From contig CP045477.1 of assembly GCA_009392915.1 (NCBI GenBank), forward strand, positions 160,001 to 224,000: a stretch of DNA of 64,000 nucleotides. Direction: 5' to 3'. The position numbers and the translations under genes were made by a program. This document shows, one piece after another, positions 1 through 64,000 of this stretch; within the stretch, counting starts at the first letter, position 1, and each line of letters opens with the position of its first letter. Source of the DNA: Candidatus Forterrea multitransposorum CG_2015-17_Forterrea_25_41. GTDB lineage: Archaea > Iainarchaeota > Iainarchaeia > Iainarchaeales > CSSED10-239. The notes below the pieces were generated by a model. That model saw nothing but the letters and a program-made list of their open reading frames with translations, ran no database searches and was not told the DNA's origin.

Positions 1-2480
1 TAGCAGAAATTAAATATTCTCCTAAAGATTTTGATAATCAATCAAAAATTATTCAAGAAGAATTATTTTTTGAAAGTGATTTATTTTCAGATTCATTAAC
101 TCTTCCAATAAACATTATTAAAACAGATTCTGCAATTGTCTACACTTATCCAGATCCAAAAAACTATAATAGCATAAGACTTGAAGTTGAGGAAAATGGT
201 TGGATCTTAAGTAATAGAGTAAATTATCCTTATAGTTTTACAGAAATGGAAGAAGTTTTTACTTTTAATTTAACTGAAGGTGCTTTTGGGTCCTTTAGAT
301 ATACTCTTAATAATTATAATGAAAATTTTGCAGATGTTACTGTTAATTATTTAGATAAAGAAGAATCTTTATCTTTTAGTAATTTTTTACCATCAAGTTA
401 TTTTTCTATAAATGATGGTAATTTTAATACAGATGTTATAAGTAAATTAAATAGAAATAATGGTCATTTAATATTTAACAATTATCAATTATATAATGTT
501 GTGGAAAACAGAAGAAAAAGAAGATTATCAATAAATGATAATTATCAAGATTCTTTAAATGTTTTATCAAGAAAAGAATATTCTTTAGTATATACTCCTT
601 CTTTTTATAATGAAAATAATTTTTATCTTCATTTAAATTCAGGAAAATACTTAAACCCAATAATTAAAGGTAACATGCATTTATTTTATGATGTTGATCC
701 TTTACTTTTCAAAACCATTGATTTGTTTATGATAAATAATGATAATGGTAAATTTTATTTTTCAGAAAACATGGCAAACTATAATTATAGTACAACAAGT
801 TTTCTTCTAGAAAACGATACTCTTAAAATCAATGAAATATATTCTTCAAAAGACTATACTTCTTTCCATATTCTTTTTAAAGATGAAAATGTTCCTATAG
901 TAATTTCAACAGATAGAAAAAATATTCTTTCAACAAACGATCCTTATTTTTATATTTATAAAGATTATTTTATAATGACTTTAAATGGTACTTTAAGAGT
1001 TTATAAAAATAAAAATATAAATATTACAGAAAAAGTAAACACTTATAGTAATTATGATGATAAATTTTTAACATTAACAGGCAGAAATCCTAATTTTGAT
1101 AAAAATCAAAACATTTATTTTACAAATAATCTAAAATTATTTAATGACTATATATATGATGTCTCAACAGCACAAGACCTATCTTTAATTGAACAAAAAG
1201 TATTTTGGGCAAATTCTTTTAAAAAAGCAGACTTAGAAGTTGATGATTGGTTCTCTGAAAATAGTTTTTGTGATTCTAATCTTTTAATGGAAGATTTTAA
1301 TAAAGTTTCAGAAAATCTAAAAAGACTAAATTTTACAATTCTTAAGTACCCTAATCTTAATTTAACTCCTTTTAGTAATGTTTTAGAAAATACTAAAAAC
1401 TATATTATTCCAAGAAACACTTTTACAAAAGAAAATTATGATTTTTTATGTAATTATACAAAAGAAGATTCTTTTAGAAACTATTCTAATATTATTTTAA
1501 ATTCTTCAGAATATTTAAATGATCAAAATAGTTTTATTGAACAACTTTCTTTTTTCCAAACTCCAATCTCTCAAATCTATCCTGGTCCTGATAATTATAA
1601 AGCTAAATATTTATCTGATTATTTTACTTCTTATAAAGAAGGTATTATTTTTATAGATGAAAATAATATTATTAAGGGTGCTTCTTCTCTTAATTTTAAG
1701 GATGATTATTCTTCAGTAATTGATTTCTTTTCAAATTATTTAGTGTTTGACAGATTATCTATCTTTTATCCTGATAATTTAGTTTTTAGTTTTGAAACTT
1801 CTGAAAATTTAGCAACTAGAAATTATATTAGAAATAATTTTTTAAAAGATAAAGAAAAATTATCTCTAAAATTTAAACTTCCAAAAAGAAGTGATGAGTT
1901 AGATGAAGATTATATTTATGAAAGATTTATTTTTCAAGATAGAGTAAATAATTATGTTGGTAATTGTACAAGGTTAAGTTTAGATGTTGCAAGAAAATAT
2001 ATCTATAACAATGTACGTAATTTTTCAGAAGATAACTCTTGGTGGGGTTCAGATTATAGAAGAGAAGATGCTTGGTTTCTTGCAAAAGAAAATCAAGTTA
2101 TTTGGAATCATGAAAATGATCTTCCTTTAAATCAAGAAAATGTTTTTGAAGGTGTTGTTTTAGGGGTCTATATTGGTTCAACAGAATACACTTATAGTCC
2201 TGATTCAACAGTTCTTATTAGAGCTGGAAAAACTTTTAAAGATCTAGAATACACACATACTATGCCATATCTTGATAATTATAAAAATAAAACAGGAATT
2301 ACTCTTAATGCAGGTTCAAGAAGTGTTAGTGTTGAAAACGCTTTTGAGTATACTTCTTCTTATGGAAGAGAATTAAGAGAGATAATTGTTCCTAGAAATT
2401 TTTATGATAATAAAATAAAAGATAAGTATGGTAAAACAGAACTTGATTATGTTAAAGAATATTTAACTTCTTTTGACTAA
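1..2480 (+). CDS. 5'-partial CDS for a large Asn/Tyr-rich hypothetical protein. The reading frame is open from window position 3 with no stop, so the true start lies upstream of the window.
   Basis: The ORF track gives 246..2480. Frame 3 translation of positions 3-245 (AEIKYSPKDFDNQSK...) has no stop and is in phase with 246. The low-complexity N/Y/F-rich composition is typical of DPANN surface proteins. No motif was recognised. Confidence 0.45.
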   Translation, partial: AEIKYSPKDFDNQSKIIQEELFFESDLFSDSLTLPINIIKTDSAIVYTYPDPKNYNSIRLEVEENGWILSNRVNYPYSFTEMEEVFTFNLTEGAFGSFRYTLNNYNENFADVTVNYLDKEESLSFSNFLPSSYFSINDGNFNTDVISKLNRNNGHLIFNNYQLYNVVENRRKRRLSINDNYQDSLNVLSRKEYSLVYTPSFYNENNFYLHLNSGKYLNPIIKGNMHLFYDVDPLLFKTIDLFMINNDNGKFYFSENMANYNYSTTSFLLENDTLKINEIYSSKDYTSFHILFKDENVPIVISTDRKNILSTNDPYFYIYKDYFIMTLNGTLRVYKNKNINITEKVNTYSNYDDKFLTLTGRNPNFDKNQNIYFTNNLKLFNDYIYDVSTAQDLSLIEQKVFWANSFKKADLEVDDWFSENSFCDSNLLMEDFNKVSENLKRLNFTILKYPNLNLTPFSNVLENTKNYIIPRNTFTKENYDFLCNYTKEDSFRNYSNIILNSSEYLNDQNSFIEQLSFFQTPISQIYPGPDNYKAKYLSDYFTSYKEGIIFIDENNIIKGASSLNFKDDYSSVIDFFSNYLVFDRLSIFYPDNLVFSFETSENLATRNYIRNNFLKDKEKLSLKFKLPKRSDELDEDYIYERFIFQDRVNNYVGNCTRLSLDVARKYIYNNVRNFSEDNSWWGSDYRREDAWFLAKENQVIWNHENDLPLNQENVFEGVVLGVYIGSTEYTYSPDSTVLIRAGKTFKDLEYTHTMPYLDNYKNKTGITLNAGSRSVSVENAFEYTSSYGRELREIIVPRNFYDNKIKDKYGKTELDYVKEYLTSFD

Positions 2481-2494
2481 ATATGTGATTTATA

Positions 2495-3484
2495 ATGAAA
2501 AAAATAATATCTTTAGGAATTGAATCAACTGCACATACTTTTGGTGTAGGGATTATTGATAATTCAGGAAAGATTTATGCAAATGTTAAAAAACAGTATA
2601 CTGCTGAGACAAAAGGAGAAGGTATTAGACCTTATGATGCATCTGTTTTTCACTTTCAAAACGCAATAGATGTTCTAAAACAAGCCTTAAGTGAATCAAA
2701 TTTAACTATTGATGATATTAATGTAATTTCTTTTGCAAGAAGTCCAGGTCTAGGACCTTGTTTGTCTGTAGGAGCAACTTTTGCAAGAAGTTTATCCTTA
2801 AAATACAATAAACCAATAGTTGGTGTAAACCACTGTGTTGCTCATTTAGAGATTGGAAAAACTTTAATGAAAGCAAAAGATCCTCTTTTCATATACACTT
2901 CTGGTGCAAACACACAAATAATTGCAAAAGACAATAAAAGATATAAGATATTAGGTGAAACTTTAGATATTGGTCTTGGAAATCTTTTTGATTCTTTTGC
3001 AAGAGATTTAGGTTTTGGTTTTCCAGGAGGACCTATTTTAGATAAAATGTATTTTCAGTCAAATAATTATATTCTTCTTCCATATTCTGTTAAAGGCATG
3101 GATATTGTTTTTTCTGGTCTTTTAACTTCTTCAAGAAAATTAATTGGAAAAGTAAAAACTGAAGATTTAGTTTATTCATTTATGCATACTGCTTATGCTA
3201 TGGTTTTAGAAGTTTGTGAAAGAGCATTATCTTATACAAATAAAAAAGAGATTATGGTTATTGGTGGTGTTGCAGCTTCAAAGGCTTTAAAAGAAATGCT
3301 TGAAAGTTTTTCAAAACAAAGAAATATTAAATTATTTATTCCTCCTGTTTCAGTTTGTCTTGATAATGGTGCTATGATTGCAGACTTAGGTTTAAAGCAT
3401 TTTATTTATGATAAAAAACAAAAAATGAAAGATACAGTTATTAATCCAGAAGAAAGAACTGATCAAATAATTATTAATTGGTGA
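2495..3484 (+). CDS. kae1: tRNA N6-adenosine threonylcarbamoyltransferase Kae1 (t6A synthesis; Kae1/TsaD/Qri7 family)
   Basis: The N-terminus GIESTAHTFGVGII..., the metal-binding motif NHCVAHLEIGK and the C-terminal IGGVAASKALKEML are present. Length 329 aa, with no fused Bud32 domain. Confidence 0.85.
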   Translation: MKKIISLGIESTAHTFGVGIIDNSGKIYANVKKQYTAETKGEGIRPYDASVFHFQNAIDVLKQALSESNLTIDDINVISFARSPGLGPCLSVGATFARSLSLKYNKPIVGVNHCVAHLEIGKTLMKAKDPLFIYTSGANTQIIAKDNKRYKILGETLDIGLGNLFDSFARDLGFGFPGGPILDKMYFQSNNYILLPYSVKGMDIVFSGLLTSSRKLIGKVKTEDLVYSFMHTAYAMVLEVCERALSYTNKKEIMVIGGVAASKALKEMLESFSKQRNIKLFIPPVSVCLDNGAMIADLGLKHFIYDKKQKMKDTVINPEERTDQIIINW

Positions 3485-3637
3485 ATATTAAATATGTTTA
3501 AAAGAATTAAATTTAAAACAAAAGATTTTTTTAATAACACTTCTTTAGGAGTTTCTTTAAGAGAGAGAAAACTTAAAAAAATTAGAGAAGAAAGATTAAA
3601 GGAAGAAAAATTAAAAAGAGATTTAAAGAAATAATAT

Positions 3638-4396
3638 TTATTTTTTTTTACTTTTAAAAATAATTGTAGGTCCAATTAATCTTACTAATTTTAATGGATA
3701 TACTTTTTTCCAGAAGTTTTTTGTCCATCCTTTTTCTATTTTTTCATCAAATGGTTCAATTATTTCTTCAACAATAAAGTTATTATCTACAAGGCATTTA
3801 TAAGTCTCACTAATTTTATGTGTGTACGCTATAAATTCTATTTTACTTCCATCTGGTCTAATTGTTTCTTGACTACATATTTTTAGTTTGTTGTAGTTTA
3901 AAACTAGTTTAGATGTTTTAGGATCTAAGCTTGAATAGAAAGGATGATCAAAACTAAAAACAAATAATCCATTTTTTTTTAAAACTCTGTTAACTTCTTT
4001 AAAACATTTTTTTAAATTAGGTATATACTGAAGTGCAAAAGCAGAAAAAACTATATCGTAACTATTTGATTTTATACCTTCAAGGTTTTGGATATTTTTT
4101 GTTGAAAAATCAACATTTACTTTTTCTTTTTTTGCAAGTTCTTTTGCATATTTTATTTGTTCTACACAAATATCTAATCCTTTACAAACTGCACCTCTTT
4201 TTGCAAAAGCAATTGAACATTGTCCTCCTCCACACCCAATTTCTAGAATCTTTTTGTTTTTTATATTTCCTAGTAATTTAAGTTTATCTTCGTGAGGCGC
4301 ATATGGTCCATAATGAGCATAGCTTGTACTTATTGTTGATTTTTCTTGATATTTTTTAGAAGATGCTTCCCAATATTTTTTAATTTTTTTAATCAT
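3638..4396 (-). CDS. Class I SAM-dependent methyltransferase
   Basis: Motif I ILEIGCGGGQCSIAFAKRG is followed by an acidic loop DICVEQI and a post-I D/N-x-F pattern. 252 aa. Confidence 0.7.
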   Translation of the reverse strand: MIKKIKKYWEASSKKYQEKSTISTSYAHYGPYAPHEDKLKLLGNIKNKKILEIGCGGGQCSIAFAKRGAVCKGLDICVEQIKYAKELAKKEKVNVDFSTKNIQNLEGIKSNSYDIVFSAFALQYIPNLKKCFKEVNRVLKKNGLFVFSFDHPFYSSLDPKTSKLVLNYNKLKICSQETIRPDGSKIEFIAYTHKISETYKCLVDNNFIVEEIIEPFDEKIEKGWTKNFWKKVYPLKLVRLIGPTIIFKSKKK

Positions 4397-4403
4397 ATTA
4401 ATT

Positions 4404-4970
4404 CTATTCTTTATAAGTCTCTTTATATCTTTTTAATGCTCTTAAAATTTCTTTTTGAGCCTCTTTTCTACCTTTTATTCCCATAATTGTGGATTTTTTT
4501 CCTTGAAGTTCTTTATATGTTTCAAAGAAATGTCTAATCTCTAAAATAACATGATCACTAAAGTCTTTAATATCCATTCTCTTATCCATTCTAGGGTCTG
4601 TTGAATGAACTGCAATTATTTTTTCATCTTTTTCATTATTGTCAACCATAAACATTACACCTATAGGTTTTGCTTTAACAATAACTCCTGGTGCTACAGG
4701 ATAATTTGAGATAATAATAATATCAAGTGGATCATTATCTTCAGATAAAGTTTGTGGAATAAAACCATAGTCTCCAGGATAATGTACTGCAGAATAAAGT
4801 ACTCTATCAAGTTTTATATGTCCTGAATCTTTATCAAGTTCGTATTTTAAGATACTACTTTTTGGAACTTCAATAAAAGCTGTTACTTCTTCAGGTATAT
4901 TTTCTCCAGGGCTAAGTTCATGCCATGGGTGTTGTACATGTTTTATTTTCTTATTCATTTTTTCTCGCAT
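4404..4970 (-). CDS. ppa: Family I inorganic pyrophosphatase
   Basis: HPWHELSPGENIPEEV...IEVPKSS..KYELDKDSG..KLDRVLYSAVHYPGDYGFIPQTL.EDNDPLDIII is the classic soluble PPase signature. Confidence 0.9.
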   Translation of the reverse strand: MREKMNKKIKHVQHPWHELSPGENIPEEVTAFIEVPKSSILKYELDKDSGHIKLDRVLYSAVHYPGDYGFIPQTLSEDNDPLDIIIISNYPVAPGVIVKAKPIGVMFMVDNNEKDEKIIAVHSTDPRMDKRMDIKDFSDHVILEIRHFFETYKELQGKKSTIMGIKGRKEAQKEILRALKRYKETYKE

Positions 4971-5059
4971 TTTTTATTTATTTTAGTAATATATAATATA
5001 TATCTATAATTTTATAAACAAATAGTTTTTTTAAAGAAAAAATCTGTTTTTAAACTTAT

Positions 5060-5455
5060 TTGTCTTTACATATTATATTTAAGAATATTTATTTTAATTA
5101 TAAAAGGGAGAGATATAATATGGAATATGTCTTTAAGATTGAAAAAAAAGTAACACATATGGAAAGTCCTTCTAGAAATACTTTAGAAGAAAACACAATA
5201 GCTGTAGAAATTAATGATTCTTTTGAAGAAGATGGTAATGATGGTCATGTTTTTAAATTATTGTCTGCAAATGGAAAAGATGCATGCTTAGAGTATGATA
5301 GACATTATTTAGTTAAAAATGAACATAAAGGTTATGAGTTTAATACAGACTTAATAATTAACCAACCAAAACAAATAACTTCAATGTGGGGTCCTAAACA
5401 AATAACTTATACTTTAACTTATTTAGGAATCTACGGTGAACATTTTAAAGAATAA
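5060..5455 (+). CDS. Hypothetical protein (131 aa)
   Basis: Intact ORF in a dense gene context. No recognisable motif. Confidence 0.35.
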   Translation: MSLHIIFKNIYFNYKRERYNMEYVFKIEKKVTHMESPSRNTLEENTIAVEINDSFEEDGNDGHVFKLLSANGKDACLEYDRHYLVKNEHKGYEFNTDLIINQPKQITSMWGPKQITYTLTYLGIYGEHFKE

Positions 5456-5457
5456 AT

Positions 5458-5805
5458 ATGTATAAACAAATAATTCTTGTAAGAAATGATTTAAAGCTTG
5501 GAAAAGGCAAGATTGCTGCCCAAGCTTCTCATGCATCTTTAGAAAGTTATCTTTTAACTTCAAGAAAAACTCCTTCTATTGCAGAAAATTGGCTTTCTGA
5601 AGGTCAAAAGAAAGTTGTTTTAAAAGTTGAAAGTAGAGAAGAACTTTTAAAAGTCTTTCAAGAAGTAAAATCTTATTTTCCTGCAGTCTTAATTAAAGAT
5701 GCAGCTCATACACAATTAAAGGAACCTGATTTTACTTGTGTTGGTGTTGGTCCTATTAAGGAATTTGAAATTGATAAGTTTACAAAAAGATATAAGTTAT
5801 TATGA
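5458..5805 (+). CDS. pth2: Archaeal-type peptidyl-tRNA hydrolase (PTH2)
   Basis: LGKGKIAAQASHASLESY and the C-terminal block match the PTH2 family. 115 aa. Translationally coupled to flanking genes. Confidence 0.85.
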   Translation: MYKQIILVRNDLKLGKGKIAAQASHASLESYLLTSRKTPSIAENWLSEGQKKVVLKVESREELLKVFQEVKSYFPAVLIKDAAHTQLKEPDFTCVGVGPIKEFEIDKFTKRYKLL

Positions 5806-6320
5806 ATGAAATAAAATATAAACTAATAGATTATAATAATTTTTCAGAACTTACAAAAGAAACTTTAATACAAGTACATGATATTTTAAAAAAAGAAGCT
5901 TCCTGGAACGATACTTTTTCTGAATTTAAAAAAAGATATACAAAAAGTAATTTTAAGAATACTAAGTTATTTTTAGTTTTTGAAAGTACAAAACTTGCAG
6001 GCTTTATTGAAGGTTATTCTATAGGGGATAAAGAGTTTTATGCAAGATCTTTTTATGTTTCTTCAGAGTTTAGAAATAAAAATATTGGAACAAAGTTAAA
6101 GGGTAGAGTTTTAGCTCATTTAAAAAAATTAGGTTATAAAAAATATTCAGATGGTTTAGTTGTAAATCCTTTAGTTTCAAAAATAAGTGATAATCTTATT
6201 AAAAGAAGAAAAAAAGATTCTTTAAAAAAACAACCTAAATTAACTTTTCCTTATGGTTTTAAAGATAAGGGAAGTATTTTGTTTAAAAATATTAAAAAAA
6301 GAAAGCCTGGTAAAAAATAA
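5802..6320 (+). CDS. Putative GNAT-family N-acetyltransferase
   Basis: FYVSSEFRNKNIGTKLKGRVLAHLKKLGY resembles GNAT motif A (R/Q-x-x-G-x-G/A). The start overlaps the pth2 stop by 4 nt. Confidence 0.45.
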   Translation: MNEIKYKLIDYNNFSELTKETLIQVHDILKKEASWNDTFSEFKKRYTKSNFKNTKLFLVFESTKLAGFIEGYSIGDKEFYARSFYVSSEFRNKNIGTKLKGRVLAHLKKLGYKKYSDGLVVNPLVSKISDNLIKRRKKDSLKKQPKLTFPYGFKDKGSILFKNIKKRKPGKK

Positions 6321-6326
6321 AATTTA

Positions 6327-6461
6327 TATTGCATCTTTTCTATTTTTAAGTTCTGATAAGGCTTTTATTGCATTTTCATAAAGAATTCTATTTTTTAATC
6401 CTTTTTCTTTTAACATATCTCTTTTAAGGCTTGCAATTACTTCTTCAAGTTCTAAAAACAT
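6327..6461 (-). CDS. Possible small ORF (45 aa, MFLELEEVIASLKRDMLKEKGLKNRILYENAIKALSELKNRKDAI) beginning 3 nt after the hjc stop
   Basis: It is below the ORF-track size cutoff. The ATG at 6461 is read on the minus strand directly after the hjc TAA, suggesting translational coupling. No homology recognised. Confidence 0.2.
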
Positions 6462-6464
6462 AGT

Positions 6465-6869
6465 TTATCTATCCTCTTTTTTTTGTTTAATAAAATCATT
6501 AAAAATTAATCCTTTTTGAATAATTTCTTCTTTTTTTATAGAAAATGCTTTTTTTGTTTTATTTAGTTTACTAAAATGGACAAAATACCATTTTTTACCA
6601 GTTAGTCTCCAAGCAATATATGCTTTATGTCCTGATATTTTTTCCCAAGTCTCAAGCTCTTTTATCTGTTCTTCTCTAATATTTAGATATTCCCCTGATT
6701 TTGTCTTACATTCAATTGCAAAACCTATATTGTCTTTAATAACAATAATATCAGGTGTAGGAAGAGTAGAAGATCCTGAGCCTGCAACTCTTGCAGCCAT
6801 AAAACCAATGTCAAAGAACATAAAAAGAAGCTCTCTTTCTGCGTTTGACCCTTTTTTCTTATGCTGCAT
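6465..6869 (-). CDS. hjc: Holliday junction resolvase Hjc
   Basis: GSNAERELLFMFFDIGFMAARVAGSG...PDIIVIKDN.GFAIECKTKSG is the archaeal Hjc catalytic core (E..D..E.K). Confidence 0.8.
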   Translation of the reverse strand: MQHKKKGSNAERELLFMFFDIGFMAARVAGSGSSTLPTPDIIVIKDNIGFAIECKTKSGEYLNIREEQIKELETWEKISGHKAYIAWRLTGKKWYFVHFSKLNKTKKAFSIKKEEIIQKGLIFNDFIKQKKEDR

Positions 6870-7128
6870 GTATGTTTTTCACATTTAATCTATTATATAA
6901 ATATAATATAGAACAATAATGTTTATATATAGTTTGATACTATATATTTTATAGTAGAGAATATATTTGTTTTTAGATATAAGATGTTCTACAGTTTATT
7001 ATTAAATTATAAATTAAACATAAATTATTAAAAAGAAGAAAAGTACTTTTAAAAAAATAAAAGAACTTTTTTATAAAAAAACTTAAACAATTAAATTAAT
7101 CTTTTAAAAGTTATTTAAAATAAATAGT

Positions 7129-7362
7129 ATGACTAAAAATTTACAGTTAAAAGCAGGCGAAATTATTGAAGTTACTGTGGTATGTAATTCAAAGTTTCAA
7201 GAGATTCAGAAGTTATCAGAAATTTACAAAATAAGGCTTAAATCACAAGCTATTAAAGGAAAAGCCAATAAAGAGTTAAAGGAATATTTTAAGTCTTTAG
7301 GGTATTTAGTAGAAATAGTTAAAGGAGAAAGGTCAAACCATAAGTATATTAAAATTTTATAG
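7129..7362 (+). CDS. DUF167 (YggU/UPF0235) family small protein
   Basis: IRLKSQAIKGKANKELKEYFKSLGYLVEIVKGERSNHKYIKI matches the DUF167 pattern (KG.AN..L..FL...L......I..G..S..K.I.I). Confidence 0.55.
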   Translation: MTKNLQLKAGEIIEVTVVCNSKFQEIQKLSEIYKIRLKSQAIKGKANKELKEYFKSLGYLVEIVKGERSNHKYIKIL

Positions 7363-7515
7363 TTTGGTTTTTTATTTAAGTATTTCATAGTTTTTTTATA
7401 AAAAAATATTTGTTTTTTTAAAATCATTTGTTTTCTTTAAAAGATTTTTATTTCTTTTAACAAAAATCTTCTTTTTTTTAGTTTATAGAGAAAATACATT
7501 ACAGGTGATTTTAAA

Positions 7516-9327
7516 ATGGGTAAAACTTATTTAGAAACAATTAAATATTTAATTGTTGCAGATTTTCAAGTAGATGGTTTAGTTGAAAAACCAGATGTTA
7601 TTGGTGCTATTTTTGGACAATCTGAAGGTCTTTTAGGTTCACAACTTGATATTAAAGAACTTCAACAGAATGGAAAAATAGGAAGAATAGAAATTACAAC
7701 TAGTCATAATAACAATAAAACTTTTGGAACTTTAAAACTTCCATGTTCTCTTTCAATGGTTGAAACTGTAATCATAGGTGCATCTATTGAATCTATTGAT
7801 AAAGTTGGTCCATGTGACACTAGATTTACTATTAAGAAAGTAGAAGATACAAGAGGACTTAAAAGAAAACAAATTAAAGATAGAGCAATTGATCTTTTAG
7901 GAAAATTAATGCAAGAAGAAATTCCTGACACAAAAGAGCTTATGGAAGAAATTGTTGATACTTTTAAAACAAAAGAAATTGTTTTTTATGGTCCAGATAA
8001 ACTTCCAGCAGGCCCAACAATTGATGCAAATAAAGAAATTATTATTGTTGAAGGAAGAGCAGATGTAATAACTATGTTAAAATATGGATTTACAAATGTT
8101 ATTTCAACTGGTGGTGCTAGAGTTCCAGCTTCTCTTGCAAATATTTGTAAAGATAAAATGGTAACTTTATTTTTAGATGGAGATAGAGGTGCTGATATTC
8201 AACAAAATCAACTTGTAAGAGCAATTAAAGTTGATTATATTGCAAGAGCTCCAGATGGAAAAGAAGTTGAAGAATTAACACAAAAAGAAATTAATCAAGC
8301 ACTTAGAAGAAGAATTAAATCAACTTTTGTTTTAGATTTAAAAGATAAAAGTAAAGATGATAGAAATTCTAAAAGTTTTTCAACTCAACCAAATATTGTT
8401 AAAAATACTAAATTTTCAACAACAAATGATCATAAAGTAATTTCTTCAAGACCAAGCTTTGATTCAAGACCTAAGTTTGATGGAAATAGAAGAGATGATA
8501 GAAGAGATGATAGAAGAGATGATAGGTTTAAAGAAAAACCTGTAAATGATTTTTCAAGTATGCTTTCAAATATTCCTGATGTTGAAAGAATTGATGTTTC
8601 TAATGAAAGATCTAACTTTAGAGATAATAATAGAAATAAACATAATTCATTTCAAAAAGAAAGACCAAACTATGATAGAAACTCTAAATTTGATTCTTCT
8701 AAAAAGACTTTTGATTCTAAAAAGACTTTTGATTCAAGAAAACCTTTTGACTCAAAAAATAATTTAGAGGCTGATAAAGCATTAAATAAACCTTCTCAAA
8801 CTAAAATAACTTTAAAAGATAGACTTGAGAGTGCTTTAAAAGAATTTGATAGTAAATCACAAGGAGATAAGTCTTTAAAAGAAAGTGTTTCTGAATCTAT
8901 TGATAAAAAAATAAATACTTCTCTAAAAACTGAAGCTTCTTATCCTGTAAAAGCAGCTGAAGCTTTAAATAAACCAAAAGAAGAAGTTAAAGTAGAGGTT
9001 AAAAAGAAAAAACCTCTTGCAAAGATTACAGAAAAAAGTAAAAAGAATTTTTTAAAGATTCTAGAAGAAGTTGATGGTAAAGGACAATCTAGAATTTTAA
9101 ATGAAAAATTAAGAAGGATAGGAAGTTCAAAGAGTAGTGAACTTTTATCTAAAATAAAATCTTTTAAAACTGGTAAGATTTTTGCAGTTGTAACTGATCT
9201 TGAAGTTGATGTTGAGATTTTAAAACTTTTAAAAGAAAAAGATGCTTCTTTTATTGTTTCTCCAAAATCTAAAATTAAAGAAGATCAAGAGATAAACATT
9301 GTAACTTACAATGAATTAAAGAAATAG
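7516..9327 (+). CDS. dnaG: Archaeal DNA primase DnaG (Toprim domain) with a long low-complexity repeat-rich C-terminal half
   Basis: The N-terminal MGKTYLETIKYLIVADFQVDGLVEKPDVIGAIFGQSEGLLG and the Toprim block IIVEGRADVITMLKYGF...LFLDGDRGADI are characteristic. Internal repeats RRDDRRDDRRDDR and KKTFDSKKTFDSRKPFDSK. Confidence 0.8.
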   Translation: MGKTYLETIKYLIVADFQVDGLVEKPDVIGAIFGQSEGLLGSQLDIKELQQNGKIGRIEITTSHNNNKTFGTLKLPCSLSMVETVIIGASIESIDKVGPCDTRFTIKKVEDTRGLKRKQIKDRAIDLLGKLMQEEIPDTKELMEEIVDTFKTKEIVFYGPDKLPAGPTIDANKEIIIVEGRADVITMLKYGFTNVISTGGARVPASLANICKDKMVTLFLDGDRGADIQQNQLVRAIKVDYIARAPDGKEVEELTQKEINQALRRRIKSTFVLDLKDKSKDDRNSKSFSTQPNIVKNTKFSTTNDHKVISSRPSFDSRPKFDGNRRDDRRDDRRDDRFKEKPVNDFSSMLSNIPDVERIDVSNERSNFRDNNRNKHNSFQKERPNYDRNSKFDSSKKTFDSKKTFDSRKPFDSKNNLEADKALNKPSQTKITLKDRLESALKEFDSKSQGDKSLKESVSESIDKKINTSLKTEASYPVKAAEALNKPKEEVKVEVKKKKPLAKITEKSKKNFLKILEEVDGKGQSRILNEKLRRIGSSKSSELLSKIKSFKTGKIFAVVTDLEVDVEILKLLKEKDASFIVSPKSKIKEDQEINIVTYNELKK

Positions 9328-9360
9328 TTTTTTTTAAAAAAATAAAAAAAAAGAAAGAAA

Positions 9361-9789
9361 TTATTTCTTTTTCTTTCTTACTACTTTTTTCTTTTTAGTA
9401 GTTGGTTTTACAATTGCTTTAACTTTTGTTTCTTTTACTTTTTTTGTTTCTGTTTTATTTCTTTTACTTGAGATATATAAAAAGTCTCCAAGTATTATTA
9501 AAAGAACAGCAAGTAAAACATTAATTATTTGTCTTATATAGATTTTAAGGTATTGTCCTGTTGTAAACTCTACTTGGTTTGTTCTAATTGCAATTCCAAG
9601 TCCTTCAGATACATTTTCTTTACAGATATCTAATACTTCTGGTTGATATTTTGAAACTTCAATACAGTTACTATATTGGTCCATAAAGTCTATATCGTTA
9701 AAAATATTAGTAATTGATAAAAGTAAGAAAAATATACCAAAAACAAATATAAAAGCTCCAATTACTTTTAAAATATTATTTTTTTCCAT
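9361..9789 (-). CDS. Hypothetical membrane protein with two TM segments and a Lys-rich tail
   Basis: Hydrophobic segments VIGAFIFVFGIFFLLL and INVLLAVLLIILGDFL, then a C-terminal KKKKVVRKKKK tail. Confidence 0.4.
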   Translation of the reverse strand: MEKNNILKVIGAFIFVFGIFFLLLSITNIFNDIDFMDQYSNCIEVSKYQPEVLDICKENVSEGLGIAIRTNQVEFTTGQYLKIYIRQIINVLLAVLLIILGDFLYISSKRNKTETKKVKETKVKAIVKPTTKKKKVVRKKKK

Positions 9790-9968
9790 TTTTAAATCAC
9801 CTTTTTATTATAAACTATAATAATACATAAGATTATAGTTTATTTAAATCTTTTGTTTTTGTATAGATCTTTTGTGTATAATAAAAAGAAATACCTTTTT
9901 ATATCTTTTCTATATTAAATATATTACTTAAAATCTTTTTTTAAAAAGCAAAAGATTAAATCAAAAAA

Positions 9969-10041
9969 GGTTCTGTGGTCTAGTGGTTATGATATCGCCC
10001 TTACAAGGCGAGGATCGGCGGTTCGAATCCGCCCAGAACCA
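9969..10041 (+). tRNA. tRNA-Val (anticodon TAC)
   Basis: Hand-folded. Acceptor GGTTCTG/CAGAACC, anticodon arm TCGCC-CTTACAA-GGCGA, T-arm GGCGG-TTCGAAT-CCGCC, discriminator A. Confidence 0.85.
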
Positions 10042-10115
10042 CTTTTTAAAATCTCTTTTTATTAAAAATATAATATTAATTTATTTTATAAATATTATGG
10101 TATACTATTTTTCTT

Positions 10116-11897
10116 ATGAAATTTAAAATTATTTTACTTATATTTTTATTATTAATTACTCCTTTAGGATATCTTGAAGAAACAGATAGTCAATCTTTAG
10201 ATTTTGATGTAATAAAAACAAAATTTATGGATGTTAATGTTTCAATTGAAATTCCAATATATCTTGATCAATATTCTCAAGAATCTTCTTTTGTCTTAAC
10301 TACTCCTGTTTTTGTAACAACTAATTCTCAATCAGTAGACTTAGAGGCTTATTATTTAGAAAATGGACAAAAAGTTTATGCAGATTACAGTGAAGATGAA
10401 TATGGTAATAAATTTGCAATTTTTGATATTAAAAAAATAACTAAAGCTCAATATTCTTTTTTTGTAGATGCAAGAATAGTTTCTGAAAATAAAATTATTT
10501 TTGCAGAAGATGTTTTTTCTCTTGAAAATGAAATTACTGATTTTAAGGAATATAAAGCTTCAACAAGATATATTAATTCAGATAGTAGTGAAATTATTTC
10601 AATGGCAAATTATTTAAAAAAATCAGATAATGCTTTAAAAGAACTTACAAATATTATTGATTGGACTTATAATTTTGTCGAATATGATTTAAGTTATTCA
10701 GATAAAACTGTTGAAGCAGTAAATGTTTTATCAGAAAGAAAAGGAGTTTGTTCAGAGTTTGCAATTCTTGCAGCTGCTATCTTAAGAGAAAGAGGTTTTC
10801 CTACAAGATATGTGACAGGTTATGCAAATAGTACTCTTGATTGGCAAGCCCATGCATGGCTTGAAGTATACATCCCTGGACAAGGTTGGGTTCTTGCAGA
10901 TCCTACTTTTGGAGAAGTTGGTCTTGTTGATGCAAGTCATCTTTTAATTTCAAGATCTTTTGATCCTTCAGAAATTAAAGATAGAATAACTTCTTTTGGA
11001 AATGTATCTTTAAGATTTGGAGAAAAAAAAGCAAGCTTTAAGATTAATGATCATAAAAGTTTTTCAGATCTTGGATATTCAAATGCAATTTCTGTAAATT
11101 TTGATTTTCCTGAAAAAATAAAAGAAAATTCTGCTTTTTTTATAAAAGCAAATATTACAAATACAACCTCAAGAGCAATGTCTGTTTTTTTTATGTTAAA
11201 TACACATCAGGATTTTGAATTAATCTATCCTGAAAATACAGATAAAATAATATATCTTGAACCATTTAAAGAAGAAGTTTTAACTTTTTATTTAAAATCA
11301 AATGTTGATGTTCCAAATAATTATTATAAAACTTATAGTTTTAATCTTAAGTCACAAGTAACAGACTATAGTGGTTCTTTAAATATTTATAATGATGAAG
11401 GTTATTTTCAAGAAGCTTTTTTTGTAACAGCGCCTTTATTGTATGTTGATAAAGATGTTTTAAAATATAGTTTAGAAATTATTAATTTTACTGATGAAAA
11501 AAAAGTTTTAAATTTTGATTTTAATAACAATAATGTTTTAAGTTCTGAAATTATAGAGGTTCCAATTAATTCTACGTATGTTTTTGAAAAAGAATTTGGT
11601 GTTTTAAAAGATACTTCTTTTAGTTATTTAATTTCACAAGATTATGATCTTTCAAATAATTTTTTTATTTTTGATGATTCTATTGAAGAAAAAGAAGTTG
11701 TTGTAATTGATGGTAATGTTCAAGATCAAGTTAAGCCTTCTGAAAAAGATAATAATTTAGTTGTTTGGGAAGATGAAAAATTTCCTAAAGAAGAAACTTC
11801 TTCAAATAACTTAATTGGTATAATTATTGTGATTGTTTTTATTATTTTTACAATAGTTATTTTTGTTTCAAATAAGAAAAATAAAGAAGGTTTATAG
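10116..11897 (+). CDS. Membrane-anchored extracellular transglutaminase-like cysteine protease superfamily protein
   Basis: N-terminal signal MKFKIILLIFLLLITPLG. Cys-His-Asp core: KGVCSEFAILAAAILRERGFPTRYVTGY, then QAHAWLEVYIPGQGWVLADPT. C-terminal TM helix IIIVIVFIIFTIVIFV. Confidence 0.7.
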   Translation: MKFKIILLIFLLLITPLGYLEETDSQSLDFDVIKTKFMDVNVSIEIPIYLDQYSQESSFVLTTPVFVTTNSQSVDLEAYYLENGQKVYADYSEDEYGNKFAIFDIKKITKAQYSFFVDARIVSENKIIFAEDVFSLENEITDFKEYKASTRYINSDSSEIISMANYLKKSDNALKELTNIIDWTYNFVEYDLSYSDKTVEAVNVLSERKGVCSEFAILAAAILRERGFPTRYVTGYANSTLDWQAHAWLEVYIPGQGWVLADPTFGEVGLVDASHLLISRSFDPSEIKDRITSFGNVSLRFGEKKASFKINDHKSFSDLGYSNAISVNFDFPEKIKENSAFFIKANITNTTSRAMSVFFMLNTHQDFELIYPENTDKIIYLEPFKEEVLTFYLKSNVDVPNNYYKTYSFNLKSQVTDYSGSLNIYNDEGYFQEAFFVTAPLLYVDKDVLKYSLEIINFTDEKKVLNFDFNNNNVLSSEIIEVPINSTYVFEKEFGVLKDTSFSYLISQDYDLSNNFFIFDDSIEEKEVVVIDGNVQDQVKPSEKDNNLVVWEDEKFPKEETSSNNLIGIIIVIVFIIFTIVIFVSNKKNKEGL

Positions 11898-11965
11898 ATT
11901 ATTATATTTATAAAAATAGATATCAAATCTATTTATAAATATTTATCTTCTTAATTATAGTATAG

Positions 11966-12037
11966 GCACTCGTAGTATAGTGGTTAGTATGGGAGCTTGC
12001 CAAGCTTTCGGCCCGGGTTCGACCCCCGGCGAGTGCA
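11966..12037 (+). tRNA. tRNA-Gly (anticodon GCC)
   Basis: Acceptor GCACTCG/CGAGTGC, anticodon arm GGAGC-TTGCCAA-GCTTT, T-arm CCGGG-TTCGACC-CCCGG, discriminator A. Confidence 0.85.
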
Positions 12038-12038
12038 T

Positions 12039-12070
12039 CAACTGGTTATGCTCAGTTGACACGCAAAAAT
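12039..12070 (+). ncRNA. Conserved hairpin (CAACTG-gttatgct-CAGTTG) followed by ACACGCAAAAAT immediately 3' of tRNA-Gly. Member 1 of a three-copy motif family.
   Basis: A perfect 6-bp inverted repeat with an 8-nt loop, then the ACGCGCAA-like tail. The same architecture recurs at 44314-44342 and 44351-44379 with compensatory stem changes. Confidence 0.4.
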
Positions 12071-12132
12071 ATCCAAGCTTGCAGGCGTTGTTGTCATGCA
12101 AAACTTGCTAAGCTTTAAGGCGTTTTTTATAT

Positions 12133-12438
12133 ATGGTTAAAGATAAAAAAAAAGTTATTGAAAAAATAAATTTTTTAATCGATTTTGCAATTTCTCAAAA
12201 ACAAGAAAGTAATCCTTATATTTATGATTATATTAATATTTCTTTTAATTTAGCAAAAAAAATAAACTACAGGATGCCAAAAGAGATACATAGAAAAGTT
12301 TGCAAAAATTGTTTTTCTATAAGATCTTTAGAAAACACAAAGATTAGAACTTTAAGAGATAAGAAAAATGGTGTTATTGTAAAATCTATAAAGCTTCACT
12401 GTCTTTCCTGCAACCATATTAAAAAAATAAGAGTTTAA
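12133..12438 (+). CDS. rnp4: RNase P protein component Rpp21/Rpr2 (Rnp4), a zinc-ribbon protein
   Basis: Basic N-terminal helices (VKDKKKVIEKINFLIDFAI...AKKINYRMPKEIHRKVCKNC) and a C-terminal C-x2-C...C-x2-C ribbon (CKNC...CLSC). About 100 aa. Confidence 0.65.
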   Translation: MVKDKKKVIEKINFLIDFAISQKQESNPYIYDYINISFNLAKKINYRMPKEIHRKVCKNCFSIRSLENTKIRTLRDKKNGVIVKSIKLHCLSCNHIKKIRV

Positions 12439-12491
12439 TCTTCTTTATATGTTTAACACTCTTATATTTATTTTAAAATCTATTTTTTTAC

Positions 12492-12591
12492 AAAATCCTT
12501 ATATTTATAAATATTATGCCTAACATATAAGTATAATATATTTTAATAAATGATAGCTGATGTTTATAGATAGAATAAAAATTCAAAGAAA
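12492..12591 (+). promoter_or_regulatory. 100-nt promoter/leader block, copy A, identical to 15412-15511. It contains a TATA-like element (tttataaata) upstream of pilin-like gene A.
   Basis: Exact 100/100 identity with 15412-15511. The AT-rich TATA-like box lies about 30-40 nt upstream of the ORF. Confidence 0.6.
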
Positions 12592-14044
12592 GGTACAACC
12601 TTTTTTTGAAAAAAATGTTAACGAAAAAAGAAAAGCTATTAGTCCACTTATAGCAACCATTCTTTTAGTGGTTGTTGCCATAGCTATAATCGGTATTGTT
12701 CTTTCCTGGGGTAAAGGTTTTACAAACACAACTCTTTCTTCTGCAGATAATATTAATACCAAAAATTCTTTCACAGGTCTTGTTTGGTCTTTTGAAACTT
12801 TTGGAAATAATGTCTTGGTTGAAAATAAATCAAAACAAGATTTAAACATTACTGGTTATACTATTAACTCTCTTGATCATAATGGTTTTTGGATAAACTC
12901 ATATCATCCTTTAGAAACTACTTTATCAATTTCTCCTGGAACTTCAAACAATGTTCCTTTGATCTGTATGCCTGAGGGAAAATTTATTTTAACTCTAAAG
13001 ACATCCTCAAATGAAAATATACCTCTTAACATCTCTCCTTCGAAAACACTTTTAGGAGGAACTTGTGAAGAATATAATGTTTCTCTTTGGGAATTTGCAG
13101 CAGAAACTGGAAGTTATGAGATTAATGAGATTGCTTTAGAGCAGGGTAATAATTATAGTAATTATAATTTTTTATTTAGTTGGACTGAAGTAAGTGCTAC
13201 TATAAATGATTCTAATACATTTAGTTCAACAAGTGTTGGTGGAATCACTAAGCAAACTACATGGATGGAGGTAGGTAAGAGATATAAATTAAAAATTTCA
13301 GGGACAACAACCGCTTCAGGAATAGTTATATTTTCTGGAAACAACGGAACATATATAGGTTCTTTAACTACTGGCAATTTTAGTCAAACATTTAAAAAAA
13401 CAATACTTGCTGTAAATCCTGGTTTAGACTTATATATAAGGAATTCATCAGCAGGAGTTACAACAATTACTGAATTGTCAGTAATAGAAATTCCTCCCCT
13501 TCCTGATTTTAACACAGGCACAAAATATTTACAAAATACTACTTCAGGAACAACTGCTATTGAAAGTAAACAAGCTTATGGTGAATGGGAGTTTGATGTT
13601 TATAAAGGTAGTACATTAACCAATTCATTTGTAAAAATAATCTCAGATGCCATAATAGGCAGCGTAGGTGGAAATTCTTATACTATTCAATTTAATGTAG
13701 ATGAAGCATTAAAGTTATGGAGAGGTGGCACTGCCATTATGAGTACAGCAAATTCCTACATCTCCAAAAACACTTGGTACAGAATAAAAGTAGCAAGACT
13801 TCAAAGTTCTGGAACATTTGCAATTATAGTTCCTTCGATGACCACAACCTATCCAAAAGACACATTTGCAGTTTTCATAAAAGGTGGGGAGTTTGGAGAT
13901 GATTGGACTTTAGTAGATACAACAGGTGGAAGTGGAACAAACCCTGTCACAGACTCTACATACACTACAAGCAATTATTTTGTTGCAGACCTTGATGTTG
14001 GAGATAGAATAGCAAATATTAAAATGAAGGAGAGTGTTGACTAA
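12560..14044 (+). CDS. Type IV pilin-like (class III signal peptide, DUF361-like N-terminus) surface protein A with a large beta-rich extracellular domain. Mosaic paralog of 15480..17333.
   Basis: KRKA|ISPLIATILLVVVAIAIIGIVLSWGKGF matches the archaeal prepilin site [KR][GA]|, followed by a hydrophobic helix. It shares the N-terminal ~180 aa and C-terminal ~75 aa with paralog C. The annotated ATG may be upstream of the true start. Confidence 0.65.
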   Translation: MFIDRIKIQRKVQPFFEKNVNEKRKAISPLIATILLVVVAIAIIGIVLSWGKGFTNTTLSSADNINTKNSFTGLVWSFETFGNNVLVENKSKQDLNITGYTINSLDHNGFWINSYHPLETTLSISPGTSNNVPLICMPEGKFILTLKTSSNENIPLNISPSKTLLGGTCEEYNVSLWEFAAETGSYEINEIALEQGNNYSNYNFLFSWTEVSATINDSNTFSSTSVGGITKQTTWMEVGKRYKLKISGTTTASGIVIFSGNNGTYIGSLTTGNFSQTFKKTILAVNPGLDLYIRNSSAGVTTITELSVIEIPPLPDFNTGTKYLQNTTSGTTAIESKQAYGEWEFDVYKGSTLTNSFVKIISDAIIGSVGGNSYTIQFNVDEALKLWRGGTAIMSTANSYISKNTWYRIKVARLQSSGTFAIIVPSMTTTYPKDTFAVFIKGGEFGDDWTLVDTTGGSGTNPVTDSTYTTSNYFVADLDVGDRIANIKMKESVD

Positions 14045-14045
14045 A

Positions 14046-15383
14046 ATGTTTTCAAAAGTAAATAAAAAAGCTATTAGTCCACTTATAGCAACCATCCTTT
14101 TAGTGGTTGTTGCCGTAGCTATCATCGGTATTGTTCTTTCTTGGGGAAAAGGCTTTACAAACACAACTCTTTCAAAAGCTTCAAGTATTGAAGTTTATTC
14201 AGAATCAGAAATTGGTTTTTATTTAAATCTTCAAAACTCAATAAACGGAAGAACCACAGTTTCTTATAACCCTCCACAAAATACTACTTATAATAATCTA
14301 ACAATAGTTGGTTATGGCCTTTTAGGATATACAACAAACATAGTTCCTTTAGAACCTCCAATAACTATTTCAAAATCACAAACTGCAAATATTGATCATG
14401 GTATAATTTTACCTGAATTTGATTTAGTTTTATATTTAGATAACAATACTATGATAACTAAATTTAATTTAAAACAAGAAATTAAACAACCTTCTTCTTG
14501 TCCTGAAGGTTTTATTCCAGTTCCTGGAAATCATTTATATGGAACCATGAATGAAAGAGGTGGTTTTTGTGTAATGAAATATCATGCAAAAAATGACACT
14601 GGCTCAAAAATAAATTCAACTTGTATAACAGGTCTAGAAGGTTCTGATAGTAATCTAACAGTTAAATCAGTTCCAGAAATTGCTCCTTCAGTAAATATAA
14701 ATTATTGTGCTGCAAAAAAATCTTGTGAAAATTCAGGATATATTTTAATGAATAATTCTCATTGGATGACTATTGCAAGAAATATTGAACTAAATGAATT
14801 AAATTATGTTTCTGGAAATCTAGGTGAAGGCTTTATTTTTAGAGGGCATTATAATAATAATCCATCTTTAATTATTGAAGCAAATTCAGATGATTCAAAT
14901 AATTTTTATTTAATAAACAGTCCAAACTCAGATCAAAGAAGAACTTTATATTTATCTAATGGAGAAATAATTTGGGATTTTACTGGAAATGCATGGAATA
15001 TATTAGAAGATTTAGTTTTAATAAAGGATCATGCAGATGGTTTTTATACTTCTGATGATACTGAGTTTAATTCTGGTAATGATAATTTATTTCTAACGGA
15101 TTATTATAAAGGTAGTAATAATTATTATTTAAAATTTAATCAATTAGGTAATACTATTTTTAATTATAAAGATATTTATTTATTAAATTCAAAATACAAT
15201 GCTGTAAATAATGGTATTGGTATTTACCATGGAAATAGTAATAGAGGAAGTGTTTCTGAAACTATTACTTTTATGATGAGAGGTGGAGATAAACAAAATG
15301 GTCAATATTCTGGTTTAATGGAATTAACATTCCCTAATTTAAGTTCTAATGGAAATACAGTTGGATTTAGATGTGTGAAATAA
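14046..15383 (+). CDS. Type IV pilin-like signal peptide fused to an FGE-sulfatase (SUMF1/C-type-lectin-like fold) family domain
   Basis: MFSKVNKKA|ISPLIATILLVVVAVAIIGIVLSWGKGFTNTTL has the same mature N-terminus as the neighbours. Ordered FGE-sulfatase hallmarks: HWMTIARN, GEIIWDFTGNAWNILED (like GN.WEW), MMRGGDKQNG (like RGGSW) and terminal GFRCVK. The track start at 14034 is GTG. The ATG at 14046 is more likely. Confidence 0.55.
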   Translation: MFSKVNKKAISPLIATILLVVVAVAIIGIVLSWGKGFTNTTLSKASSIEVYSESEIGFYLNLQNSINGRTTVSYNPPQNTTYNNLTIVGYGLLGYTTNIVPLEPPITISKSQTANIDHGIILPEFDLVLYLDNNTMITKFNLKQEIKQPSSCPEGFIPVPGNHLYGTMNERGGFCVMKYHAKNDTGSKINSTCITGLEGSDSNLTVKSVPEIAPSVNINYCAAKKSCENSGYILMNNSHWMTIARNIELNELNYVSGNLGEGFIFRGHYNNNPSLIIEANSDDSNNFYLINSPNSDQRRTLYLSNGEIIWDFTGNAWNILEDLVLIKDHADGFYTSDDTEFNSGNDNLFLTDYYKGSNNYYLKFNQLGNTIFNYKDIYLLNSKYNAVNNGIGIYHGNSNRGSVSETITFMMRGGDKQNGQYSGLMELTFPNLSSNGNTVGFRCVK

Positions 15384-15411
15384 ATATATCTCTTTTTTTA
15401 AAAAATTATTA

Positions 15412-15511
15412 AAAATCCTTATATTTATAAATATTATGCCTAACATATAAGTATAATATATTTTAATAAATGATAGCTGATGTTTATAGATAGAATAAAA
15501 ATTCAAAGAAA
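15412..15511 (+). promoter_or_regulatory. 100-nt promoter/leader block, copy B, identical to 12492-12591
   Basis: Exact duplicate of copy A, sitting upstream of pilin-like gene C. Confidence 0.6.
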
Positions 15512-17333
15512 AGAAAAAACTTTTTTTGAAAAAAATGTTGACAAAAAAAGAAAAGCTATTAGTCCACTTATAGCAACCATCCTTCTTGTAGTTGTTGCTG
15601 TTGCCATCATCGGTATTGTTCTTTCTTGGGGAAAAGGTTTTACAAACACAACTCTTTCTTCTGCAGATAATGTTAATACCAAAAATTCTTTCACAGGTCT
15701 TATTTGGTCTTTTGAAACTTTTGGAAATAATGTTTTAGTTGAGAATAAATCAAAACAAGATTTAAATATTACTGGTTATACTATTAATTCTCTTGATCAT
15801 AATGGTTTTTGGATAAACTCTTATCATCCTTTAGAAACCACTCTTTCAATATCTCCTGGAACTTCAGATAATGTGTCTTTGATTTGTATGCCAGAGGGTA
15901 AATTTATTTTAACTTTAAAAACCTCAACAAATGAAAACATACCTCTTAACATCTCTCCTTCAAAAACAAGTAGAGGTTCTACTTGTGAGGAGTATAATGT
16001 TTCTCTTTGGGAGTTTGTAGCAGAAACTGGAAGTTATTCTATTAATACTTTTACAATGCAGGAAGGAGAACTTGTAACTAACGGTGGGTTTGAGACTGAT
16101 TTATCTGGTTGGTTAAGAACAAGTCATATTATTCAAAATAATGATGTTGCAGATGTTAATCTTATTGGCTCTGATTATATTTTAGAACAACAAAATGTTG
16201 TAGAAATGGGTAAAAGTTACTTAGTTACTTTTGAAATTAAAAACTATTATTCAGGTGCAGTTTATTTTTATAATGTTAATTTGCCAGGGGTAGGTAGTGG
16301 TTATACTGCAACTTCAAATGGGGTTTATGCACTAACATTTACATCTAGTGGAAATAACATCTTATTTCGAACTGTAACTAATTTTGTAGGATCTATTGAT
16401 AATATCTCAATAGTAGAAATCCCTCCTCTTGAAACAATAACCACAGGCACAAAATACTTAGAGAACACAACAGCAGGAACAACTGCTATTGAAAATAAAC
16501 AAGCTTATGGTACTTGGGAATTTGATGTTTATAAAGAAAATGCAAATTATCATTATACATATTTTATAAATTCTACCACAAATACAATGGATAATAGTTA
16601 TAGAATTACTTTAAAAAATTTTAATGCTTTAGATTTAAGAAAACAAGGTGATTCAACTTTAACATTATTATTAACTTCTGATAATTATATTCAAGATAAT
16701 ACTTGGTATAGAATAAAAGTTGCAAGACTTCAAAGCGAAGGTGTGTTTAACGACATACCTACTTTGCAGACTAGTGATATGGTGAATAGTGCAACACAAC
16801 CTTACCAATCATTTACAAGTAAGGGGAGATATGGATTCAGTGCTATTGCAAATGGAACTACAATTACTCATGCTAATACAGCAGATGAAATAGACCTTGT
16901 AAATACAGGAAAATACCTTGTAGAATTTGATTTAAAATTAAACAGCGGGATAGCCCCAGATGTAGCATTAGCAGCAAGTGTAACAAGTGGGTTGTATTCT
17001 AATTCAGTTCAATCTATTGTAGGGAGAAATAGTTTTATACTTACTGCAAGTAATTCAATTACAGGGATATTAAGGTTTTATAACAGTTCTACTGAGTCTG
17101 CAGACTACGAAGTTTCAAACTTAACAATCAGAAGAATCTACCCAAAAGACACATTTGCAGTATTTATTAAAGGTGGAGAGTTTGGAGATGATTGGACTTT
17201 AGTAGATACAACAGGTGGAAGTGGAACAAACCCTGTCACAGACTCTACATATACAACAAGCAATTACTTTGTAGCTGACCTTGATGCTGGAGATAGAATA
17301 GCTAATGTTAAAATAAAACCAAATATTGAATAA
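15480..17333 (+). CDS. Type IV pilin-like surface protein C with a CBM4_9-like carbohydrate-binding module. Mosaic paralog of A.
   Basis: Same signal and helix (KRKA|ISPLIATILLVVVAVAIIG). NGGFETDLSGWLRTSHI is the CBM_4_9 signature. Shared blocks with A include IEIPPLxxxTGTKYLxNTTxGTTAIExKQAYGxWEFDVYK, NTWYRIKVARLQS.G and the C-terminal YPKDTFAVFIKGGEFGDDWTLVDTTGGSGTNPVTDSTYTTSNYFVADLD.GDRIAN. Confidence 0.65.
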   Translation: MFIDRIKIQRKEKTFFEKNVDKKRKAISPLIATILLVVVAVAIIGIVLSWGKGFTNTTLSSADNVNTKNSFTGLIWSFETFGNNVLVENKSKQDLNITGYTINSLDHNGFWINSYHPLETTLSISPGTSDNVSLICMPEGKFILTLKTSTNENIPLNISPSKTSRGSTCEEYNVSLWEFVAETGSYSINTFTMQEGELVTNGGFETDLSGWLRTSHIIQNNDVADVNLIGSDYILEQQNVVEMGKSYLVTFEIKNYYSGAVYFYNVNLPGVGSGYTATSNGVYALTFTSSGNNILFRTVTNFVGSIDNISIVEIPPLETITTGTKYLENTTAGTTAIENKQAYGTWEFDVYKENANYHYTYFINSTTNTMDNSYRITLKNFNALDLRKQGDSTLTLLLTSDNYIQDNTWYRIKVARLQSEGVFNDIPTLQTSDMVNSATQPYQSFTSKGRYGFSAIANGTTITHANTADEIDLVNTGKYLVEFDLKLNSGIAPDVALAASVTSGLYSNSVQSIVGRNSFILTASNSITGILRFYNSSTESADYEVSNLTIRRIYPKDTFAVFIKGGEFGDDWTLVDTTGGSGTNPVTDSTYTTSNYFVADLDAGDRIANVKIKPNIE

Positions 17334-17543
17334 AAACCAAATATTTAGTAACTTTTAATTTTTTTAAACTATTTTTAACCATAAAGAAACATATTTAAAT
17401 AGAACTCTACCTATATTATATATTATTAGACTTTTTTATATTAGTTGTTTAAACAATAACTTTTTAAAAAAAAAGAATCTATAAAGATGAGAATATATTC
17501 TTATATAAAAGATATATTTGATATAAACATGAGGTGAGAACTC

Positions 17544-18047
17544 TTGACAAGTGTTAAAGATGTAAATCCACACGCCCTTATCAATATGGTCGCAAAGGAC
17601 CTTAAAGAAACAAAGGGTGTCAAGATGCCAGAGTTTGCCGCATTTGTAAAAACCGGCTCTCATAGAGAAAGAACCCCAGATAATCCAGACTGGTGGTTTG
17701 TAAGAATGGCATCTATTTTAAGAAAAGTATACATTTCTGGAAGCGTTGACGTAAATTCTTTAAGGAATTATTATGGTGGACGTAAGAATAGAGGTGTTAG
17801 ACCAGAGATTTTTAGAAAAGCTGGTGGAAAAATAATTAGAGTTTGTCTACAAGATTTAGAAAAATTAGGTTTTGTTAAAATTTCAGATAATAAGACTGGA
17901 AGAATTTTAACATCTAAAGGACAAAAATATCTTGATTTAATGGCAAGTAATTTATCTAAAGTTTCTCCTAAAGAAATCAAAAAAGAACCTCTTGAAAAGA
18001 AAATTAAACAAGAAAAGCCAAAAGTAGAGGTTGAAGAAAAACAATAA
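17544..18047 (+). CDS. rps19e: Ribosomal protein S19e
   Basis: VKDVNPHALINMVAKDLKE...PEFAAFVKTGSHRERTPDNPDWWFVRMASILRKVY...GGRKNRGVRP matches the S19e family. Confidence 0.9.
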   Translation: MTSVKDVNPHALINMVAKDLKETKGVKMPEFAAFVKTGSHRERTPDNPDWWFVRMASILRKVYISGSVDVNSLRNYYGGRKNRGVRPEIFRKAGGKIIRVCLQDLEKLGFVKISDNKTGRILTSKGQKYLDLMASNLSKVSPKEIKKEPLEKKIKQEKPKVEVEEKQ

Positions 18048-18071
18048 AATGTTTTTAGGAGTTGAATATTT

Positions 18072-18392
18072 ATGGCAAGAAATAAAGATAAAGAATTTAA
18101 AGAGTTTTTAATAGCTCAAAGGAAAAAAGTTGGTCCAGGTTATATGAATACTCCTGTTTGGATTATTCAAAAAGCAGGAAAAAGAATCTGGAATAGAAGA
18201 CAAAAAAGAAATTGGAAAGAAACCGAATTTGGTGCCCAATATAAACAATTAAAAGAAGATCAAGAAAAAGCTAAAGCAAAAACTTATTTTAAGAGTGGAA
18301 AAAGAGTAAAATCTTCTAAGTCTTCTACAAGAAAGGTAAGAAATAGGAATACTACTATTGTACCTAAAAAAATAAAAGGTAAAAAAAGGTGA
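18072..18392 (+). CDS. rpl39e: Ribosomal protein L39e with a roughly 55-aa Lys-rich C-terminal extension
   Basis: MARNKDKEFKEFLIAQRKKVGPGYMNTPVWIIQKAGKRIWNRRQKRNWKETEFG aligns to archaeal L39e (MARNKPLAKK..LAKA.KQNRRVPVWV.VKT.R.V..NPKRR.WRR.KL). The tail is unusual. Confidence 0.75.
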   Translation: MARNKDKEFKEFLIAQRKKVGPGYMNTPVWIIQKAGKRIWNRRQKRNWKETEFGAQYKQLKEDQEKAKAKTYFKSGKRVKSSKSSTRKVRNRNTTIVPKKIKGKKR

Positions 18393-18399
18393 ATAGATT

Positions 18400-18897
18400 A
18401 TGCCTGCAGAAAGTTATATAGTACCATTACAAAGAGCTTATGATAAGCCTAGAACTAGAAGATCAAATGTTGCTGTTAAAGAAGTTTTTGATTTTTTATT
18501 TAAACATACAAGAAAGAAAAAAGAAAACATTATTATTTCAAAGGAAGTTAATGAATATATCTGGAGTAGAGGTATTCAAAAACCACCTAGAAAAGTTGCA
18601 ATTTCTATTAAAGAAAAAGACAACAATGTTTATGTTTTTTTAAAAGATTCAAAAGAAATTGAAAAATTCTTAAACAAAGATAAAGAAGTTAAAGAAAAAA
18701 AATCAATTAAACAAACAGTAACTGAAATTAAGGAAAACATACAAAATCCTACAGCAACAAAAAAGACTTCTGTTAAAAAAGAAGAAAAAGCTCCTGTTAA
18801 AAAAGAAGTTGCTTCTTCTCCAAAAACAGAAGAAAAATCTTCAGTTAAAAAAGAAGAAAAAACTAAAGATGATTCTTTAGATAAAAAGGAAGAATAG
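18400..18897 (+). CDS. rpl31e: Ribosomal protein L31e with a K/E-rich C-terminal extension
   Basis: YIVPLQRAYDKPRTRRSNVAVKEVFDFLFKHTRK...ISKEVNEYIWSRGIQKPPRKVAISIKEKDNNVYVFL is the L31e core. The C-terminus is rich in KKEEK repeats. Confidence 0.8.
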   Translation: MPAESYIVPLQRAYDKPRTRRSNVAVKEVFDFLFKHTRKKKENIIISKEVNEYIWSRGIQKPPRKVAISIKEKDNNVYVFLKDSKEIEKFLNKDKEVKEKKSIKQTVTEIKENIQNPTATKKTSVKKEEKAPVKKEVASSPKTEEKSSVKKEEKTKDDSLDKKEE

Positions 18898-18901
18898 TTT
18901 T

Positions 18902-19579
18902 ATGAGACTTTCAAGAACAAAAATAAATAATACACCTTATTTAGGTGTATATTCTGTGTGTACAGATGATTTTTGTATTGTTCCAAACAATATCTTAAAA
19001 AAAGAAGAAGCTGTTTTAGAAAAGTTTCTTCAAACAAAAATCATTAAGACATCTATAAATGATTCTCCATTGATAGGTGTTTATCTTTTAGCACATAGAA
19101 ATAAAGTTGTTGCTTGTAAAAATTCTATTAAAAAATATGAAATTGATTTACTTGAAAAGAATGGTATTGAAGTTAAATTAATTAAAGAAGAACATAATGC
19201 TTTAGGAAATTTAGTTTCATTTAATTCAAATTATGGTTTTGCAAGTCCAATTCTTTCAGATAAAACAGTTTCAGAGATTTCTTCTTTTTTTGATATAAAA
19301 ATTGAAAAAAAAGAATTATTATCTTTAGATATTCTAGGAAGTATTCTTTATGCTAATGATTATCTTTTTATTATAAATCCAACTATTGATGAAAAAGATT
19401 TTTTAGCAATTAAGAAAAAACTAAAAGTTGAAGGTATTGCAACAACTCTTAATTATGGTGGTTTATTTGTTGGTAATGATATTATTGCAAATAAAAATGC
19501 TGTTTTAGTTGGAGCTAATACAAGTAACATTGAAATAATGAAAGTTGATGATGTTGTTTTAATGCATGATAAATTATAA
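18902..19579 (+). CDS. eif6: Translation initiation factor 6 (eIF6/aIF6)
   Basis: MRLSRTKINNTPYLGVYSVCTDDFCIVP matches the eIF6 N-terminus, and the pentein-repeat pattern runs throughout. Position after L31e is the conserved archaeal arrangement. Confidence 0.85.
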   Translation: MRLSRTKINNTPYLGVYSVCTDDFCIVPNNILKKEEAVLEKFLQTKIIKTSINDSPLIGVYLLAHRNKVVACKNSIKKYEIDLLEKNGIEVKLIKEEHNALGNLVSFNSNYGFASPILSDKTVSEISSFFDIKIEKKELLSLDILGSILYANDYLFIINPTIDEKDFLAIKKKLKVEGIATTLNYGGLFVGNDIIANKNAVLVGANTSNIEIMKVDDVVLMHDKL

Positions 19580-19593
19580 AGGAGTGAAATAAA

Positions 19594-20055
19594 ATGCCAG
19601 GAAATGAAAAAAAGACTATTAAACTTAATAAAGATCAAACAATTTCACTTTATAAAGCTAAAGAAAATGAAATTAATGGTATTTCTAAAAGACTTCAAGA
19701 AATTAATAATCTTTTTACAGAAATATCAAAAGCAGAAAATACATTAAATGAAATAAAAAATGTAAAATCTTCTGAAAGTATTTTAATGAATATTGGTGCT
19801 GGAGTATTAGTTGAATGTAAAGTTAATAATACAAAAGAAGTTAAAATTTCTCTTCCAGGAACAATAATTGTTTCAAAAGATATTGATTCTGTTATTAAAG
19901 ATATTGAAAACAGAAAACAAGAGTTATTAGATATTAGAAAAAAATTATCTGATGCTTATAATAATAATGTTAAGACATTACAACAAATTTCAAAAGCAAT
20001 TCAAGTAATGCAAAAACAAAACAATAAAGAAGCTGACTCAAATAACGTGAGTTAG
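19594..20055 (+). CDS. pfdA: Prefoldin alpha subunit (coiled-coil chaperone)
   Basis: Two coiled-coil segments flank two beta-hairpin segments (NIGAGVLVECKV, LPGTIIVSKD). Conserved archaeal position between eif6 and ftsY. Confidence 0.55.
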   Translation: MPGNEKKTIKLNKDQTISLYKAKENEINGISKRLQEINNLFTEISKAENTLNEIKNVKSSESILMNIGAGVLVECKVNNTKEVKISLPGTIIVSKDIDSVIKDIENRKQELLDIRKKLSDAYNNNVKTLQQISKAIQVMQKQNNKEADSNNVS

Positions 20056-20098
20056 ATTTTCTTTTATCTTTTTTTAATTAATAGAGGTTTTTTAAAAT

Positions 20099-21391
20099 AT
20101 GTTTGGTCTTTTAAAAAAGAAATTCAAAGATTTGTCAGATAAAATATTAGGTAAATCTAAAGAAAAAATTGATTCTGAAGATCAAAGTCAAGAAGAAACT
20201 TCTTCTGATACTTCTAAGACTTTAGATGTTCCTGAAGAAAAATCTCCTGTTTCTAAAGAGCCAATATCTAATTCTGAAGAACTTTCTGTTCCTAAAGTTG
20301 AAGATGCTAAAGAAGAAATCCCTGTTCCTAAGGTTGAAGATGTTAAAGAAGAAAAATCTACTCCTAAGGTTGAAGATGTTAAAGAAGAAATCCCTATTCC
20401 TAAAGTTGAAGAAATTAAAGAAGAAAAACCTATTTTAAAAGAAGAAATAAAAGAAGATAAACAACCTTCAAAAGCATATACAGATTTAGAATCTAAAAAA
20501 GTTGAAGACGTAAAAAAAACAACTTTTACAAAAATAAAAAGTTTATTTTCATCAAAAATAAAATTATCTGAAAAAGAAATATCTGAATTTTTAGATGATT
20601 TTGAAATTTCTTTACTTGAAGCAGATGTTTCTATTGATTCTTCAACAGCAATTATTGAAGATTTAAAAAAAAGATTAGTTAATGCTTCTTTTTCAAAAAC
20701 AAATATCTTAGAAGATATTAAAAAAAATATTAAAGAAACTTTAAAAGAACAATTAAATATTGATTGTGATATTAATAATTATATTTCTCAAAAACAAAAT
20801 GAACCTTTAATAATTTTAATAATTGGACCTAATGGTGCTGGAAAAACAACAACTATTTCTAAATTTGCAAATCTTTATAAAAATCAAGGTAAATCTGTGG
20901 TTCTAGCTTCTTCAGATACTTTCAGAGCAGGAAGTATTGATCAATTAGAAGTGCATGCAAAGAGATTAGGTGTAAAAGTTGTAAAACAAAATTATGGTTC
21001 AGATCCTGCTGCAGTTGCTTTTGATGCAGTTGCTTCTGCTAAAGCAAATAAAAACGATGTTGTTTTAATTGATACTGCTGGTAGACAAGATACAAATATT
21101 AATCTAATGCAAGAACTCTCAAAAATAAAAAGAGTAGTAAAACCAGATCTTACAATTTATATTGGAGAATCTCAATCTGGACAAACAATTGTTGAACAAA
21201 TACAAAAGTTTGATAAAGAAATAGGTGTTACTGGAGTAATTTTAACAAAGATTGATACTGACCCAAAAGGTGGAGTTGCAATTTCTATTCTTAATGAAAT
21301 TAAAAAACCTATTTTCTATATTGGTACAGGTCAAGAGTATAATGATATAGAAAAATTTTCTCCAGAATATATTATTGAAAGAATTGTTTAG
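20099..21391 (+). CDS. ftsY: Signal recognition particle receptor FtsY
   Basis: N-terminal acidic A-domain with four VPKVEDVKEE(I/K)P repeats. The NG domain has GPNGAGKTTTISKFA, DTFRAGSIDQL and DTAGRQ motifs. Confidence 0.9.
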   Translation: MFGLLKKKFKDLSDKILGKSKEKIDSEDQSQEETSSDTSKTLDVPEEKSPVSKEPISNSEELSVPKVEDAKEEIPVPKVEDVKEEKSTPKVEDVKEEIPIPKVEEIKEEKPILKEEIKEDKQPSKAYTDLESKKVEDVKKTTFTKIKSLFSSKIKLSEKEISEFLDDFEISLLEADVSIDSSTAIIEDLKKRLVNASFSKTNILEDIKKNIKETLKEQLNIDCDINNYISQKQNEPLIILIIGPNGAGKTTTISKFANLYKNQGKSVVLASSDTFRAGSIDQLEVHAKRLGVKVVKQNYGSDPAAVAFDAVASAKANKNDVVLIDTAGRQDTNINLMQELSKIKRVVKPDLTIYIGESQSGQTIVEQIQKFDKEIGVTGVILTKIDTDPKGGVAISILNEIKKPIFYIGTGQEYNDIEKFSPEYIIERIV

Positions 21392-21394
21392 ATT

Positions 21395-21685
21395 TTATTT
21401 TCTAAAAGCTTTTTTAACATTTTCTTTAAATCTTTTAATTTCTGGTGTTTCTGGTGTTTTACTATTACTTAATTTTTCTTGAATAGTTTTTATATTTTTT
21501 CTAAGTATTTTTAAAGCAAGTTCTTTTTGAGCTGGTGTTGCAGTTTTATTTTCTTTAATAATTTCCATTTTTTTTCTAATGGTATTTATAGCTTCTCTTG
21601 GATTTTCTATTTTACTTTTTTCTTTAATTACAAATTTAGCATTTCCTGTTCTTAGTTTATGTGCTCTTGGATTTGGTTTTGGCAT
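21395..21685 (-). CDS. Hypothetical Lys-rich coiled-coil protein (96 aa)
   Basis: Intact ORF between ftsY and srp54. Lys/Glu-rich with no motif recognised. Confidence 0.3.
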   Translation of the reverse strand: MPKPNPRAHKLRTGNAKFVIKEKSKIENPREAINTIRKKMEIIKENKTATPAQKELALKILRKNIKTIQEKLSNSKTPETPEIKRFKENVKKAFRK

Positions 21686-21701
21686 TTTTAATCAACCTCT
21701 T

Positions 21702-22088
21702 TTATTTTTTCATTTCTTTAAGATAAGTTTTTTTAACACTTTCAAGTTGTTTTTCTAAAATATTTAAAAAAAGCTCTTTTTGTTTCTGGTCTATTGTTTT
21801 ATCAAGTCTTATTTTTCTAATATTTTCTTTAATTTTTGAATATCTTTCTTTACTAATTTCTAAAACATTTTTTTTAACATTTAATGATTTCTTTGCAGCA
21901 ATTCTATTTATATTATTTTCAAGAGATTTTTTTCCTGTTCCTGTTTTTGAAGAAATTAATTTTAAGGCTTTATTTCTCTTTTCAGCATTTTCTTTTTCAG
22001 CAAGAAATCTATTCTTAGTAGGACTAGATGTTTTTGTAATTTCTCTATTTCTTTTATTTTTAATTATAGGCATATTTTCTAACTCCAC
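21702..22088 (-). CDS. Hypothetical Lys-rich coiled-coil protein (128 aa)
   Basis: Intact ORF co-oriented with 21395..21685. Basic, with no motif recognised. Confidence 0.3.
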   Translation of the reverse strand: MELENMPIIKNKRNREITKTSSPTKNRFLAEKENAEKRNKALKLISSKTGTGKKSLENNINRIAAKKSLNVKKNVLEISKERYSKIKENIRKIRLDKTIDQKQKELFLNILEKQLESVKKTYLKEMKK

Positions 22089-22208
22089 AAATAATTAACT
22101 AATTAACTATTGTTTATAAATATATTACTTTTAAATCAATTTATATTTATATCTTTTGATATATTATATATAATATACACTTAAAAAACCACACAAATGT
22201 TTTAAAAT

Positions 22209-23612
22209 ATGGGCTTTGGAGAAAAATTAAAAAGTGCAATTGATAAAATTAAAAATTCAATGCATGTTGATAAAGATTTAATTAAAGAAGTTATTAAAGA
22301 TATTCAAAGAGCATTGATCTCTTCAGATGTAAATGTACAACTAGTTTTAAAAATTTCAAAAGAAATAGAAACTGAAGCTTTTGAAAAAATCCCTGAAGGT
22401 CTTTCAAGAAAAGAACATTTAGTTAAAACTTGTTATGATGTTATTTTAAAATATATTGGTGGAAGAGAACAAAAAAAGCTTCCTGAAAATCCAGAAACAA
22501 TTCTTCTTTGTGGTCTTTTTGGTTCTGGTAAAACAACAACTACTGCAAAACTTGCAAAATTCTATAAAAAAAGAGGTTTTAAAGTTGGAGTTATTGCTGC
22601 AGATGTTTACAGGCCAGCAGCTTATGAACAACTTGAACAATTATCAAAGCAAGTAGATTGTATTTTTTATGGTGAAAAAGAAAATAAAGTTGCAGGAGAA
22701 GTTGTTAAAAATGGTCTTTCTATTTTAAAGAAAAAAGGAGCTAATCTTATAATTGTTGATTCTGCTGGTAGATCTGCTTTAGACCAAGAGCTTACCAAAG
22801 AGCTTAAAGAAATACACTTACAATTAAATCCTAAATTTTCATTTTTAGTTCTTTCTGCAGATATTGGACAGGCTGCAAAAGATCAAGCTGAAAACTTTAA
22901 TCAAGCAGTTGGAGTTAATGGTGTAATAATAACTAAGCTTGATGGTTCTGCAAAAGGTGGTGGAGCTTTAACTGCTTGTTATATTACAAATTCTCCAATA
23001 TATTTTATTGGAACTGGAGAAAAAGTTGATGATTTAGAAATTTTTGATGCAAATAGATATCTTTCAAGAATCTTAGGTTTTGGGGATTTAGAAGGTCTTT
23101 TAGAAAAAGTTAAAGAACTTCAAGAAACTGAAGATTTACAAGATGTTAATCCTGATGATATTTTAAAAGGAGATTTTTCATTTTATCTTTTTAAAAAACA
23201 AATTTCAGCTGCTAAAAAATTAGGTCCTTTTAATAAGATTATAGGTATGCTTGGTATTGGTGGTAACATTTCAAAAGATCAAATGAATTTAGGTCAAGAA
23301 AAAATGAAAAAATATAAAGTTATGCTTGATTCTTTTACAAAAAAAGAACTTTATTTTGAACCTCAAGAAATAAATAAAAGCAGAATTAAAAGAATTTCAA
23401 ATGGTTCTGGAACAAAAGAAGAAGAAGTAAAAGAACTTGTTTCTCATGTTAAAAAAATGAAAAAAATGTTTAAACAATTTTCATCAAAAGGTGGAGGTTC
23501 TGCTGGAATGATGAAAAAGATGTTTGGTGGAAAAATGCCTGACATGTCAAAATTTAATGACATGGATCCTAAACAAATGGAAGATATGGCAAAGCAGTTT
23601 AAACTAAAATAA
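22209..23612 (+). CDS. srp54: Signal recognition particle protein SRP54
   Basis: GLFGSGKTTTTAKLA, DVYRPAAYEQL, DSAGR and a Met-rich C-terminal M-domain (MMKKMFGGKMPDM). Confidence 0.9.
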   Translation: MGFGEKLKSAIDKIKNSMHVDKDLIKEVIKDIQRALISSDVNVQLVLKISKEIETEAFEKIPEGLSRKEHLVKTCYDVILKYIGGREQKKLPENPETILLCGLFGSGKTTTTAKLAKFYKKRGFKVGVIAADVYRPAAYEQLEQLSKQVDCIFYGEKENKVAGEVVKNGLSILKKKGANLIIVDSAGRSALDQELTKELKEIHLQLNPKFSFLVLSADIGQAAKDQAENFNQAVGVNGVIITKLDGSAKGGGALTACYITNSPIYFIGTGEKVDDLEIFDANRYLSRILGFGDLEGLLEKVKELQETEDLQDVNPDDILKGDFSFYLFKKQISAAKKLGPFNKIIGMLGIGGNISKDQMNLGQEKMKKYKVMLDSFTKKELYFEPQEINKSRIKRISNGSGTKEEEVKELVSHVKKMKKMFKQFSSKGGGSAGMMKKMFGGKMPDMSKFNDMDPKQMEDMAKQFKLK

Positions 23613-23619
23613 AAAGGAT

Positions 23620-24483
23620 TTGTGTATTTTAATGATTGAAATAATTTTATTTATTAAACTTTTTATAATATTAATTGCCACAAGTATAGGTGCTTGGACA
23701 GACTATAAAACAGGGTATATCTATAACTGGATAACTTTTCCTTTAATTATCTTAGGTTTATTATTATTAATTTTAGAATCTTTTGTTTTATTTAATCTTG
23801 GTTGGTTTTATTTTTTAAAAGTGTTTATAATTGGTTTATTAATATATGGTATTGGTTATTTATTTTATTATTTTGGAAAATTAGGAGGAGGAGATGTAAA
23901 ATTATTTTTAGGAATTCATCTTTTAGTTCCTTATGTAAATGGTCAACTTTTAATTTTATGGGTTTTAATTTTATCTTCTCTATTATCTGTCTTAATTGTT
24001 TCAATTAAATATTTATTTATTCTTTTTAGAAAAATTACATTTACTGAATTTAAAAAAATTATAAAAACAAGAACCTCTAAAATGATTATTTATTTATTAA
24101 TGTTTATTTTTTTTGTTTTTCTCTTATATTCTGCAATCTATAATGTTGGTTTTTCAAAATATTATTACTTATTATTAATTCCTATATTTATAGGTCTTTT
24201 AACAGTTTTATTTGAAGAAGAAATTAAGAAATATATTTATCTTAAAAGAAAAGTTTTAAGGAAAATAGAAGAAGGAGATGTTTTAGCAATTGAGTTTTTA
24301 TCAAAAGAACTTCTTAATAAACTAAATATGGGAAATAGACAAGTTATTGAAGAAAAAGATTTATTGATTATTAAAAATTTAGATGTTAAATCTTTACCTA
24401 TATATGATAATCTTCCAAGATTTGGACCTTATATACTTTTAGGTTTTATTTTTTCTTTTTTATATTTATTTTTCTTATTTTAA
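23620..24483 (+). CDS. A24-family prepilin/preflagellin peptidase (PibD/FlaK-like), a polytopic membrane protein
   Basis: The first catalytic Asp is in IGAWTDYKTGYI and the second in YFGKLGGGDVKLFLG (GxGD-like). Multiple TM helices. It is the likely processor of the KRKA| and KG|A signal peptides in this window. Confidence 0.55.
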   Translation: MCILMIEIILFIKLFIILIATSIGAWTDYKTGYIYNWITFPLIILGLLLLILESFVLFNLGWFYFLKVFIIGLLIYGIGYLFYYFGKLGGGDVKLFLGIHLLVPYVNGQLLILWVLILSSLLSVLIVSIKYLFILFRKITFTEFKKIIKTRTSKMIIYLLMFIFFVFLLYSAIYNVGFSKYYYLLLIPIFIGLLTVLFEEEIKKYIYLKRKVLRKIEEGDVLAIEFLSKELLNKLNMGNRQVIEEKDLLIIKNLDVKSLPIYDNLPRFGPYILLGFIFSFLYLFFLF

Positions 24484-24505
24484 GGAATAATTAAAAAAAG
24501 GTTAC

Positions 24506-25702
24506 TTGAAAAATATGTATTTTAATCTTCATTCTGGAAAAAAGATTTTTATTCAAGATAAATCTTTTCAATTTATTTTTGTAGTTTTTTTAATTAGTTT
24601 AGGAATTGGTATATTTGATGCTATTTTTTCAATTTATTTAGAAAATATTTTAAAAGATCCTTCTCTTGTTGGTTTTGTAAGTGCAATCATTACAATGATT
24701 ATGTTTTTTACATATCTTTTTTTAACACAAATGTATTCTAAATATCCAGTAACTCATGTTTGGCTTGTAAGTACTTTGCTTATGGGTTTTTGTTTATTTT
24801 TACTTTATTTTTTTTCACAAATAGTTATCTTTGCAATACTTATTGGTTTAGTTGTAATTTCTATGACTCTTCATTTTAATACTACAGCAATTATTTTAAG
24901 GCATTCCAGTACTCTAGAAAATATTGGTAAAATTCAAGGTTATTATTATACTTTTAGAAATATTGGTTGGGTTATAGGTCCATTAATCTCAAGTTTTATT
25001 TTATATAAGTTTGGACTTTTAAATAATTTTCTTGCAATTGGTTTATTTATATTTTCTGGTTGGCTTTTATTCTTATATTATCAAATTAAGGCTTATGAAG
25101 AAAATAAACCTCAAACAATTAGTTTAAAGTCAATAAGACAAAATATTGTTGATTATTTTAGAAATAAAGAATTATTTAAATTATATTTTCTAAGAGGTGC
25201 ACTTTCTCTATATTGGTCTGTATTTTATATATTTACTCCATTATATATTTTGTATAATGGACTTTCAATAAGTTTTATTGGAATTTTTTTAGGAGTTGCA
25301 ACAATTCCTGTTGTTGTTATTGAATATTTTATTGCAAAGAAAATTGATGTTATTTTAAAAAAAGAATTATTTATTACAGGAAGCTTTTTAATTTCTTTAT
25401 TTTTAATTTTAGCTTTTGTTTTTAGTGGATATATTTATTTAAGTTTAATTTTTATATTACTTTCAATAATTGGTGCTGGTTTTTTAGAACCAACTTGTGA
25501 AACTTATTTCTTTAATAATGTAAATCAGTTTATTGCAGATAGATATTATGGTGTTTATAGAACTTCAGATTCTTTATTTAGTTTAACTTCTAGACTTTTC
25601 TTTGGTTTTATTTTATTATTTTTAAAGATTAAGTTTATATATTTATTTACAGGTATATTCTTTATACTTATATATTTTATTTCAAAAAACATAAAAAATT
25701 AG
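24506..25702 (+). CDS. Polytopic membrane transporter, MFS-like
   Basis: About 12 predicted TM helices over 398 aa with a short cytoplasmic central loop. No precise family motif. Confidence 0.4.
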   Translation: MKNMYFNLHSGKKIFIQDKSFQFIFVVFLISLGIGIFDAIFSIYLENILKDPSLVGFVSAIITMIMFFTYLFLTQMYSKYPVTHVWLVSTLLMGFCLFLLYFFSQIVIFAILIGLVVISMTLHFNTTAIILRHSSTLENIGKIQGYYYTFRNIGWVIGPLISSFILYKFGLLNNFLAIGLFIFSGWLLFLYYQIKAYEENKPQTISLKSIRQNIVDYFRNKELFKLYFLRGALSLYWSVFYIFTPLYILYNGLSISFIGIFLGVATIPVVVIEYFIAKKIDVILKKELFITGSFLISLFLILAFVFSGYIYLSLIFILLSIIGAGFLEPTCETYFFNNVNQFIADRYYGVYRTSDSLFSLTSRLFFGFILLFLKIKFIYLFTGIFFILIYFISKNIKN

Positions 25703-25711
25703 GTTTTATTT

Positions 25712-26821
25712 ATGAGTTTTACAATTACAAAAAAAGATAAAAAAACAAATGCAAGAATTGGTATTTTTAAAACTAATCATGGAACCATAAAGACTCCTTT
25801 TTTTATGCCAGTTGTAACTAAAGGAATTGCAAAGTTTATAACTTTAGATATTTTAGATGATATTAAAACACAATGTTTTATTTCAAATTGTTATTTATTA
25901 TACTTAAAACCAGGAAAAGAACTTTTAGAAAAAACAAAAGGTTATCATAATTTTATAAATTGGAAAAAACCTATTTTTACAGATTCTGGTGGGTTTCAAC
26001 TTAAAAATCCAAGTTTTTTTATATCAATGAATGATAAAGGAGTTTGGTTTAAATCTCCTTTTGATGGATCTAAACATTTTATGTCTCCTGAAAAAGTAAT
26101 TGAGATGCAGAATGTTATTGGTTCTGATATTGCAATGATATTAGATGATATGCAAGATGCTAATCTTTCAAGAGAAGCTTATGAAATTGCAACTGATAGA
26201 ACTATAGCTTGGGCAAAAAGAGCTATCCTTGCACATAAAAATAAGAAGCAAATGCTTTTTGGAATAGTTCAAGGTGGTGTATATAAGGATTTAAGAGAAA
26301 AATGTGCAAAAGAAATAAATAAACTTCCATTTGATGGTCTTGCAATTGGTGGACTTGCTTTAGGTGAGCCTAAAGAATCCATGCATAAAGCAATTGATTA
26401 TTCTTTAAAACATTTAGATGAAGAGAAAATAAAATATTTAATGGGTTTAGGATCTCCAGAAGACATTATTGTTTCAATTGGTAAAGGAGTTGATTGTTTT
26501 GATTCTATATATCCTACAAAAATGGCAAGACATGGTTTTATTTTTACAAGAAAAGGTCCTATTTTTTTAAAGAAAGCAAAATATAAAGATGTTTTTGAGC
26601 CTATTGAAAAAGATTGTGATTGCCCTACTTGTAAAAGGCATACACTTGCATACCTTCATCATCTTTTAAGACTTGATGAGCCAGGTGTTAAGATTCTTTT
26701 ATCTATTCATAATATTAGATTTTTACATAGGCTTTTAGAAGATTCTAGAAAAGAAATAGAAAAAGGAACTTTTGAGAGTTTTCAAAAGAAATTTTTAAAA
26801 GAATTTAAAAAAAGAGATTAA
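25712..26821 (+). CDS. tgtA: Archaeosine tRNA-guanine transglycosylase, catalytic domain
   Basis: TGT fold with a zinc site CDCPTCKRHTLAYLHHL. Motifs FMPV.TKG, FTDSGGFQL and LGSPEDI. Confidence 0.85.
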   Translation: MSFTITKKDKKTNARIGIFKTNHGTIKTPFFMPVVTKGIAKFITLDILDDIKTQCFISNCYLLYLKPGKELLEKTKGYHNFINWKKPIFTDSGGFQLKNPSFFISMNDKGVWFKSPFDGSKHFMSPEKVIEMQNVIGSDIAMILDDMQDANLSREAYEIATDRTIAWAKRAILAHKNKKQMLFGIVQGGVYKDLREKCAKEINKLPFDGLAIGGLALGEPKESMHKAIDYSLKHLDEEKIKYLMGLGSPEDIIVSIGKGVDCFDSIYPTKMARHGFIFTRKGPIFLKKAKYKDVFEPIEKDCDCPTCKRHTLAYLHHLLRLDEPGVKILLSIHNIRFLHRLLEDSRKEIEKGTFESFQKKFLKEFKKRD

Positions 26822-26846
26822 AGAATAGTTTTTAAAAAAATAAAAA

Positions 26847-27299
26847 CTATCTTAAAAATAATTTAGCAATCTTATATTTAATAGATCTAAAAAAACCTTT
26901 AGTCTTAATCTCAAGTTCTTTTGTTTTAAAAGCTTGATTAATTTCTGTCATTGGATCTTCTGCTTCTAAGATTCTATTTATTACTTCTTCTTTTCCTGTA
27001 ATCCAAACATTTACGTTTTCAATATTTTCTTTTGTAACTTTATATTCTTTATTTTCAAGTCTTTCAATAAAAATTTCTAAAGGTTCTTCAGTTGTTTGAA
27101 TCTCAATTTTCATTTTATCATTTTTAATTGCATTTTGTGCAATTTTTGGTAATTGTTCAATGTTGTTTACAAAGTCTATTTTTACTTCGTCTATATTTTC
27201 ATAATAATATCTAATATCTTTTGATTCTGCAAAAACCATTGTGCTATTAAATATTAATAATGCTAAAGTTATTCCAAATAATATATTTTTATAGTTCAT
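26847..27299 (-). CDS. Secreted hypothetical protein (150 aa)
   Basis: N-terminal signal peptide MNYKNILFGITLALLIFNSTMVFA. Confidence 0.35.
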   Translation of the reverse strand: MNYKNILFGITLALLIFNSTMVFAESKDIRYYYENIDEVKIDFVNNIEQLPKIAQNAIKNDKMKIEIQTTEEPLEIFIERLENKEYKVTKENIENVNVWITGKEEVINRILEAEDPMTEINQAFKTKELEIKTKGFFRSIKYKIAKLFLR

Positions 27300-27325
27300 A
27301 AAGTATTTAAAGCTTCAAAATATTT

Positions 27326-27994
27326 TTAAATAAGATTGTTTTCTTTAAATGAGAAATATTTTTGATTTGTAATTATTAAATGATCTAAAAAAGTTATCTC
27401 TAAAAGCTTGCAAGCTTCTTTTATTTTTGTCGTAGCTATTTTATCTTCTCTTGAAGGATAACATTCTCCTGAAGGGTGATTGTGTGCTATGATTATTGCT
27501 TGAGCATTTTCTTTTAAAGCTTCTTTTAATATTTCTTTTTCAGAAACTAAGGTTTGGTTATCTGTTCCAATAGTTATTATTTTTTTTGAAATAACTTCGT
27601 TTCCTTTTAGAAATAGTGTGATTAAATGTTCTTGTTCTTTATTTTCAATATCATGTCTTAATATTTCATATGCTGTTTTTGGAGAATAAATTTTTTCTGA
27701 AGTTTTTATATTTTTTATAGATATCCTTTTGTAAAGTTCTATGATTGCTTTTATTTGAGAGGCTTTTACAATACCAATACCTTTTATCTTAAGAAGTTGA
27801 TTAATTGATATATTTTCAAGATCTTGAAAGGTATATCTTGAAAGAATCTGGTTTGATATATCTAGAACATTATATTCTTTTGTTCCTGTCTTTAGAATGA
27901 TTGCTAGAAGTTCGCTATTTGATAGACTTTTTTCTCCATCTCTTGAAAGTCTTTCAAGAGGTCTGTTTTCTGGTGCTATATCTTTTAGTCTCAT
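27326..27994 (-). CDS. radC: RadC-like JAB/MPN-domain protein
   Basis: N-terminal helix-hairpin-helix region (KIKGIGIVKASQI) plus the JAMM motif IIIAHNHPSGECYPSREDKIATTKIKEAC. Confidence 0.8.
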   Translation of the reverse strand: MRLKDIAPENRPLERLSRDGEKSLSNSELLAIILKTGTKEYNVLDISNQILSRYTFQDLENISINQLLKIKGIGIVKASQIKAIIELYKRISIKNIKTSEKIYSPKTAYEILRHDIENKEQEHLITLFLKGNEVISKKIITIGTDNQTLVSEKEILKEALKENAQAIIIAHNHPSGECYPSREDKIATTKIKEACKLLEITFLDHLIITNQKYFSFKENNLI

Positions 27995-28140
27995 TTTATT
28001 TAAAAAAGAAAATAAATATTTCTCTCCACTAATAAATATACTTAATCCTTTATTTAAGGGAGGGGAAAAAAAGGTCTTTCCATAAAAGAAAGTACCTTTC
28101 TAATAGATGCATATTTCTAAATAATATATATCCTTTAACA

Positions 28141-28190
28141 AATATATCTCTTTTCAAGCAGGGGGTAGCTGGCCGAGTAAATTAATTTAG
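28141..28190. repeat. GC-rich 50-nt direct repeat, copy R1 (aatatatctcttttcaagcagggggtagctggccgagtaaattaatttag), upstream of the radC-like gene when read on the minus strand
   Basis: 50/50 identical to R2 at 28856-28905. The first 30 nt are identical in R3 at 29943-29972. The GC-rich core is anomalous in this AT-rich genome. Confidence 0.8.
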
Positions 28191-28513
28191 TATTTAAATC
28201 TCTTTTCATAACTTTTATGATTAAACCATTCTATAATAATAGATATAATTTTAATTTGATCACTTTTAATTGTGTATACTAATCTCCATCCATTAAATAG
28301 ATTATATTTCCAAAGGTTTGTAATTTTATATTTTTTAATATATTCTTTTGGCCATAATTTTTTTGAAATTTTAATTCCAGAAGTAGGATCTTTTTTAAGA
28401 GTTTCAATTGCTTTTAGAATATTTTTATACAAATCATGATTTTCTTTAAGGTTTTCAAAATTAATTTCTAATTCTCTTGAAACAAATACAACATAATTTT
28501 CTTTATCAATCAT
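28187..28513 (-). CDS. relE: RelE/ParE-superfamily toxin (type II toxin-antitoxin system)
   Basis: 108 aa. ...LWPKEYIKKYKITNLWKYNLFNGWRLVYTIKSDQIKIISIIIEWFNHKSYEKRF follows the RelE/YafQ pattern (W.Y.L...WRLVY.I......I....H). Overlaps the upstream antitoxin ORF by 4 nt. Confidence 0.65.
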   Translation of the reverse strand: MIDKENYVVFVSRELEINFENLKENHDLYKNILKAIETLKKDPTSGIKISKKLWPKEYIKKYKITNLWKYNLFNGWRLVYTIKSDQIKIISIIIEWFNHKSYEKRFKY

Positions 28514-28779
28514 CTTAATTTAACACCTAAAGATAATATTTTTGAAATATTTTTTTTATCATATATCCAAATTACAATATTATCTTTATCAATAATAATC
28601 TTACTAGATTCTTCTAGATATTCAAGAATTATTTTGTATGTCTGATACATCATTTTTTTAGGTATTTTTTTCCATAATTGATAGATAGTATACTGAGAAC
28701 TATATTTTTTAATAGTATTTTCAACCATTAAGATACTCTCAAGCTTTGGACTATGATATTTTATTTTTTCTTTAGGCAT
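28510..28779 (-). CDS. Putative antitoxin partner of the RelE-family toxin. Start taken at MPKEKIKYHS.
   Basis: An 89-aa ORF immediately upstream of, and overlapping, the toxin gene. The ORF-track start at 28872 would run through repeat R2 and is probably too long. Confidence 0.4.
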   Translation of the reverse strand: MPKEKIKYHSPKLESILMVENTIKKYSSQYTIYQLWKKIPKKMMYQTYKIILEYLEESSKIIIDKDNIVIWIYDKKNISKILSLGVKLR

Positions 28780-28855
28780 ATTATATAACTTTATATAAGT
28801 TAAATTTTTAAATATTTTTATTTGCCTAAAGTATATATTAATATGTGTTTTAAAA

Positions 28856-28905
28856 AATATATCTCTTTTCAAGCAGGGGGTAGCTGGCCGAGTAAATTAA
28901 TTTAG
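28856..28905. repeat. GC-rich 50-nt direct repeat, copy R2, upstream of the antitoxin-toxin operon
   Basis: Identical to R1. Confidence 0.8.
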
Positions 28906-29904
28906 AACTTTTTTTAATTCTTTTTCATTTGGTAAAAATGTACTTAATTTTTTAGGAATTTTAGATAATTTGTATTCTGCTATTCCTAATGGATATTTAT
29001 TATTTAATAAAGAATATTCTACTATTGTCTTATTCTTAGATTTACATATTAATAATCCAATAGTTTCTTTATCTTCTTTTCTTTTCATATCTTTATTTAT
29101 TACATTAATATAAAACCCTATTTGGCCAAGATATTCTGGTTTGAATTCAGTAATTTTTAATTCAATTACTATAAATCTTTTTAAAATATAATTATAAAAT
29201 AATAAATCTATATAAAAATCTTTATTTCCAACATTAATTTTAAATTGTTTTCCAATAAATGCAAATCCTTTTCCTAATTCTATTAAAAATTTAGATATAT
29301 TTGAAACAATAGATTCTTCTAATTCTTTTTCATTAAATTCTTCTTTTAAATGTAAAAAATCTAATATATAATTTTCTTTAAAATAATTTAAAATAAATTT
29401 TGAATCTTTTTTTGGAAGTGTGTTTAAAAAATTAATGTTTATGTTTTTTTTTCTTGCATATAAATTTAATTCTATTTGATGTTCTAATAATACTTTAGAC
29501 CATAAATTATTAATTGATTCTTGAATATAGAAAAGTGCTTCTTCTTTATTTTTAATTTTATCTAGAATTAATCTTATTTGATTCCAAGGTAATTGTGCCA
29601 CAACTTGTGGCACATTTTCTGTTTTAAAAAATAAATAGAATTTTCTCATATAAAATAAATTTCTTCTCGAAAAACCTTTTACATTAGGGAATTCTTTTCT
29701 TAAATCTTTTTCTATTTGCCCAATTAAATTTATTCCCCAATTACTTTCTTTTTGTTTAAAATAAATTTCTTTTCCAAGAGTGTAATAAAGATTAATTAAT
29801 TCTGAATTTACTTTTAATATTGCATTTTGTCTTGATTTAATAATGTTTTCTTTAATTTTAGAAATAAATTCTATATATTCTTTATTAAATATATTTTTTT
29901 CCAT
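28897..29904 (-). CDS. YhcG-like DUF1016 protein with a C-terminal PD-(D/E)XK nuclease domain
   Basis: The N-terminal region resembles DUF1016 (KENIIKSRQNAILKVNSELINLYYTLGKEI). The C-terminal DLLFYNYILKRFIVIELKITEFKPEYLGQIGFYIN carries the D...E.K restriction-endonuclease-like motif. Confidence 0.65.
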   Translation of the reverse strand: MEKNIFNKEYIEFISKIKENIIKSRQNAILKVNSELINLYYTLGKEIYFKQKESNWGINLIGQIEKDLRKEFPNVKGFSRRNLFYMRKFYLFFKTENVPQVVAQLPWNQIRLILDKIKNKEEALFYIQESINNLWSKVLLEHQIELNLYARKKNININFLNTLPKKDSKFILNYFKENYILDFLHLKEEFNEKELEESIVSNISKFLIELGKGFAFIGKQFKINVGNKDFYIDLLFYNYILKRFIVIELKITEFKPEYLGQIGFYINVINKDMKRKEDKETIGLLICKSKNKTIVEYSLLNNKYPLGIAEYKLSKIPKKLSTFLPNEKELKKVLN

Positions 29905-29942
29905 ATCTTATCTATTCTAGATATATTTTATATTTTTACAAA

Positions 29943-29982
29943 AATATATCTCTTTTCAAGCAGGGGGTAGCTAGCTGAGTAA
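29943..29982. repeat. GC-rich direct repeat, copy R3 (the first 30 nt identical, then agctgag in place of ggccgag), upstream of the yhcG-like gene
   Basis: aatatatctcttttcaagcagggggtagct is identical, followed by a variant tail agctgagtaaa. Confidence 0.75.
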
Positions 29983-30083
29983 AAAAGATTAAATTTTAAT
30001 TTCTATAGCCAATAACCTACATTAACATTATAAACTCTTTCTCTCTTAAATATATTATTAAATATAAAAAATAAGATTATATT

Positions 30084-31298
30084 ATGAGATATTCACATTC
30101 TTCCATGGAGACTTTTAGAAATTGTCCTCTTCAATTTAAATATAAGTATATTGAAAAAGTAGATATACCTATTAAAAATAATATAGAAGCATTCATGGGT
30201 TCAATGGTCCATAATACTTTAGAAAAATTATATACAGATCTAAAATATAATAAATTATTATCTTTAGATGAAGTATTAGATTATTACAATAAATCTTGGA
30301 CAGATAATTTTTCATTTGATAAAGTAGAAATTATAAGAGAAGGTTATACTGAAGAAAACTACAAGTCTTTAGGTCAAGATTACCTAAAAAATTATTATAA
30401 TACTTATAAACCTTTCAATCAAGGAAAAACTATTGGCCTTGAAATGCAAGTAAATATTTCTTTATATGATAAAGAAAGACAAAAAACTTATGATCTTATA
30501 GGTTATATTGATAGACTTTCTTTAGTTTCAGATAATCATATAGAAATTATAGATTATAAAACAAATAATTCTGCAAAAACTCAACAAGAGGTAGATGTTG
30601 ATAAACAACTTGCTCTTTATTCTATAGCAATTAAAGAAAAATTTCCTTTTGTTGAAAAAATAGATCTTTGTTGGTTTTTTTTGTCAGCTGGTATAAAACA
30701 AGTTTCAACAAGAACTGTAGATGATTTAGAAAAATTAAAACAAGAAACAATAGAAATTATAAGGGAGATCGAAGATTCTAAGCAAAAAAATAATTTTCCA
30801 GGTAAACCTTCTGCTCTTTGTGATTGGTGTGCTTTTAGGTCAATTTGTCCTTTTAAAGCACACGATGTTATTACTAAAAATCTTTCAGAAAATGAATATT
30901 TAAAAGAAGAGGGTGTTTTCTTAGTTGATAAGTATCAAGAATTTACTGAAAAAAAGAAAGCTTTACTTGATGAAATTGATCCAGAGATTGAAAAGGTAAA
31001 AGAAGCAATAATTAATTATTCTAAAAAGAATAATTTAGAAAAGCTTTTTGGAAAAGAAAAATCTTTAATTGTAAAAGAATATTCTTCTTTTAAAATACCT
31101 GAAAAAAAATCAAAAGAAAGAGAAGAACTTGAAGCTCTTTTAAAGGAAAATAATTTTTGGCCTTTTGTTTCTGATCTTTCATATATAGAAATTTCAAATC
31201 TTATAAAAAATGGTTTTTTTGAAAGTTCTTTTAAAGAAAAACTTTTAAAATATTTAAAAGAAGAAAAAATAAATAGACTTTATTTAAATAAAAAATAA
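30084..31298 (+). CDS. PD-(D/E)XK-family nuclease with a C-terminal Cys cluster (Cas4/RecB-like nuclease fold), with no CRISPR nearby
   Basis: Catalytic block GYIDRLSLVSDNHIEIIDYKTN (D...E.K). The cysteine cluster CDWCAFRSICPF plus an N-terminal CPLQF suggests a 4Fe-4S-binding Cas4-like domain. Confidence 0.6.
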   Translation: MRYSHSSMETFRNCPLQFKYKYIEKVDIPIKNNIEAFMGSMVHNTLEKLYTDLKYNKLLSLDEVLDYYNKSWTDNFSFDKVEIIREGYTEENYKSLGQDYLKNYYNTYKPFNQGKTIGLEMQVNISLYDKERQKTYDLIGYIDRLSLVSDNHIEIIDYKTNNSAKTQQEVDVDKQLALYSIAIKEKFPFVEKIDLCWFFLSAGIKQVSTRTVDDLEKLKQETIEIIREIEDSKQKNNFPGKPSALCDWCAFRSICPFKAHDVITKNLSENEYLKEEGVFLVDKYQEFTEKKKALLDEIDPEIEKVKEAIINYSKKNNLEKLFGKEKSLIVKEYSSFKIPEKKSKEREELEALLKENNFWPFVSDLSYIEISNLIKNGFFESSFKEKLLKYLKEEKINRLYLNKK

Positions 31299-31300
31299 TT

Positions 31301-31564
31301 TTATTTATTTCTCATAAAAAACTCTAAAACTTCTTGTTTAGTTTTACCTGTTTTTTCTGCAACTTCTTTAATAATAATTTCTACAAATTTAGAAGATACT
31401 ACTTTATTTCCTTTTTTTAAAATTATTTCTCTACCATGACTATCTCTAAAAACAATATGTCTATGGTTTCCTTTTTCCTTTTCAAAACCAAGTTTATTGT
31501 ATATTCTTTCAAGTTGTTCTGGTCTTAATGTTGAAGGTTTTTTTCCATTAAAAGGTTTTGCCAT
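31301..31564 (-). CDS. hicA: HicA-like (YcfA family) mRNA-interferase toxin, with no recognisable HicB partner
   Basis: LERIYNKLGFEKEKGNHRHIVFRDSHGREIILKKGNKVVSSKFVEIIIKEVAEKTG follows the HicA pattern (l.k.Gf....kGSH..f.hp.g....vP.h...l..g.l.sIlkqag). Confidence 0.5.
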   Translation of the reverse strand: MAKPFNGKKPSTLRPEQLERIYNKLGFEKEKGNHRHIVFRDSHGREIILKKGNKVVSSKFVEIIIKEVAEKTGKTKQEVLEFFMRNK

Positions 31565-31578
31565 TTTTAATCTTTCCT

Positions 31579-32142
31579 TTATTTAAAATCCATATTTATT
31601 TTAATTTCTTCTAAAACAGCAGTAATAAATTCATTTAAGGGTATATTTAGTTTAGTTTCACATAATCTTATTTCTTCTCTTGAAACAGCTGCTGCAAATG
31701 TTTTGTCTTTAAATTTTTTAATAATAGATTTTGTTTCTGCATTTTTAATTTCTTTATCTGGTCTCATTAAAACATATGCTCTAATAATTCCAGTTAAGCC
31801 ATCTACAGAAAAGAGAGCATTTTCTACAGTTTCTTTTCTTTCTATTTTCAAAGCATCGTTATGTGATTTAATAATATCTATTATCTCTTGAGAGATTCCT
31901 TCTTCTTGTAATATTTTTTCTCCAACTAAACAATGCACATTAATATCTCCATTATATTTTTCAATATCAATGTCATGGAGTGCACCAATCAAAAACCATT
32001 CTTCTTGTTTTTCTTCTGGTAATTTAAGATATTTAGAAACTCCTTTCATTCCATAACCTACCATTAAACAATGTTCAAGGTTTGCTTTTTCTTTAATATG
32101 TTTGTTTAATATTTCTATAGTTTTTTCTTTTGTATTGTTCAT
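31579..32142 (-). CDS. HD-domain phosphohydrolase
   Basis: His...HD...D motif (LMVGYGMKG...FLIGALHDIDIEKYNGD). 187 aa, lying 15 nt upstream of the hicA-like gene. Confidence 0.55.
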   Translation of the reverse strand: MNNTKEKTIEILNKHIKEKANLEHCLMVGYGMKGVSKYLKLPEEKQEEWFLIGALHDIDIEKYNGDINVHCLVGEKILQEEGISQEIIDIIKSHNDALKIERKETVENALFSVDGLTGIIRAYVLMRPDKEIKNAETKSIIKKFKDKTFAAAVSREEIRLCETKLNIPLNEFITAVLEEIKINMDFK

Positions 32143-32154
32143 ATTTTAAAACCT

Positions 32155-35100
32155 TTAATTTTGATATTTATATCTTACAATAACAATTCCAGAACCACCA
32201 TTTCCACCATTTGCTGATGAATTTGTTGCTGATCCGTTTCCACCATTTCCTGTGTTTGCAGCAGCAGAAGATGCATCTGAGTGAGCATCACCACCTTTAG
32301 CATAAGTGTTTCCCCAAATGGTCATACCAGGACCTCCATTAGGTACTGTTCCAGGTCCTCCCGCTCCTCCTCCTCCACCAGCTCCAACATTAACAACAGA
32401 GGTTGCACCAGGATATCCAAATCCTGTATTAGGATACCCATCATTTGTACTTGGTTGTGTTGCACTTCCACCATTTGCAGGCACTGCACTATAAAGGTTT
32501 GCACCTCCACCTGAACCACCTGATGTACCATCTCTGGAAGGATTATCTCTTGATCCTCCACCACCACCACCATATGCAATTAAATTTTTAAATACAGAAT
32601 TATTTCCATTATTTCCTGTAAAGTCTTGATTTGTAGAACCTGTTCCTCCTGCTCCTACAGTAACAGTAATATTTCCAGTACTTGAAAGTGTGTAGTCTTC
32701 AACATATACAAGACCTCCAGCACCTCCTCCTCCAGGATTTCTTAAAGTATTTGTTCCTGCTTTTCCAGCACCTCCACCACCACCAACAACTAAAACATCT
32801 ACTTTTCCCTCTCCTAATGTTGTTACATTAAATGTTCCACTTGATGTAAAAGTATGATATTTATAGTCTCCAGAAGTTGTAACTGTTCCTCCTGTTGCTT
32901 CTAAATATCCTTGATTTATTGTTAAGTTTATAGATGCTCCTGCTGTTTGATATTGATCATTTACTATTAAAGTTATCTTATGTTCTCCTGATGATAGATT
33001 AGTTGTTGAAAAGTTACAAGTTGAACTTAAAGTTCCATCTATATTTGAATCCCAATAACATGAATGGCTTCCAGATGGATTTGTAATTGTTGAATTAAAA
33101 GTTAGGTTTTCGCCATAATTATGTGTTGATGAGTTTGAGGGAGTATCAATTGTAACTGATATTGGATTAGGTATGCTACGCATAAATATCCAAGATATAC
33201 CTACAATTCCAATTTCTTCAACTCTTAATAAAGGAATTGTACCATCGGGATCAAATGAAGAAATACTGACTGATGTAAAATCTCCACTTGTTCCTGTTAC
33301 AACTGTTGAATTATTAATTATTAAATTTCCTGAATTTGAAGAATAAGATGCAGCAGTAGATCCTAATCCATAATAGACTCTTAATTGGTTTATGTCACTA
33401 GGTCCATTCCATGTATTCATTGTAAGTAATCCATTATCTGCAGGTCCACTATAGAAAAATGATAAAAATTCAGGTCTTCTTGTATAACTTGCAAAATTAA
33501 CATTTACTCCATCATTATAATGTGTATAATAATCTAGATTATAACCATATGTAGATAGATCTGTAGTTAATATACGGTTACCATTCCATGCAGGATAAGA
33601 TGAGTCATAAGTATTATCTGTTGAAAATGAAGAATACAACATCCAACCTCCTCCATTATCTTCCATATTACAATAAATTTGAGTTGGAACTCCGTCTTTT
33701 AATATCCAATAAACTCCGTTTGTAGCACTTGGATTGTTATTTTTAATATACATTGCAGAAGGTGCTGCTTTTTCTGAAGAACTTCCATCTAAATCTATAA
33801 TTGTTATTGAAATATTTTTATCTATAGTTTGTTCTTGATCAGTAACAGATAATGTTATTGTATGTTCTCCAACTGTTAAACTACTTGTTGAAAAATCACA
33901 ATTACTTGATAAACTTCCATCTATAGATGATACCCAAGAACAACTATAACTTCCGTTTTCATTTTCTATTTGAGAATTAAAATCAATTGCTTCTCCAAAA
34001 CTGAATGTTTGTAAGTTTGTAGGAGAATTAATATTTATTGTAAGTTCTTCAACATATTCATTTTTAGTATTATCATAAATTGCTTTAATTTCATTTAAAT
34101 TTAAACTTCTGCCATATAGTCTATAGTCTGAAATCATTCCTTTAAAATATCTTGTATTTGTAGAATTTATTCCAAATTTAACTCCTCCACCTTGTGTTTC
34201 ATAACTATAAATTTCTTCTAATGTTTTTTCTAAGTTTCCATTAATATAACCTTTTAAAGTTTTTAATGTTTCATCATATGTAACTGTATAATTAATCCAT
34301 TTATTTTCTTCAACAGGATCTGAAAGCTCATAAGTTGAATATCCTCCATCTAAATCTCTCCATCTTATTTCCATTTTTTTATCAACAGGATTAATACTAA
34401 CTCTAAGATTATTTTTTTGAGACCAAAAGAAACTTTCATGTTCTAAACTTTGATTTTCTGTATAATATATCCATCCATTTATTGTAAATGAACTATAATC
34501 ACCTACATTTGAAACATTAATATAATCATTAGCTCCATCTAAATTTAATTTAGAACTACTATTCCAATTTGCAGTTCCAACAATACTTCCATTATTAGAA
34601 TTTCCTGAATAATCGTATACTGTGCTTCCTTCTCCTTCATCTATTTTCCAATATCCAATTATTTGATAATCAATACAGTCAAGTACATTATAGTTATTTG
34701 TTTTAATAGGTTTTACAATTTCTCTCCCTTTATCTGTATTTAATTTTAATATATAATTTTCTTCAGGAGCACATACAACATCTATTTCTTTAGTTTCTTT
34801 TTTTTCAATAGTTATTGGTTCTTCAAAAAATATATTTTTATTTAAATATTCTGTATCAACAGCATCTGATGCAATAAAATAACTAGTTAATACTAAATCT
34901 TGATTAATATTGTTGTTTGAAAGTACAATACTTTGATTTACAACTTCTTCAATTAAGATTTCATCTCCAATTCTTTGTATCTCAATTATAGGAATATTAT
35001 TATTTTTATCCACAACACTAAATCTTAATTCTTCAAGTCCAGGCATAATATCAATGTAGTTATAAAAAAGAATATTATTATTATAATCAATATTATAAAG

Positions 35101-35463
35101 TAGACTTGTTTCTTGTCTATTAATTATAAGTGATCCTATTTGGCTTTGTGTTTTTAGATTTTCAATACTTCTTTTATTTTTAATTTCTTGTCTTAAATAA
35201 AGATTACTTGAGTTATTATCAACTGTAATTGGGTCACTTAAATCTAAATAAACTTCTTTATAGCTTCCAACTTCTGAATCTTTTAAATCTGTTAAAATAT
35301 CATTAATATATGCTAAGTTATCTCTGTTGTTTTTCATTCTTTGTGAATCTTCTAGAGTTCCAAAATAATTCATTGCAAAATAAATAAATATACCTAAAAA
35401 TATAATACTTACAAAAAGAATTGCTATTCCTGAAAATAAAGATGTTACTCCTTTTTGATTCAT
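32155..35463 (-). CDS. Giant pilin-signal adhesin (1102 aa) with a class III signal peptide, LamG/ConA-like domain, PKD-like domains, a fibrinogen-related domain and a Gly-rich C-terminal beta-rich domain
   Basis: Signal MNQKG|VTSLFSGIAILFVSIIFLGIFIYFA. LamG_3 region IGYWKIDEGEGSTVYDYSGNSNNGSIVG...TINGWIYY. PKD-like repeats ending GEHTITLSVTDQEQT / GEHKITLIVNDQYQT. Fibrinogen motif GVYWILKDGVPTQIYCNMEDNGGGWMLY. C-terminal VDVLVVGGGGGAG...GGGGAGG...GSGIVIVRYKY. Confidence 0.7.
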   Translation of the reverse strand: MNQKGVTSLFSGIAILFVSIIFLGIFIYFAMNYFGTLEDSQRMKNNRDNLAYINDILTDLKDSEVGSYKEVYLDLSDPITVDNNSSNLYLRQEIKNKRSIENLKTQSQIGSLIINRQETSLLYNIDYNNNILFYNYIDIMPGLEELRFSVVDKNNNIPIIEIQRIGDEILIEEVVNQSIVLSNNNINQDLVLTSYFIASDAVDTEYLNKNIFFEEPITIEKKETKEIDVVCAPEENYILKLNTDKGREIVKPIKTNNYNVLDCIDYQIIGYWKIDEGEGSTVYDYSGNSNNGSIVGTANWNSSSKLNLDGANDYINVSNVGDYSSFTINGWIYYTENQSLEHESFFWSQKNNLRVSINPVDKKMEIRWRDLDGGYSTYELSDPVEENKWINYTVTYDETLKTLKGYINGNLEKTLEEIYSYETQGGGVKFGINSTNTRYFKGMISDYRLYGRSLNLNEIKAIYDNTKNEYVEELTININSPTNLQTFSFGEAIDFNSQIENENGSYSCSWVSSIDGSLSSNCDFSTSSLTVGEHTITLSVTDQEQTIDKNISITIIDLDGSSSEKAAPSAMYIKNNNPSATNGVYWILKDGVPTQIYCNMEDNGGGWMLYSSFSTDNTYDSSYPAWNGNRILTTDLSTYGYNLDYYTHYNDGVNVNFASYTRRPEFLSFFYSGPADNGLLTMNTWNGPSDINQLRVYYGLGSTAASYSSNSGNLIINNSTVVTGTSGDFTSVSISSFDPDGTIPLLRVEEIGIVGISWIFMRSIPNPISVTIDTPSNSSTHNYGENLTFNSTITNPSGSHSCYWDSNIDGTLSSTCNFSTTNLSSGEHKITLIVNDQYQTAGASINLTINQGYLEATGGTVTTSGDYKYHTFTSSGTFNVTTLGEGKVDVLVVGGGGGAGKAGTNTLRNPGGGGAGGLVYVEDYTLSSTGNITVTVGAGGTGSTNQDFTGNNGNNSVFKNLIAYGGGGGGSRDNPSRDGTSGGSGGGANLYSAVPANGGSATQPSTNDGYPNTGFGYPGATSVVNVGAGGGGGAGGPGTVPNGGPGMTIWGNTYAKGGDAHSDASSAAANTGNGGNGSATNSSANGGNGGSGIVIVRYKYQN

Positions 35464-35993
35464 TATTCTTCACTTTTATTAAAATCTAATAATTCTATTT
35501 CTATAATTATTTTATTTTCATCAAGATTATAATCTTGATAACTAAAAACATAATTTGTTTGTCCTTGATTTAAATTAATTAAATTACAATCTATGTTTAT
35601 TTGGGAATTATTGTTTATTGTTTTTTTAAAATAGGCTCTATTTGATTCTTTACTAACTTCAATATCTTTTATTGTAACTAATTGATCATCTCTAATCTCT
35701 GAGTTAAAGATTATTTCTCCTCTGATTTCATTTTGATTACAATCAATCTCTAAGACTTCTGGATTATATATTGTAATTTCTTTTGCTGAAAATCTAGATT
35801 TTGAAATTTCTTGAAAAGTATTTGAAATTAAATCTATGTTTTCAATCATTTGATCAAAATTATATTTTTCTTGATTTTTTTCAATAGTATCTTGCACCAT
35901 ATAAAGTATGCTTGAAAGAATGGCTATACTTACAAATATATATAGAAAGTATGAAAATAAATTTGCTGCTCCTTTTTCTTTTCTTAAAAACAT
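35463..35993 (-). CDS. Small pilin-like protein (176 aa) with a class III signal peptide, a candidate minor pilin of the adhesin operon
   Basis: MFLRKEKG|AANLFSYFLYIFVSIAILSSILYMV. Its TAA shares one base with the downstream ATG (TAATG) and it lies 12 nt downstream of the 802-aa gene. Confidence 0.55.
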   Translation of the reverse strand: MFLRKEKGAANLFSYFLYIFVSIAILSSILYMVQDTIEKNQEKYNFDQMIENIDLISNTFQEISKSRFSAKEITIYNPEVLEIDCNQNEIRGEIIFNSEIRDDQLVTIKDIEVSKESNRAYFKKTINNNSQINIDCNLINLNQGQTNYVFSYQDYNLDENKIIIEIELLDFNKSEE

Positions 35994-36005
35994 ATTTTAA
36001 AACCT

Positions 36006-38414
36006 TTATTCTATATTTAAATTTAAATTTTCAGTAATAGTTTGTTCTTGATCTGTCACTGATAATGTTATTGTGTGTTCTCCAACAGACAATGTTGAAA
36101 TATTAATATCACAATTATCTAAAGAATATTGATTATTATATAGTTTTGAAACATCTTCTTGATCTATTGCTTCATCAAAAATTAAAATATCATCCATTTT
36201 ACCATTAAAAAAATGATCATAAGTTCCAACAACTCCATTATAAGCTATAGCAGCACCAATTGCAACTGGCAAGCTATTTGATATTGATCCATAAGTTCCA
36301 ATAGGAACACTAGCATCAAGAATTCCATTAATATAAAAATTTAAATCTTGGTTGTCTTTATAAGACATAATAACATTATACCAATTATTTTGAGCATATA
36401 GAGAACCACAATTACTACAACTTTTATAGTTACTTTGAGCATCATCAATACCAGAATAAATATCCCAATTACTAGAAACATTATTAATCATTAATTGCCA
36501 ACCTGCATAACTTCCTCCGGCACCTCTTCCTCTAGTATTAATTATTCTTTGATATCCAGAACCAGTAGGATTTATCCATGTTGATACAGTAATTTCATCT
36601 AAATTTGAACTAATATTATTATCTAAAGTTGCATAGCTTGAAGTTCCATTAAAACTTAATGCATTATTTTCTCTTCCAAATCTGTCTGTTGTTCTAGTTA
36701 CATTAAATAAAGTTCCGTCAATATTCCCTATATTATCATAAATAGTATCTCCTGTAGTTTCTTCAAATCTATATTCTGCATATGGTTTTTGATATGTTAA
36801 ATTTCCATCAATTGATGATGCCCAAGAACAAGAATAATTTCCTACATTATTTGTAATATTTGTATCTATTTCTATATTATCTCCTAAAGTATATACATTT
36901 GAATCAATATTTATTTCTGCATTTAAAGATGGATTTTCTACAGTTATATTTTTTGTTTCAGTAATAGTTTGTTCTTGATCGGTCACTGATAAAGTTATGG
37001 TGTGTTCTCCAACAGACAATGTTGAAATATTAATATCACAATTATTTGAAGAATATTGATTATTATATAGTTTTGAAACATCAGAACTAGAAATTCCATT
37101 ATTAAAAATAATAATATCATCTAACTTTCCATTAAAAAAATGATTAAAAGTTCCATACACTCCATTATATGCAACTGATGTCCCAATTGCTGTTGGTAAG
37201 CTGTTTGTTATATTTCCATATGGATCTAAATTTACACTTTCATCTAATTGTCCATCAACATAAAAATTAAGATTATTATCTTCATCAAAAGACATAACAA
37301 AATGATACCATTTTCCAAGTGTCAAACTATTTCCACAAGTGTTACAACCAGTAAATGGACTTGTTGAAGAATCAACTCCTGAATAAAGATAAAAATTACT
37401 AGTTGTATCATTAATTAATATTTGCCATCCTTCAACATCTGAAGCTGCAGATCCTCTTGTGTTTATAATTCTCTGATATGTACTAGATCCATTTGATAAA
37501 AACCATCCTGATATTGCAAATCTATTAAGTTCTTGACTTATATTATTATCTAATAAAACATAGCTTGAAGTTCCATTAAAGCTTAAAGCCTTATTTTCTC
37601 TTCCAAATCTATCTGTAGTTCTTGTAATGTTATATCCATTACCATCAATATTACCTATTAAATCATAAATTATATTTCCTGAAGTTTCATTAAAATCCCA
37701 TCTTGCATAAGGTGTTTTACTTGGTATTAAGTTTCCATCAATTGATGATGCCCAAGAACAAGAATAACTTCCAACAGGGTTATTTACTTCTGATGTGAAA
37801 TTAATTGGTTCTGAAAATAAGAAAGAAGTTGCTTCTATTGGATTTGAAATATCTATAGTTGTCACAGTTTCTATTGGATTTAGATTTGGTCTTTCTTTTT
37901 GAAGATTTAATTTTTCAGAAGAATCAATTTCTCTTAAAAAACTTATTTTGTTTCTACTTATTTTTTTAATATAAATAATTGTTTTTGTGTTATTAAGATA
38001 TATTCCTTGTTCTATATCTATTCCATTGATGTCTAAACCAACAATTAATTTTTCAAATTCTCTAAAAGTATAAATTTCTCCTTCTCTAATTAATTGTCCT
38101 TCTTTATAATAATTTCCAGAAATATTATGAAATATTTCTATTTTATCTAAATTAGAATCTGCTTCAAAACTTAAACCATCAAGGTCTATTACAAAAGAGA
38201 CAACAGATCCATTTGAATTTTCTAAAACTTCTTGTATTTTTCCTTGAATTTCTTCAATATACATTCTAGATTCTTCAAATTTTTGTTGTGAATTATTTCT
38301 TTCAATTGCAGGAACAACTCCTTGATAAATAAGTCCTACAACAGCAACAATAATAAATATAACTAAGATATAACTTAAAATTTCAGAAGCTCCTCTCTGA
38401 TTTAGTCTTTTCAT
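36006..38414 (-). CDS. Giant pilin-signal adhesin (802 aa) with a class III signal peptide and two tandem [PKD-like + LamG/ConA-like lectin] units
   Basis: Signal MKRLNQRG|ASEILSYILVIFIIVAVVGLIY. Two copies of ...SYSCSWASSIDGNL...YARWDF.ETSG..IYD.IGNIDG.....TRTTDRFGREN.ALSFNGTSSY (LamG_3 signature). Each ends with the PKD-like GEHTITLSVTDQEQTIT. Confidence 0.7.
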   Translation of the reverse strand: MKRLNQRGASEILSYILVIFIIVAVVGLIYQGVVPAIERNNSQQKFEESRMYIEEIQGKIQEVLENSNGSVVSFVIDLDGLSFEADSNLDKIEIFHNISGNYYKEGQLIREGEIYTFREFEKLIVGLDINGIDIEQGIYLNNTKTIIYIKKISRNKISFLREIDSSEKLNLQKERPNLNPIETVTTIDISNPIEATSFLFSEPINFTSEVNNPVGSYSCSWASSIDGNLIPSKTPYARWDFNETSGNIIYDLIGNIDGNGYNITRTTDRFGRENKALSFNGTSSYVLLDNNISQELNRFAISGWFLSNGSSTYQRIINTRGSAASDVEGWQILINDTTSNFYLYSGVDSSTSPFTGCNTCGNSLTLGKWYHFVMSFDEDNNLNFYVDGQLDESVNLDPYGNITNSLPTAIGTSVAYNGVYGTFNHFFNGKLDDIIIFNNGISSSDVSKLYNNQYSSNNCDINISTLSVGEHTITLSVTDQEQTITETKNITVENPSLNAEINIDSNVYTLGDNIEIDTNITNNVGNYSCSWASSIDGNLTYQKPYAEYRFEETTGDTIYDNIGNIDGTLFNVTRTTDRFGRENNALSFNGTSSYATLDNNISSNLDEITVSTWINPTGSGYQRIINTRGRGAGGSYAGWQLMINNVSSNWDIYSGIDDAQSNYKSCSNCGSLYAQNNWYNVIMSYKDNQDLNFYINGILDASVPIGTYGSISNSLPVAIGAAIAYNGVVGTYDHFFNGKMDDILIFDEAIDQEDVSKLYNNQYSLDNCDINISTLSVGEHTITLSVTDQEQTITENLNLNIE

Positions 38415-38513
38415 AATTATTCTTTATTTTTAAATATATTTTACTAATATATTATATATGAAATCTTTATAAACATATTTAATCTATATTATATATACAA
38501 TACAAAATATTGT

Positions 38514-38586
38514 GGTCCGAATAGTGTAGTGGTTAGCATATGGGTCTGTGGATCCCATGACTCGGGTTCGAATCCCGGTTCGGACC
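38514..38586 (+). tRNA. tRNA-His (anticodon GTG)
   Basis: Anticodon arm TGGGT-CTGTGGA-TCCCA gives GTG. T-arm TCGGG-TTCGAAT-CCCGG. Acceptor GGTCCGA/TCGGACC. The exact 5' end and the acceptor/T-stem junction are ambiguous by 1 nt. A genomically encoded G-1 is possible. Confidence 0.7.
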
Positions 38587-38739
38587 CTCTTTATTCTTTT
38601 AAATTGTTTTAAAAATTATTTTTTCTATTTTTTTAAAAATATTTTTATATGTTTTGCCATTCATTTGTTTTTTTAAAAAAACAATCTATTTTTAAATCAT
38701 ATGATTTACTATATTTTTAAAATATAAAGGTGATATATA

Positions 38740-40188
38740 ATGCACGAAGATCTTTTTAACACCCTAAACCCACATCAAAAAGCATATATTAATTTTGAAA
38801 TTCCAAATGTTAAAAATGGAGAATATATGTTATGTGCTTTCCATTTAAGACCTGGAGGAGATTTAAATATCTTACAAGCAGCTTGTGAAACAGCAGCTGA
38901 ATCTTCAACTGGTACAAATTTTTTAGTAAACACAGAAACTCCTTTTGCAAGAGAGATGAATGCTTTAGTTTATAAATTAGATTTAGAAAAAAGTTTAGTA
39001 TGGATAGCATATCCTTGGAGACTTTTTGATAGAGGAGGAAATGTTCAAAATATCTTAACATACATTGTAGGAAATGTTTTAGGTATGAAAGAAGTTTCTG
39101 CAATTAAACTTTTAGATGTTTGGTTTCCACCAGCTATGCTTGAACAATACGATGGACCTTCCTATACTTTAGATGATATGAGAAAATATTTAGATGTTTA
39201 TGATAGACCAATTTTAGGAACAATTATAAAACCAAAAATGGGTTTAACTTCAGCAGAATATGCAGAAGCATGCTATGATTTCTGGGTTGGTGGAGGAGAT
39301 TTTGTTAAAAATGATGAACCTCAAGCAAACCAAGATTTCTGTCCATATGATAAAATGGTAAAACATGTAAAAGAAGCTATGGATAAAGCTGTAAAAGAAA
39401 CTGGTCATAAAAAAGTACATTCTTTCAATGTTTCAGCTGCAGATTATGATACAATGATTGAAAGATGTGAAATGATTGTTAATGCAGGTTTTGAAAAAGG
39501 ATCTTATGCATTTTTAATAGATGGAACTACTGCAGGTTGGATGGCAGTTCAAACTTTAAGACGTAAATATCCTGATGTTTTCCTTCATTTCCATAGAGCA
39601 GGACATGGAGCATATACAAGACCTGAAAATCCAATTGGTTTTTCTGTTTTAGTATTATCTAAATTTGCAAGACTTGCAGGAGCTTCTGGTATTCATACAG
39701 GAACTGCAGGTGTAGGAAAAATGGCAGGTACTCCAACAGAAGATATTACAGCTGCAACTGGTATTTTAAAATTAGTCTCAGAAGGACATATTTTCCATCA
39801 ATCATGGTCAACTGTTCCTGAAAAAGATTTAGATGTTGTAAAGCTTGCACAAGAGGATGAAGCTCATCATGTTATCTTAGAAGATGATAGTTGGAGAGGT
39901 CTTAAAAAATGTACTCCAATAATCTCTGGTGGTCTAAATCCAACTCTTCTTAAACCATTTATTGATTTAATGGGTGGAGTTGATTTTATAACAACTATGG
40001 GTGCTGGTTGTCATGCTCATCCAAAAGGTACACAAGCAGGCGCTAAGGCTTTAGTTCAAGCATGTGAAGCATACCAGAAAGGAATTTCTATTGAAGAATA
40101 TTCAAAAGATAGACCTGAGCTTGCAGAAGCTATTGAGTTTTTTACAAAGAAAAAGCATGTTGATAACTTAAAGAAGGAGTTTTCTTAA
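38740..40188 (+). CDS. rbcL: Ribulose-1,5-bisphosphate carboxylase, form III (archaeal nucleotide-salvage type), large subunit
   Basis: YINFEIPNVKNGEYMLCAFHLRPGGD...TGTNF, the catalytic Lys region GGGDFVKNDEPQANQ, and the loop-6 and C-terminal GGLNPTL..GGVDFITTMGAGCHAHPKG. Confidence 0.9.
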   Translation: MHEDLFNTLNPHQKAYINFEIPNVKNGEYMLCAFHLRPGGDLNILQAACETAAESSTGTNFLVNTETPFAREMNALVYKLDLEKSLVWIAYPWRLFDRGGNVQNILTYIVGNVLGMKEVSAIKLLDVWFPPAMLEQYDGPSYTLDDMRKYLDVYDRPILGTIIKPKMGLTSAEYAEACYDFWVGGGDFVKNDEPQANQDFCPYDKMVKHVKEAMDKAVKETGHKKVHSFNVSAADYDTMIERCEMIVNAGFEKGSYAFLIDGTTAGWMAVQTLRRKYPDVFLHFHRAGHGAYTRPENPIGFSVLVLSKFARLAGASGIHTGTAGVGKMAGTPTEDITAATGILKLVSEGHIFHQSWSTVPEKDLDVVKLAQEDEAHHVILEDDSWRGLKKCTPIISGGLNPTLLKPFIDLMGGVDFITTMGAGCHAHPKGTQAGAKALVQACEAYQKGISIEEYSKDRPELAEAIEFFTKKKHVDNLKKEFS

Positions 40189-40247
40189 ATTAATTTTTTT
40201 AAGAAAATCTTTTTCTTTTTTTCTTTGTTTTTTGGACAAGAGGTTTT

Positions 40248-40844
40248 GTGTTTATGCAGATAGATAAAAGTAAAATTTATTTTGAAACAGATCGTTTAAT
40301 AATAAGATTATTAAAGCCATCTGATGCTTCTGATATTTTTGAAAATTATAAGGATAAAGTATATTCTAAAAATATACCTAATCTTCCTTATCCTTATACT
40401 TTAAAACATGCAAATGATTTTATTAAAAAAAATAAATCTAAAATTAATAGAAAAAAAGATCCTGGAATTGAGTTTGCAATTTTTTCAAAAGAAGAAAATC
40501 GAGTTATTGGTGGTGCTTCTTTAAACCATATTGATTTTAAAAATAAAAAATGTGAAAGCGCTTCTTGTCTTTCAAAAAAATATTGGGGTAAAAAATATAT
40601 TTATGAAGCAAAGCTTGAAATCTATAAATATGCTTTCAATATTTTAAAATTAAATAAAATTTATGCTGATGTTTTTACTTATAATTTAAGAAGTAAAAAG
40701 CATTTAGAAAAGTTAGGTTTTAAGGAAGTCGGGCTTAAAAGAAAAGATATCTTCCATAAAAATAAGTTTATAGATCTTTACAGGCTTGATCTTTTAAAAG
40801 AGGAATTTAAGTATAAAGATTTAAAGAAAAATCTTCTTTCTTAA
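40248..40844 (+). CDS. GNAT-family N-acetyltransferase (RimJ/RimL-like)
   Basis: ETDRLIIRLLKPSDASDIFENY is the typical RimL N-terminus. The acetyl-CoA motif region is ASCLSKKYWGKKY. Confidence 0.65.
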   Translation: MFMQIDKSKIYFETDRLIIRLLKPSDASDIFENYKDKVYSKNIPNLPYPYTLKHANDFIKKNKSKINRKKDPGIEFAIFSKEENRVIGGASLNHIDFKNKKCESASCLSKKYWGKKYIYEAKLEIYKYAFNILKLNKIYADVFTYNLRSKKHLEKLGFKEVGLKRKDIFHKNKFIDLYRLDLLKEEFKYKDLKKNLLS

Positions 40845-40967
40845 TTTTTTTTTAATTTTTTAGAAAAATTTAAAAACTTTTCTAGAAAATATTTTTATTT
40901 TTTTTGTTACATTATATATTTATTAACAAAAACTATTTTTAAAAAAACAAAAAAAGGTGGTGTAACT

Positions 40968-41447
40968 ATGAAAAAATATACTATCTGGGATGAAATGAGA
41001 AGAATGCAAAGAGAGATGGATTCTTTATTTGATGACTTTGTTTATTCTCAAAAACCATATCTTCTTTCAGGTTCTAAAAAAGATGAAAATTCTTTAACTT
41101 CTTTAGAAAACTATAGAGAACCAGTTTGTGATGTTAAAGAAGATAATGATAAATATAATCTTTCTTTAGAAATTCCTGGTTCAAAAAAAGAAGATATTAA
41201 AATAAATGTAAATGATAACAACTTAGAAATAAAGGTTGAACATAAAAGTGAAGAAAAAAAAGAGGATAAAGAAAAAGGTTACTATAGCTATTCAAAAAGT
41301 TATTCTGGCTTTTATAGATCCTTCTCTCTTCCAAGAAATATAGATAAGGATAACATAGATGCAGAGTACAAGGATGGTGTCTTACATCTTAAACTTCCAA
41401 AAAAAGAAATATCTTCTTCTTTAAACAAGTTAATAGAGGTTAAATAA
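40968..41447 (+). CDS. hsp20: Small heat-shock protein (Hsp20/alpha-crystallin family)
   Basis: DVKEDNDKYNLSLEIPGSKKEDIKINVNDNNLEIKVEH...FYRSFSLPRNIDKDNIDAEYKDGVLHLKLPK is the alpha-crystallin domain. Confidence 0.85.
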   Translation: MKKYTIWDEMRRMQREMDSLFDDFVYSQKPYLLSGSKKDENSLTSLENYREPVCDVKEDNDKYNLSLEIPGSKKEDIKINVNDNNLEIKVEHKSEEKKEDKEKGYYSYSKSYSGFYRSFSLPRNIDKDNIDAEYKDGVLHLKLPKKEISSSLNKLIEVK

Positions 41448-41462
41448 TTTTTTTAACCTCTT

Positions 41463-42002
41463 TTATTCTTTAAGTAAATAATAAATATCTTTATCTAAGA
41501 TTAAGTTATTTACTTTTCCTAATTTTTCTTTTTTAATAATACCATTTTCTTCAAGTTTTAAAATTAGTCTATGAACTTTAATCTTTGATAACCCATCAAT
41601 ATATGTAAGTTCATATTGCCTTACTTTTCCATCATTTTCTAATATCTTTTCAATAATCTTTTTTTCATCTTTAGTTAAAAGATTAAGTATGGTTTTACTC
41701 TTAACATTAATATTTTTTTCTTTTTGATTAATTTCTTCAGATAAAAGATAGTAGATAAGTAACCCTACAAACATTCCAAAGAATGCACTAATAGGTATTA
41801 GATAAAAAGAATAATTTGATTTTTCTGGTTTATTTAACATCTGTTCTTTAAGTTCATCTATAGTATAAAGATCTATTGTTGTAATATCAATAGTATTCTG
41901 ACTTCTATTTATCTTTTGTTGTGCAGATAAAAATAAAAGAGTTGAAACTATTAATAATATAAAAGATAATAAGACAGCTAAGATAATTATTTTTTTGTTC
42001 AT
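41463..42002 (-). CDS. Membrane-anchored putative winged-helix DNA-binding protein
   Basis: Two TM helices, then LTKDEKKIIEKILENDGKVRQYELTYIDGLSKIKVHRLILKLEENGIIKKEK, which is MarR/TrmB-like wHTH. Confidence 0.4.
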   Translation of the reverse strand: MNKKIIILAVLLSFILLIVSTLLFLSAQQKINRSQNTIDITTIDLYTIDELKEQMLNKPEKSNYSFYLIPISAFFGMFVGLLIYYLLSEEINQKEKNINVKSKTILNLLTKDEKKIIEKILENDGKVRQYELTYIDGLSKIKVHRLILKLEENGIIKKEKLGKVNNLILDKDIYYLLKE

Positions 42003-42178
42003 AATAGATATATTGTTCTTTTCTGTTTTTATTCTTTATTGTTTATATATAGTTTCAGTTAATCAAACCATAGTTTCATAAAAGAGTATATATCGTTACA
42101 CTTATAATTATCTAGTACTTTAAAGGGTTTTTTTAAAAGTTTGTTAAAAACTTTTTAAAGTAAAATTAAAAAAAAAAG

Positions 42179-42613
42179 GTGAAAAAAAATATGAATAATA
42201 AAACAAAAATAATTGCCTCTATCCTTACATTGTTTAGTTTTCTTTTAGTTTTAGGAACAGTAAGTGCATACAGAGGAGATGTAACAAAGCTAGGTCCAAA
42301 CTACGATCCTGTAGTACATGCAAATATGCAATTTGCAATTGAAGCTGGAGATTATCAAGCTTGGAATGATATTGTTTCTTTAAGAGATAATAATTCAAAG
42401 ATAACTACATATATAACAGAAGAAAACTTTGAAGAATACAGTAAAGCATACCTTTCTGCTTTATCAGGAGATTCATCTTCTTTACAAGAGTTTAGAGCTT
42501 CTTTAGGTTTAGGCCAAGGTAATCAATATAGAGGATCTAATAAAGGTTCTTTAAATGAAAACTCTAATTCTTTAGGTCAAAAGAAAATGAATAGATACAA
42601 CTCTACAAATTAG
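42179..42613 (+). CDS. Small secreted hypothetical protein
   Basis: Signal peptide MKKNMNNKTKIIASILTLFSFLLVLGTVSA. Confidence 0.35.
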   Translation: MKKNMNNKTKIIASILTLFSFLLVLGTVSAYRGDVTKLGPNYDPVVHANMQFAIEAGDYQAWNDIVSLRDNNSKITTYITEENFEEYSKAYLSALSGDSSSLQEFRASLGLGQGNQYRGSNKGSLNENSNSLGQKKMNRYNSTN

Positions 42614-42765
42614 TTTTTTTTAATAGGTTATAAAAATTAATTAAGATTATTTATTTAATCTTTTTTTCTTTTATAAGTTCTTTTTTTAAATGTATTTATG
42701 CTTAATTATATTATTAGTTTATAATTCTATTTTTCTTTTAAGAAGAATATTTTATATGAATTTTT

Positions 42766-42837
42766 GCTTCTGTGGCTCAGTGGTAGAGCGCAACCTTGGT
42801 AAGGTTGAGGTCGCGGGTTCGACTCCCGCCAGAAGCT
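42766..42837 (+). tRNA. tRNA-Thr (anticodon GGT)
   Basis: Acceptor GCTTCTG/CAGAAGC, D-arm GCTC-AGTGGTA-GAGC, anticodon arm CAACC-TTGGTAA-GGTTG, T-arm GCGGG-TTCGACT-CCCGC. Confidence 0.85.
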
Positions 42838-42995
42838 TGATGCACAAAAATAACTAATTTGTGCATTTGAAATATACTTTTTAATCTTTAATTATACCAA
42901 ATTATATGCATTTATAAATAGATTATAACGGACTTATAATCTTTTAGTAAAAGACTATATTTAAAAACATTTCTGTTATATATTATATTAGTGAT

Positions 42996-44267
42996 TTGTA
43001 TATGGATAAAGATTTTTTAAGAAATGTTATTACTGATCAATATGAAGATCTAAAAGATGTTTCTAAAACGGTTTTAAGATATGATTTAAAAGAAATAACA
43101 TCTTTTGTAGAAAATCCTGCAATTTCAATAATTTCAGGAATTAGAAGATGTGGAAAATCAACTTTTTTAGAACAAATAATTAACCTACATTATAAAGATG
43201 ATTTTTATTATTTTGATTTTTCAGATGAAAGAATTTCAAGATTTCAAACAGAAGATTTTCAAAAACTATATGAAGTATTTTTAGAAAAATTTGGAAAAAG
43301 AAAAGCATTTTTCTTTGATGAGATACAAGAAGTTCCAGATTGGAATAAATTCGTAAATAGAATGAATAAAATAGGCTATAAATGTTTTGTTACTGGTTCA
43401 AACTCAAATTTATTAAGCAAAGAATTATCCACATACCTTACAGGAAGACATATAGATAAAGTTTTATTTCCATTTTCTTTTAAAGAATATTTAGTATATA
43501 AAAATATAAATATTGACTTAGATTCTACAAAATCAAAAACCTTAATTATTAAAGAATTTAAAAATTATTTTAAATTAGGGGGTTTTCCAGAAGTTGTTTT
43601 AACAAATGACACTTCAATTTTATTAAATATTTATTCAGATATTATTTCAAAAGACATTATTGAAAGATTTAAAATAAATGATATTTCTCTATTTAAAGAA
43701 TTTTGTAATTATGTTATATCTTTATCTACAAATGAATTTACTTATAAATCATTAAAAGATAATTTTAAAATTCAAAATATAACTACTGTTTCAAATTATC
43801 TTGATTATTTAAAACTTACATATCTTGTTTATGAAGTTAAAAGATTTTCTCCTGCTTTACAGAAATTAAATAAATTTCCAAAAAAATATTATTGTATTGA
43901 TAATGGGTTATTAAATAAAGTTGGTTTTGGATATTCAATAGAAGAGAGTAGATTTTTAGAAAATCAAGTTTTTATTGAACTTTGGAGAAACAATTTAAAT
44001 TCTGAAATTTATTATTATAGAAATAAAGATAATAAAGAATGTGATTTTTTAGTATTAAATAACAGAAAAGTTGCTAAAGCTATTCAAGTTTGTTATGCTT
44101 TTAAAAAAGCAGAAACAAGAAATAGAGAAATTGAAGGTTTATTATCTGCTTTAAAAGAATTTAATTTGTCTTTTGGAGAAATTATAACCTTTGAACATAA
44201 AGAAAGATTAGAAATTGAGGGTAAAATTATAGAAATGATTCCTATCTATGAGTGGTTATTAAAATAA
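42996..44267 (+). CDS. AAA-family ATPase with a DUF4143-type C-terminal domain, common in archaeal mobile or defence contexts
   Basis: Walker A GIRRCGKSTF and Walker B FFFDEIQ. The C-terminal DUF4143-like region includes KECDFLVLNN. Confidence 0.65.
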   Translation: MYMDKDFLRNVITDQYEDLKDVSKTVLRYDLKEITSFVENPAISIISGIRRCGKSTFLEQIINLHYKDDFYYFDFSDERISRFQTEDFQKLYEVFLEKFGKRKAFFFDEIQEVPDWNKFVNRMNKIGYKCFVTGSNSNLLSKELSTYLTGRHIDKVLFPFSFKEYLVYKNINIDLDSTKSKTLIIKEFKNYFKLGGFPEVVLTNDTSILLNIYSDIISKDIIERFKINDISLFKEFCNYVISLSTNEFTYKSLKDNFKIQNITTVSNYLDYLKLTYLVYEVKRFSPALQKLNKFPKKYYCIDNGLLNKVGFGYSIEESRFLENQVFIELWRNNLNSEIYYYRNKDNKECDFLVLNNRKVAKAIQVCYAFKKAETRNREIEGLLSALKEFNLSFGEIITFEHKERLEIEGKIIEMIPIYEWLLK

Positions 44268-44289
44268 AAAATGAGCGCTTTTAACCTAA

Positions 44290-44312
44290 GGTTTAGTTCC
44301 TGCCAGAAGCTT
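44290..44312 (+). repeat. Partial direct copy of the 3' end of tRNA-Thr (ggtttagttcctGCCAGAAGCTT, with the last 11 nt exact). Candidate attR of an integrated element whose attL is tRNA-Thr at 42766-42837.
   Basis: Fifteen of the last 15 nt of tRNA-Thr (tcccGCCAGAAGCTt) are matched 14/15, and the T-arm remnant ggtt..tcc is matched partially. It lies 1.45 kb downstream of the intact gene and brackets the DUF4143 ATPase. Confidence 0.55.
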
Positions 44313-44313
44313 T

Positions 44314-44342
44314 GAACCGGTTTCGCTCGGTTCACGCGCAAT
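44314..44342 (+). ncRNA. Hairpin motif copy 2, GAACCG-gtttcgct-CGGTTC followed by ACGCGCAAT
   Basis: Same architecture as 12039-12070, with fully compensatory stem changes (CAACTG/CAGTTG versus GAACCG/CGGTTC). Confidence 0.4.
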
Positions 44343-44350
44343 CTTTAAAA

Positions 44351-44379
44351 GAGCTGGTTTCGATCAGTTAACACGCAAT
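44351..44379 (+). ncRNA. Hairpin motif copy 3 (degenerate), GAGCTG-gtttcgat-CAGTTA followed by ACACGCAATGG
   Basis: The loop GTTTCGAT and the tail ACACGCAA are conserved. The stem is partly degraded. Confidence 0.3.
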
Positions 44380-44402
44380 GGTTCTTCTTTTTCTTCTAGA
44401 AA

Positions 44403-45170
44403 TTAAGCTTTTCTGAACAATAAAAATCCAATTGTAATTAAAAATAAAGCAATACAAATAGATGCAGCAGTAATTATTTCAGGATATTGATTATTAAAAC
44501 CAACAGAACTTGTATGCTTAATAATAATCCCAAAATATGCCCACGCAAAAACTAAAATATAAGCAATATCTCTATTTCTAACACTGGTTAAAATACCAAT
44601 AATAGAACCTACTAAAAGAATAGCAATTGTCCAAATACTTTCACTAATACCAAAACCATTCCATCCAACACTAACAAGAAAAGCTGTAATATTTGCAATT
44701 GTTGCAACTGTTATCCATCCAAAGTAAATACTAAATGGAAGGGATAAAAAGAAAAAATCTTTAGACTTATTTTCTCTTATTAGTAAATTAATTTTAATTA
44801 AACAAAATAATATACCTAGCATAAAGATTATAGATACCCATAATAAACCATAATGCCAAGAAAAGATCCATAATGCATTAGCTACAGAACTTATAATAAA
44901 ATAAATACTTATCTTGTTTAATAATTTATTTTCTTTTAAACTAATTTTTTTAAAAGTTTCAAATTGATATAAAACAAATAAACCTAATAACAAATAAATT
45001 ATACCCCAGATAGAAAAAGTAATTCCTGCAGGAGCAAATAAGTTAGGATATAGGTCAGAGACAGCCCCTGTATCAATGTTATTTATTGGCAGGGCATTAG
45101 CTAAATAATTAACTACAATCATTACTATATAGACTAATGCTACAAAAATTTTTCTTAATATAAAATTCAT
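44403..45170 (-). CDS. Polytopic membrane protein, possibly related to the TspO/MBR tryptophan-rich sensory protein family
   Basis: YLANALPINNIDTGAVSDLYPNLFAPAGITFSIWGIIYLLLGLFVLY resembles the TspO N-terminal motif. The length (255 aa) is atypical. Confidence 0.3.
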   Translation of the reverse strand: MNFILRKIFVALVYIVMIVVNYLANALPINNIDTGAVSDLYPNLFAPAGITFSIWGIIYLLLGLFVLYQFETFKKISLKENKLLNKISIYFIISSVANALWIFSWHYGLLWVSIIFMLGILFCLIKINLLIRENKSKDFFFLSLPFSIYFGWITVATIANITAFLVSVGWNGFGISESIWTIAILLVGSIIGILTSVRNRDIAYILVFAWAYFGIIIKHTSSVGFNNQYPEIITAASICIALFLITIGFLLFRKA

Positions 45171-45316
45171 AATTATTTCTTAAACCAAAACATATTTATA
45201 TGTTATTTCTTAAATATTTTTTTAAAATTAATCTACAAATATTTTTTAACTTAAGTTTTTAGCTAAAATTTTAATAATTAATATTTTTTAAAAATACATC
45301 TCTATTTATATTTTTT

Positions 45317-45784
45317 TTGTTTTATTTCTTAATTATGGCAACAAATAAAGCTGTAAAAGCAATAATCTTTAATAAAGATAATCAAATGTTAATTTTAAAA
45401 AGAACTCCTCTTTATAAAAGAAAAGGCAAAATTAATGTTTTAAAAAAATATGCACATTTAGATAAAAAAAATATATATGATCTCCCTGGTGGAAGACTTG
45501 AAATAAATGAAACTATCAAAACTGGCCTTAAAAGAGAAGTTTTTGAAGAAACAGGACTTAAAATTAAAATCTTAAAAAAAGTAAGTTCTTGGGAATTTAT
45601 TTCTTTAGATAATAAAAAAGTAGAAGTGACTAATTTTCTTTGTGAAATTAAAAAGAATACTTCAAATAAAATAATTTTAAGTCAAGAACATGATAATTAT
45701 AAATGGGTTGATCTTAAAAATATTAAAAGATATAGTTTTAAAGATAAAAGTTTTTTTGATTCTTTAAAATTTTTATCTAAATAA
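45317..45784 (+). CDS. NUDIX hydrolase
   Basis: Nudix box LPGGRLEINETIKTGLKREVFEETGL (GX5EX7REUXEEXGU). The true start is probably at MATNKAVKAII (45338). Confidence 0.75.
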   Translation: MFYFLIMATNKAVKAIIFNKDNQMLILKRTPLYKRKGKINVLKKYAHLDKKNIYDLPGGRLEINETIKTGLKREVFEETGLKIKILKKVSSWEFISLDNKKVEVTNFLCEIKKNTSNKIILSQEHDNYKWVDLKNIKRYSFKDKSFFDSLKFLSK

Positions 45785-45814
45785 TTTTTTAAAGAAAAAA
45801 AAAGAAAAGAAGAA

Positions 45815-48013
45815 TTATCTATATGTTTCATCTATATAGCTAATATCTTCTCCAATAACAACTTCTGTTTCTTCTTGACTTGTAAAGTTATATGTCTTTA
45901 ATAAATTATTAGTTATAGTATACAATTCATCTCCAATATATAAACTTCTAGCAATAGATCCATAGTAATATCTATTTTTCTTTGTGTGATCAATAGTTGT
46001 TATTTTACTAATACCATCTTTATCTGCTTTTAAAACAACAAATCCAAACTCAGAAGATGATGTATTATATCTTTCAGTAATAGGAAGTACAACTAAATTA
46101 TTCTTTGAAATATATAAGAATGCTTTATGATCGTAAGATACTTGTGTATTTGAATAACTTGCACTTGAAACCCATTTTCCAACTTCTTTAGGATTTGAAA
46201 AATCACTTACATCAAACAAAGCAACCTTAACTCCAGAATTATTAGTTCCACCCCATTCATTAGCTTCAGTTTCTTGACCAATACCTAATATTAAATTTTC
46301 AGATATTGGATGAAGATAATCAGAGTAACCTGAAATTTTTAAATAACCTAGAACTTTTGGTTTTGTAGGGTTTTCTAAATCAATTACAAAGAAAGGATCA
46401 ACTTGTCTGTATGTAACTAAATAAAGTTTATCTCCCATAAATCTAGCACTATATATTCTTTCATTTGGTGCAATTTCATCAACAATTCCAACTTCATTTA
46501 AAGAACTATTTAAAACTGTAACTGCATTTTTTGAAATAGTAGAATATCCGTTGTAATCTTGATAAGTTGTTGCAACTCTTAAATAACCTTCTTCTTCATC
46601 TAATGAAAATTGATTTAAAAGTTTTCCTTTAACTTCTCCTTGTGATATACTTCCAAAGCTACCATCTAAAAGAAGTTCAATTCTGTTAATGTATGTTTTA
46701 TCATATTGATTTCTTTCTTCTTGATAATATTTATCAGATTCTTCTTGTATTAAATTATATAATTCTTCTTTTTCTTCTTTGTCAAGAGTTTGATAGTAGT
46801 TATTTAATATTTCAATTAATTTTTCAGAATCATTTAAATTACTTTCAATTTCTTTAGCTATATTTGTAGGATATACTTTTTCATAGATTGATTCAAAAAC
46901 TAAATCTTTTGAATAGTTATTCCATCCAAATCTAAAGAAAGGATAATACATATTTTTTTCAGTTACAACATATAGGTTATTATTACTCATATATATTGTA
47001 TTTGAATTATCAAGTATGATTTCTATACTATCAATAATTGAAGATTCTTTTTCTAAATAATTAAGTGAAGTTAAATTATACATTACTTTAGATTCTTCAC
47101 TAACATCTCTTGGCATAATTATTTTAGATTCAAAATTACTTACAACATCATTTTTAATTTCTTTAACAGGCATTATAAATCTATCATAATAGATGTTAGG
47201 GTTAAAATCATATAGATAATCATTAGTTATAATATATACAATTCCATCTTTCATTCTTGATTGATAGTAGTTGCCTTTAATTTCTACGCTGTTAAGTTTT
47301 GAAAGAGAATTTTCTTCTATTCTATAAGTTTCAACAACAGTAAATGGTATATAAGTCATTTGAGGATAAAGATAAGAATATTGAGTAAATTTACTTTCTA
47401 CAATATTTTTTTCAATTATTACATATAAAAGGTCTTCTGTATCTAAGAACATTCCTTTAATTGTTAAATATTCTGCATTTTGATCATTAATTTTAACAGT
47501 ATATTTTTCTTCATCAGCTATAGGAACATCAACATCATTTATTACTGTTATTGTTTTGTCTTTTGCAATAAATATTTGTTTTCCATTAGTTTTTACAATA
47601 TCTCCTTCATCTATACCAGAAACTTGTACATTAGTTTGAGAAAAATCATTTTCAGCTCCTGTTGATTGAACAGAACTATCAGTTGCCATAATAGGCATTG
47701 ATTCTTCCATGGTTTTAGACATATCTCCTACTCTAATACTATTACTTGAATTAGTGGTAGTTAAAAGAGTTAATAGTTCTTGGGAGGTAATTGTTACAAA
47801 TGGTGATTCTTCATTTGTTTTAAAATCACTATATGTTAAATTTTCATAGTTTTTTTCTGTTGATTGATCACTAAGATATTCATCTTGGTTATCATCTATT
47901 ATTTTATTTTTTAAAATATTTTGATTAATTACAAGTCCAACAACTAATAGTGCAAGAACAAGTATTATAATCCCTAAAAATAAATTTGATTTATTTTTCA
48001 TATATCTTTTCAC
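45815..48013 (-). CDS. Large secreted, membrane-anchored hypothetical protein (732 aa), possibly with a beta-propeller domain
   Basis: N-terminal TM anchor LFLGIIILVLALLVVGLVI. Long beta-rich Asn/Tyr-rich sequence. The domain assignment is tentative. Confidence 0.3.
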   Translation of the reverse strand: MKRYMKNKSNLFLGIIILVLALLVVGLVINQNILKNKIIDDNQDEYLSDQSTEKNYENLTYSDFKTNEESPFVTITSQELLTLLTTTNSSNSIRVGDMSKTMEESMPIMATDSSVQSTGAENDFSQTNVQVSGIDEGDIVKTNGKQIFIAKDKTITVINDVDVPIADEEKYTVKINDQNAEYLTIKGMFLDTEDLLYVIIEKNIVESKFTQYSYLYPQMTYIPFTVVETYRIEENSLSKLNSVEIKGNYYQSRMKDGIVYIITNDYLYDFNPNIYYDRFIMPVKEIKNDVVSNFESKIIMPRDVSEESKVMYNLTSLNYLEKESSIIDSIEIILDNSNTIYMSNNNLYVVTEKNMYYPFFRFGWNNYSKDLVFESIYEKVYPTNIAKEIESNLNDSEKLIEILNNYYQTLDKEEKEELYNLIQEESDKYYQEERNQYDKTYINRIELLLDGSFGSISQGEVKGKLLNQFSLDEEEGYLRVATTYQDYNGYSTISKNAVTVLNSSLNEVGIVDEIAPNERIYSARFMGDKLYLVTYRQVDPFFVIDLENPTKPKVLGYLKISGYSDYLHPISENLILGIGQETEANEWGGTNNSGVKVALFDVSDFSNPKEVGKWVSSASYSNTQVSYDHKAFLYISKNNLVVLPITERYNTSSSEFGFVVLKADKDGISKITTIDHTKKNRYYYGSIARSLYIGDELYTITNNLLKTYNFTSQEETEVVIGEDISYIDETYR

Positions 48014-48180
48014 CTTTACTTTTTTATGTAAAATTATTATTAATAAGTATTCTATGCTCTAAAGTCAATATAAACCCTATTTTTTAGTTAGGTTATTTCC
48101 TTTTTATAGTTTATTTTAATTTTAAGTTATTTTTATTTGTTAAAGATTGTTTTTTAAATTATTTGTAACATTTATATTCT

Positions 48181-49008
48181 ATGCATTTTTATATTATTGA
48201 GTTTGTTATAATAATTTTATTTATACTTACTTTAATTCATTTTAGAAAAAATAAGCGATTTTTAATATTTTCATTTATTTTTGCATGTCTTTTTGAAATA
48301 TTTGGAGTCTTTATTTCAGGTTATCTTTATTCTAATGATTTTTTAATAAATATTTATGGTGTTCCAATTTTTATAATTTTATCTTGGGTTATTATTCTAA
48401 CCACATCTTATAACTTAATTTCAACTATAACAAATCATAAATTAACAAAAGCTATTTTAGTATCATTATCAGCAACTGCTTTAGACTTAGTTTTTGAAGC
48501 ATCAGCTGTTTTTCTAAATTTTTGGACTTGGAAAGTAACAGTTCCAAATATTTTAGTAAGTATTGATCCAGCTAATTTTATTGGATGGATGATTGTAAGT
48601 TTTTGTTTTGTTTACTTATATGAGCTAAATTATAAAGCAGGTATGCTTTTTTCTTTTCCTTTTTATGTTTTTTTAGGGATATCTTATAAAATAATATATG
48701 ATTTAATTTTTAAAAATAGTAATATTGATCCTTTTTTCCCTTTCTTTCTATTATTTACTTTTGTTTTTGTTTTGGCAGTTTATTTATTATATAAAAATTA
48801 TAAATTTTCTAAAAATAATCTTTGGTGGTACTCTTTTCTTTTAAGAGTGCCTTTTTTGATATTTGGAGTTTTCTTTTCAATAAAATTTAAACTATTTATT
48901 GATAATTATATTTTACTTTTTATAGTCATGGGACTTTTAATAGAAATTGTTTTCTTATATCTTAGTTTCTCTTATAAATATAATAAATTTAAAAAACATA
49001 TGAAATAA
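48181..49008 (+). CDS. Polytopic membrane protein (275 aa), unknown function
   Basis: About 8 hydrophobic helices. No motif recognised. Confidence 0.3.
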   Translation: MHFYIIEFVIIILFILTLIHFRKNKRFLIFSFIFACLFEIFGVFISGYLYSNDFLINIYGVPIFIILSWVIILTTSYNLISTITNHKLTKAILVSLSATALDLVFEASAVFLNFWTWKVTVPNILVSIDPANFIGWMIVSFCFVYLYELNYKAGMLFSFPFYVFLGISYKIIYDLIFKNSNIDPFFPFFLLFTFVFVLAVYLLYKNYKFSKNNLWWYSFLLRVPFLIFGVFFSIKFKLFIDNYILLFIVMGLLIEIVFLYLSFSYKYNKFKKHMK

Positions 49009-49075
49009 AATTCATTTATAAACCTTACTTCTCATATTTATATATACAATATAATTTTGTGAGAGGTAAATTAAT

Positions 49076-49441
49076 ATGAATTCAAATAAACAAAAAAAAA
49101 TTAATTTTTTAATTAAAATTAATACTTATTTTTTAGCTGCTTTGGTGCTTTATGCAGGAATAAATAAATTATTTATAAATGGAATTGATGGTGTTATTGG
49201 TATGCTTACAGGAGCAGGTTTCTTTTTACCAGTGTTTTTAGCATGGGTTTTAGTTATTTCAGAAATCGGTTCAGGTATAATGCTTTTTACTGGTCTTTAT
49301 AAAAAGTATGTTGTTTTAGTTCCAGCATTTATAATGATTGTGATCACTTTTACAATAGCTTTTGGTAATTGGCAAAGTATGATACAACATTTATTAATAG
49401 CATCTAATTATTTACTTATAGGTTGTATTTCCTCTAAGTAA
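49076..49441 (+). CDS. DoxX-like small membrane protein
   Basis: Four TM segments with the LYAGINKLF...G..G..G pattern typical of DoxX. Confidence 0.4.
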   Translation: MNSNKQKKINFLIKINTYFLAALVLYAGINKLFINGIDGVIGMLTGAGFFLPVFLAWVLVISEIGSGIMLFTGLYKKYVVLVPAFIMIVITFTIAFGNWQSMIQHLLIASNYLLIGCISSK

Positions 49442-49532
49442 TTTTCTTTTTTTTATTTCTTTATTTTTTGGACAGAATCTATTTAAAAACCTTTAGAAAT
49501 ATAATTATTTCATAAAACGGAGTTGATATTTT

Positions 49533-50126
49533 ATGGTTGTTAAACAAAATGATTGGATTGAAGTTGAATATACTGGAAAGCTTAAAGACGGTAATATTTT
49601 TGATACTTCAAAGGGAAGAGAAACCTTAAAATTTAAGGTTGGAACTGGTATGGTTATTCCTGGTTTTGATGCAGCTGTAATAGGTATGGATGAAAATACT
49701 GATAAAGATTTTACTATCCCTTTTGCAGAAGCTTATGGACCAAAAAACACAGAAGCAGTTGAAATCCCTAAAACATCTTTTAAAGATGTAACTAATTTAG
49801 AAAAGGGTAAAAGTTATAATTTTATGACAGATATGGGTCCTATAAAAATTGATGTTGAAGAAGTTTTAGATGAAAAAATTAAGGCAACAGTAAATCATCC
49901 TTTAGCTGGTGAAGACTTAACTTTTGAAATAAAACTTGTAAAAATTTTATCTCCAGAAGAAGCTAAATCTTATGAAGATGCATTAATTGCTCAACATCAA
50001 AATCATGAACATGCTCATTCTGATAAAGAAGGTTCTTGTGCATGTGGAGATCCTGATTGTGAATGTGATGATGATTGTGATTGTTCAGATTCAAAAGATT
50101 CATGTGGTTGTGGACACGATCATTAA
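49533..50126 (+). CDS. slyD: FKBP-type peptidyl-prolyl cis-trans isomerase (SlyD-like) with a His/Cys/Asp-rich metal-binding tail
   Basis: VEYTGKLKDGNIFDTS...KFKVGTGMVIPGFDAAVIGM is the FKBP core. The insert-in-flap region and C-terminal HQNHEHAHSDKEGSCACGDPDCECDDDCDCSDSKDSCGCGHDH are present. Confidence 0.8.
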   Translation: MVVKQNDWIEVEYTGKLKDGNIFDTSKGRETLKFKVGTGMVIPGFDAAVIGMDENTDKDFTIPFAEAYGPKNTEAVEIPKTSFKDVTNLEKGKSYNFMTDMGPIKIDVEEVLDEKIKATVNHPLAGEDLTFEIKLVKILSPEEAKSYEDALIAQHQNHEHAHSDKEGSCACGDPDCECDDDCDCSDSKDSCGCGHDH

Positions 50127-50153
50127 TTTTTTTAAAATAAATAGGATATATTT

Positions 50154-50684
50154 ATGAATAAGTTTCTACATTTATTTAGAAAATTTTCTGCATATATCTT
50201 ATTTATTTCTACTTTACTTTCTTTTATTTTTTCTGAAAATGAATTTTTAAGTATTTTATTTGTATCAATTGCTTTCGTTGCTTTTTTTAAAATAAATATT
50301 TTTGAATTATTTAAAAATAAAAGATATTTATCAAAATTAGAATTATTCTTCTCAATTTTATTATTTGTAAAAGTAATTTTATTATTTGATGTAAATATTT
50401 TTTATAAATATTTAAGTTATTTTTTTGGTTTTTTCTTTTTAATAGTTTATTTTTTATTTTTTTCAAATACACAAAATATTACTACAAATATCTTAGGTGT
50501 TAAGAAAGATAAGGCTTCTCAAGAAGATGATCTTGAAGATTATGACAATTATGAGGATGATTCTCAAGAAGTAGAAGAAGATTCTGATTTTGAGTTAGAA
50601 GATGATTTTGAAGAAGATGAAGATAATTTAGAAGAAGATGAAGATGATTTAGACGAAAATGAGGATATTTCTAAAAAACATTAA
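50154..50684 (+). CDS. Membrane protein with a strongly acidic C-terminal tail
   Basis: Three to four TM helices, then EDDLEDYDNYEDDSQEVEEDSDFELEDDFEEDEDNLEEDEDDLDENED. Confidence 0.3.
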   Translation: MNKFLHLFRKFSAYILFISTLLSFIFSENEFLSILFVSIAFVAFFKINIFELFKNKRYLSKLELFFSILLFVKVILLFDVNIFYKYLSYFFGFFFLIVYFLFFSNTQNITTNILGVKKDKASQEDDLEDYDNYEDDSQEVEEDSDFELEDDFEEDEDNLEEDEDDLDENEDISKKH

Positions 50685-50745
50685 AAATAATTCCTTTATA
50701 TTTTTTTTGCTTCTATATTATATTATACTTGTTATTAAAAAAAAA

Positions 50746-50827
50746 GCAGGGGTTCCCGAGTGGTCAAAGGGGCACGGCTAAGAACCGTGTGCTTAGTGCT
50801 TCGCAGGTTCGAATCCTGTCCCTTGCA
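50746..50827 (+). tRNA. tRNA-Leu (type II, long variable arm, A73). The anticodon loop reads CTAAGAA, giving an apparent AAG anticodon.
   Basis: Acceptor GCAGGGG/CCCTTGC (one G-U pair), D-arm CCC-GAGTGGTCAAA-GGG, anticodon arm CACGG-CTAAGAA-CCGTG, 13-nt variable arm, T-arm GCAGG-TTCGAAT-CCTGT. A34 is unusual for archaea and needs confirmation. Confidence 0.65.
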
Positions 50828-50843
50828 TTATATTTTTTTAAAT

Positions 50844-50917
50844 GCTCGAATAGTGTAGCCCGGTAATCATATCAGACTCTCACTCTGATGACGGGGGTTC
50901 GAATCCCCCTTCGAGCA
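50844..50917 (+). tRNA. tRNA-Glu (anticodon CTC)
   Basis: Acceptor GCTCGAA/TTCGAGC, D-region GTGTAGCCCGGTAATCATA (typical archaeal Glu), anticodon arm TCAGA-CTCTCAC-TCTGA, T-arm GGGGG-TTCGAAT-CCCCC. Confidence 0.8.
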
Positions 50918-50972
50918 CTTATAATATTTTTTAAAAATCTATTTAATAACTTAAATTTGTAATTACTTAATT

Positions 50973-52421
50973 TTGTGTTTTATTATGATTTTCAAACAAT
51001 CAAAGAATCAAATTAAAAGAGATTTCTCTTTTTCTGTAAAAGATGGGATTTTTTGGGTACTAATGAATTCTATAGCTATAATTTTTTTAGTTCCATATTT
51101 AGTTTCTTTAGGTGCAAATTCTTTTCAAATAGGTCTTTTAAATTCATTTCCTTTATTTATAACTTCTTTTTTAGTTTTAATATCTTATAAACTTTTAAAA
51201 ATATTTAAATCTAAAAAACATGCAGTTGTAATTTTTTTAACATTACAAGCTTTAATGTGGATTCCTCTTGCAATGGCTTATTTCTTTTTTCCAAATTCAA
51301 TTACTATTTGGATTATAATTTTAATTTATACAATAATAACTGCTTTAGGAACAATTATTCATCCAATTTACATGGACTGGATAAGAAAACTTTTTCCAAC
51401 AAAACAAATGGGTTCTTATATTGCAAAAAAAAATATAATTTTAGAGTTTGTTTCAATTTTTCCAATTTTTTTAATAGGTTATATTTTAGATGTTATTTTC
51501 AAATCAAATACTTTTATTGGTTATTCAATAATTTTTGTATTTGCAGGAATATTTAGATATTTTTCAACAAGATTTTTAAATAAAATGAGTGAAACAGAAG
51601 ATAAAGAAGCTATTTTAAAACTTGTAAAAGAAAAAGAAAAAATTCCTCTTTTAAAATCTTTTAAAGATGAAGTTATAAAAGATAAGTCTTTTTTAAAGTT
51701 TTTAATTTTTATCATTCTATCATATATTGGTATTCACTTAGCAACTTCTTATGTTTCTTATTTTGTTTTAAACTTTTTAAATTATTCTTCTACTCAATAT
51801 GTTCTATGGAAAATTTCTTTTATTTTAGGAACTGTTTTAAGTTTAAGTTATTGGGGTTATATTTCAGATAAATATAGTCCTGTAAAAGTTTTACAAATAA
51901 GTACTTTATTTATGCCTTTATTTTTAATAATTCCTGCATTCTTTTATTCTAGTTATTCTTTAATGATTTTTTCAATTTTTGTTGGAGGTGTTATTTTTGG
52001 TGCTTTTAATTTAGGGGTTTTAGATTATCTTTTTAAAAATATAAAAAGAGATTTAATAGGTCATAGTTCTTATTTTTTAATAATACAAGCAAGTTCAATT
52101 TTTATTGGAACTCTTCTAGGTTCTGGAATAATTTATTTAGCAACAAAATTTTATTCTTCAGAATTCAAGGCTTTAATATTTTTATTTGTATTTACAATAT
52201 TTTTTAGATACATAGCATTTTTCTATTCTTTAAAGCTTAAAAAATTAGAAAGAAGAGATCTTAGATTTTTTAAATATGTTATTTTTCAAAGACCTGTTCT
52301 TTATGGTTTACTTCAATTTACTCATCTTTCACATGAAGAAAAAAAATTACTACTTGATTTAAAATTAAAATCTGAATTTAAAAAAATTAAATCAAAATTA
52401 TTTAATCAGAAAAAACAGTAG
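50973..52421 (+). CDS. Polytopic membrane transporter, MFS-like
   Basis: About 12 TM helices with a central cytoplasmic loop (KMSETEDKEAILKLVKEKEK). The true start is probably at MIFKQSK. Confidence 0.4.
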   Translation: MCFIMIFKQSKNQIKRDFSFSVKDGIFWVLMNSIAIIFLVPYLVSLGANSFQIGLLNSFPLFITSFLVLISYKLLKIFKSKKHAVVIFLTLQALMWIPLAMAYFFFPNSITIWIIILIYTIITALGTIIHPIYMDWIRKLFPTKQMGSYIAKKNIILEFVSIFPIFLIGYILDVIFKSNTFIGYSIIFVFAGIFRYFSTRFLNKMSETEDKEAILKLVKEKEKIPLLKSFKDEVIKDKSFLKFLIFIILSYIGIHLATSYVSYFVLNFLNYSSTQYVLWKISFILGTVLSLSYWGYISDKYSPVKVLQISTLFMPLFLIIPAFFYSSYSLMIFSIFVGGVIFGAFNLGVLDYLFKNIKRDLIGHSSYFLIIQASSIFIGTLLGSGIIYLATKFYSSEFKALIFLFVFTIFFRYIAFFYSLKLKKLERRDLRFFKYVIFQRPVLYGLLQFTHLSHEEKKLLLDLKLKSEFKKIKSKLFNQKKQ

Positions 52422-54924
52422 CTGTTTTTCCTCCATCCCATGTAATTCTTGGTCTTATTTTTAGAAGCATTACTTTTTCGGAGTTATCATCAATCATTAT
52501 TGCATATCCTTGTTCTTTTGGCATTTGTGCATAATATTTATCCATAGGTATATTTAGATAACTAGGTCTAATTGATGAAACTGCTTGAATATCTTCTTGT
52601 GCTGTCATTCTCATACTTAAGAAAAGATCACATTGAGAGATTGTTTCAGAATGTAGTTTATTTGGTCTTTGGGTTGCAAGGATTAATGAAAGTCCTGGTT
52701 GCCTTCCAACTCTTATCCATTGCAATAAAACATCTAAAGCCATACTAGGTCTGTCTTGAGGCATAAACATGTGTGCTTCATCTATTACCATCCAGACAAT
52801 AGGCATTTCACTTGTTTTTCTTTTTCCTTCAAGAAGATTTTTTTCTTCTTCTTTTCTATAAAGCATTCTTTCTTCATATAGTCTTTTTCCTAAAAGTCCA
52901 ACTATAAGTTCTTGAACTGATTCCATTCCAATTGCTTGTTTATATGTTGAAACATCAATTGTTGTAATTGTTCCTGGCTTTGCAAATTCTTTCATAGTTG
53001 TTCCTGATTTTGAAAAAAGACCCCATGATTTTGCAATTTTCATTCTATTTATTAAAGAGTCTTTAATTTCTTTTGTTGTTTCTGAATCTGTTAAAGCTAC
53101 TTTAATAATATCATCAATATCATAAAGATTTCCAAGTTTTTGTTTTAAAATATCAATACTTCTTGACAGAAGTCCAGATTCTGGATCTCTCCAAGTTAGT
53201 CTAAAAAGACCAAGCCAGTCTTCTAAATCTACTTGTGAAGATCTTATTGAAAAAGGTGAATCAAAAGGTATTTCTTTTTCTTTATAAAAATCTTGTTTTC
53301 CTGCAGGAATCATATTTCTAATACCAATACCATCTGCCTTTAAATCCCATTTATCTAATAGTTCTTTAGGTACTTCTTTATTTGGATAGTTCATGGTCCA
53401 AAAAATACCTACAGTGTCAATAACAATTACAGAAAGTCTATCTTTAACATCAAAAGGTTGTCTTGCAAATTCTTCCATAACAACAGATAGAGTATAACTG
53501 TTGTGTATTATTATATTATTTGCAATAAAATTATGGTTTTTTAAAACTGTTATGTCATAAACTTCAAATTTTCCTTTTAAATGATTAATTTCTTTAATCT
53601 CATCCCAATAGATATCTGATGTTGCTATTTTTTCAAGTTCTTTATTATTTTCTTTTTTTGCAATAATTAATAATTTTTCTCTTGAAGGTGCATAATTTAT
53701 TGATGATCTAATTGCTTTTGGTGTTTTATAATTAAATTCTACACCAATATTTTTCCATCCGTTTAAAGGTTTAAAATTATTCCAAATTTCTTTAGGAATT
53801 GTATCAATATTTGGATTTTTAATTTTATTTTTATATTTTAATGTTTTTTTTTCTTTTTCTCCAATAAATCCAATTTCTTTAATATATTTTTCTACATCTT
53901 GTTCTAATATTTCAAGTTCATAACTATCTCTTTTTTTAGTTTTCTTTTTTCTAATTTTTGAAAGTATTTCTAGTTTTAATAAGATTCCTTGAATCTGTAG
54001 TATCATTTTTTTAGAAGAAGATGAGTAACTTATTCTACATCTTTTTTCTTTTTCAAAATAAATTGTTCCATCACAACTAAACATTCTATTTAAAAATAAA
54101 GCAAGGTTTTCTTTTTTTTGTTTAAATATAATTTCTGGAATTTCTTTTTGATATGATAATTTATTATACATTCCAATTTGTTTAATATATTCTTTTAAAC
54201 TTCCTTTCTGGTATGGATTTTCTTTTCCTTTTTTCCATATAACTTTGTAATTATATTTTCCTATTTCTTTTAAGTCTAGTTCTTTATCAAATAATTTTAT
54301 TGAAGATCTAAAATCATTTACAATTTTGTCATCACCATTACAAAAAAGTACAACTCTATTTGAAAGATGCCCTTCTGCAAGAAGATATGCAATTAATTTA
54401 ATATTTTCTTTTTTTAATTTATCTTTACCTATATTATTTAATTTTCTAGGTGTTGCAATTCTTGACTTTACTTTAAGATCTTTTGCTTCTTTCCAACCTT
54501 CTAAAGTAAGTAATGGATGTTCTAAAGTTAATTTTATTTCTTTTCCACTTCTAAGTTTAATTTCTAAAAGTTCATTTACTTTTCTTTTAAAAAAGTTTTC
54601 TTTTTTAGCTTTTTCTATTTTTAAATTATCATTAATAGACATTACTTTAAGATTTGTATTTTCTAAATCTTTTATTTCAATTTCTCTTCCATCTTCTAAA
54701 GCTATTAAAGTGTCTCCAGTTACACATTTTCCGCCGCCCCTTTTTCCGCAGATAATCATTACATGTGATCTTGAAAGATCCATTAATACTTTTTTACCTA
54801 AAACAGGGTCATCTCCTCCAGAGACAACTACTTTTCCTAAATATCCAGTTGCTTTTTCTTTGTATTTATCAAGATCGCTTTGTTTTCTTCCAACTACAAT
54901 ATTATCTGTAAAATCTAAACTCAT
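52402..54924 (-). CDS. HerA/FtsK-superfamily (DUF87-like) P-loop ATPase interrupted by an intein. The mature extein is about 431 aa.
   Basis: The HAS-barrel-like N-terminus leads into Walker A MIICGKRGGGK, which is immediately interrupted at Cys67. After the intein come SYTLSVVMEE... and the HerA-type Walker B and arginine-finger block MVIDEAHMFMPQDRPSMALDVLLQWIRVGRQPGLSLILATQRPNKLHSETISQCDLFLSMRM. Confidence 0.7.
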   Translation of the reverse strand: MSLDFTDNIVVGRKQSDLDKYKEKATGYLGKVVVSGGDDPVLGKKVLMDLSRSHVMIICGKRGGGKCVTGDTLIALEDGREIEIKDLENTNLKVMSINDNLKIEKAKKENFFKRKVNELLEIKLRSGKEIKLTLEHPLLTLEGWKEAKDLKVKSRIATPRKLNNIGKDKLKKENIKLIAYLLAEGHLSNRVVLFCNGDDKIVNDFRSSIKLFDKELDLKEIGKYNYKVIWKKGKENPYQKGSLKEYIKQIGMYNKLSYQKEIPEIIFKQKKENLALFLNRMFSCDGTIYFEKEKRCRISYSSSSKKMILQIQGILLKLEILSKIRKKKTKKRDSYELEILEQDVEKYIKEIGFIGEKEKKTLKYKNKIKNPNIDTIPKEIWNNFKPLNGWKNIGVEFNYKTPKAIRSSINYAPSREKLLIIAKKENNKELEKIATSDIYWDEIKEINHLKGKFEVYDITVLKNHNFIANNIIIHNSYTLSVVMEEFARQPFDVKDRLSVIVIDTVGIFWTMNYPNKEVPKELLDKWDLKADGIGIRNMIPAGKQDFYKEKEIPFDSPFSIRSSQVDLEDWLGLFRLTWRDPESGLLSRSIDILKQKLGNLYDIDDIIKVALTDSETTKEIKDSLINRMKIAKSWGLFSKSGTTMKEFAKPGTITTIDVSTYKQAIGMESVQELIVGLLGKRLYEERMLYRKEEEKNLLEGKRKTSEMPIVWMVIDEAHMFMPQDRPSMALDVLLQWIRVGRQPGLSLILATQRPNKLHSETISQCDLFLSMRMTAQEDIQAVSSIRPSYLNIPMDKYYAQMPKEQGYAIMIDDNSEKVMLLKIRPRITWDGGKTATVFSD
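53500..54726 (-). mobile_element. Intein (409 aa, residues 67-475 of the host ATPase) with LAGLIDADG-type homing-endonuclease motifs, inserted in the P-loop
   Basis: N-terminal splice block CVTGDTLIALEDG. C-terminal block NNIIIHN followed by the +1 Ser (SYTL). Endonuclease motifs LIAYLLAEGHLSN and LNRMFSCDGTIYFEK. The flanks rejoin as GKRGGGK|S, a canonical Walker A. Confidence 0.7.
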
Positions 54925-55601
54925 ATTTTTTCTTTTTTATATTTTTTTAAAAATTCTTTAATTGTTTTTATTGTTATATATCCTGATGCTAATATAATTA
55001 ATATAAATATTATAACTATTAGTACATATGCAATTGATCTTAAATTTATAAAGAAAATAAATAATATTTTAATTAAGTGTGTTTGTATAATTGCTCCTAC
55101 CATTATTGAAATTAAAGCTATGTAAAATAATTTAATATCTTGTTTTGTAAAGAAAATAGCTCTTATCTTATATTTATCTTCTTTAATGATTAAATTATTT
55201 AAAAATATTTTTACAATTAATAATAATGTTTTTATTCCAAGTGTTGAAAATATAATGTATGATATAAAAAATAAAAATTGAGGTATTAATTGAACTAATA
55301 ATTTTACTTGACCTAAAAATGAAGATGTTAATAGTTCAACATGAATATATGCATATTGTATACCTATTGTTAAATAAGCAAATGGTGTGAAAAAAAGATC
55401 TAATGAATTATTAAATATTTCATAAATTGTTTGTTTGAAATAAATTGCACTTGTAAGAGATAAATTTTGTATAAAGTTTGATCCTTCTGTAATTAGGATG
55501 TCTCCTCTTGAGGCATAGATAAAAGCAATTATAATTCCAATAATATATGAAATTCCAAAAGTTGAAGCAATTACTCTATAATAGTTATCTATCTTTACCA
55601 T
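54921..55601 (-). CDS. Polytopic membrane protein (226 aa) whose stop overlaps the start of the HerA-like ATPase gene by 4 nt
   Basis: Five to six TM helices. Same strand, 4-nt overlap (ATGA-type) with the downstream ATPase. Confidence 0.35.
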   Translation of the reverse strand: MVKIDNYYRVIASTFGISYIIGIIIAFIYASRGDILITEGSNFIQNLSLTSAIYFKQTIYEIFNNSLDLFFTPFAYLTIGIQYAYIHVELLTSSFLGQVKLLVQLIPQFLFFISYIIFSTLGIKTLLLIVKIFLNNLIIKEDKYKIRAIFFTKQDIKLFYIALISIMVGAIIQTHLIKILFIFFINLRSIAYVLIVIIFILIILASGYITIKTIKEFLKKYKKEKI

Positions 55602-55720
55602 ATTATTAAATATATTTAAGAAAATAGTTTAAAAGACTATGGTTTTTAAGTATTATGTTGGTTTTATAAAAATATAGGTTTTTAATATATTTATTGTTTA
55701 TTTAAATGAGATAATTAGAT

Positions 55721-56161
55721 ATGAAAAGAAAAATTAAAGATTTAAGAAATAAAAAAAATACTGCAGAAAATCATTCTGGAGTTTTAAGAATAAAAAGTGA
55801 AAGATTTAAAATTGAAAGAAATTTAGCTTCTCAAAAACCTCTTGCTATGGAATATAAGTCTGAATATAAGCAAGGATGTTTATTTATTAAGAAAATTTTA
55901 GATTATAAACAAAAAAATAAATTAATATTTTTTACTGGAAAACAAGCTGGTGAGATTTTAAAAAAATATCCAAAACTAGATTCTCCAGAAGCTATAAAAA
56001 GTATATTGATTGCAAGTTCTAATCCTAATTTAAATATTAAAAAAATAAATTCTATAGTTTCTGAAATATATAGTAAAAAGATCTCTGAAAAAGAAAGAAA
56101 AGATATTATTTTTACAATGATCAGAAGTATAAAAATAGAAAACTATGAATACCTTTTATAG
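55721..56161 (+). CDS. Hypothetical protein (146 aa)
   Basis: Intact ORF with no motif recognised. Confidence 0.3.
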   Translation: MKRKIKDLRNKKNTAENHSGVLRIKSERFKIERNLASQKPLAMEYKSEYKQGCLFIKKILDYKQKNKLIFFTGKQAGEILKKYPKLDSPEAIKSILIASSNPNLNIKKINSIVSEIYSKKISEKERKDIIFTMIRSIKIENYEYLL

Positions 56162-56205
56162 TTTTTATTTTTTAAAAAAATAAGAAAAAAAAAGAGAAAG
56201 AAAAA

Positions 56206-56490
56206 CTATTCTTGTTTAATTTCAGTTTTCTTCATTCTTTTTGGTATTACAAAATAACTTTTAGCTTTACAAACTGAACATTCAGCTGTATAAACTGGTT
56301 TTTTATTTTGTTTTTTAACAGGTTTGATTAATTTTGCTTTTCCACCATAACCTGACTTATGTTTAGCTTCATTTTTTCTAGTACCAATAGACATAGCTCT
56401 TGCTTTTCTAGGTTTGAATGCTTTTAATTTTTGTTCTGTATGTTTTTTACATTTTTTACAATATCCTTTTACTGTTTTTGGAAGGTTCAT
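56206..56490 (-). CDS. rpl44e: Ribosomal protein L44e (zinc-ribbon)
   Basis: MNLPKTVKGYCKKCKKHTEQK...GYGGKAKLIKPVKKQNKKPVYTAECSVCKAK is the L44e pattern, with C-x2-C...C-x2-C. Confidence 0.85.
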   Translation of the reverse strand: MNLPKTVKGYCKKCKKHTEQKLKAFKPRKARAMSIGTRKNEAKHKSGYGGKAKLIKPVKKQNKKPVYTAECSVCKAKSYFVIPKRMKKTEIKQE

Positions 56491-56599
56491 AATTATTCAC
56501 TCTTTTTTTATAAATTTTAATTTTTAAATAAGTTGTTCACTCTTACTCTTATATAATATATATAAGCAAGCTTTAAAAACAAATTGTTTTTTAAAGAAT

Positions 56600-58504
56600 T
56601 TAAGAAAAGAACTTTAAAATCTCTTCTTTGTATTCTTTTGTTTTTATAAATTTAATATTTTTAGGAATATGTCTCTTATAATTATCCCATTCATACCTAG
56701 AATCTAGATAAAAAACAACTCCTCTATCTTTTTCACTTCTAATTACTCTACCTGCACTTTGTATTACTTTCTGAATTGCTGGTTGAATATATGCATATTG
56801 CCATCCTTTTTTATAAAGTTTATCATAATATTCAATTCTAGCTTTAGTATAGATTTCTAATTTTGAAAGAGGTATTCCAATTATTACAGCTCCTAAAAGT
56901 AAATTCCCAGGCAGGTCAATTCCTTCTGAGGCTTTTCCACCCATTACTGCAAACAAACAAGATCCTAAAAGTCTAGATCCATCTTTAAAATCATTAATCA
57001 TTTTTTCAAAATCATCAGTTGTACTTTCTTCTAATTGATATATTTTAGGTTTATTTATTTTAATATATTTCTCAATATCTCTCATCATTTCAAAACTTGG
57101 AAAGAAAACAACTGTATTTCCTGGTATGGAGTTAACTATTTGTGAAGTAATATCTCCTATTTTTTTATATTCATCAATATTTCTATTTGTAAATTTTGTT
57201 GTAACATTATTAATTAGAATATCTAGTCTATTTTCTTTTAAAAAAGGGGAATCATATTCTTTTAAAACAGAATTATCTTTAATTCCATATATTTCTTCAT
57301 ACATAGAAAGAGGAGTTAATGTTCCTGACATTATAACAGATGAAAAGCAATTTTTAAAAACTTCTTTTGTAATTGTTGAAACATCTAAAGCATTATTTTT
57401 AAGAGTTATTACATTTTTTTCAATTTTTATATATTTTACAAAATCTTTTTCTTTTATTAAAAACCAACTTTCAAGAAAAAGAGCAACTGTTACAAGAGAA
57501 GATCTAGTTTCATTTTTCTTTTCAATATAGCTAATTCCAGCTTCTTCAATTTCTATTATTTTTTCTTCAATATCTTTTATATGTTTTTCAGAAATTATTT
57601 CATTTTCTTTTACAAATTCTTCTTTTTCATATAGACTTTTTTTATCTTTAAATTTATTGTGTGCTATTTCTTCAAGTTTTAAAACAAATTCTTTTAAGAA
57701 ACTTTCAACATTTTTTTCATCAATTTCTTCTGCTTCTTTAATAGCTCTATTTATTATATTAAGATTAATTGTTTTTGAAAGAAGTTTAATTATTCTTTCT
57801 TCTAAGTTATGTGCTTCATCAACAATAACTATACAATCTTTAATATCTACATTTATTTCTGCAAGGAAAGTTGAAGATATTTTCTTTGAAAATAAATGAT
57901 TATAATCTGCAATTATTATTTGACAAGTTCTTGCAAATATTTTTGAAAACTCATAAGGACAAAGAGGTGCTGGTTTTCCATGTAAATTTTTAAAATCATA
58001 TGAGATATTTCGTGAATTTTCTGCAGAAAGAATTGTAAGACTTCTATTTTCTCTTTCAATTAATTGTTCTGTAATTTCTCTTTCTGTTTTATTTGCAGGT
58101 CTTACATTATTATAAAAAGGACATTGTTTATTCATACATGCATTTTTACAAACTTCATAAAATCCAGCCTTTACTTGTGAAATTCCAGGTTCAATACAAA
58201 GGTTTCTTTTTCCTACAAAATCAATTGCTTTAACTCCTAAATTATACTTAAAATTTATTTCTCTAATAACTTCTAAAGCAATTTTATGTTGAGAGGTTTT
58301 TGGTGTTAGAAAAAGTATTTTTTTATCATGTTCAATTGCATAGCTAATGGCTGCTGAAAGAGAGGCATCTGTTTTCCCAGTTCCTGTTGGTGCATGTAGA
58401 ATAATGTTTTTTCTATTTTCAAAAGCTTCAAGTATGTCTATAATGATTTGTTTCTGTCCTTCTCTAAAGGATGAATGTCTAAAGTATATTTTTTTAAGCA
58501 CCAT
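56600..58504 (-). CDS. xpd: XPD/Rad3-family (DinG-like) superfamily 2 helicase with an Fe-S cluster domain
   Basis: Walker A HAPTGTGKT. DEAH box IVDEAHNLEE. Four-cysteine Fe-S insertion CIEPG...CKNAC..KQCPFY. Helicase motif VI QSAGRVIRSEKDRG. Confidence 0.8.
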   Translation of the reverse strand: MVLKKIYFRHSSFREGQKQIIIDILEAFENRKNIILHAPTGTGKTDASLSAAISYAIEHDKKILFLTPKTSQHKIALEVIREINFKYNLGVKAIDFVGKRNLCIEPGISQVKAGFYEVCKNACMNKQCPFYNNVRPANKTEREITEQLIERENRSLTILSAENSRNISYDFKNLHGKPAPLCPYEFSKIFARTCQIIIADYNHLFSKKISSTFLAEINVDIKDCIVIVDEAHNLEERIIKLLSKTINLNIINRAIKEAEEIDEKNVESFLKEFVLKLEEIAHNKFKDKKSLYEKEEFVKENEIISEKHIKDIEEKIIEIEEAGISYIEKKNETRSSLVTVALFLESWFLIKEKDFVKYIKIEKNVITLKNNALDVSTITKEVFKNCFSSVIMSGTLTPLSMYEEIYGIKDNSVLKEYDSPFLKENRLDILINNVTTKFTNRNIDEYKKIGDITSQIVNSIPGNTVVFFPSFEMMRDIEKYIKINKPKIYQLEESTTDDFEKMINDFKDGSRLLGSCLFAVMGGKASEGIDLPGNLLLGAVIIGIPLSKLEIYTKARIEYYDKLYKKGWQYAYIQPAIQKVIQSAGRVIRSEKDRGVVFYLDSRYEWDNYKRHIPKNIKFIKTKEYKEEILKFFS

Positions 58505-58795
58505 TTATTTTCTTAATTAATATTTTGTTTTCTTTATTTTAAGTAAAAGAAGATATAATATATTGTTTCTAAAAGAATATATATCTTTTGTAGGTTCTTG
58601 GCTTTTATAAAATAGTTTATAAAAGTTTCTAATGTATTAATTATCTGTAAAATATATAAATATATTTTATTTTAAGGTATGAATTAAAATGAATAATGTA
58701 AGGGAAATAATTAATTTTCATACATATTTTTTTAAGAATAAAAATTGATTTTTTCTAAACATTTGTCTGGTAAAAAGAAATAAAAAAGAAATTTT

Positions 58796-59746
58796 ATGCC
58801 AATTTTAAAAAATAAAAATAAACCTTTAAAAGGAAATTTAACACAAGGAAGATATAGAGAAAAGCTACCTTTAAAAAAACCAGTTAACTTTAAAAAAATG
58901 AAATCTCCTGGTGAGTTGTTTAAAGGTAAGTTTTCAAAATCTGTTGTAAAGTATATTTATCAACTTTATCTTGGAAAATTAAATTTAACATCTAGATCAG
59001 GGATAAAGACATATCCTTTTGCAACTAAACAAGAATTAACTAAATCTTTTGTTTTTCTTAAAAATAAACTTAAAGAAAAAAATATAGATATTTTTAATAA
59101 TTCTGGCCAGAAACTACATTTTATTTTTCCTCTTTCAGGTATGAGTCCTGTTGGTTATTTTTATAAAGGAATTATTGAACAGTTAATGCCTAAGGCAAGA
59201 ATTACTTTTTTAAAAACTATTGGAAATCGCAGAAATGTTCCTGGCTATGATTTAGTAAATCTTAAAAAGTCAATTAATAAATATGATGAATTATTTTGTG
59301 TGATTGATTATTTTGAAAAAGGTAGTACATTAAGATTAATTGAAAATAATTTAAAAGAAATTAATCCTAAGTTTGATTTAATTGGAGTTAATTCTCCAGA
59401 ATCAAGGATAGATCTTGAATCTTATAATATTATAAATAATAATAAAAATTTATTAGATATAATAGATAATGAATATAATAATAGTAATAAATTTATTAGT
59501 AAAAGTACTTTTAGAGAGAAGATGTCACCTCAAAAACCTTTAACAAGATCTTTTTATAAAGATATTGCTCAAATAAATACAAATAGATTAATAATTCCAA
59601 ACTATCAAGCTTATAAAATAGAAGCTTTAGAAAAAGGATTTTTTAATGAAAAAGTTTTTAATGCTTTAAAAGAAATGGATAAAGCACAAAAGTATACCTA
59701 TTATTATTTAGGAACTAGATTTATTAGTAATGTTTTAAAAAAATAA
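58796..59746 (+). CDS. Hypothetical protein with a phosphoribosyltransferase-like PRPP-binding motif
   Basis: DELFCVIDYFEKGSTLRLI resembles the PRTase motif (hydrophobic-hydrophobic-D-D/Y-x-x-x-G-x-T). Otherwise unrecognised. Confidence 0.3.
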   Translation: MPILKNKNKPLKGNLTQGRYREKLPLKKPVNFKKMKSPGELFKGKFSKSVVKYIYQLYLGKLNLTSRSGIKTYPFATKQELTKSFVFLKNKLKEKNIDIFNNSGQKLHFIFPLSGMSPVGYFYKGIIEQLMPKARITFLKTIGNRRNVPGYDLVNLKKSINKYDELFCVIDYFEKGSTLRLIENNLKEINPKFDLIGVNSPESRIDLESYNIINNNKNLLDIIDNEYNNSNKFISKSTFREKMSPQKPLTRSFYKDIAQINTNRLIIPNYQAYKIEALEKGFFNEKVFNALKEMDKAQKYTYYYLGTRFISNVLKK

Positions 59747-59761
59747 AAAAATATTTTAATT

Positions 59762-60574
59762 ATGGACTTTAAAAAAATAAAAAATATAGCAATTTATTAT
59801 TTCTCAGGAACAGGAAACACTTTGTTTATTTCTGAAACTTATAATAAATATTTTTTACTTAAAAGTAAATCTGTAGATTTAAAACCTATTGAAAATATTG
59901 AAATTGTTTCAAGTCAAGGTAAATATGATATGCTTGTAATTGCTTTTCCGGTTCATGCTTTTAAAGCTCCTAAGTTAGTTGAAAAGTTTATAAATAATCT
60001 TCCATCTTCAACAACTAAAAAACCAGTATTATTACTTGCAAGCTGTGGAGGAATGCCTGGATCTTCTTTTAGTATATTAAATAAAATTTTAATAAAAAAA
60101 GGATATTATATAGCTTCAAATTTTTATTATTCAATGCCAGATAATGTTTCTTTTATGTTTTCAAAAGACTTAATTTCAGAAAAAGAAATTATGGATAAAA
60201 TTGCTTTAGCAAAAGATAAATCTTTTAAAGATTTTACAAATCTTTATTCTGGAAAAGAAGAGGTTATTAAGTCTAATATTTTTAAAAGATTATTTTCAAA
60301 TATTGTTTTTTATTTTTTATCTAAATCTTTAAAGAAGAATAAATGGGTTGTTGATTATAATAAATGTATTTTTTGTGAAATTTGTTCTAAAAATTGCCCT
60401 ACTCAAAACATTACTGTTAAAAAACAGAAGAGAGAGGTTAAATTTTCAGATAAATGTATTATGTGTACAAGGTGTTATAATCTTTGTCCAGTAAATGCTA
60501 TTAATTATAAGTCTGAAAAGACTAAAGATTTTAAGAGATATAATATTTTTAAAAAGGAACTTATATCAAAATAA
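59762..60574 (+). CDS. Flavodoxin-like domain fused to a 2x[4Fe-4S] ferredoxin domain
   Basis: The N-terminal IAIYYFSGTGNT is flavodoxin-like. Two Cx2Cx2Cx3CP motifs: CIFCEICSKNCP and CIMCTRCYNLCP. Confidence 0.6.
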   Translation: MDFKKIKNIAIYYFSGTGNTLFISETYNKYFLLKSKSVDLKPIENIEIVSSQGKYDMLVIAFPVHAFKAPKLVEKFINNLPSSTTKKPVLLLASCGGMPGSSFSILNKILIKKGYYIASNFYYSMPDNVSFMFSKDLISEKEIMDKIALAKDKSFKDFTNLYSGKEEVIKSNIFKRLFSNIVFYFLSKSLKKNKWVVDYNKCIFCEICSKNCPTQNITVKKQKREVKFSDKCIMCTRCYNLCPVNAINYKSEKTKDFKRYNIFKKELISK

Positions 60575-60605
60575 ATTTTAATAAAATTAGTAAAGTGATT
60601 AGATT

Positions 60606-62342
60606 ATGAAAAAAATATTATTAATACTTTTAATAGTAGTTCTTTTACTACCTTCTTTTACATTTGCAAGGTCTTTATCCATAGATAATTATTCTATAGA
60701 TTATGTGATTAATACAGATGGACAAGTAAATGTTTCAGAAAAATTAACTTATACTTTAGAGAGGTGTTATACAGAGCTTTATCTTCAAAGACCAACTTCT
60801 CTACAAATACTAAATGCAAGTGGTTCTTGTGATGGAAAAGAATGTTTTTTTAGACATGACTTAAAAGATACCCCTTCAGGAGATCAAGAACTTGTTTTAA
60901 AAAGTAATTATTGTGATGAAACTGTAAATATTAATTTTGAATATTCTTTAACAAATGTTATAAATCAACTACAAGATGGTTATTTTCAATTTTATTATCA
61001 ACTTTATGGAAAAGAGACTGATTATTCTACAGATTTAAAAATATCTTTAACAATACCAAATAGTTTTGATAATACAGAATATTTTCTTCATTCAAAAGAT
61101 TATAACTTAAATGTAGTTAATAATCAATTGTTTTTTTCAAAGAAAGTTTTGCCAAAAGAACCAGTAGAGATTAATATTTTAATGCCTAGTAATTATCTTG
61201 TAAAATCTGATAAAATTAAATTAGATTCAACAACTTCTAATAATGTTAAAAATTTGGAAGAAAATTGGGAAAATGAGTATGATAAATATATAAAATCAAT
61301 AACTCCTTTATCTACATTTAATCAAATAATTATAATTTTCTTATATCTATTAATACCTTTTATTATATTTTTCTTAATTTGGAAAAAACATTCAAAAGAA
61401 TTTTCCAAAGAAGAAGTTGGTTTCTTTGAAGAATATTATAGAGAACTTCCTGATAATAAAGATCCTTTGTTTGCAAATTATTTTGTAAATGAAAAATTTT
61501 CTCAAAATTGGTTTTCATCAGGAATAATGTATCTTGTATGGAAAGAAAAATATTTGCTTGATAAGGAAGAAGATAATTATTTTTTAACAAGAACAGAAAA
61601 AGAAATTTCTCTTCCAGAATATGTTTCAAAGATTGATCAATTTATTTTTAAATATTTCAAAAATGATAAATTTAATGTTTTAGATATTTCTAAAAGTTTA
61701 AAAGGTCGTAATGTATTAAATGGAAATATTATAGATAATTATAAAAGATCTACTCAAATGTTAAATGATTTTAGAAAAATGGCAACAGAAATTGAGAAAG
61801 ATTATGATACTAAATTCTATAAGAACAAAGAAATTTATAATAGGAAAGGAAAAAAGTTTGCAAGTATTTTTTCAGGGTTTTATTTAATTGGTATTTTTAT
61901 ATATACTATGATAATTATAAATAGAATGCCACTTTTATTTATTTTTCTTATGTTAGTATTTGTAGCTACTTTATTTTTAATTAATTCAAGAGTATTTGGT
62001 AGATTTACAAAAGAAGGAAGAATAATTAATCTTAAATGGACTGGTTTTAAAAAATATATTACTGATTTTTCAGATATTAAAAACCATCCTCCAAAGCATG
62101 TTATTCTTTGGGAAGAATATTTAGTTTATGCAACTTCTTTTGGTATTGCAAGAACAGTTTTAAAAAATATTAAATCTTTAAATTTAGAAACTTTTAATAA
62201 TAATTCAAGACTTGGTGTCTATTCTTCATTTATTGTTTCAAATAGTTTTTCAAATTTAAATACTCTTTCATCAACTTCTTCTTCAGGTTCAGGAGGAGGT
62301 TTTGGTGGAGGTGGTGGTGGCGGCGGTGCCGGTGGAAGATAA
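60606..62342 (+). CDS. DUF2207-family membrane protein with a signal peptide, an extracellular domain, TM helices and a Gly-rich C-terminus
   Basis: Signal MKKILLILLIVVLLLPSFTFA. Internal TM helices. The C-terminal SSGSGGGFGGGGGGGGAGGR is typical of DUF2207. Confidence 0.55.
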   Translation: MKKILLILLIVVLLLPSFTFARSLSIDNYSIDYVINTDGQVNVSEKLTYTLERCYTELYLQRPTSLQILNASGSCDGKECFFRHDLKDTPSGDQELVLKSNYCDETVNINFEYSLTNVINQLQDGYFQFYYQLYGKETDYSTDLKISLTIPNSFDNTEYFLHSKDYNLNVVNNQLFFSKKVLPKEPVEINILMPSNYLVKSDKIKLDSTTSNNVKNLEENWENEYDKYIKSITPLSTFNQIIIIFLYLLIPFIIFFLIWKKHSKEFSKEEVGFFEEYYRELPDNKDPLFANYFVNEKFSQNWFSSGIMYLVWKEKYLLDKEEDNYFLTRTEKEISLPEYVSKIDQFIFKYFKNDKFNVLDISKSLKGRNVLNGNIIDNYKRSTQMLNDFRKMATEIEKDYDTKFYKNKEIYNRKGKKFASIFSGFYLIGIFIYTMIIINRMPLLFIFLMLVFVATLFLINSRVFGRFTKEGRIINLKWTGFKKYITDFSDIKNHPPKHVILWEEYLVYATSFGIARTVLKNIKSLNLETFNNNSRLGVYSSFIVSNSFSNLNTLSSTSSSGSGGGFGGGGGGGGAGGR

Positions 62343-62400
62343 ACCTTTTAAAATAGAAGGTATATATTATTATTAAAAATAAATGTAGGTGTATGAAAAT

Positions 62401-64000
62401 ATGAATAAAGACAAATATATTTTATGGTTTAAAGAAATTTCAATTGAAGATGTTCCTATTGTTGGAGGAAAAAATGCATCTTTAGGAGAAATGTATAGAA
62501 ATTTAACTAAAAAAGGAGTTTCAATTCCTAATGGTTTTGCAATAACTGCTGATGCTTATAGATATTTACTTGAAAAAGATAAAATTTCACAAGAGATAAA
62601 ATCAACTTTAAAAGATTTAGATGTAAATAATTTAAAACAACTTTCAGAAAAAGGTTCTAAAATAAGAAAAATGATTAGAACTGCAGAAATTCCTCAAGAT
62701 CTTGAAAAACAAATTATTGATTCTTATTATACTTTATCAAAACAAGAGAAAACAAAAGAACTTGATGTTGCTGTAAGATCTTCTGCAACTGCTGAAGATT
62801 TGCCTGATGCTTCATTTGCTGGACAACAAGAAACTTATTTAAACATTAGAGGCCCTGAAGAGCTTTTAGATGCTTGTAAAAAATGTTTTGCTTCACTTTT
62901 CACAAATAGAGCAATAGCTTACAGAGTAGAAAAGAAATTTGATCACACAAAAGTTGCTCTTTCAATAACTGTTCAAAAAATGGTAAGAAGTGATTTAGCA
63001 TCTTCAGGTGTAATGTTTTCAATAGATACAGAAACTGGTTTTAGAGATGCTGTAGTTATTAATGGTGCTTATGGTCTTGGAGAAAATGTTGTTCAAGGTG
63101 CTGTTAATCCTGATGAATTTATGGTTTTTAAACCTACATTAAAACAAGGAAAGAATGCTATAATTTCAAAAAGACTTGGTGAAAAAGCAATTAAAATGGT
63201 TTATGATACTCAAGGTAATAAACCTGTTAAAAATATAAATGTTGATATTAATCATAGAAATCAATTTTGTATAACTGATAAAGATGTTATTACTTTAGCA
63301 AAATGGGCTTGTATTATTGAAGATTATTATTCTCAAAAAGCAGGACACTATAAACCAATGGATATGGAATGGGCAATTGATGGTGTTACTAAAAAAGTAT
63401 ATATTGTTCAAGCAAGACCAGAAACTGTTCAATCAAATAAAAATTTAAGTCAAATTGAAACCTATTCTATTTTAGAAGAGAAAGAAGCAATAGTTACAGG
63501 TATTTCAATTGGTCAAAAAATAGCAACAGGAAATGCTTCAATTATTAAAGATGTAAAAGATATTAATAAATTTAAAAAAGGAGATATCTTAATTACAGAA
63601 ATGACAGATCCTGATTGGGTACCTATTATGAAAATTGCTTCAGGTATTGTTACAAACAAAGGAGGAAAAACTTGTCATGCTGCAATTATTGCAAGAGAAC
63701 TTGGAATACCTTGTATTGTTGGAACAATAGATGCTACTTTAAAAATAAAAGATAAGTCTCCAATAACAATTGATTGTTCATCAGGAGATTATGGTTTTGT
63801 GTATGAAGGAACTTTAAAGTTTAAAAAAGATGTTCAAGATATTAAAAAAATACCTATAACAAAAACAAAAATAATGTTAAATGTTGGAAATCCAGAACAA
63901 GCTTTAGAACAATCTTTCCTTCCAGCAGATGGTGTAGGTCTTGCAAGAGAAGAATTTATTATTAATTCTTGGATAAAAATACATCCTTTAGCTTTAATTA
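62401..64000 (+). CDS. ppsA: Phosphoenolpyruvate synthase (PEP/pyruvate-binding and phospho-His domains). The 3' end is truncated by the window edge.
   Basis: WFKEISIEDVPIVGGKNASLGEMY matches the PpsA N-terminus. The phosphohistidine motif GGKTCHAAIIARELGIPCIVG is present. The ORF is still open at position 64000. Confidence 0.85.
   Translation, partial: MNKDKYILWFKEISIEDVPIVGGKNASLGEMYRNLTKKGVSIPNGFAITADAYRYLLEKDKISQEIKSTLKDLDVNNLKQLSEKGSKIRKMIRTAEIPQDLEKQIIDSYYTLSKQEKTKELDVAVRSSATAEDLPDASFAGQQETYLNIRGPEELLDACKKCFASLFTNRAIAYRVEKKFDHTKVALSITVQKMVRSDLASSGVMFSIDTETGFRDAVVINGAYGLGENVVQGAVNPDEFMVFKPTLKQGKNAIISKRLGEKAIKMVYDTQGNKPVKNINVDINHRNQFCITDKDVITLAKWACIIEDYYSQKAGHYKPMDMEWAIDGVTKKVYIVQARPETVQSNKNLSQIETYSILEEKEAIVTGISIGQKIATGNASIIKDVKDINKFKKGDILITEMTDPDWVPIMKIASGIVTNKGGKTCHAAIIARELGIPCIVGTIDATLKIKDKSPITIDCSSGDYGFVYEGTLKFKKDVQDIKKIPITKTKIMLNVGNPEQALEQSFLPADGVGLAREEFIINSWIKIHPLALI

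Follow-up and report, generated by a model that had tools for sequence, protein, structure and literature searches.

The nearest known kind to the toxin-antitoxin (TA) unit at this locus is represented by the YefM-YoeB and Axe-Txe modules, type II systems with BECR-fold toxins of the RelE/ParE superfamily, in which an antitoxin-first bicistron with a 4-nt overlap encodes a toxin of ~100 aa. YoeB/Txe has been reported to be absent from archaea (PMC11980606). YhcG/DUF1016 nucleases occur in bacteria as single mobile genes, and short single-function cassettes separated by a recurring site are found in integron arrays; archaeal integrons, reported also in DPANN, are mostly CALINs, attC clusters without an integrase, whose commonest annotated cargo is TA and restriction genes (PMC9668308). 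The locus analyzed here is chromosomal and comes from a small DPANN archaeon; it is part of a 64-kb stretch of DNA that was analyzed as a whole (the window). At a probability of roughly 0.6, we read it as a mosaic of conserved genes and two repeat-bracketed mini-cassettes, one with YhcG and one with a TA pair, that would be gained and lost by recombination between copies of a direct repeat, R (Table 1).

Table 1. Genes and direct repeats of the locus, with positions in the window.
Feature	Position	Strand	Evidence and remarks
RadC, full-length (UPF0758 N-terminal domain, HhH and JAB; HNHPSG motif)	27326-27994	-	PF04002 1.2e-39, PF20582 6.4e-23
Direct repeat R1	28126-28195	-	Repeat search and alignment; overlaps toxin stop codon; ~130 nt upstream of RadC
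Putative toxin, 108 aa, divergent RelE/ParE/YoeB superfamily (BECR fold)	28187-28513	-	Sub-threshold YoeB/ParE matches
Antitoxin candidate, 89 aa from ATG, winged helix and C-terminal helix	28510-28779	-	Predicted fold
Direct repeat R2	28841-28910	-	Overlaps YhcG stop codon; BRE/TATA-like motif upstream of antitoxin
YhcG/DUF1016 PD-(D/E)XK nuclease, single-gene cassette	28897-29904	-	PF06250 4.6e-55, PF17761 1.6e-39
Direct repeat R3	29928-29997	-	Upstream of YhcG; core with 2 mismatches
Stand-alone Cas4-like/RecB-family PD-(D/E)XK exonuclease	30084-31298	+	PDDEXK_1 4.2e-34; 404 aa; 4-Cys cluster
Solitary, divergent putative HicA-fold protein, 87 aa	31301-31564	-	Pfam HicA 0.045; phrog_353 toxin 5.5e-4
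HD/HDIG phosphohydrolase	31579-32142	-	PF01966 8.1e-7; HDIG TIGR00277 30.4 bits (cutoff 27.6)

Three direct repeats of ~55-80 nt (R3, R2, and R1), overlooked in the original prediction, bracket exactly two units, one of 1087 bp holding YhcG and one of 715 bp holding a winged-helix antitoxin followed by a divergent RelE/ParE/YoeB-like toxin. The 24-nt repeat core occurs three times in the sequence and in none of 100 shuffles, 57 nt are identical between R2 and R1, and alignment revealed an ~80-nt module common to the repeats, with one further copy in the relative L002. The repeat is made up of a GC-rich core, the BRE/TATA-like motif GAAAAGAGATATAT, and, downstream, a short conserved segment. 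Each copy is situated 5' of the transcription unit that follows on the same strand, for which it may serve as a promoter. Both upstream ORFs, YhcG and the toxin, terminate inside a repeat, in different frames and with the same CTAAATTAATTTAC tail. R3 is the oldest copy, and the sequence on its left shows homology to the L002 locus, which has a single repeat.

The two units also vary between genomes. The near-identical strain L008 lacks exactly the 715-bp TA unit, retains a single repeat at the junction, and aligns as two blocks overlapping by the 57-nt repeat; this TA-less junction is known from metagenome assemblies, in which a 57-nt exact repeat can let the assembler skip the 715-bp loop. 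L008 is a distinct strain, since its YhcG region is 2.9% diverged. The more distant relatives L002 and L003 carry an orphan antitoxin without the toxin, L002 has only one repeat copy, and YhcG is missing from L002, L003, and L005. The candidate-defense-type YhcG nuclease and the type II TA pair are accessory, as had been proposed, and the accessory DNA amounts to ~1.9 kb (28126-29997) out of the proposed 4.8 kb. The mobility of the cassettes is what we infer from these comparisons; neither an integrase nor a recombinase was found in the 64-kb window, nor was a circular cassette or a further R locus. Gain and loss would proceed by recombination between R copies, either homologous or by a recombinase encoded elsewhere.

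In the TA cassette, a RelE-family toxin with an overlapping antitoxin had been predicted, and the 4-nt ATGA overlap was confirmed, the family call coming from matches below the gathering scores (YoeB_toxin 22 bits against 27; ParE_toxin 18.4 bits against 23), in which the toxin differs from that of YefM-YoeB. A single-sequence search of the PDB returned YoeB (7v6w, 1.4e-3) and aligned positions 5-98 of the query with Staphylococcus aureus YoeB, while the profile of the toxin family (561 clusters) found only YoeB/RelE structures, matching YoeB chains over about positions 8-97; the toxin thus aligns with YoeB along most of its length. A ParE_toxin match was obtained for 20 of 45 family members and a YoeB match for 9 of 45. 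R76, Y79, H98, and Y101 are nearly invariant in the family. Like toxins of the YefM-YoeB and Axe-Txe kind, the protein retains the conserved Arg of the WRLVY strand and a C-terminal His/Tyr. All family members recovered came from DPANN-labelled genomes or from metagenome contigs without a label, in contrast to the reported absence of YoeB/Txe from archaea (PMC11980606). Strain-dependent presence is a further likeness to RelE/ParE-superfamily modules. However, the antitoxin is not a Phd/YefM or RHH protein; it has a winged helix and belongs to no described family, with no match to any Pfam or PDB sequence family. Its AlphaFold model (pLDDT 83) has the topology H-H-H-beta-hairpin-H, and all fold matches with a probability of at least 0.9 are winged-helix DNA-binding domains, mostly of transcription regulators, plus FtsK gamma and Rpa2. 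The TTG start at 28872 in the ORF list probably makes the protein too long. Homologues of antitoxin and toxin are paired in L028 and L029, and the pair with its 4-nt overlap recurs as a unit in unrelated contexts in other DPANN genomes. The toxin may act as a ribosome-dependent mRNA endonuclease that the antitoxin would neutralize with its C-terminal helix, and the winged helix of the antitoxin may repress the R promoter.

YhcG corresponds to the PADLOC candidate PDC-S02 (2.9e-124), with a full-length match to the models and both Pfam domains well above threshold. Homologues ~45% identical are found on 518 bacterial plasmids, and YhcG is likewise a single mobile gene here, but in the form of a repeat-bracketed cassette in an archaeal chromosome. 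The protein is presumably a DNA nuclease, possibly acting in defense, a role that for the YhcG/DUF1016 family is a candidate annotation. It had been suggested that YhcG and the neighboring Cas4-like nuclease form a defense pair. The Cas4-like gene is syntenic and 72-84% identical in L002, L003, and L005, which lack YhcG, and such a pair is therefore not obligate.

The description of the neighbor as a Cas4-like nuclease with a Cys cluster and no CRISPR or cas genes nearby held up: besides the PDDEXK_1 match, four cysteines are present in the translation (C14 and C266-x2-C269-x5-C275), and neither cas genes nor a CRISPR array was found within the 64-kb window. The D...DxK, QxxxY, and C...CxxCx5C motifs place it with Cas4, the RecB-family (AddB-like) Fe-S exonucleases, and the phage exonucleases of PHROG 69 (phrog_69, 6.4e-33). 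Unlike Cas4, it stands outside a CRISPR-cas context, falls under the cas4 equivalog cutoff (TIGR00372, 29.8 bits against 65), and reaches 404 aa with a helical C-terminal extension of ~140 aa.

The call of a solitary HicA-like protein is also essentially right: the sequence match is weak (14.3 bits against a Pfam threshold of 27), but the fold is supported, and no HicB-sized partner ORF was found nearby; the toxin and HicA assignments at this locus all lie under curated family thresholds. The top four PDB fold matches of the predicted structure are all HicA (1whz, 5yrz_B, 6g26, and 4c26), at a model pLDDT of only 67. The predicted alpha-beta-beta-beta-alpha fold and the G-x-H catalytic-type histidine, here in a G-N-H motif with H34 and H36 invariant in seven homologues, are HicA features, whereas the P-x-H motif is replaced and an N-terminal tail and a C-terminal helix are added. 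Also unlike HicAB, the gene has no HicB partner, adjoins a core gene, and is conserved at its neighbors' rate, being syntenic (72-84% identity) in relatives without YhcG and conserved among close relatives only. It looks like a resident gene rather than an addiction module, and its product may bind RNA or cleave it as an RNase, either under control in trans or after domestication. The adjacent HD protein is a core archaeal gene outside any TA module, with 76 homologues, among which those of Methanococcus are 56-59% identical. The idea of a two-gene HD-HicA module, with a gap that is actually 14 nt rather than 15 nt, is not supported: the HicA-like neighbor is present in close relatives only and in none of four more distant contexts. 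At the other end, the JAB/RadC call stands (NF000642: 233.8 bits, cutoff 180), but the protein is not island cargo; it is an ordinary RadC that every strain, even the one lacking the TA unit, carries at 99.5% identity, and it forms a conserved flank of the cassette array.

Other readings of the repeats have to be weighed. R could be a duplicated promoter/operator without any part in recombination, perhaps bound by the winged-helix protein and copied before three units, with the strain difference due to homologous deletion or an assembly artefact and no cassette mobility. The BRE/TATA-like motif, the placement of each copy 5' of a same-strand gene, the confinement of R to this locus, the TA homologues at other sites without R, and the NN exactly at the repeat in contig L007 are all consistent with this reading, which we nevertheless consider possible but rather unlikely: it accounts neither for two unrelated ORFs ending in the repeat with one tail in different frames nor for YhcG lying between two copies when L002 has one copy and no YhcG, and R is kept in a strain without the winged-helix gene. 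It is improbable that the repeats are attL/attR remnants of integrase insertions into a tRNA-like target, with the cassettes as leftovers of larger decayed elements. The att identities of archaeal integrases are about 40-100 bp, a resemblance to the 5' end of class II tRNAs, e.g., the tRNA-Leu of the window, GCAGGGGTTCCCGAGT, is seen in the plus-strand core GCAGGGGGTAGCTGGCCGAG, and the TA homologue of L029 follows a tRNA-Leu(CAG) at a distance of 170 nt. However, ARAGORN and Rfam detect no tRNA at R, neither the cassettes nor their immediate surroundings contain an integrase, whole or fragmentary, a search of viral contigs did not return the repeat, and the cassettes, just 715 and 1087 bp long, are free of decayed ORFs.

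The likeness to CALINs lies in single-function cassettes (a TA pair and a nuclease) split by a repeat in which their ORFs end, with no adjacent integrase and with cargo of the kind common in archaeal integrons (PMC9668308). Yet hairpin folding is seen in none of the three repeats, whichever strand is folded (MFE -0.9 to -6 kcal/mol), and none is clearly more stable than its shuffles (z -1.2 to +1.7; 27 of 200 shuffles equal even the best copy). An attC identity was rejected on this defining feature. The copies are direct repeats rather than imperfect palindromes, conserved R''/R' boxes (RYYYAAC/GTTRRRY) are missing from them, and the window holds no intI. In contrast to integron cassettes, which are typically promoterless, R carries a promoter-like motif, and only two cassettes are present, at one locus. 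An integron-type array is accordingly very hard to credit.

On the model of the original prediction, the whole 4.8 kb would be a single horizontally acquired defense/TA island, with a possible HD-HicA toxin module and a possible two-nuclease YhcG and Cas4-like system. All seven genes are present in the ORF list at the coordinates given, profile searches found their domain calls essentially right, the genes adjoin one another and are of fitting general kinds, and in all close relatives the HD and HicA-like genes sit side by side on one strand. As a single unit, though, the island is already largely refuted, and we give it very little credence. Its accessory character holds for YhcG and the TA pair, while the HD phosphohydrolase, Cas4-like exonuclease, full-length RadC, and solitary HicA-fold gene are conserved in the lineage. 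No HicA-like neighbor accompanies the HD orthologues (56-64% identity) of Methanococcus, Diapherotrites-labelled archaea, and further archaea, the Cas4-like gene persists without YhcG, L002 has an Asp/Asn-tRNA synthetase separating the HicA-like gene from the Cas4-like one, and RadC is an equivalog-level member found in every strain compared. Housekeeping status or wide synteny, which the original prediction itself had named as grounds against an island, applies to HD, conservation at the genus level to the Cas4-like and HicA-like genes, and neither to YhcG and the TA pair. The GC content of the stretch equals that of the remaining window, and the window annotation places the locus among housekeeping genes throughout. 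In relatives from other lineages, the stretch downstream of HD holds other TA modules, UPF0175 with DUF3368 and AbiEii with Fic, which also suits an island. The locus is a variable hot spot of an ordinary kind with an unusual cassette-like architecture. The boundary gene named as tgtA is a bacterial-type Tgt, scoring 401 bits against TIGR00430 (cutoff 306.75) and 167 bits against the archaeal tgtA model (cutoff 350).

All seven genes that the original prediction had joined into one compact defense and toxin-antitoxin (TA) island are present as open reading frames (ORFs) at their predicted positions. The observation is confirmed at gene level and its interpretation is supported in part: the gene-level calls and the accessory nature of the YhcG gene and the TA pair stand, whereas the remaining four genes are conserved in the lineage, a case of adjacency alone over-calling an "island". 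We favor, with a probability of roughly 0.6, a variable hot spot of small size, flanked by conserved genes, that holds two cassettes, one with YhcG and the other with a new-family RelE-superfamily TA pair, each bracketed by copies of a direct repeat of about 55–80 nt (R; copies R1–R3) and gained or lost by recombination between these copies. The components belong to known kinds; the architecture is unusual and is documented at this one locus only. The genomes of DPANN archaea are very small, with few recognized defense systems, and it is therefore useful to know which of their genes are truly accessory. The R-bracketed layout offers a concrete, testable case of how small cargo can come and go where no mobile-element gene is close by.

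The GC content is about 24% throughout the window, and part of the 663.6-kb JGI metagenome contig Ga0100390_10000002 is identical to it. The precomputed annotations, which cover nearly the whole window, describe archaeal housekeeping genes, including those for Hjc, Rpr2, S19e, L31e, eIF-6, prefoldin, SRP54/FtsY, L44e, and form III RuBisCO, and contain no integrase, cas gene, or HicB. No CRISPR-like array was found in the window.

Features of the cassette locus and of the rest of the window, with window coordinates
Feature	Position	Strand	Remarks
FtsY/SRP-receptor-like gene, N-terminal region	20289-20474	+	36-nt coding tandem repeat, 4-5 copies, Lys/Glu/Pro-rich
"Adhesin operon" proteins, second range	23620-24483	+	
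Bacterial-type tgt	25712-26821	+	queuine/preQ1 tRNA-guanine(34) transglycosylase; TIGR00430 401 bits vs 306.75
RadC	27326-27994	-	
R1	28126-28195	-	over toxin stop codon
Toxin	28187-28513	-	
Antitoxin	28510-28779	-	
R2	28841-28910	-	over YhcG stop codon
YhcG	28897-29904	-	
Hairpin inside YhcG, antisense	29594-29614	+	9-bp, GC-containing, TGTGCCACAACTTGTGGCACA, then T-run
R3	29928-29997	-	upstream of YhcG
Cas4-like	30084-31298	+	
HicA-like	31301-31564	-	
HD	31579-32142	-	
"Adhesin operon"	32155-38414	-	
RuBisCO large subunit	38740-40188	+	RuBisCO_large_N + RuBisCO_large; adjoins tRNA-His
Intein-containing ORF	52402-54924	-	840 aa; intein splicing domain + LAGLIDADG homing endonuclease

R was missed in the original prediction and is visible on the minus strand as one GC-rich sequence present three times. 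A repeat finder returned it as a single family of three copies, 715 and 1087 bp apart. Three instances of its 24-nt core, GCAGGGGGTAGCTGGCCGAGTAAA, are present in the 64 kb, against none in 100 shuffles. The copies align as a common module of about 80 nt, TTTACTC-GGCCAGCTACCCCCTGC-TTGAAAAGAGATATAT-...-TATAT..TTTAG, with 57 identical bases between R1 and R2 and two mismatches in the core of R3. The toxin and YhcG ORFs both terminate within R, in different frames and with a common CTAAATTAATTTAC tail, and every copy lies 5' of the following same-strand gene. The GAAAAGAGATATAT portion may represent a BRE/TATA-like archaeal promoter. A scan for bacterial sigma-70 promoters and intrinsic terminators gave counts equal to those in shuffles, such bacterial models being uninformative for an archaeal host. 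On the plus strand, the R core loosely resembles the 5' end of a class II tRNA.

Contigs from other samples (L009–L013) share the arrangement of the window at a nucleotide identity of about 99%. Two loci from one other project, L007 and L008, carry YhcG, one R, and RadC, and precisely the antitoxin-toxin unit of 715 bp is missing from them. The alignment of L008 with the window falls into two blocks whose overlap is the 57-nt repeat; at this junction an exact 57-nt repeat may make an assembler skip such a loop, and NN stands at the repeat in L007. The assembly caveat and the promoter-like portion of R would both suit the main rival explanation, which we regard as rather unlikely, namely that R is a mere duplicated promoter or operator, the difference between strains being due to a deletion or to an artefact of assembly. 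The YhcG region of L008 is 2.9% diverged from the window, compared with about 1.1% for the others, and L008 therefore comes from a different strain. A more distant relative (L002/L003, proteins 72–77% identical) contains the Cas4-like gene, a single diverged R, and an orphan antitoxin homologue, and lacks the toxin and YhcG; on its left side, this single R is flanked by sequence homologous to that left of R3, and on its right side by sequence homologous to that right of R2. In another relative, L005, an unrelated small gene occupies the cassette position. From the layout of R together with these strain and relative comparisons, it follows that YhcG and the TA pair are accessory units delimited by R.

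Two further differences were observed among the compared loci. The HicA-like and Cas4-like genes, direct convergent neighbors in the window, are separated in L002 by an Asp/Asn-tRNA synthetase gene (6700–8103), a further rearrangement at the hot spot. In L013, the GTDB representative genome, a 1-nt deletion in YhcG at about 6285–6343 (an A9 run reduced to A8) splits the ORF into two frames and could reflect a pseudogene, phase variation, or a sequencing error.

A still less probable reading than the duplicated promoter is that of a hairpin-less, integron-like cassette-capture platform in DPANN archaea, with R as the recombination site and the recombinase encoded elsewhere. Promoter-bearing short direct repeats would then let single-function cassettes, such as a nuclease or a TA pair, enter and leave one chromosomal hot spot, each R ending the upstream ORF and driving the downstream one. 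The annotated genes of the 64-kb window include no IntI or other recombinase domain. If R is a true recombination site, a new kind of cassette platform would be added. CALINs with TA cargo are known in archaea (PMC9668308), which is why the identity of R as an attC matters. None of the three copies forms a stable hairpin when both strands are folded, and no R''/R' boxes (RYYYAAC/GTTRRRY) are kept across the copies, and thus R is not an attC and an integron (CALIN) identity is ruled out. A dispersed repeat or MITE is likewise ruled out, since exact-pattern scans of metagenome, GTDB-genome, and viral collections matched this locus only, with no matches in viral contigs and just these three copies on a 332-kb contig. 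When all retrieved loci were searched with up to 8 substitutions allowed, R was found in this species only. Neither ARAGORN nor Rfam, the latter run at gathering thresholds and in a permissive scan (E<=10) of 28000–30100, detected a tRNA or structured RNA at R.

The RelE-family toxin with an overlapping antitoxin was correctly recognized, with the toxin assignment holding at superfamily level only. The two genes are co-oriented, and the most plausible start of the antitoxin (89 aa) is the ATG at 28779, in agreement with the JGI call; the antitoxin has a 4-nt overlap (ATGA) with the toxin. The pair is kept in unrelated contexts, with the identical overlap, in two other DPANN genomes (L028 and L029), where R is absent beside it. 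In L029, a MAG labelled Nanoarchaeota, the pair (3001–3596) lies 170 nt downstream of a tRNA-Leu(CAG) (2746–2829).

As a single sequence, the toxin scores below all thresholds (YoeB_toxin, 22 bits against a gathering cutoff of 27; ParE_toxin, 18.4 against 23; TIGR02116, 21 against 51.8), and a sequence search of the PDB matched Staphylococcus aureus YoeB at 1.4e-3. The toxin family comprises 561 clusters at 50% identity, and among 45 aligned members ParE_toxin is matched by 20 (best 1.5e-7) and YoeB_toxin by nine. The family profile, searched against the PDB with E up to 1, gave 14 matches, ten of which are YoeB/RelE/RelK-family toxin chains (one deposited as RelB), and these occupy the top six places (best 3e-4). 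Residues G45, P54, R76, Y79, H98, and Y101 show little or no variation in the 45 sequences. R76 aligns with the Arg of YoeB RVVY/RLIY, and together with the C-terminal H98/Y101 pattern it fits the Arg and C-terminal His/Tyr of YoeB-type RNases. The family profile thus points to superfamily-level homology with RelE/ParE/YoeB (BECR-fold) toxins, below the thresholds of the curated families. The antitoxin had no Pfam match and no meaningful PDB match in sequence and profile searches; its model (pLDDT 83) consists of a winged helix and a C-terminal helix, and its structural neighbors are nearly all winged-helix DNA-binding domains, mostly of transcription regulators. According to a recent survey, archaea lack YoeB/Txe (PMC11980606). 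The description that suits the pair best is that of a new and divergent branch of the RelE/ParE superfamily in archaea, equipped with a new type of antitoxin. This combination of winged-helix antitoxin and divergent RelE/YoeB-like toxin had no match, or none above threshold, in the four profile libraries that were searched. By homology, the putative toxin would cleave mRNA in a ribosome-dependent manner, the C-terminal helix of the antitoxin would neutralize it, and the winged helix may mediate autorepression at R.

The assignment of YhcG as a YhcG/DUF1016 PD-(D/E)XK nuclease is unambiguous, with DUF1016_N at 135.6 bits and YhcG_C PD-(D/E)XK at 186.2 bits (cutoffs 32.8 and 32.5) and a match to PADLOC PDC-S02 at 412.9 bits (2.9e-124). 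The PDC-S02 match makes a defense role a candidate annotation; the literature searches on YhcG/DUF1016 and PDC-S02 yielded mentions in surveys and no mechanism. The Cas4-like protein matches PDDEXK_1 (119 bits, 4.2e-34) and the phage exonuclease PHROG 69 (6.4e-33) and falls below the cutoff of the cas4 equivalog TIGR00372 (29.8 bits against 65). Its translation contains IDRL, EIIDYK, and QLALY (D/DxK/QxxxY) and cysteines at C14 and C266/C269/C275 (CxxCx5C), as expected of the predicted PD-(D/E)XK nuclease with a Cys cluster and without CRISPR. The suggestion that the two nucleases form a dedicated defense pair is not supported by the relatives, in which the Cas4-like gene is kept at 72–84% identity where YhcG is missing and, in one case, is separated from the HicA-like gene by the tRNA synthetase gene. 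YhcG homologues of about 45% identity occur on 518 bacterial plasmids, and the histories of the two nucleases are therefore independent. The RadC-like JAB protein is a full-length RadC, with UPF0758_N, HhH, and JAB domains and the HNHPSG motif (NF000642, 233.8 bits; equivalog cutoff 180).

A two-gene module of the HD and HicA-like genes, as originally proposed, is not borne out, and the gap between them is 14 nt instead of 15. The HD protein is of the HDIG type, has no match in a sequence search of the PDB, and has 76 homologues, including those of Methanococcus maripaludis (56% identity) and Methanococcus sp. (59%). The HicA-like gene lies beside it only in relatives at 70–84% identity, where the HicA-like proteins are 72–83% identical to the window copy, the same as neighboring proteins. 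In four more distant contexts (Methanococcus and three other archaeal lineages), the HD orthologue has no HicA-like neighbor, the Methanococcus copy adjoining an OLA1/YchF-type GTPase. Downstream of HD orthologues, a 192-aa gene with AbiEii and Fic was observed in L019/L020 (3556–5726) and UPF0175 with DUF3368 in L022 (3571–4447); since different TA or abortive-infection-type genes follow HD across lineages, the site next to this core gene is a recurrent landing site.

By sequence, the HicA-like protein is only weakly recognizable (Pfam HicA_toxin 14.3 bits, gathering 27, 0.045; phrog_353 "toxin" 5.5e-4; JGI name YcfA/HicA-like), and the PDB gave a spurious designed-repeat match only. Its model (pLDDT 67) shows an alpha-beta-beta-beta-alpha-alpha topology, and the top four Foldseek matches in the PDB are all HicA (probability 0.80–1.00, TMt 0.52–0.72). 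G32-N33-H34 is retained, with H34 invariant among homologues, and the model thus indicates a HicA dsRBD-like fold with a catalytic-type His. No HicB or other partner ORF of at least 20 aa lies beside the gene, whose neighbors are HD and the convergent Cas4-like gene. We conclude that this is a genuine HicA-fold protein, divergent and solitary. It probably binds RNA or acts as an RNase, and any control that it requires would be encoded elsewhere.

The flanking gene taken for tgtA is instead of the bacterial type (Table) and scores 167 bits against the archaeosine TgtA model (cutoff 350), which suggests a cross-domain transfer. In the proteins of the "adhesin operon", a short, charged N-terminus precedes a hydrophobic helix (KG-A/V...), an arrangement resembling archaeal class III (pilin-type) signal peptides. 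Their domains are of the LamG, PKD-like, fibrinogen-like GGGW, and glycine-rich kinds, and a gene for an A24 prepilin peptidase is located at a distance of 8 kb. The RuBisCO gene is probably of form III, which is usual in DPANN archaea. The window also contains an intein-bearing ORF and a coding tandem repeat, and in Rfam the antisense hairpin inside YhcG gave nothing beyond weak, sub-threshold sRNA matches.

Follow-up and report, generated by a model that had tools for sequence, protein, structure and literature searches.

Copies of a short GC-rich intergenic element probably bound small gene modules that vary between strains of a DPANN archaeon

Chromosomal hot spots between core genes, and the 'minimal mobile elements' driven by homologous recombination, are known in bacteria. 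The locus described here, from a DPANN archaeon ('Ca. Iainarchaeum') with a genome of ~0.66 Mb and 24% GC, resembles them in that accessory genes which differ by lineage lie between conserved neighbours (radC and a RecB-like nuclease gene at one site, a small ORF and cdc6 at the other), and in that homologous recombination would suffice for the turnover of these genes. It differs from them in its insertion point, a conserved ~40-nt element (referred to below as E) that is duplicated around inserts, and in that E occurs at both of the two hot spots in each genome.

Integron gene-cassette arrays, with IntI, attI and attC, have also been described in archaea, as archaeal integrons and CALINs (Ghaly et al. 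2022, PMC9668308). Like integrons, this locus and its counterparts in the relatives L030 and L015 have short, mostly single-gene modules in tandem and in one orientation, with a repeated site between them, at a fixed address; the cargo consists of toxin-antitoxin-like and nuclease-type genes, and modules are present or absent between strains. Unlike integrons, E has neither an attC fold nor R/L boxes, and IntI was not found nearby. Furthermore, what is repeated is a promoter-region element of the host itself, in its host-specific form, coding bases of the neighbouring gene are included in one copy, and each module here has an upstream E copy where integrons have a single Pc promoter.

The IMEX and pdif modules of the Xer/dif system are small, have no integrase of their own, lie between copies of a chromosomal recombination site and depend on a host enzyme for movement, and the modules described here would share that organisation. 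On the other hand, E shows no excess over chance for 11-bp inverted arms around a 4-10 bp spacer: the best 11-N(4-10)-11 dyad matched at 6-8 of 11 positions in 11 versions of E, which 27-99% of shuffles equalled. The chromosome also has two native E sites, in direct orientation and 190 kb apart, of which one lies by cdc6 and not in a terminus-like region (cf. PMC2958812).

Origin recognition boxes (ORBs) offer another comparison, in that E at the cdc6 site, though not the three copies in the window, is a conserved lineage-specific element with a G-rich string directly upstream of orc1/cdc6. Unlike ORBs, E occurs once per cdc6 intergenic region, with no inverted pair around an unwinding element, and cdc6 is lacking at the locus of the second native copy. 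With the ORB copy-number criterion taken from PMC3528665, an ORB cluster was rejected, since a mismatch scan and a profile found one E and no second or degenerate copy in each cdc6 intergenic region. CRISPR arrays share with E the direct repeats, the regular-looking intervals and the duplicated repeat that brackets each insert. Here there are only 3 copies, the 'spacers' of 665 and 1037 nt are complete protein-coding genes, and there are no cas genes, in agreement with the initial annotation, which had argued against CRISPR.

The window is the whole 64-kb stretch of DNA that was analysed. The features of its island between radC and the nuclease gene are as follows.

27326 to 28140, minus strand: radC gene (27326-27994; Pfam RadC 1.2e-39) with its conserved ~146-nt leader; conserved left border of the hot spot, from synteny
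28141 to 28190, plus strand: R1, the E copy adjoining the radC leader; same sequence in 7/7 strain sequences
28191 to 28855, minus strand: module 1, a 90-aa ORF (28510-28782) and a YoeB/RelE-like ORF (28187-28513) with a 4-nt overlap
28856 to 28905, plus strand: R2, the E copy separating the YoeB-like module from the YhcG module; holds the genuine YhcG stop codon
28897 to 29904, minus strand: module 2, a YhcG/DUF1016 PD-(D/E)XK nuclease gene (Pfam YhcG_C 4.6e-55, DUF1016_N 1.6e-39)
29943 to 29983, plus strand: R3, the E copy at the native position, by the leader of the PD-(D/E)XK nuclease gene; 2 mismatches relative to R1/R2
29984 to 30083, plus strand: upstream region of the nuclease gene, homologous by alignment to the region from E to the cdc6 start codon; orthologous leaders
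30084 to 31298, plus strand: conserved RecB/Cas4-like PD-(D/E)XK nuclease gene (Pfam PDDEXK_1 4.2e-34); right border of the hot spot

R1 and R2 were identical over 50 nt, as the initial annotation had reported with correct coordinates and sequence. Its third copy with a variant tail also held: R3 was identical at 29943-29972, then had 2 changes (GGCC to AGCT), and matched again through GAGTAAA to 29983. Start-to-start spacings of the copies are 715 and 1087 nt, as given there. The copies had further been placed 40-140 nt upstream of minus-strand genes, which is roughly right, the distance from the left edge of a copy to the next minus-strand ATG being 147 nt (radC), 74 nt (90-aa ORF) and 39 nt (YhcG). 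When up to 3 mismatches were allowed, the 20-nt core occurred 3 times in 64 kb and 0 times in 100 shuffles, and a profile built from 10 divergent copies found no further E in the 64-kb window. Among strains, R2 reads GGCC here and GGTC in L004/L009/L012. R3 has four alleles, and this native copy is the one accumulating mutations between strains.

The stop codon of the YoeB/RelE-like ORF (28187-28189) lies inside R1 and that of the YhcG ORF (28897-28899) inside R2; each copy is thus both the 3' end of one module and the upstream region of the next. These stop codons had been overlooked in the initial annotation. R1 ends in 9 nt (TTAATTTAG) that are a duplicate of the YhcG 3' end, and the stop codon of the YoeB/RelE-like ORF comes from them. 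The C-terminus of YhcG itself (..VLN-stop) is homologous to the ..VLK-stop and ..ILS-stop of its homologues.

Read leftward, the array runs nuclease, E, YhcG, E, 90-aa ORF with YoeB-like ORF, E, radC. All inserted genes point leftward, toward radC in this genome, and 5 independent modules across loci were counted. Module 1 together with one E copy forms a 715-bp unit. Its YoeB/RelE-like ORF scored below cut-off both in Pfam (22 bits, cut-off 27) and in NCBIfam (21, cut-off 51.8), and aligned end to end with PDB YoeB in a weak match (E=1.4e-3). The 90-aa ORF matched no family in Pfam or NCBIfam and no PDB entry, and its structure model (pLDDT 47) was too poor for use and was dropped. Exact-protein look-ups of the two cassette proteins returned the same context only. 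YhcG of module 2 is of a bacterial type and has a patchy distribution in its homologue list, and orthologues of the RecB/Cas4-like nuclease form a graded series from 84% down to 40% identity. The upstream region of the nuclease gene shares a box, A(A/C)CCTACATTA..ATTATAAAC, with the upstream region of cdc6, and has a TATA-like TTAAATATAT ~33 nt ahead of the nuclease ATG. A consensus fold of the radC leader was uninformative, and a scan for bacterial promoters and terminators, which is unsuited to an archaeon, gave a result below shuffle expectation. GC skew across the window tracks gene orientation only.

By its occurrence among relatives, E is a conserved, host-native, GC-rich intergenic element of ~40 nt that is specific to the clade. 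Its consensus is TATAT-N3-TTTTC-N2-(10-12 nt, G-rich and species-specific)-TG(G/T)CCGAG. In a survey that covered part of each relative's genome, E was found between the divergent radC and PD-(D/E)XK nuclease genes in the related species examined (L022, L023, L029 and L030), with an orthologous single copy at the same place as R3 in L022, L023 and L030. It was also found upstream of orc1/cdc6, between a small ORF and cdc6, in L002/L008, L013, L014, L017/18, L019 and L015. The fourth genomic copy of this species is the one at the cdc6 site (L002/L008), 190 kb away, with the same core and in direct orientation. The span from TATAT to GAG is constant at 33 nt in relatives and is 35 nt in this species and in copy A of L015; L023 is more diverged. 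A more distant relative, with a 50%-identical cdc6 and the same synteny, had no E upstream of cdc6. Bacterial matches (L001, L003 and L006) were set aside as chance matches in GC-rich DNA. Both a whole MAG and a 332-kb contig carry E at two loci only; the scattering expected of a MITE-like element, which the initial annotation had named as an outcome that would refute its reading, is absent, and a MITE or dispersed repeat was rejected on the two loci and the lack of terminal inverted repeats.

Judged from gene content, the radC|nuclease site and the cdc6 site are insertion hot spots. At the former, L022 has one E copy and no insert. L029 has a KTSC gene there, with one full E copy and a TATA-like remnant only, and L023-28 have a HATPase_c_4 gene, with one E copy (L023). 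In L030, a 102-aa ORF and YhcG are bracketed by two identical E copies, and here two modules are accompanied by three. YhcG is thus at the same locus in L030 and is absent in L022 and L029. At the cdc6 site of L015/L016, a KilA-N gene is bracketed by two copies of ~88 nt. An extra ~85 nt to the right of copy B in L015 was considered as a second KilA-N remnant, and the alignment was gapped, AT-rich and unconvincing. Because two of five insertions (L023 and L029) do not have two full flanking copies, duplication of E is not obligatory. The order of modules is also permuted: the orthologue of the 90-aa ORF (77% identical), with its upstream DNA, precedes YhcG in L030 and not the YoeB-like ORF, and belongs to the other module here.

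The conspecific strain L007, which is 97-98% identical to the window, has one E, with the left flank of R1 on one side and the right flank of R2 on the other, so that exactly 715 bp, the YoeB-like module, is missing. Module 1 is also absent in L005. The allele with a single E was seen in two assemblies, of which the L007 contig is clean and the L005 scaffold has Ns at the junction, so it might still reflect assembly collapse across the 50-nt repeat.

We propose that the copies of E probably bound small gene modules, acquired and variable among strains and among species, and that a native promoter-region element has been duplicated and is turned over by recombination. E is conserved at two loci with variable content at both, one strain lacks exactly one module, and copies are identical within a genome and divergent between species. 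The initial annotation had offered a recombination or cassette-boundary site as one reading, and the comparison bears it out: related strains and species share, lack or differ in the segments that separate the copies, with one or two E left at the junctions. The E copies of L030 are identical, as are R1 and R2 here, and the G-rich stretch differs between the two species. YhcG itself (82%) is as diverged between this species and L030 as the flanking core genes (75-85%). The pattern is that of concerted evolution. In addition, the identity of R1 and R2 extends through TTAATTTAG, where the homologous C-terminus of YhcG (L-N-stop) is encoded, so R1 was copied from the copy adjacent to YhcG. Taken together, the within-genome identity, the between-species difference and the 9 nt of YhcG in R1 argue for local duplication and recombination and not for att sites borne by cassettes.

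In the proposed course of events, the native E copy at the radC|nuclease site would have been duplicated twice in this genome, together with a few flanking bases. Each copy would bear the TATA-like/BRE-like part of a leftward promoter region, whose activity we infer, so that each module would retain its own upstream region. Identical copies would then serve as substrates for looping-out, unequal crossing-over and gene conversion, presumably and most simply through the general homologous-recombination machinery, and modules would be added, removed, reordered and homogenised. The outcome would be a small hypervariable island of defence- and addiction-type genes at a fixed chromosomal address. 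Homologous recombination accounts for the loss, shuffling and homogenisation of modules, and does not account for foreign genes landing at E at two loci in different species.

A further reading, which we regard as doubtful, is a cassette-docking platform without attC or IntI, in which E would be recognised by a putative enzyme and foreign single-gene modules would be inserted with duplication of E. The enzyme might be a recombinase of the host, or else a nuclease whose staggered cuts fall on both sides of E. It is equally doubtful that E is the attachment site of a dedicated, integron-like capture system, with circular single-gene cassettes moved by a trans-acting recombinase encoded elsewhere. 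The integron-like topology would fit such a system, with compact single-gene modules in one orientation and ORF stops abutting the repeat, as would the use of one element at two unrelated loci (cdc6 and nuclease) in different species, the strain minus exactly one module, and cargo typical of cassettes (toxin-like, nuclease, KilA-N and KTSC genes). The edges are also sharp and similar, lying ~2-5 nt ahead of TATATC and 3-4 nt past GAG (the R2/R3 pair and L030). However, the duplicated lengths vary (40, ~43, 50 and ~88 nt), the second copy is missing at two insertions, and R1 has 9 nt of the YhcG coding end, which is unexpected in an independent cassette-borne att site. Copies bear the G-rich version of the host species and not that of a donor. 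No attC-type fold was seen in RNA and DNA folds of 75-121 nt around R1/R2 on both strands (z -0.35 to +1.45, no better than shuffles), and no recombinase-type 11-N-11 dyad stood above shuffles. An integrase domain was found neither among the window ORFs scanned nor in precomputed Pfam labels around more than 10 related loci.

A shared operator or upstream regulatory element, the other reading offered in the initial annotation, is plausible as one role of E, which is conserved in both divergent promoter regions, that of radC|nuclease and that of small ORF|cdc6, and includes a TATA-like box. That E is purely cis-regulatory, as an operator/UAS or an ORB-like box bound by Orc1/Cdc6 that co-regulates cdc6, the nuclease gene, radC and the inserted genes, with duplications being incidental, is on balance improbable. 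Its conservation in both regions with fixed internal spacing, the TTTTC and TGKCCGAG that are invariant across species, and the ORB-like G-rich string adjoining cdc6 would be expected of such an element. In L023 and L030, moreover, the leader of the nuclease gene has an inverted copy with which the core pairs (z -4.25 and -2.1). That hairpin occurs in L023 and L030 only, and a small RNA or conserved RNA structure was rejected; a check for RNA structure of the repeat gave no significant fold for the window copies. However, a purely regulatory role leaves unexplained the variable content exactly at E, the module missing in L007 and the permuted order. The G-rich part also changes fast between species, R3 decays between strains, and the distant relative with the same synteny has no E. 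The promoter reading is itself weakened by the abundance of TATA-like strings in AT-rich DNA and by the freedom with which R3 mutates between strains.

It is very unlikely that the repeats are att remnants of larger elements, viruses or plasmids, that had integrated at a tRNA-like sequence and were later reduced to one or two genes: although the core GCAGGGGGTAGC..GGCCGAG is superficially like the 5' end of a class II tRNA and mobile elements commonly carry KilA-N, toxin and nuclease genes, ARAGORN and Rfam (E-value mode included) found no tRNA at or near any copy, all 3/3 E-flanked modules are compact and free of junk DNA and integrase fragments, scans for attP with the exact core and a degenerate family pattern in 2.9 million viral contigs gave no match but one chance match inside an ORF, and E is conserved at 'empty' sites within promoter regions. 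A tRNA or split-tRNA half was rejected as well, with none of 6 ARAGORN tRNAs near the repeats and no Rfam match at the gathering threshold or at E<=1; the sequence of the tRNA-Leu in the window differs from E, and the cross-species conservation pattern of E is unlike that of a tRNA.

Little is understood of how DPANN archaea, whose genomes are very small, gain accessory and defence genes and lose them again. The copies of E described here, probably turned over by local duplication and recombination, present a hot-spot architecture that is defined by sequence: a ~40-nt element at two fixed addresses, one of them beside the gene of the replication initiator, around which toxin-like, nuclease, KilA-N and other genes turn over, with the element duplicated in some cases. 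This architecture is a searchable marker for variable islands in the clade, and recombination at short repeats in reduced genomes can be tested on it. If homologous recombination alone is at work, this is a well-documented yet ordinary hot spot. Should a dedicated enzyme take part, the mechanism of cassette capture would be a new one, and if E were a docking platform, it would be a functional analogue, in very small genomes, of integrons or of the duplication of CRISPR repeats, with genes as 'spacers'.

The initial annotation described a GC-rich 50-nt direct repeat, here called E, in two identical copies at 28141-28190 (R1) and 28856-28905 (R2), with its first 30 nt recurring in a third (R3). 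Comparison of the copies bore this out: R1 and R2 both read AAATATATCTCTTTTCAAGCAGGGGGTAGCTGGCCGAGTAAATTAATTTAG, and R3 matches them over 29943-29972, then differs by two transitions (GGCC to AGCT) before the match resumes through GAGTAAA to 29983. Because the G+C content of the window is only about 24%, the GC-rich core is conspicuous, and at up to three mismatches (<=3) the 20-nt core was found three times in the 64 kb and never in 100 shuffles.

Genes around the three copies of E
27326-27994, minus strand: radC, left of R1
28187-28513, minus strand: YoeB/RelE-like ORF
28510-28782, minus strand: 90-aa ORF
28897-29904, minus strand: YhcG/DUF1016 nuclease
30084-31298, plus strand: PD-(D/E)XK (RecB/Cas4-like) nuclease gene, right of R3

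The YoeB-like ORF and the 90-aa ORF form one module, and YhcG the other. The stop codon of the YoeB-like ORF lies inside R1 and that of YhcG inside R2; thus, each copy touches the 3' end of one module and is upstream of the next. The intervals between copies are whole genes, in agreement with the earlier rejection of a CRISPR array. No tRNA or Rfam family overlapped any copy, for Rfam even at E-values <=1. An attC-like site was rejected because the RNA and DNA folds of the copies, on both strands, were no better than those of shuffles, and a dif-type core because no 11-N(4-10)-11 dyad exceeded chance in 11 versions of E.

A scan for the core in one genome per species matched only a 'Candidatus Iainarchaeum' MAG and two GC-rich bacteria, and the two bacterial matches were set aside as chance. 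One MAG contig (L004) matches window 23138-31141 at 98.3% identity. Another (L002) carries a fourth copy of E about 85 nt upstream of an orc1/cdc6 gene, in the same orientation as that gene and in a clearly chromosomal setting. A metagenome scan recovered the same two loci together on a 332-kb contig, where some 190 kb separate them and the two E copies are in direct orientation.

The cdc6 orthologues form a graded identity series, from which six loci were retrieved. At every cdc6 locus of at least 60% identity, a homologous E lies upstream of cdc6 and adjoins a divergent 54-59-aa ORF. Its pattern is (A/C)TATAT-N3-TTTT(C/T)-N2-(10-12 nt G-rich, species-specific)-TG(G/T)CCGAG-(A/T)AA, with a constant TATAT-to-GAG span of 33 nt (35 nt in the window species and in copy A of L015). 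The orthologue of 50% identity has no E despite the same synteny, so E is restricted to a sub-clade. The 54-59-aa ORF is conserved, has its own GGTG ribosome-binding site and is always divergent from cdc6 across E (L002 2842-3015, plus strand; orthologues in L013, L015, L017 and L019); it has no family match, and its product is a candidate small DNA-binding protein.

Like cdc6, the PD-(D/E)XK nuclease gene is a conserved core gene, and the gene order TGT, 150-aa ORF, radC, nuclease is kept. The stretch between R3 and the nuclease gene shares homology with the stretch between E and the start codon of cdc6. This homology, together with the empty site of the related locus L022, identifies R3 as the native copy, while R1 still has the radC leader as its native left flank.

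Content of the radC-nuclease and cdc6 sites
L022, radC-nuclease: empty, 260-bp spacer; one E
L029, radC-nuclease: 70-aa KTSC gene; one full E plus a TATA-like remnant
L023-L028, radC-nuclease: HATPase_c_4 gene; one E
L030, radC-nuclease: 102-aa ORF and YhcG; two identical 40-nt E in the species' own version
Window, radC-nuclease: two modules; three E
L015/L016, cdc6: KilA-N gene; two E of about 88 nt

Both sites are hot spots. The inserted genes all run in one direction, towards radC or the small ORF, and in L015/L016 the KilA-N stop codon lies inside the left E copy, as the stops do in the window. In contrast to the graded series of cdc6 and the nuclease, YhcG homologues are patchy (same-species matches, one 82% relative, then at most 65%, including many bacteria).

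Other variation was seen around both sites. The HATPase_c_4/HTH gene left of E in L023-L028 (e.g. L025 4083-4832) is called as 130, 160, 219 or 249 aa in strains with the same nuclease protein, which suggests frameshifts and continuing decay. In L030, an RHH_12 and PIN_2 toxin-antitoxin pair (5061-5720) is inserted without an E copy between radC and the 150-aa ORF, two genes that are only 26 nt apart in the window. After the nuclease gene, the window has an 87-aa ORF and an HD-domain gene (31301-32142); the L023 counterpart of this pair, with a weak HicA_toxin label, is about 3 kb from the nuclease, so the right flank is also rearranged between species. The cdc6-PCNA interval holds a Fic gene after short tandem repeats in L015 (5093-6216), a 154-aa ORF in L017 (4318-5307) and a 161-aa ORF in L032 (4090-4617), and in the window species (L002 1-1581) the genes after cdc6 are those for ferredoxin and 2-oxoacid oxidoreductase in place of PCNA. 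L011 and L012 lack about 0.7 kb at window ~33100-33830, within a 1102-aa ORF (32155-35463; Laminin_G_3/Gly-rich repeat protein), a second strain-level length polymorphism near the island.

R1 and R2 both finish with 9 nt (TTAATTTAG) that encode the L-N-stop end of YhcG, homologous to the ..VLK and ..ILS ends of other YhcG proteins. Since R1, beside the YoeB-like ORF, carries a YhcG 3' end, it must have been duplicated from the copy adjoining YhcG. This fits local duplication, by target duplication at insertion or by unequal crossing-over and gene replacement, and speaks against a cassette that brought its own att site. Between the window species and L030, identity is 82% for YhcG, in the same range as for TGT (85%), radC (76%) and the nuclease (75%). 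Even so, the E copies are identical within each of these two genomes and have different G-rich stretches between them, reflecting either gene conversion or re-creation from the resident E at each insertion. The cdc6-site copy of the window species shares its core with the island copies, and this core is closer to that of the L013 cdc6 site than to that of the L029 nuclease site, which hints that the two loci have exchanged sequence. Orthology (77% identity) links the 90-aa ORF and the DNA upstream of it to the L030 102-aa ORF. In L030 that ORF precedes YhcG in one module; in the window its counterpart shares the other module with the YoeB-like ORF, and module order is thus permuted.

Two contigs, L007 and L005, come from a slightly divergent strain (95-98% identity to the window). 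In both, a single E joins the R1 left flank to the R2 right flank, and exactly the 715-bp YoeB-like module is missing. The L007 junction is clean, while L005 has Ns there and carries little weight. R1 does not vary across strains, whereas R2 carries either GGCC or GGTC and R3 occurs as four alleles. Most of the changes are G/C-to-A/T transitions or slippage in G-runs, the pattern expected if G/C is under weak constraint in a genome of 24% G+C. Strain differences within the copies cluster at the GGCC tetranucleotide (GGCC, GGTC, GGCT, AGCT; window 28171-28174, 28886-28889 and 29973-29976; same positions in L004, L007, L009, L011 and L012) and at the G5 run (one deletion, one GG-to-CA change); either a methylated site prone to deamination or plain AT-biased decay could be the cause.

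We propose that E is a native part of two divergent promoter regions, and that the radC-nuclease E would be duplicated with each added module, giving every leftward module an upstream copy. Recombination between copies would then delete modules (L007), reorder them (window versus L030) and homogenise the copies, with general homologous recombination as the simplest agent. No integrase was found near any locus among the scanned window ORFs and the gene tables of related loci. Yet homologous recombination gives no account of why foreign genes arrive at E at two loci, and the proposed mechanism leaves unexplained the unequal duplicated lengths (40 to about 88 nt) and two insertions without a second copy; a dedicated insertion enzyme acting on E, though rather unlikely, is therefore a live rival.

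On the minus strand, E reads ..TTGAAAAGAGATATATT.., like a BRE/TATA arrangement, and further TATA-like strings come after it within 30 nt. Right of E, the likely core promoters are AATAATCTTTTTAAAC at about -35 for cdc6 and TTAAATATAT at about -33 for the nuclease. The G-rich core and TGKCCGAG box would thus have divergent promoters on either side and could conceivably be bound by a regulator or by Orc1/Cdc6, in line with the upstream-element reading of the initial annotation. In the radC leader, a conserved, imperfect hairpin precedes a T-run and CCCCTCCC (plus strand: AAGGGAGGGGAAAAAAAGG..) at window 28035-28110 (minus strand), also at L022 ~4760-4830, L029 ~4310-4370 and L030 ~4215-4270. 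Its stem sequence differs among the four species; possible roles for this hairpin between E and radC are those of attenuator, terminator and small regulatory RNA. In two species, L023 (4886-4937; 17-bp stem, z -4.25) and L030 (2722-2694, minus strand; 8-bp stem, z -2.1), a nuclease-leader segment forms a strong inverted repeat with the 3' end portion of the native E, the leader partner matching its own species' E version in both; the pairing is weak in the window and absent in L022.

The locus is a repeat-bounded hot spot for accessory genes, and the repeat is a duplicated, clade-specific promoter-region element. The array behaves like an integron cassette array or an integration hot spot flanked by core genes, but it differs from integrons in having no attC fold and no IntI near the loci, and E departs in at least one defining feature from each of dif/IMEX, ORB origins, tRNA att sites, MITEs and CRISPR. 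The significance of the E array is otherwise moderate, and a dedicated insertion enzyme, if found, would clearly raise it.

Follow-up and report, generated by a model that had tools for sequence, protein, structure and literature searches.

In the 64,000-nt stretch of DNA that was analysed (hereafter the window), three co-oriented minus-strand open reading frames, A, B and C, are tightly packed and lead into a fourth that encodes an HD-domain protein:

36006..38414, minus strand: gene A, 802 aa; a pilin-like core, then two tandem PKD-like Ig units, each with a nested LamG
35463..35993, minus strand: gene B, 176 aa; starts MFLRKEKG↓AANLFSY; small, non-modular and pilin-like, and constant within the trio
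32155..35463, minus strand: gene C, 1102 aa
31579..32142, minus strand: HD-domain gene, 12 nt after C, with the same junction, TAAAGGTTTTAAAATATG, as between A and B

The coupling of the trio, as described in the initial annotation, was verified to the nucleotide: B and C overlap by TAATG at 35463, and the 12-nt gap between A and B contains AAGGT. The operon had been drawn as ending at C, but close co-directional packing runs on through the HD-domain gene and then an 87-aa gene. The HD-domain gene follows C in every related locus reaching far enough, and the order A-B-C-HD is kept in L001, L004, L006, L008 and L013. The organism is a relative of Iainarchaeum (Diapherotrites), a DPANN archaeon with a small genome (contigs of 0.66-0.84 Mb) and a form III-like RuBisCO; an identical gene A occurs on 24 of the contigs read, one of which, among the matches listed, measures 663,598 bp.

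All three proteins begin with a short basic leader and K/R-G, followed by a hydrophobic stretch of ~22 residues: MKRLNQRG↓ASEILSYILVIFIIVAVVGLIY in A, MFLRKEKG↓AANLFSYFLYIFVSIAILSSILY in B and MNQKG↓VTSLFSGIAILFVSIIFLGIFIY in C (arrows mark the predicted cleavage position). The class III assignment is that of a home-made rule ([KRDE][GA], then an uncharged hydrophobic 16-mer) applied to every ORF of the 64 kb window, which returned ten matches; six are credible, namely A, B, C and a second trio at 12560-17333, and the other four were discounted as polytopic membrane proteins or internal starts. Since the K/R-G motif lies at residues 5-8 in three adjacent genes and is retained in all orthologues, its recurrence is, judging from these sequences, not due to chance. 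The archaeal class-III-type N-termini proposed earlier are thus supported by the scan together with orthologue conservation. That the trio would instead consist of ordinary Sec-dependent type II membrane or secreted proteins of a variable adhesin island, their N-termini being coincidental, appears highly improbable: the home-made nature of the rule and the lack of any curated pilin HMM above threshold for A, B or C speak in its favor, but the hydrophobic stretch directly follows the conserved motif with no AxA-type site after it, K7, G8, A10, N11 and L12 are invariant among B orthologues otherwise 52-81% identical, the pattern fits the known archaeal processing sites KG↓Q, RA↓V and RA↓L (PMC4371748), and it is shared by three adjacent genes and the second trio. 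Moreover, a gene for a candidate processing enzyme of A, B and C is present 8 kb from the trio, and is syntenic in L001 and L004:

23620..24483, plus strand: gene for Peptidase_A24 (prepilin/class III signal peptidase); Pfam 2.4e-10, 41.2 bits (cut-off 26.5)

Beyond their N-termini, A and C are built from the following parts, C running from the pilin-like core through an unannotated region to a LamG, a PKD-like unit, the GGGW/CBM-like module, a second PKD-like unit and the Gly-rich domain:

37887..38414, minus strand: A residues 1-176, pilin-like core; leader MKRLNQRG↓A, hydrophobic helix, small beta domain
36939..37868, minus strand: A repeat unit 1, residues about 183-492; PKD-like domain split around a ~240-aa LamG
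36009..36938, minus strand: A repeat unit 2, residues 493-802; same nested build, best Laminin_G_3 stretch 589-756
34969..35463, minus strand: C residues 1-165, conserved core; leader MNQKG↓V, hydrophobic helix
34084..34539, minus strand: C residues 309-460, Laminin_G_3 (ConA-like); Pfam 3.2e-17, 63.5 bits (cut-off 27.6)
33796..34050, minus strand: C residues 472-556, intact PKD-like Ig unit 1; contains the left breakpoint (about 33837) of the exchange described below
33163..33783, minus strand: C residues 561-767, YCNM..GGGW module; ~50 aa N-terminal FReD/intelectin-like, then a predicted CBM-like body
32914..33168, minus strand: C residues 766-850, intact PKD-like Ig unit 2, with the right breakpoint (about 33100); PKD E 0.0015, sub-threshold
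32167..32847, minus strand: C residues 873-1099, C-terminal Gly_rich_2; Pfam 2.6e-23, 83.6 bits (cut-off 24.3)

HMM searches bear out the LamG and Gly-rich assignments, with three copies of Laminin_G_3 (two in A at 1.3e-36, one in C) and Gly_rich_2 all above their gathering scores. The PKD domains fared less well, as all their matches fall under the gathering score; they are nevertheless consistent across repeat copies, the 85-aa unit matching PKD in seven of eight copies (best 1.6e-5) and its profile reaching E 0.03 against collagenase PKD structures. In A, PKD and LamG had been placed side by side; instead, each PKD-like unit is split by a LamG nested within it. The halves of unit 1 (..SCSWASSIDGNL and NCDINISTLSVGEHTITL..) flank a LamG inserted between two conserved Cys, and the motif spacing is 241 aa in these split units vs 15 aa in intact ones. 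The two units form a 927-nt tandem repeat, 71-88% identical.

Regarding the "fibrinogen" module of C, the call holds for the YCxxxxGGGW motif and not for a full FReD. NCBIfam GGGWT_bact ("fibrinogen-like YCDxxxxGGGW") matches residues 570-609 with 50.3 bits (cut-off 30), and the motif region scores above the cut-off of NF040941 and hits intelectin-1 (4wmq) at E 6.6e-4; in common with fibrinogen-related domains and intelectins (X-type lectins), it has the N-terminal motif ..A-P-S-A..G-x-Y-W-I....Y-C-x-M....G-G-G-W. The likeness is confined to the first ~50 residues, the body being predicted to be a CBM-like beta-sandwich. Taken as sequence matches, these results support the presence of lectin- or carbohydrate-binding-type modules in A and C. 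Both proteins also look extracellular, with a composition like that of exported glycoproteins: their K+E content is low, and N-glycosylation sequons number 2.2-2.7 per 100 aa, compared with mostly 0-0.9 (few up to 1.5) in the clearly cytoplasmic proteins of the window.

The cores are conserved while the payloads vary. The A core is 59-63% identical to its L004 orthologue; the L004 C orthologue has 355 aa, consisting of a core and two Ig units, and the C core matches its first 166 aa at 59% identity; over local alignments the C core is 45-52% identical to P0003 and P0004, with which it has its N-terminus in common. B invariably measures 172-177 aa within this operon, and the A/B/C cores form a very small family (for B, 21 representatives among 1.84 billion proteins). 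The cores are autonomous, that of A being a separate 180-aa gene in sister strains. Two segments differ between strains:

35998..37887, minus strand: strain-variable segment 1, the whole lectin payload of A; missing from sister-strain contigs L001-L003 and L013
33101..33836, minus strand: strain-variable segment 2, a 736-nt cassette with 1282 nt in its place in L001

The flanks of segment 1 are 96.4-97.0% identical (blastn, window vs L001), and A has 180 aa in L001. The 1282-nt replacement of segment 2 encodes a PKD-like unit with a nested Gly-rich domain and more PKD-like sequence. Its DNA breakpoints are defined in L001, where both lie in or beside PKD-like repeats within a background 96-98% identical; the other maps derive from proteins, including the nested-LamG cassette found by protein comparison at the corresponding position in L013/P0002. 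Payload variants include two LamG, CHB_HEX_C_1/Fn3_assoc/DUF285, PKD repeats with DUF285, and two Gly_rich_2 with LamG and Flg_new_2, and distant B-like cores are fused to DUF2341 and LamG (Laminin_G_3).

Each core (~170 aa) comprises a helix of ~60 residues and a small beta domain. The A and B cores are 25% identical over 142 aa (E 6e-8), and the likeness of C to both is confined to the helix. DUF7289 matches A with 20.6 bits, under its cut-off of 27; the DUF7289/pilin HMM scan gave no match to B or C, and searching PDB sequences with the B profile gave no hit. The annotated ORFs of the 64-kb window and the 10-kb flanks of the relatives yielded neither an assembly ATPase (T2SSE) nor a platform gene (T2SSF/TadC) for T4P, and the window has no small major-pilin candidate. 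Such absences, like that of a pilin HMM above threshold, would suit membrane-anchored surface adhesins without a pilus, for which the class-III-type N-terminus, cleaved or not, is only an anchor and A, B and C form an envelope complex holding lectin modules in the manner of the Sulfolobus bindosome. Archaeal class III signals do occur on non-filament proteins such as the bindosome binding proteins (PMC4371748), and filament subunits would be very bulky with 600-900 aa of payload. We regard this arrangement as unlikely, as the three conserved helix and beta cores resemble pilin modules and not simple anchors, their best, if weak, fold matches are pilins, a core-only A makes little sense as a payload-free pure anchor, and bacterial filament tips accommodate bulky modular pilins (PMC9934059).

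The modules of C are partly shared with phages. The GGGW module shares ~50% identity with small stand-alone proteins encoded by T4-like phage contigs, which adjoin small LamG_3/PA14 proteins, and the Gly-rich region matches phrog_2295 (1e-42) and phrog_863 "tail fiber assembly" (2.4e-13). Distal tail-fibre/receptor-binding sets of phages (L014, L015; PHROG 2295, 863, 1325) draw on a module pool in common with C and, as in A and C, have their distal binding modules replaced cassette-style. The phage proteins, by contrast, are small, occur on their own and lack a pilin-type N-terminus; for most the annotation is only "hypothetical", their receptor-binding role being inferred from a position near tail/neck genes.

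Pilin-fused lectin architectures had been presented as uncharacterised, which overstates their novelty given several precedents (PMC9934059, PMC8179133, PMC11623550, PMC4858521, PMC5498576). Among the closest is Streptococcus sanguinis, in which the three class-III-signal proteins of a minor-pilin tip complex, PilA, PilB and PilC, are likewise encoded together (PMC9934059, PMC8179133). PilA is small and non-modular like B, the two modular pilins join a short pilin module to a bulky adhesive module like A and C, and PilC, a pilin with a ConA-like lectin of the LamG superfamily, has been characterised structurally and functionally (PMC9934059); bacterial modular pilins bearing PF13385 have been catalogued (PMC8179133). 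By this analogy, we propose, with a probability of roughly 60%, that A, B and C are modular minor pilins displaying exchangeable adhesin modules, with the same proposed role of adhesin display at a filament tip. The archaeal trio differs in having no detectable homology to the S. sanguinis pilin modules and no E+5, in lying outside any pil machinery locus, and in its multi-domain payloads of 600-900 aa vs about 350; it has nested-domain Ig scaffolds, and its payloads differ between near-identical strains.

In archaea, T4P loci including those of DPANN are predicted to encode large class-III-signal proteins with DUF2341, adhesin-like or galactose-binding domains (PMC4858521, PMC5498576, bioRxiv 10.64898/2026.04.22.720090), and the DPANN archaeon Mia14 has LamG genes linked to T4P loci (PMC5498576). 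The "system 1"/Methanococci-Thermococci-DPANN adhesins, whose set includes an SPIII galactose-binding-domain protein, resemble A and C in their class-III-type N-terminus, large size and ConA-like or DUF2341 modules (PMC4858521; bioRxiv 10.64898/2026.04.22.720090), and the distant B relatives with DUF2341 and Laminin_G_3 match the DUF2341 and LamG tip adhesins predicted by Makarova et al. 2016 (PMC4858521). However, "system 1" adhesins sit with ATPase and TadC genes, both missing from the A/B/C operon, which also has no DUF2341; strain-level cassette exchange and phage-shared modules are not described for "system 1" in the papers cited here. In episymbiotic Saccharibacteria (CPR), ultrasmall organisms with reduced genomes, lectin-like minor pilins have been linked to host binding: PilX1 and PilX2 carry extra C-terminal modules as A and C do, respectively jelly-roll (lectin-like) and beta-propeller, and PilX2 is needed for efficient host binding, with glycan recognition implicated (PMC11623550). 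These pilins are bacterial and T4aP-like, with major pilins and machinery identified and genetics and cryo-ET behind them, whereas the A/B/C trio belongs to an uncultured archaeon for which no host has been demonstrated.

As modular minor pilins, A, B and C would form a co-transcribed archaeal type-IV-pilin-like set cleaved by Peptidase_A24 after K/R-G, and their three helices may associate as a small heterotrimer, serving as the priming or tip complex of a type IV filament or of a short pseudopilus. B would be the constant structural partner, and A and C the modular pilins whose outward payloads (LamG, GGGW/CBM-like sandwich, Gly-rich domain), carried or spaced by PKD-like Ig units, may attach to glycans or proteins on the surface of another cell. 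A lectin array along the filament, as envisaged earlier, is disfavored, such bulky modules fitting only at the tip or the membrane. The premise of an episymbiont capturing its host likewise found no attached-lifestyle evidence in the Iainarchaeum/Diapherotrites lineage, and both this lifestyle and a host-cell target are put forward here as presumptive. The cassettes might instead govern aggregation with particular conspecific strains, for instance to exchange DNA, or attach the cell to environmental polysaccharide on which it feeds, a reading that differs from ours in the target alone, not in the machinery. An archaeal precedent is the recognition of species-specific S-layer N-glycans by Sulfolobus Ups pili (PMC7064770), cassettes differ here between strains ~97% identical in DNA, CBM-/LamG-like modules are of a type also binding free polysaccharides, and Iainarchaeota have not been demonstrated to be host-attached. 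We nonetheless consider self-recognition or feeding quite unlikely: the operon has no linked genes for glycoside hydrolases or uptake, the small contigs and form III-like RuBisCO fit a dependent DPANN lifestyle, and efficient host binding in ultrasmall Saccharibacteria requires a pilin with a large accessory domain (PMC11623550).

For a trio of modular minor pilins, recombination at near-identical PKD-like repeats would insert, delete or replace lectin cassettes, some of them nested in the Cys-flanked loop of an Ig unit and part of the module pool being common with phage genomes, so that binding specificity may change. Given the cassette-like swapping between close strains and the modules partly shared with phages, the trio probably serves cell recognition.

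Three co-oriented minus-strand genes within 32155-38414, here called A, B and C, form the core of the locus, and with a probability of roughly 0.6 we read their products as a cleaved, modular pilin tip or priming complex whose exchangeable modules would bind another cell. These genes, their immediate neighbours and the candidate processing enzyme are as follows.

36006-38414, minus strand: gene A, ORF of 802 aa
35463-35993, minus strand: gene B, ORF of 176 aa
32155-35463, minus strand: gene C, ORF of 1102 aa
31579-32142, minus strand: HD-domain gene, 187 aa, 12 nt downstream of C
within 31301-32142, minus strand: 87-aa gene, 14 nt after the HD gene
23620-24483, plus strand: Peptidase_A24 gene (prepilin peptidase; Pfam), syntenic in relatives

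The tight coupling of A, B and C proposed in the initial annotation was borne out, with 12 nt from the A stop to the B start (AAGGT lies in this gap) and a TAATG at 35463 in which the B TAA overlaps the C ATG. As the tight spacing runs on into the HD and 87-aa genes, the transcription unit may consist of five genes and not three; the junction TAAAGGTTTTAAAATATG between A and B recurs ahead of the HD gene (repeat family D7). On the 5' side of A, an AT-rich spacer of about 100 nt is followed by a divergent tRNA-His, which together with a form III-like RuBisCO large subunit (482 aa) occupies 38515-40188 on the plus strand, an adjacency kept in all related contigs that are long enough (L001, L003, L004, L012 and L013). 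The HD gene, whose product would be a cytoplasmic HD phosphohydrolase, likewise stands behind C in every related locus long enough to show it. The window, with a G+C content of 20-34%, encodes S19e, L31e, eIF6, prefoldin and Hjc and is thus archaeal. An assembly artefact or chimera as the source of the giant genes was ruled out, since the identical A802/B/C1102 arrangement is present on 24 contigs, of which the one listed spans 663,598 bp.

All three proteins begin like archaeal pilins. Their N-termini read MKRLNQRG↓ASEILSYILVIFIIVAVVGLIY (A), MFLRKEKG↓AANLFSYFLYIFVSIAILSSILY (B) and MNQKG↓VTSLFSGIAILFVSIIFLGIFIY (C), arrows marking putative cleavage sites, and the class III signals first noted by eye were recovered by our own motif rule, which finds RG↓A, KG↓A and KG↓V at residues 5-8 and an uncharged hydrophobic stretch behind each. 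This rule, applied to all window ORFs and their alternative starts, calls for [KRDE][GA] and then, after at most six residues, an uncharged 16-mer of high hydropathy; the mean Kyte-Doolittle hydropathy after the K/R-G of A, B and C is 2.2-3.1 (16-17-residue window). The pattern agrees with the processing sites of experimentally studied archaeal pilins, namely KG↓Q, RA↓V and RA↓L (PMC4371748). Of the ten matches in the window, six are credible, namely those of A, B and C and of a second trio at 12560-17333; the other four are polytopic proteins of MFS or DoxX type or internal starts. Across nine B orthologues, 52-100% identical overall, K7, G8, A10, N11 and L12 are invariant, as are cysteines C85 and C136. 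That the three products are ordinary Sec signal-anchor proteins is hence very improbable, being at odds with the invariant KG-A-x-N-L motif and with a hydrophobic stretch of this position and length. The Peptidase_A24 gene lies directly downstream of SRP54 (22209-23612) and close to FtsY (20099-21391), so that protein-targeting and pilin-processing genes are clustered in the window; the peptidase-SRP54 pair is also found in the sister strain L001.

The second trio, on the plus strand at 12560-17333, comprises the paralogous ORFs 12560-14044, 14046-15383 and 15480-17333 (494, 445 and 617 aa). Their near-identical N-terminus, ..K(R)KA↓ISPLIATILLVVVA(I/V)AIIGIVLSWGKGFTNTTLS, is of the classic archaeal Pilin_N type, with Pfam Pilin_N matches at only E 0.015-0.04, and the 400-570 aa behind it are unannotated and rich in sequons. 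The first and third proteins have their first ~165 and last ~60 residues in common and differ in between, so that this trio may, judging from sequence, be another set with variable payloads. Two further genes may encode surface proteins: a 744-aa ORF at 246-2480 on the plus strand, possibly a surface glycoprotein (13% Asn, 1.75 sequons per 100 aa, without a Pfam match), and a 732-aa Beta_propel (PF09826) protein at 45815-48013 on the minus strand (7e-130), which holds the same relative position in L004, a contig of another Iainarchaeum species.

Behind the signal, A, B and C carry conserved cores of about 170 aa. A(1-176) and B are paralogues (25% identity over 142 aa, E 6e-8), and the resemblance of the C core to both is confined to the helix. 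By sequence comparison, these cores are autonomous units. A in sister strains is a 180-aa gene, a core without payload; in L004, C is a 355-aa protein whose core shows 59% identity over 161 aa and is joined by two Ig units, while the A core (59-63% identical, depending on the alignment) is followed by CHB_HEX_C_1, Fn3_assoc and DUF285; and B measures 172-177 aa in every orthologue of this operon. The relatives thus display the layout of modular pilins, with a constant small B and with A and C cores bearing differing payloads, or, for A, none at all. Compared with L004, the three cores of the window show 59-63% identity and the flanking genes 74-91%, which indicates that the cores evolve faster, as expected of exposed proteins.

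The core family is small. A GTDB scan with the B-family alignment recovered only two species, both Candidatus (I)ainarchaeum (99% and 61% identity), which assigns the window to a DPANN archaeon of the Iainarchaeota (Diapherotrites) and makes a broad phylogenetic profile impossible, and the B-family profile found only 21 proteins at E <= 0.001 among 1.84 billion representative proteins. B is 100% identical to the NCBI entry 'hypothetical protein GW835_02730 [archaeon]', and contigs carrying it reach 839,632 bp. Seven of the 21 proteins, of 491-1118 aa, carry DUF2341 and/or Laminin_G_3 behind a B-like core; these distant fused forms are P0027-P0030, P0036, P0037 and P0042. In the 3247-aa protein P0045, eight separate stretches match part of the B profile, so that it may contain a repeated beta-domain that stems from the pilin core. 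Searches of the A, B and C cores against curated pilin families such as Pilin_N (PF07790), in Pfam to E 10 and in NCBIfam, gave nothing above threshold: DUF7289 reached 20.6 bits (cut-off 27) in A only, and B and C had no pilin-family match. The B-family profile matched no PDB sequence, and a pilin-type fold of B is weakly indicated. With whole A and C, the PDB yielded intelectin, over about 50 aa, an S-layer LamG and nothing else, and a TafC equivalog match to A (65 bits, cut-off 410) covered the LamG part only, so that membership was rejected.

The payloads of A and C consist of binding-type modules. The LamG and Gly-rich assignments of the initial annotation held in HMM searches: Laminin_G_3 scores 126.4 bits in A (two stretches) and 63.5 bits in C (309-460) for a cut-off of 27.6, and Gly_rich_2 (PF21722) scores 83.6 bits (cut-off 24.3) at C 873-1099, covering 1-226 of 226 profile positions. 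The proposed fibrinogen-related domain stood in part. The NCBIfam model 'fibrinogen-like YCDxxxxGGGW' (NF040941, 46 positions) matches C 570-609 above cut-off and about 50 residues align with intelectin, but no full-length PF00147 match was found in C; moreover, a structural model of the surrounding GGGW module (C 561-767) has CBM beta-sandwiches as its best fold matches, which suggests a CBM-like body. A literature search for PF21722 or GGGWT returned nothing relevant.

The units between these modules are about 85 aa long and bear the signature C-x-W-x-S-x-I-D-G, 15 residues, G-x-H-x-I-T-L. Seven of eight copies match Pfam PKD (best 1.6e-5), the matches in A and C being all sub-threshold (E 0.0015-0.015), and the unit profile reaches E 0.03 against collagenase PKD structures; on this sequence resemblance we call the unit PKD-like. 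In the PKD-plus-LamG units described earlier in A, LamG is nested inside the PKD-like unit and does not lie beside it: the two motifs are spaced by 240-241 aa in A instead of 15, which places LamG as an insertion in the Ig unit between two conserved cysteines. The whole 309-aa unit of A is tandemly duplicated (period 927 nt, DNA identity 71-88%). The same nesting is seen with a Gly-rich domain in P0001 and P0004 (inserts of 316-318 aa) and LamG in P0002 (224 aa). A and C carry N-x-S/T sequons at 2.7 and 2.2 per 100 aa, with 8.5% K+E, and most of the clearly cytoplasmic proteins of the window have 0-0.9 sequons (a few 1.2-1.5) and 20-25% K+E. This composition of A and C fits exported glycoproteins.

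Closely related strains differ by whole modules. In a blastn comparison of the window with the 149-kb JGI contig L001, the flanks are 96.4-97.7% identical with two exceptions: 35998-37887, all of the A payload, is missing in L001, and in place of 33101-33836, the GGGW module, L001 has 1282 nt that encode further Ig-unit sequence and an Ig unit in which a Gly-rich domain is nested. A third haplotype (L013) combines a short A with a C in which, from protein comparison, this position is taken by an Ig unit enclosing a LamG. Both C breakpoints lie in or beside the PKD-like units, which make up the direct-repeat families D4 and D5. Public metagenomes hold three haplotypes within one species. A diversity-generating retroelement was rejected as the source, since no reverse transcriptase was detected among the scanned ORFs and the variation affects whole cassettes and is not point hypermutation. 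More distant loci retain the A-B-C-HD order with different payloads, including a 946-aa C with at least four PKD-like units and DUF285 (L006), a 1785-aa C with two Gly_rich_2, LamG and Flg_new_2 (L008) and an A of at least 990 aa (L009). In L006, two ORFs of 113 and 317 aa (4566-5835; DUF285, Laminin_G_3) lie downstream of C, overlapping C and each other; it looks as if the adhesin gene continues there in frameshifted or decaying form.

The same modules occur in phage genomes. Closest to the GGGW module, at 44-53% identity, are proteins of 214-265 aa that stand alone and lack signal peptides. One of them, P0011, is flanked by three small LamG_3 proteins on a 79-kb contig that also encodes Phage_T4_gp13, a T4 neck protein and a Peptidase_S74 protein, and another, P0015, is encoded on a 32-kb contig with HNH endonuclease and DNA ligase genes, adjoining small LamG_3 and PA14/GLEYA proteins. 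Stand-alone GGGW homologues match several PHROG families, and the Gly-rich region of C matches phrog_2295 (1e-42) and phrog_863, 'tail fiber assembly' (2.4e-13). Among cultured phages, the N-terminal GGGW part is found in T4-like cyanophages, where it is annotated as hypothetical; the Gly-rich domain had no tblastn match among cultured phages, low-complexity filtering being the probable cause. Position and domain types suggest that the phage GGGW/LamG proteins are receptor-binding proteins. Two phage contigs, the T4-like L014 (gp13, neck protein, Peptidase_S74; 6361-9362) and L015 (HNH endonuclease, DNA ligase; 6012-9460), contain runs of four to five consecutive small genes (~204-258 aa) with single lectin-type domains, namely LamG_3, PA14/GLEYA and the GGGW module. 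Such runs resemble an assortment of alternative tips for receptor binding, and the cultured-phage relatives of their products are annotated only as hypothetical.

Regarding the machinery, Pfam scans of most window ORFs of at least 90 aa (four batches of ten ORFs plus a relaxed re-scan) revealed no T2SSE or T2SSF gene, that is, no PilB/ArlI-type ATPase or PilC/TadC platform; the 10-kb flanks examined in L001 and L004 also lack them, and no major pilin gene was found in the window or the examined flanks. The single P-loop candidate left unassigned, an 840-aa ORF at 52402-54924 on the minus strand, was rejected as a type IV pilus ATPase: it looks HerA/FtsK-like (motifs GKRGGGK, IDEAH and ATQRP), and an intein of ~400 aa with a LAGLIDADG endonuclease domain splits its Walker A motif. 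The missing machinery, together with the sheer bulk of the payloads, would suit membrane-anchored, bindosome-like surface adhesins displayed without any filament; we nevertheless find this unlikely, given that the cores are pilin-like and that A also exists as a payload-free variant.

Under the modular pilin reading, the A24 peptidase would cleave A, B and C, the helices of which would assemble into a complex that primes, or sits at the tip of, a type IV filament or short pseudopilus; the LamG, CBM-like and Gly-rich modules would be presented to bind the surface of another cell, and recombination at the Ig repeats would re-tool specificity. Cleavage, assembly, tip location, ligand type and target identity are all parts of this scheme that we infer. 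The layout of the locus, a constant small protein plus two with interchangeable bulky modules on their cores and a prepilin peptidase in the genome, has its closest parallel in PilA/PilB/PilC of S. sanguinis, in which the small minor pilin stabilises two modular pilins (vWA; ConA-like lectin) in a complex modelled at the pilus tip (PMC9934059, PMC8179133). In archaea, DPANN included, large DUF2341/adhesin-like proteins with class III signals have been predicted to be type IV pilus tip adhesins (PMC4858521; bioRxiv 10.64898/2026.04.22.720090), and in the DPANN archaeon Mia14 LamG genes are linked to type IV pilus loci (PMC5498576). Episymbiotic Saccharibacteria possess lectin-like minor pilins, and to bind their host efficiently they require PilX2, a pilin that carries a large accessory domain (PMC11623550). 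The same machinery could instead serve kin recognition or tethering to polysaccharides and not host capture by a presumed episymbiont, for which the reading of S-layer glycans by Ups pili offers a precedent (PMC7064770); we judge this quite unlikely.

More tentatively, the locus could be a plug-in system of adhesin display, in which a heterotrimer of pilin-like cores would carry PKD-like Ig sockets, and cassettes drawn from a pool shared with phages would be swapped between strains by homologous recombination at the near-identical Ig repeats and thereby set the partner or host range of an Iainarchaeum lineage. LamG and Gly-rich domains would be inserted in the loop between the two conserved cysteines and other modules between units. 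This possible scenario, if true, would constitute an archaeal cell-surface counterpart of the host-range switching of phage tail fibres.

The statement that such fusions are uncharacterised was too strong, as pilin-plus-lectin proteins, the combination of a small with two modular pilins and adhesin-like archaeal class III proteins are already known or predicted. Several features are nonetheless without a published account that we could find: an archaeal trio in which core and payload are so cleanly separated, lectin domains inserted into a Cys-flanked loop of a PKD-like scaffold, the replacement of whole cassettes between ~97% identical strains, a module pool common to surface genes and T4-like phage genomes, and a pilin-core family of such small size. 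The locus is thus a good, testable handle on DPANN cell recognition, whose key functional steps we infer, and not a new category of system.

To our knowledge, next to nothing has been established about the molecules by which DPANN archaea recognise partner cells, and annotation usually misses their pilins. Here, a compact candidate is provided by three conserved pilin-like cores bearing recognisable binding modules. The three haplotypes of one species amount to natural 'swap experiments' that make specificity testable without cultivation, and they could be correlated with co-occurring taxa. The modular pilin idea, established in Gram-positive bacteria and CPR, would reach Archaea with two additions to the mechanism, the nesting of binding domains in an Ig scaffold and the sharing of modules with phage genomes. 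Even if the three proteins are not borne on a filament, the locus would still represent a clear case of strain-level exchange of adhesin cassettes in an ultrasmall archaeon.
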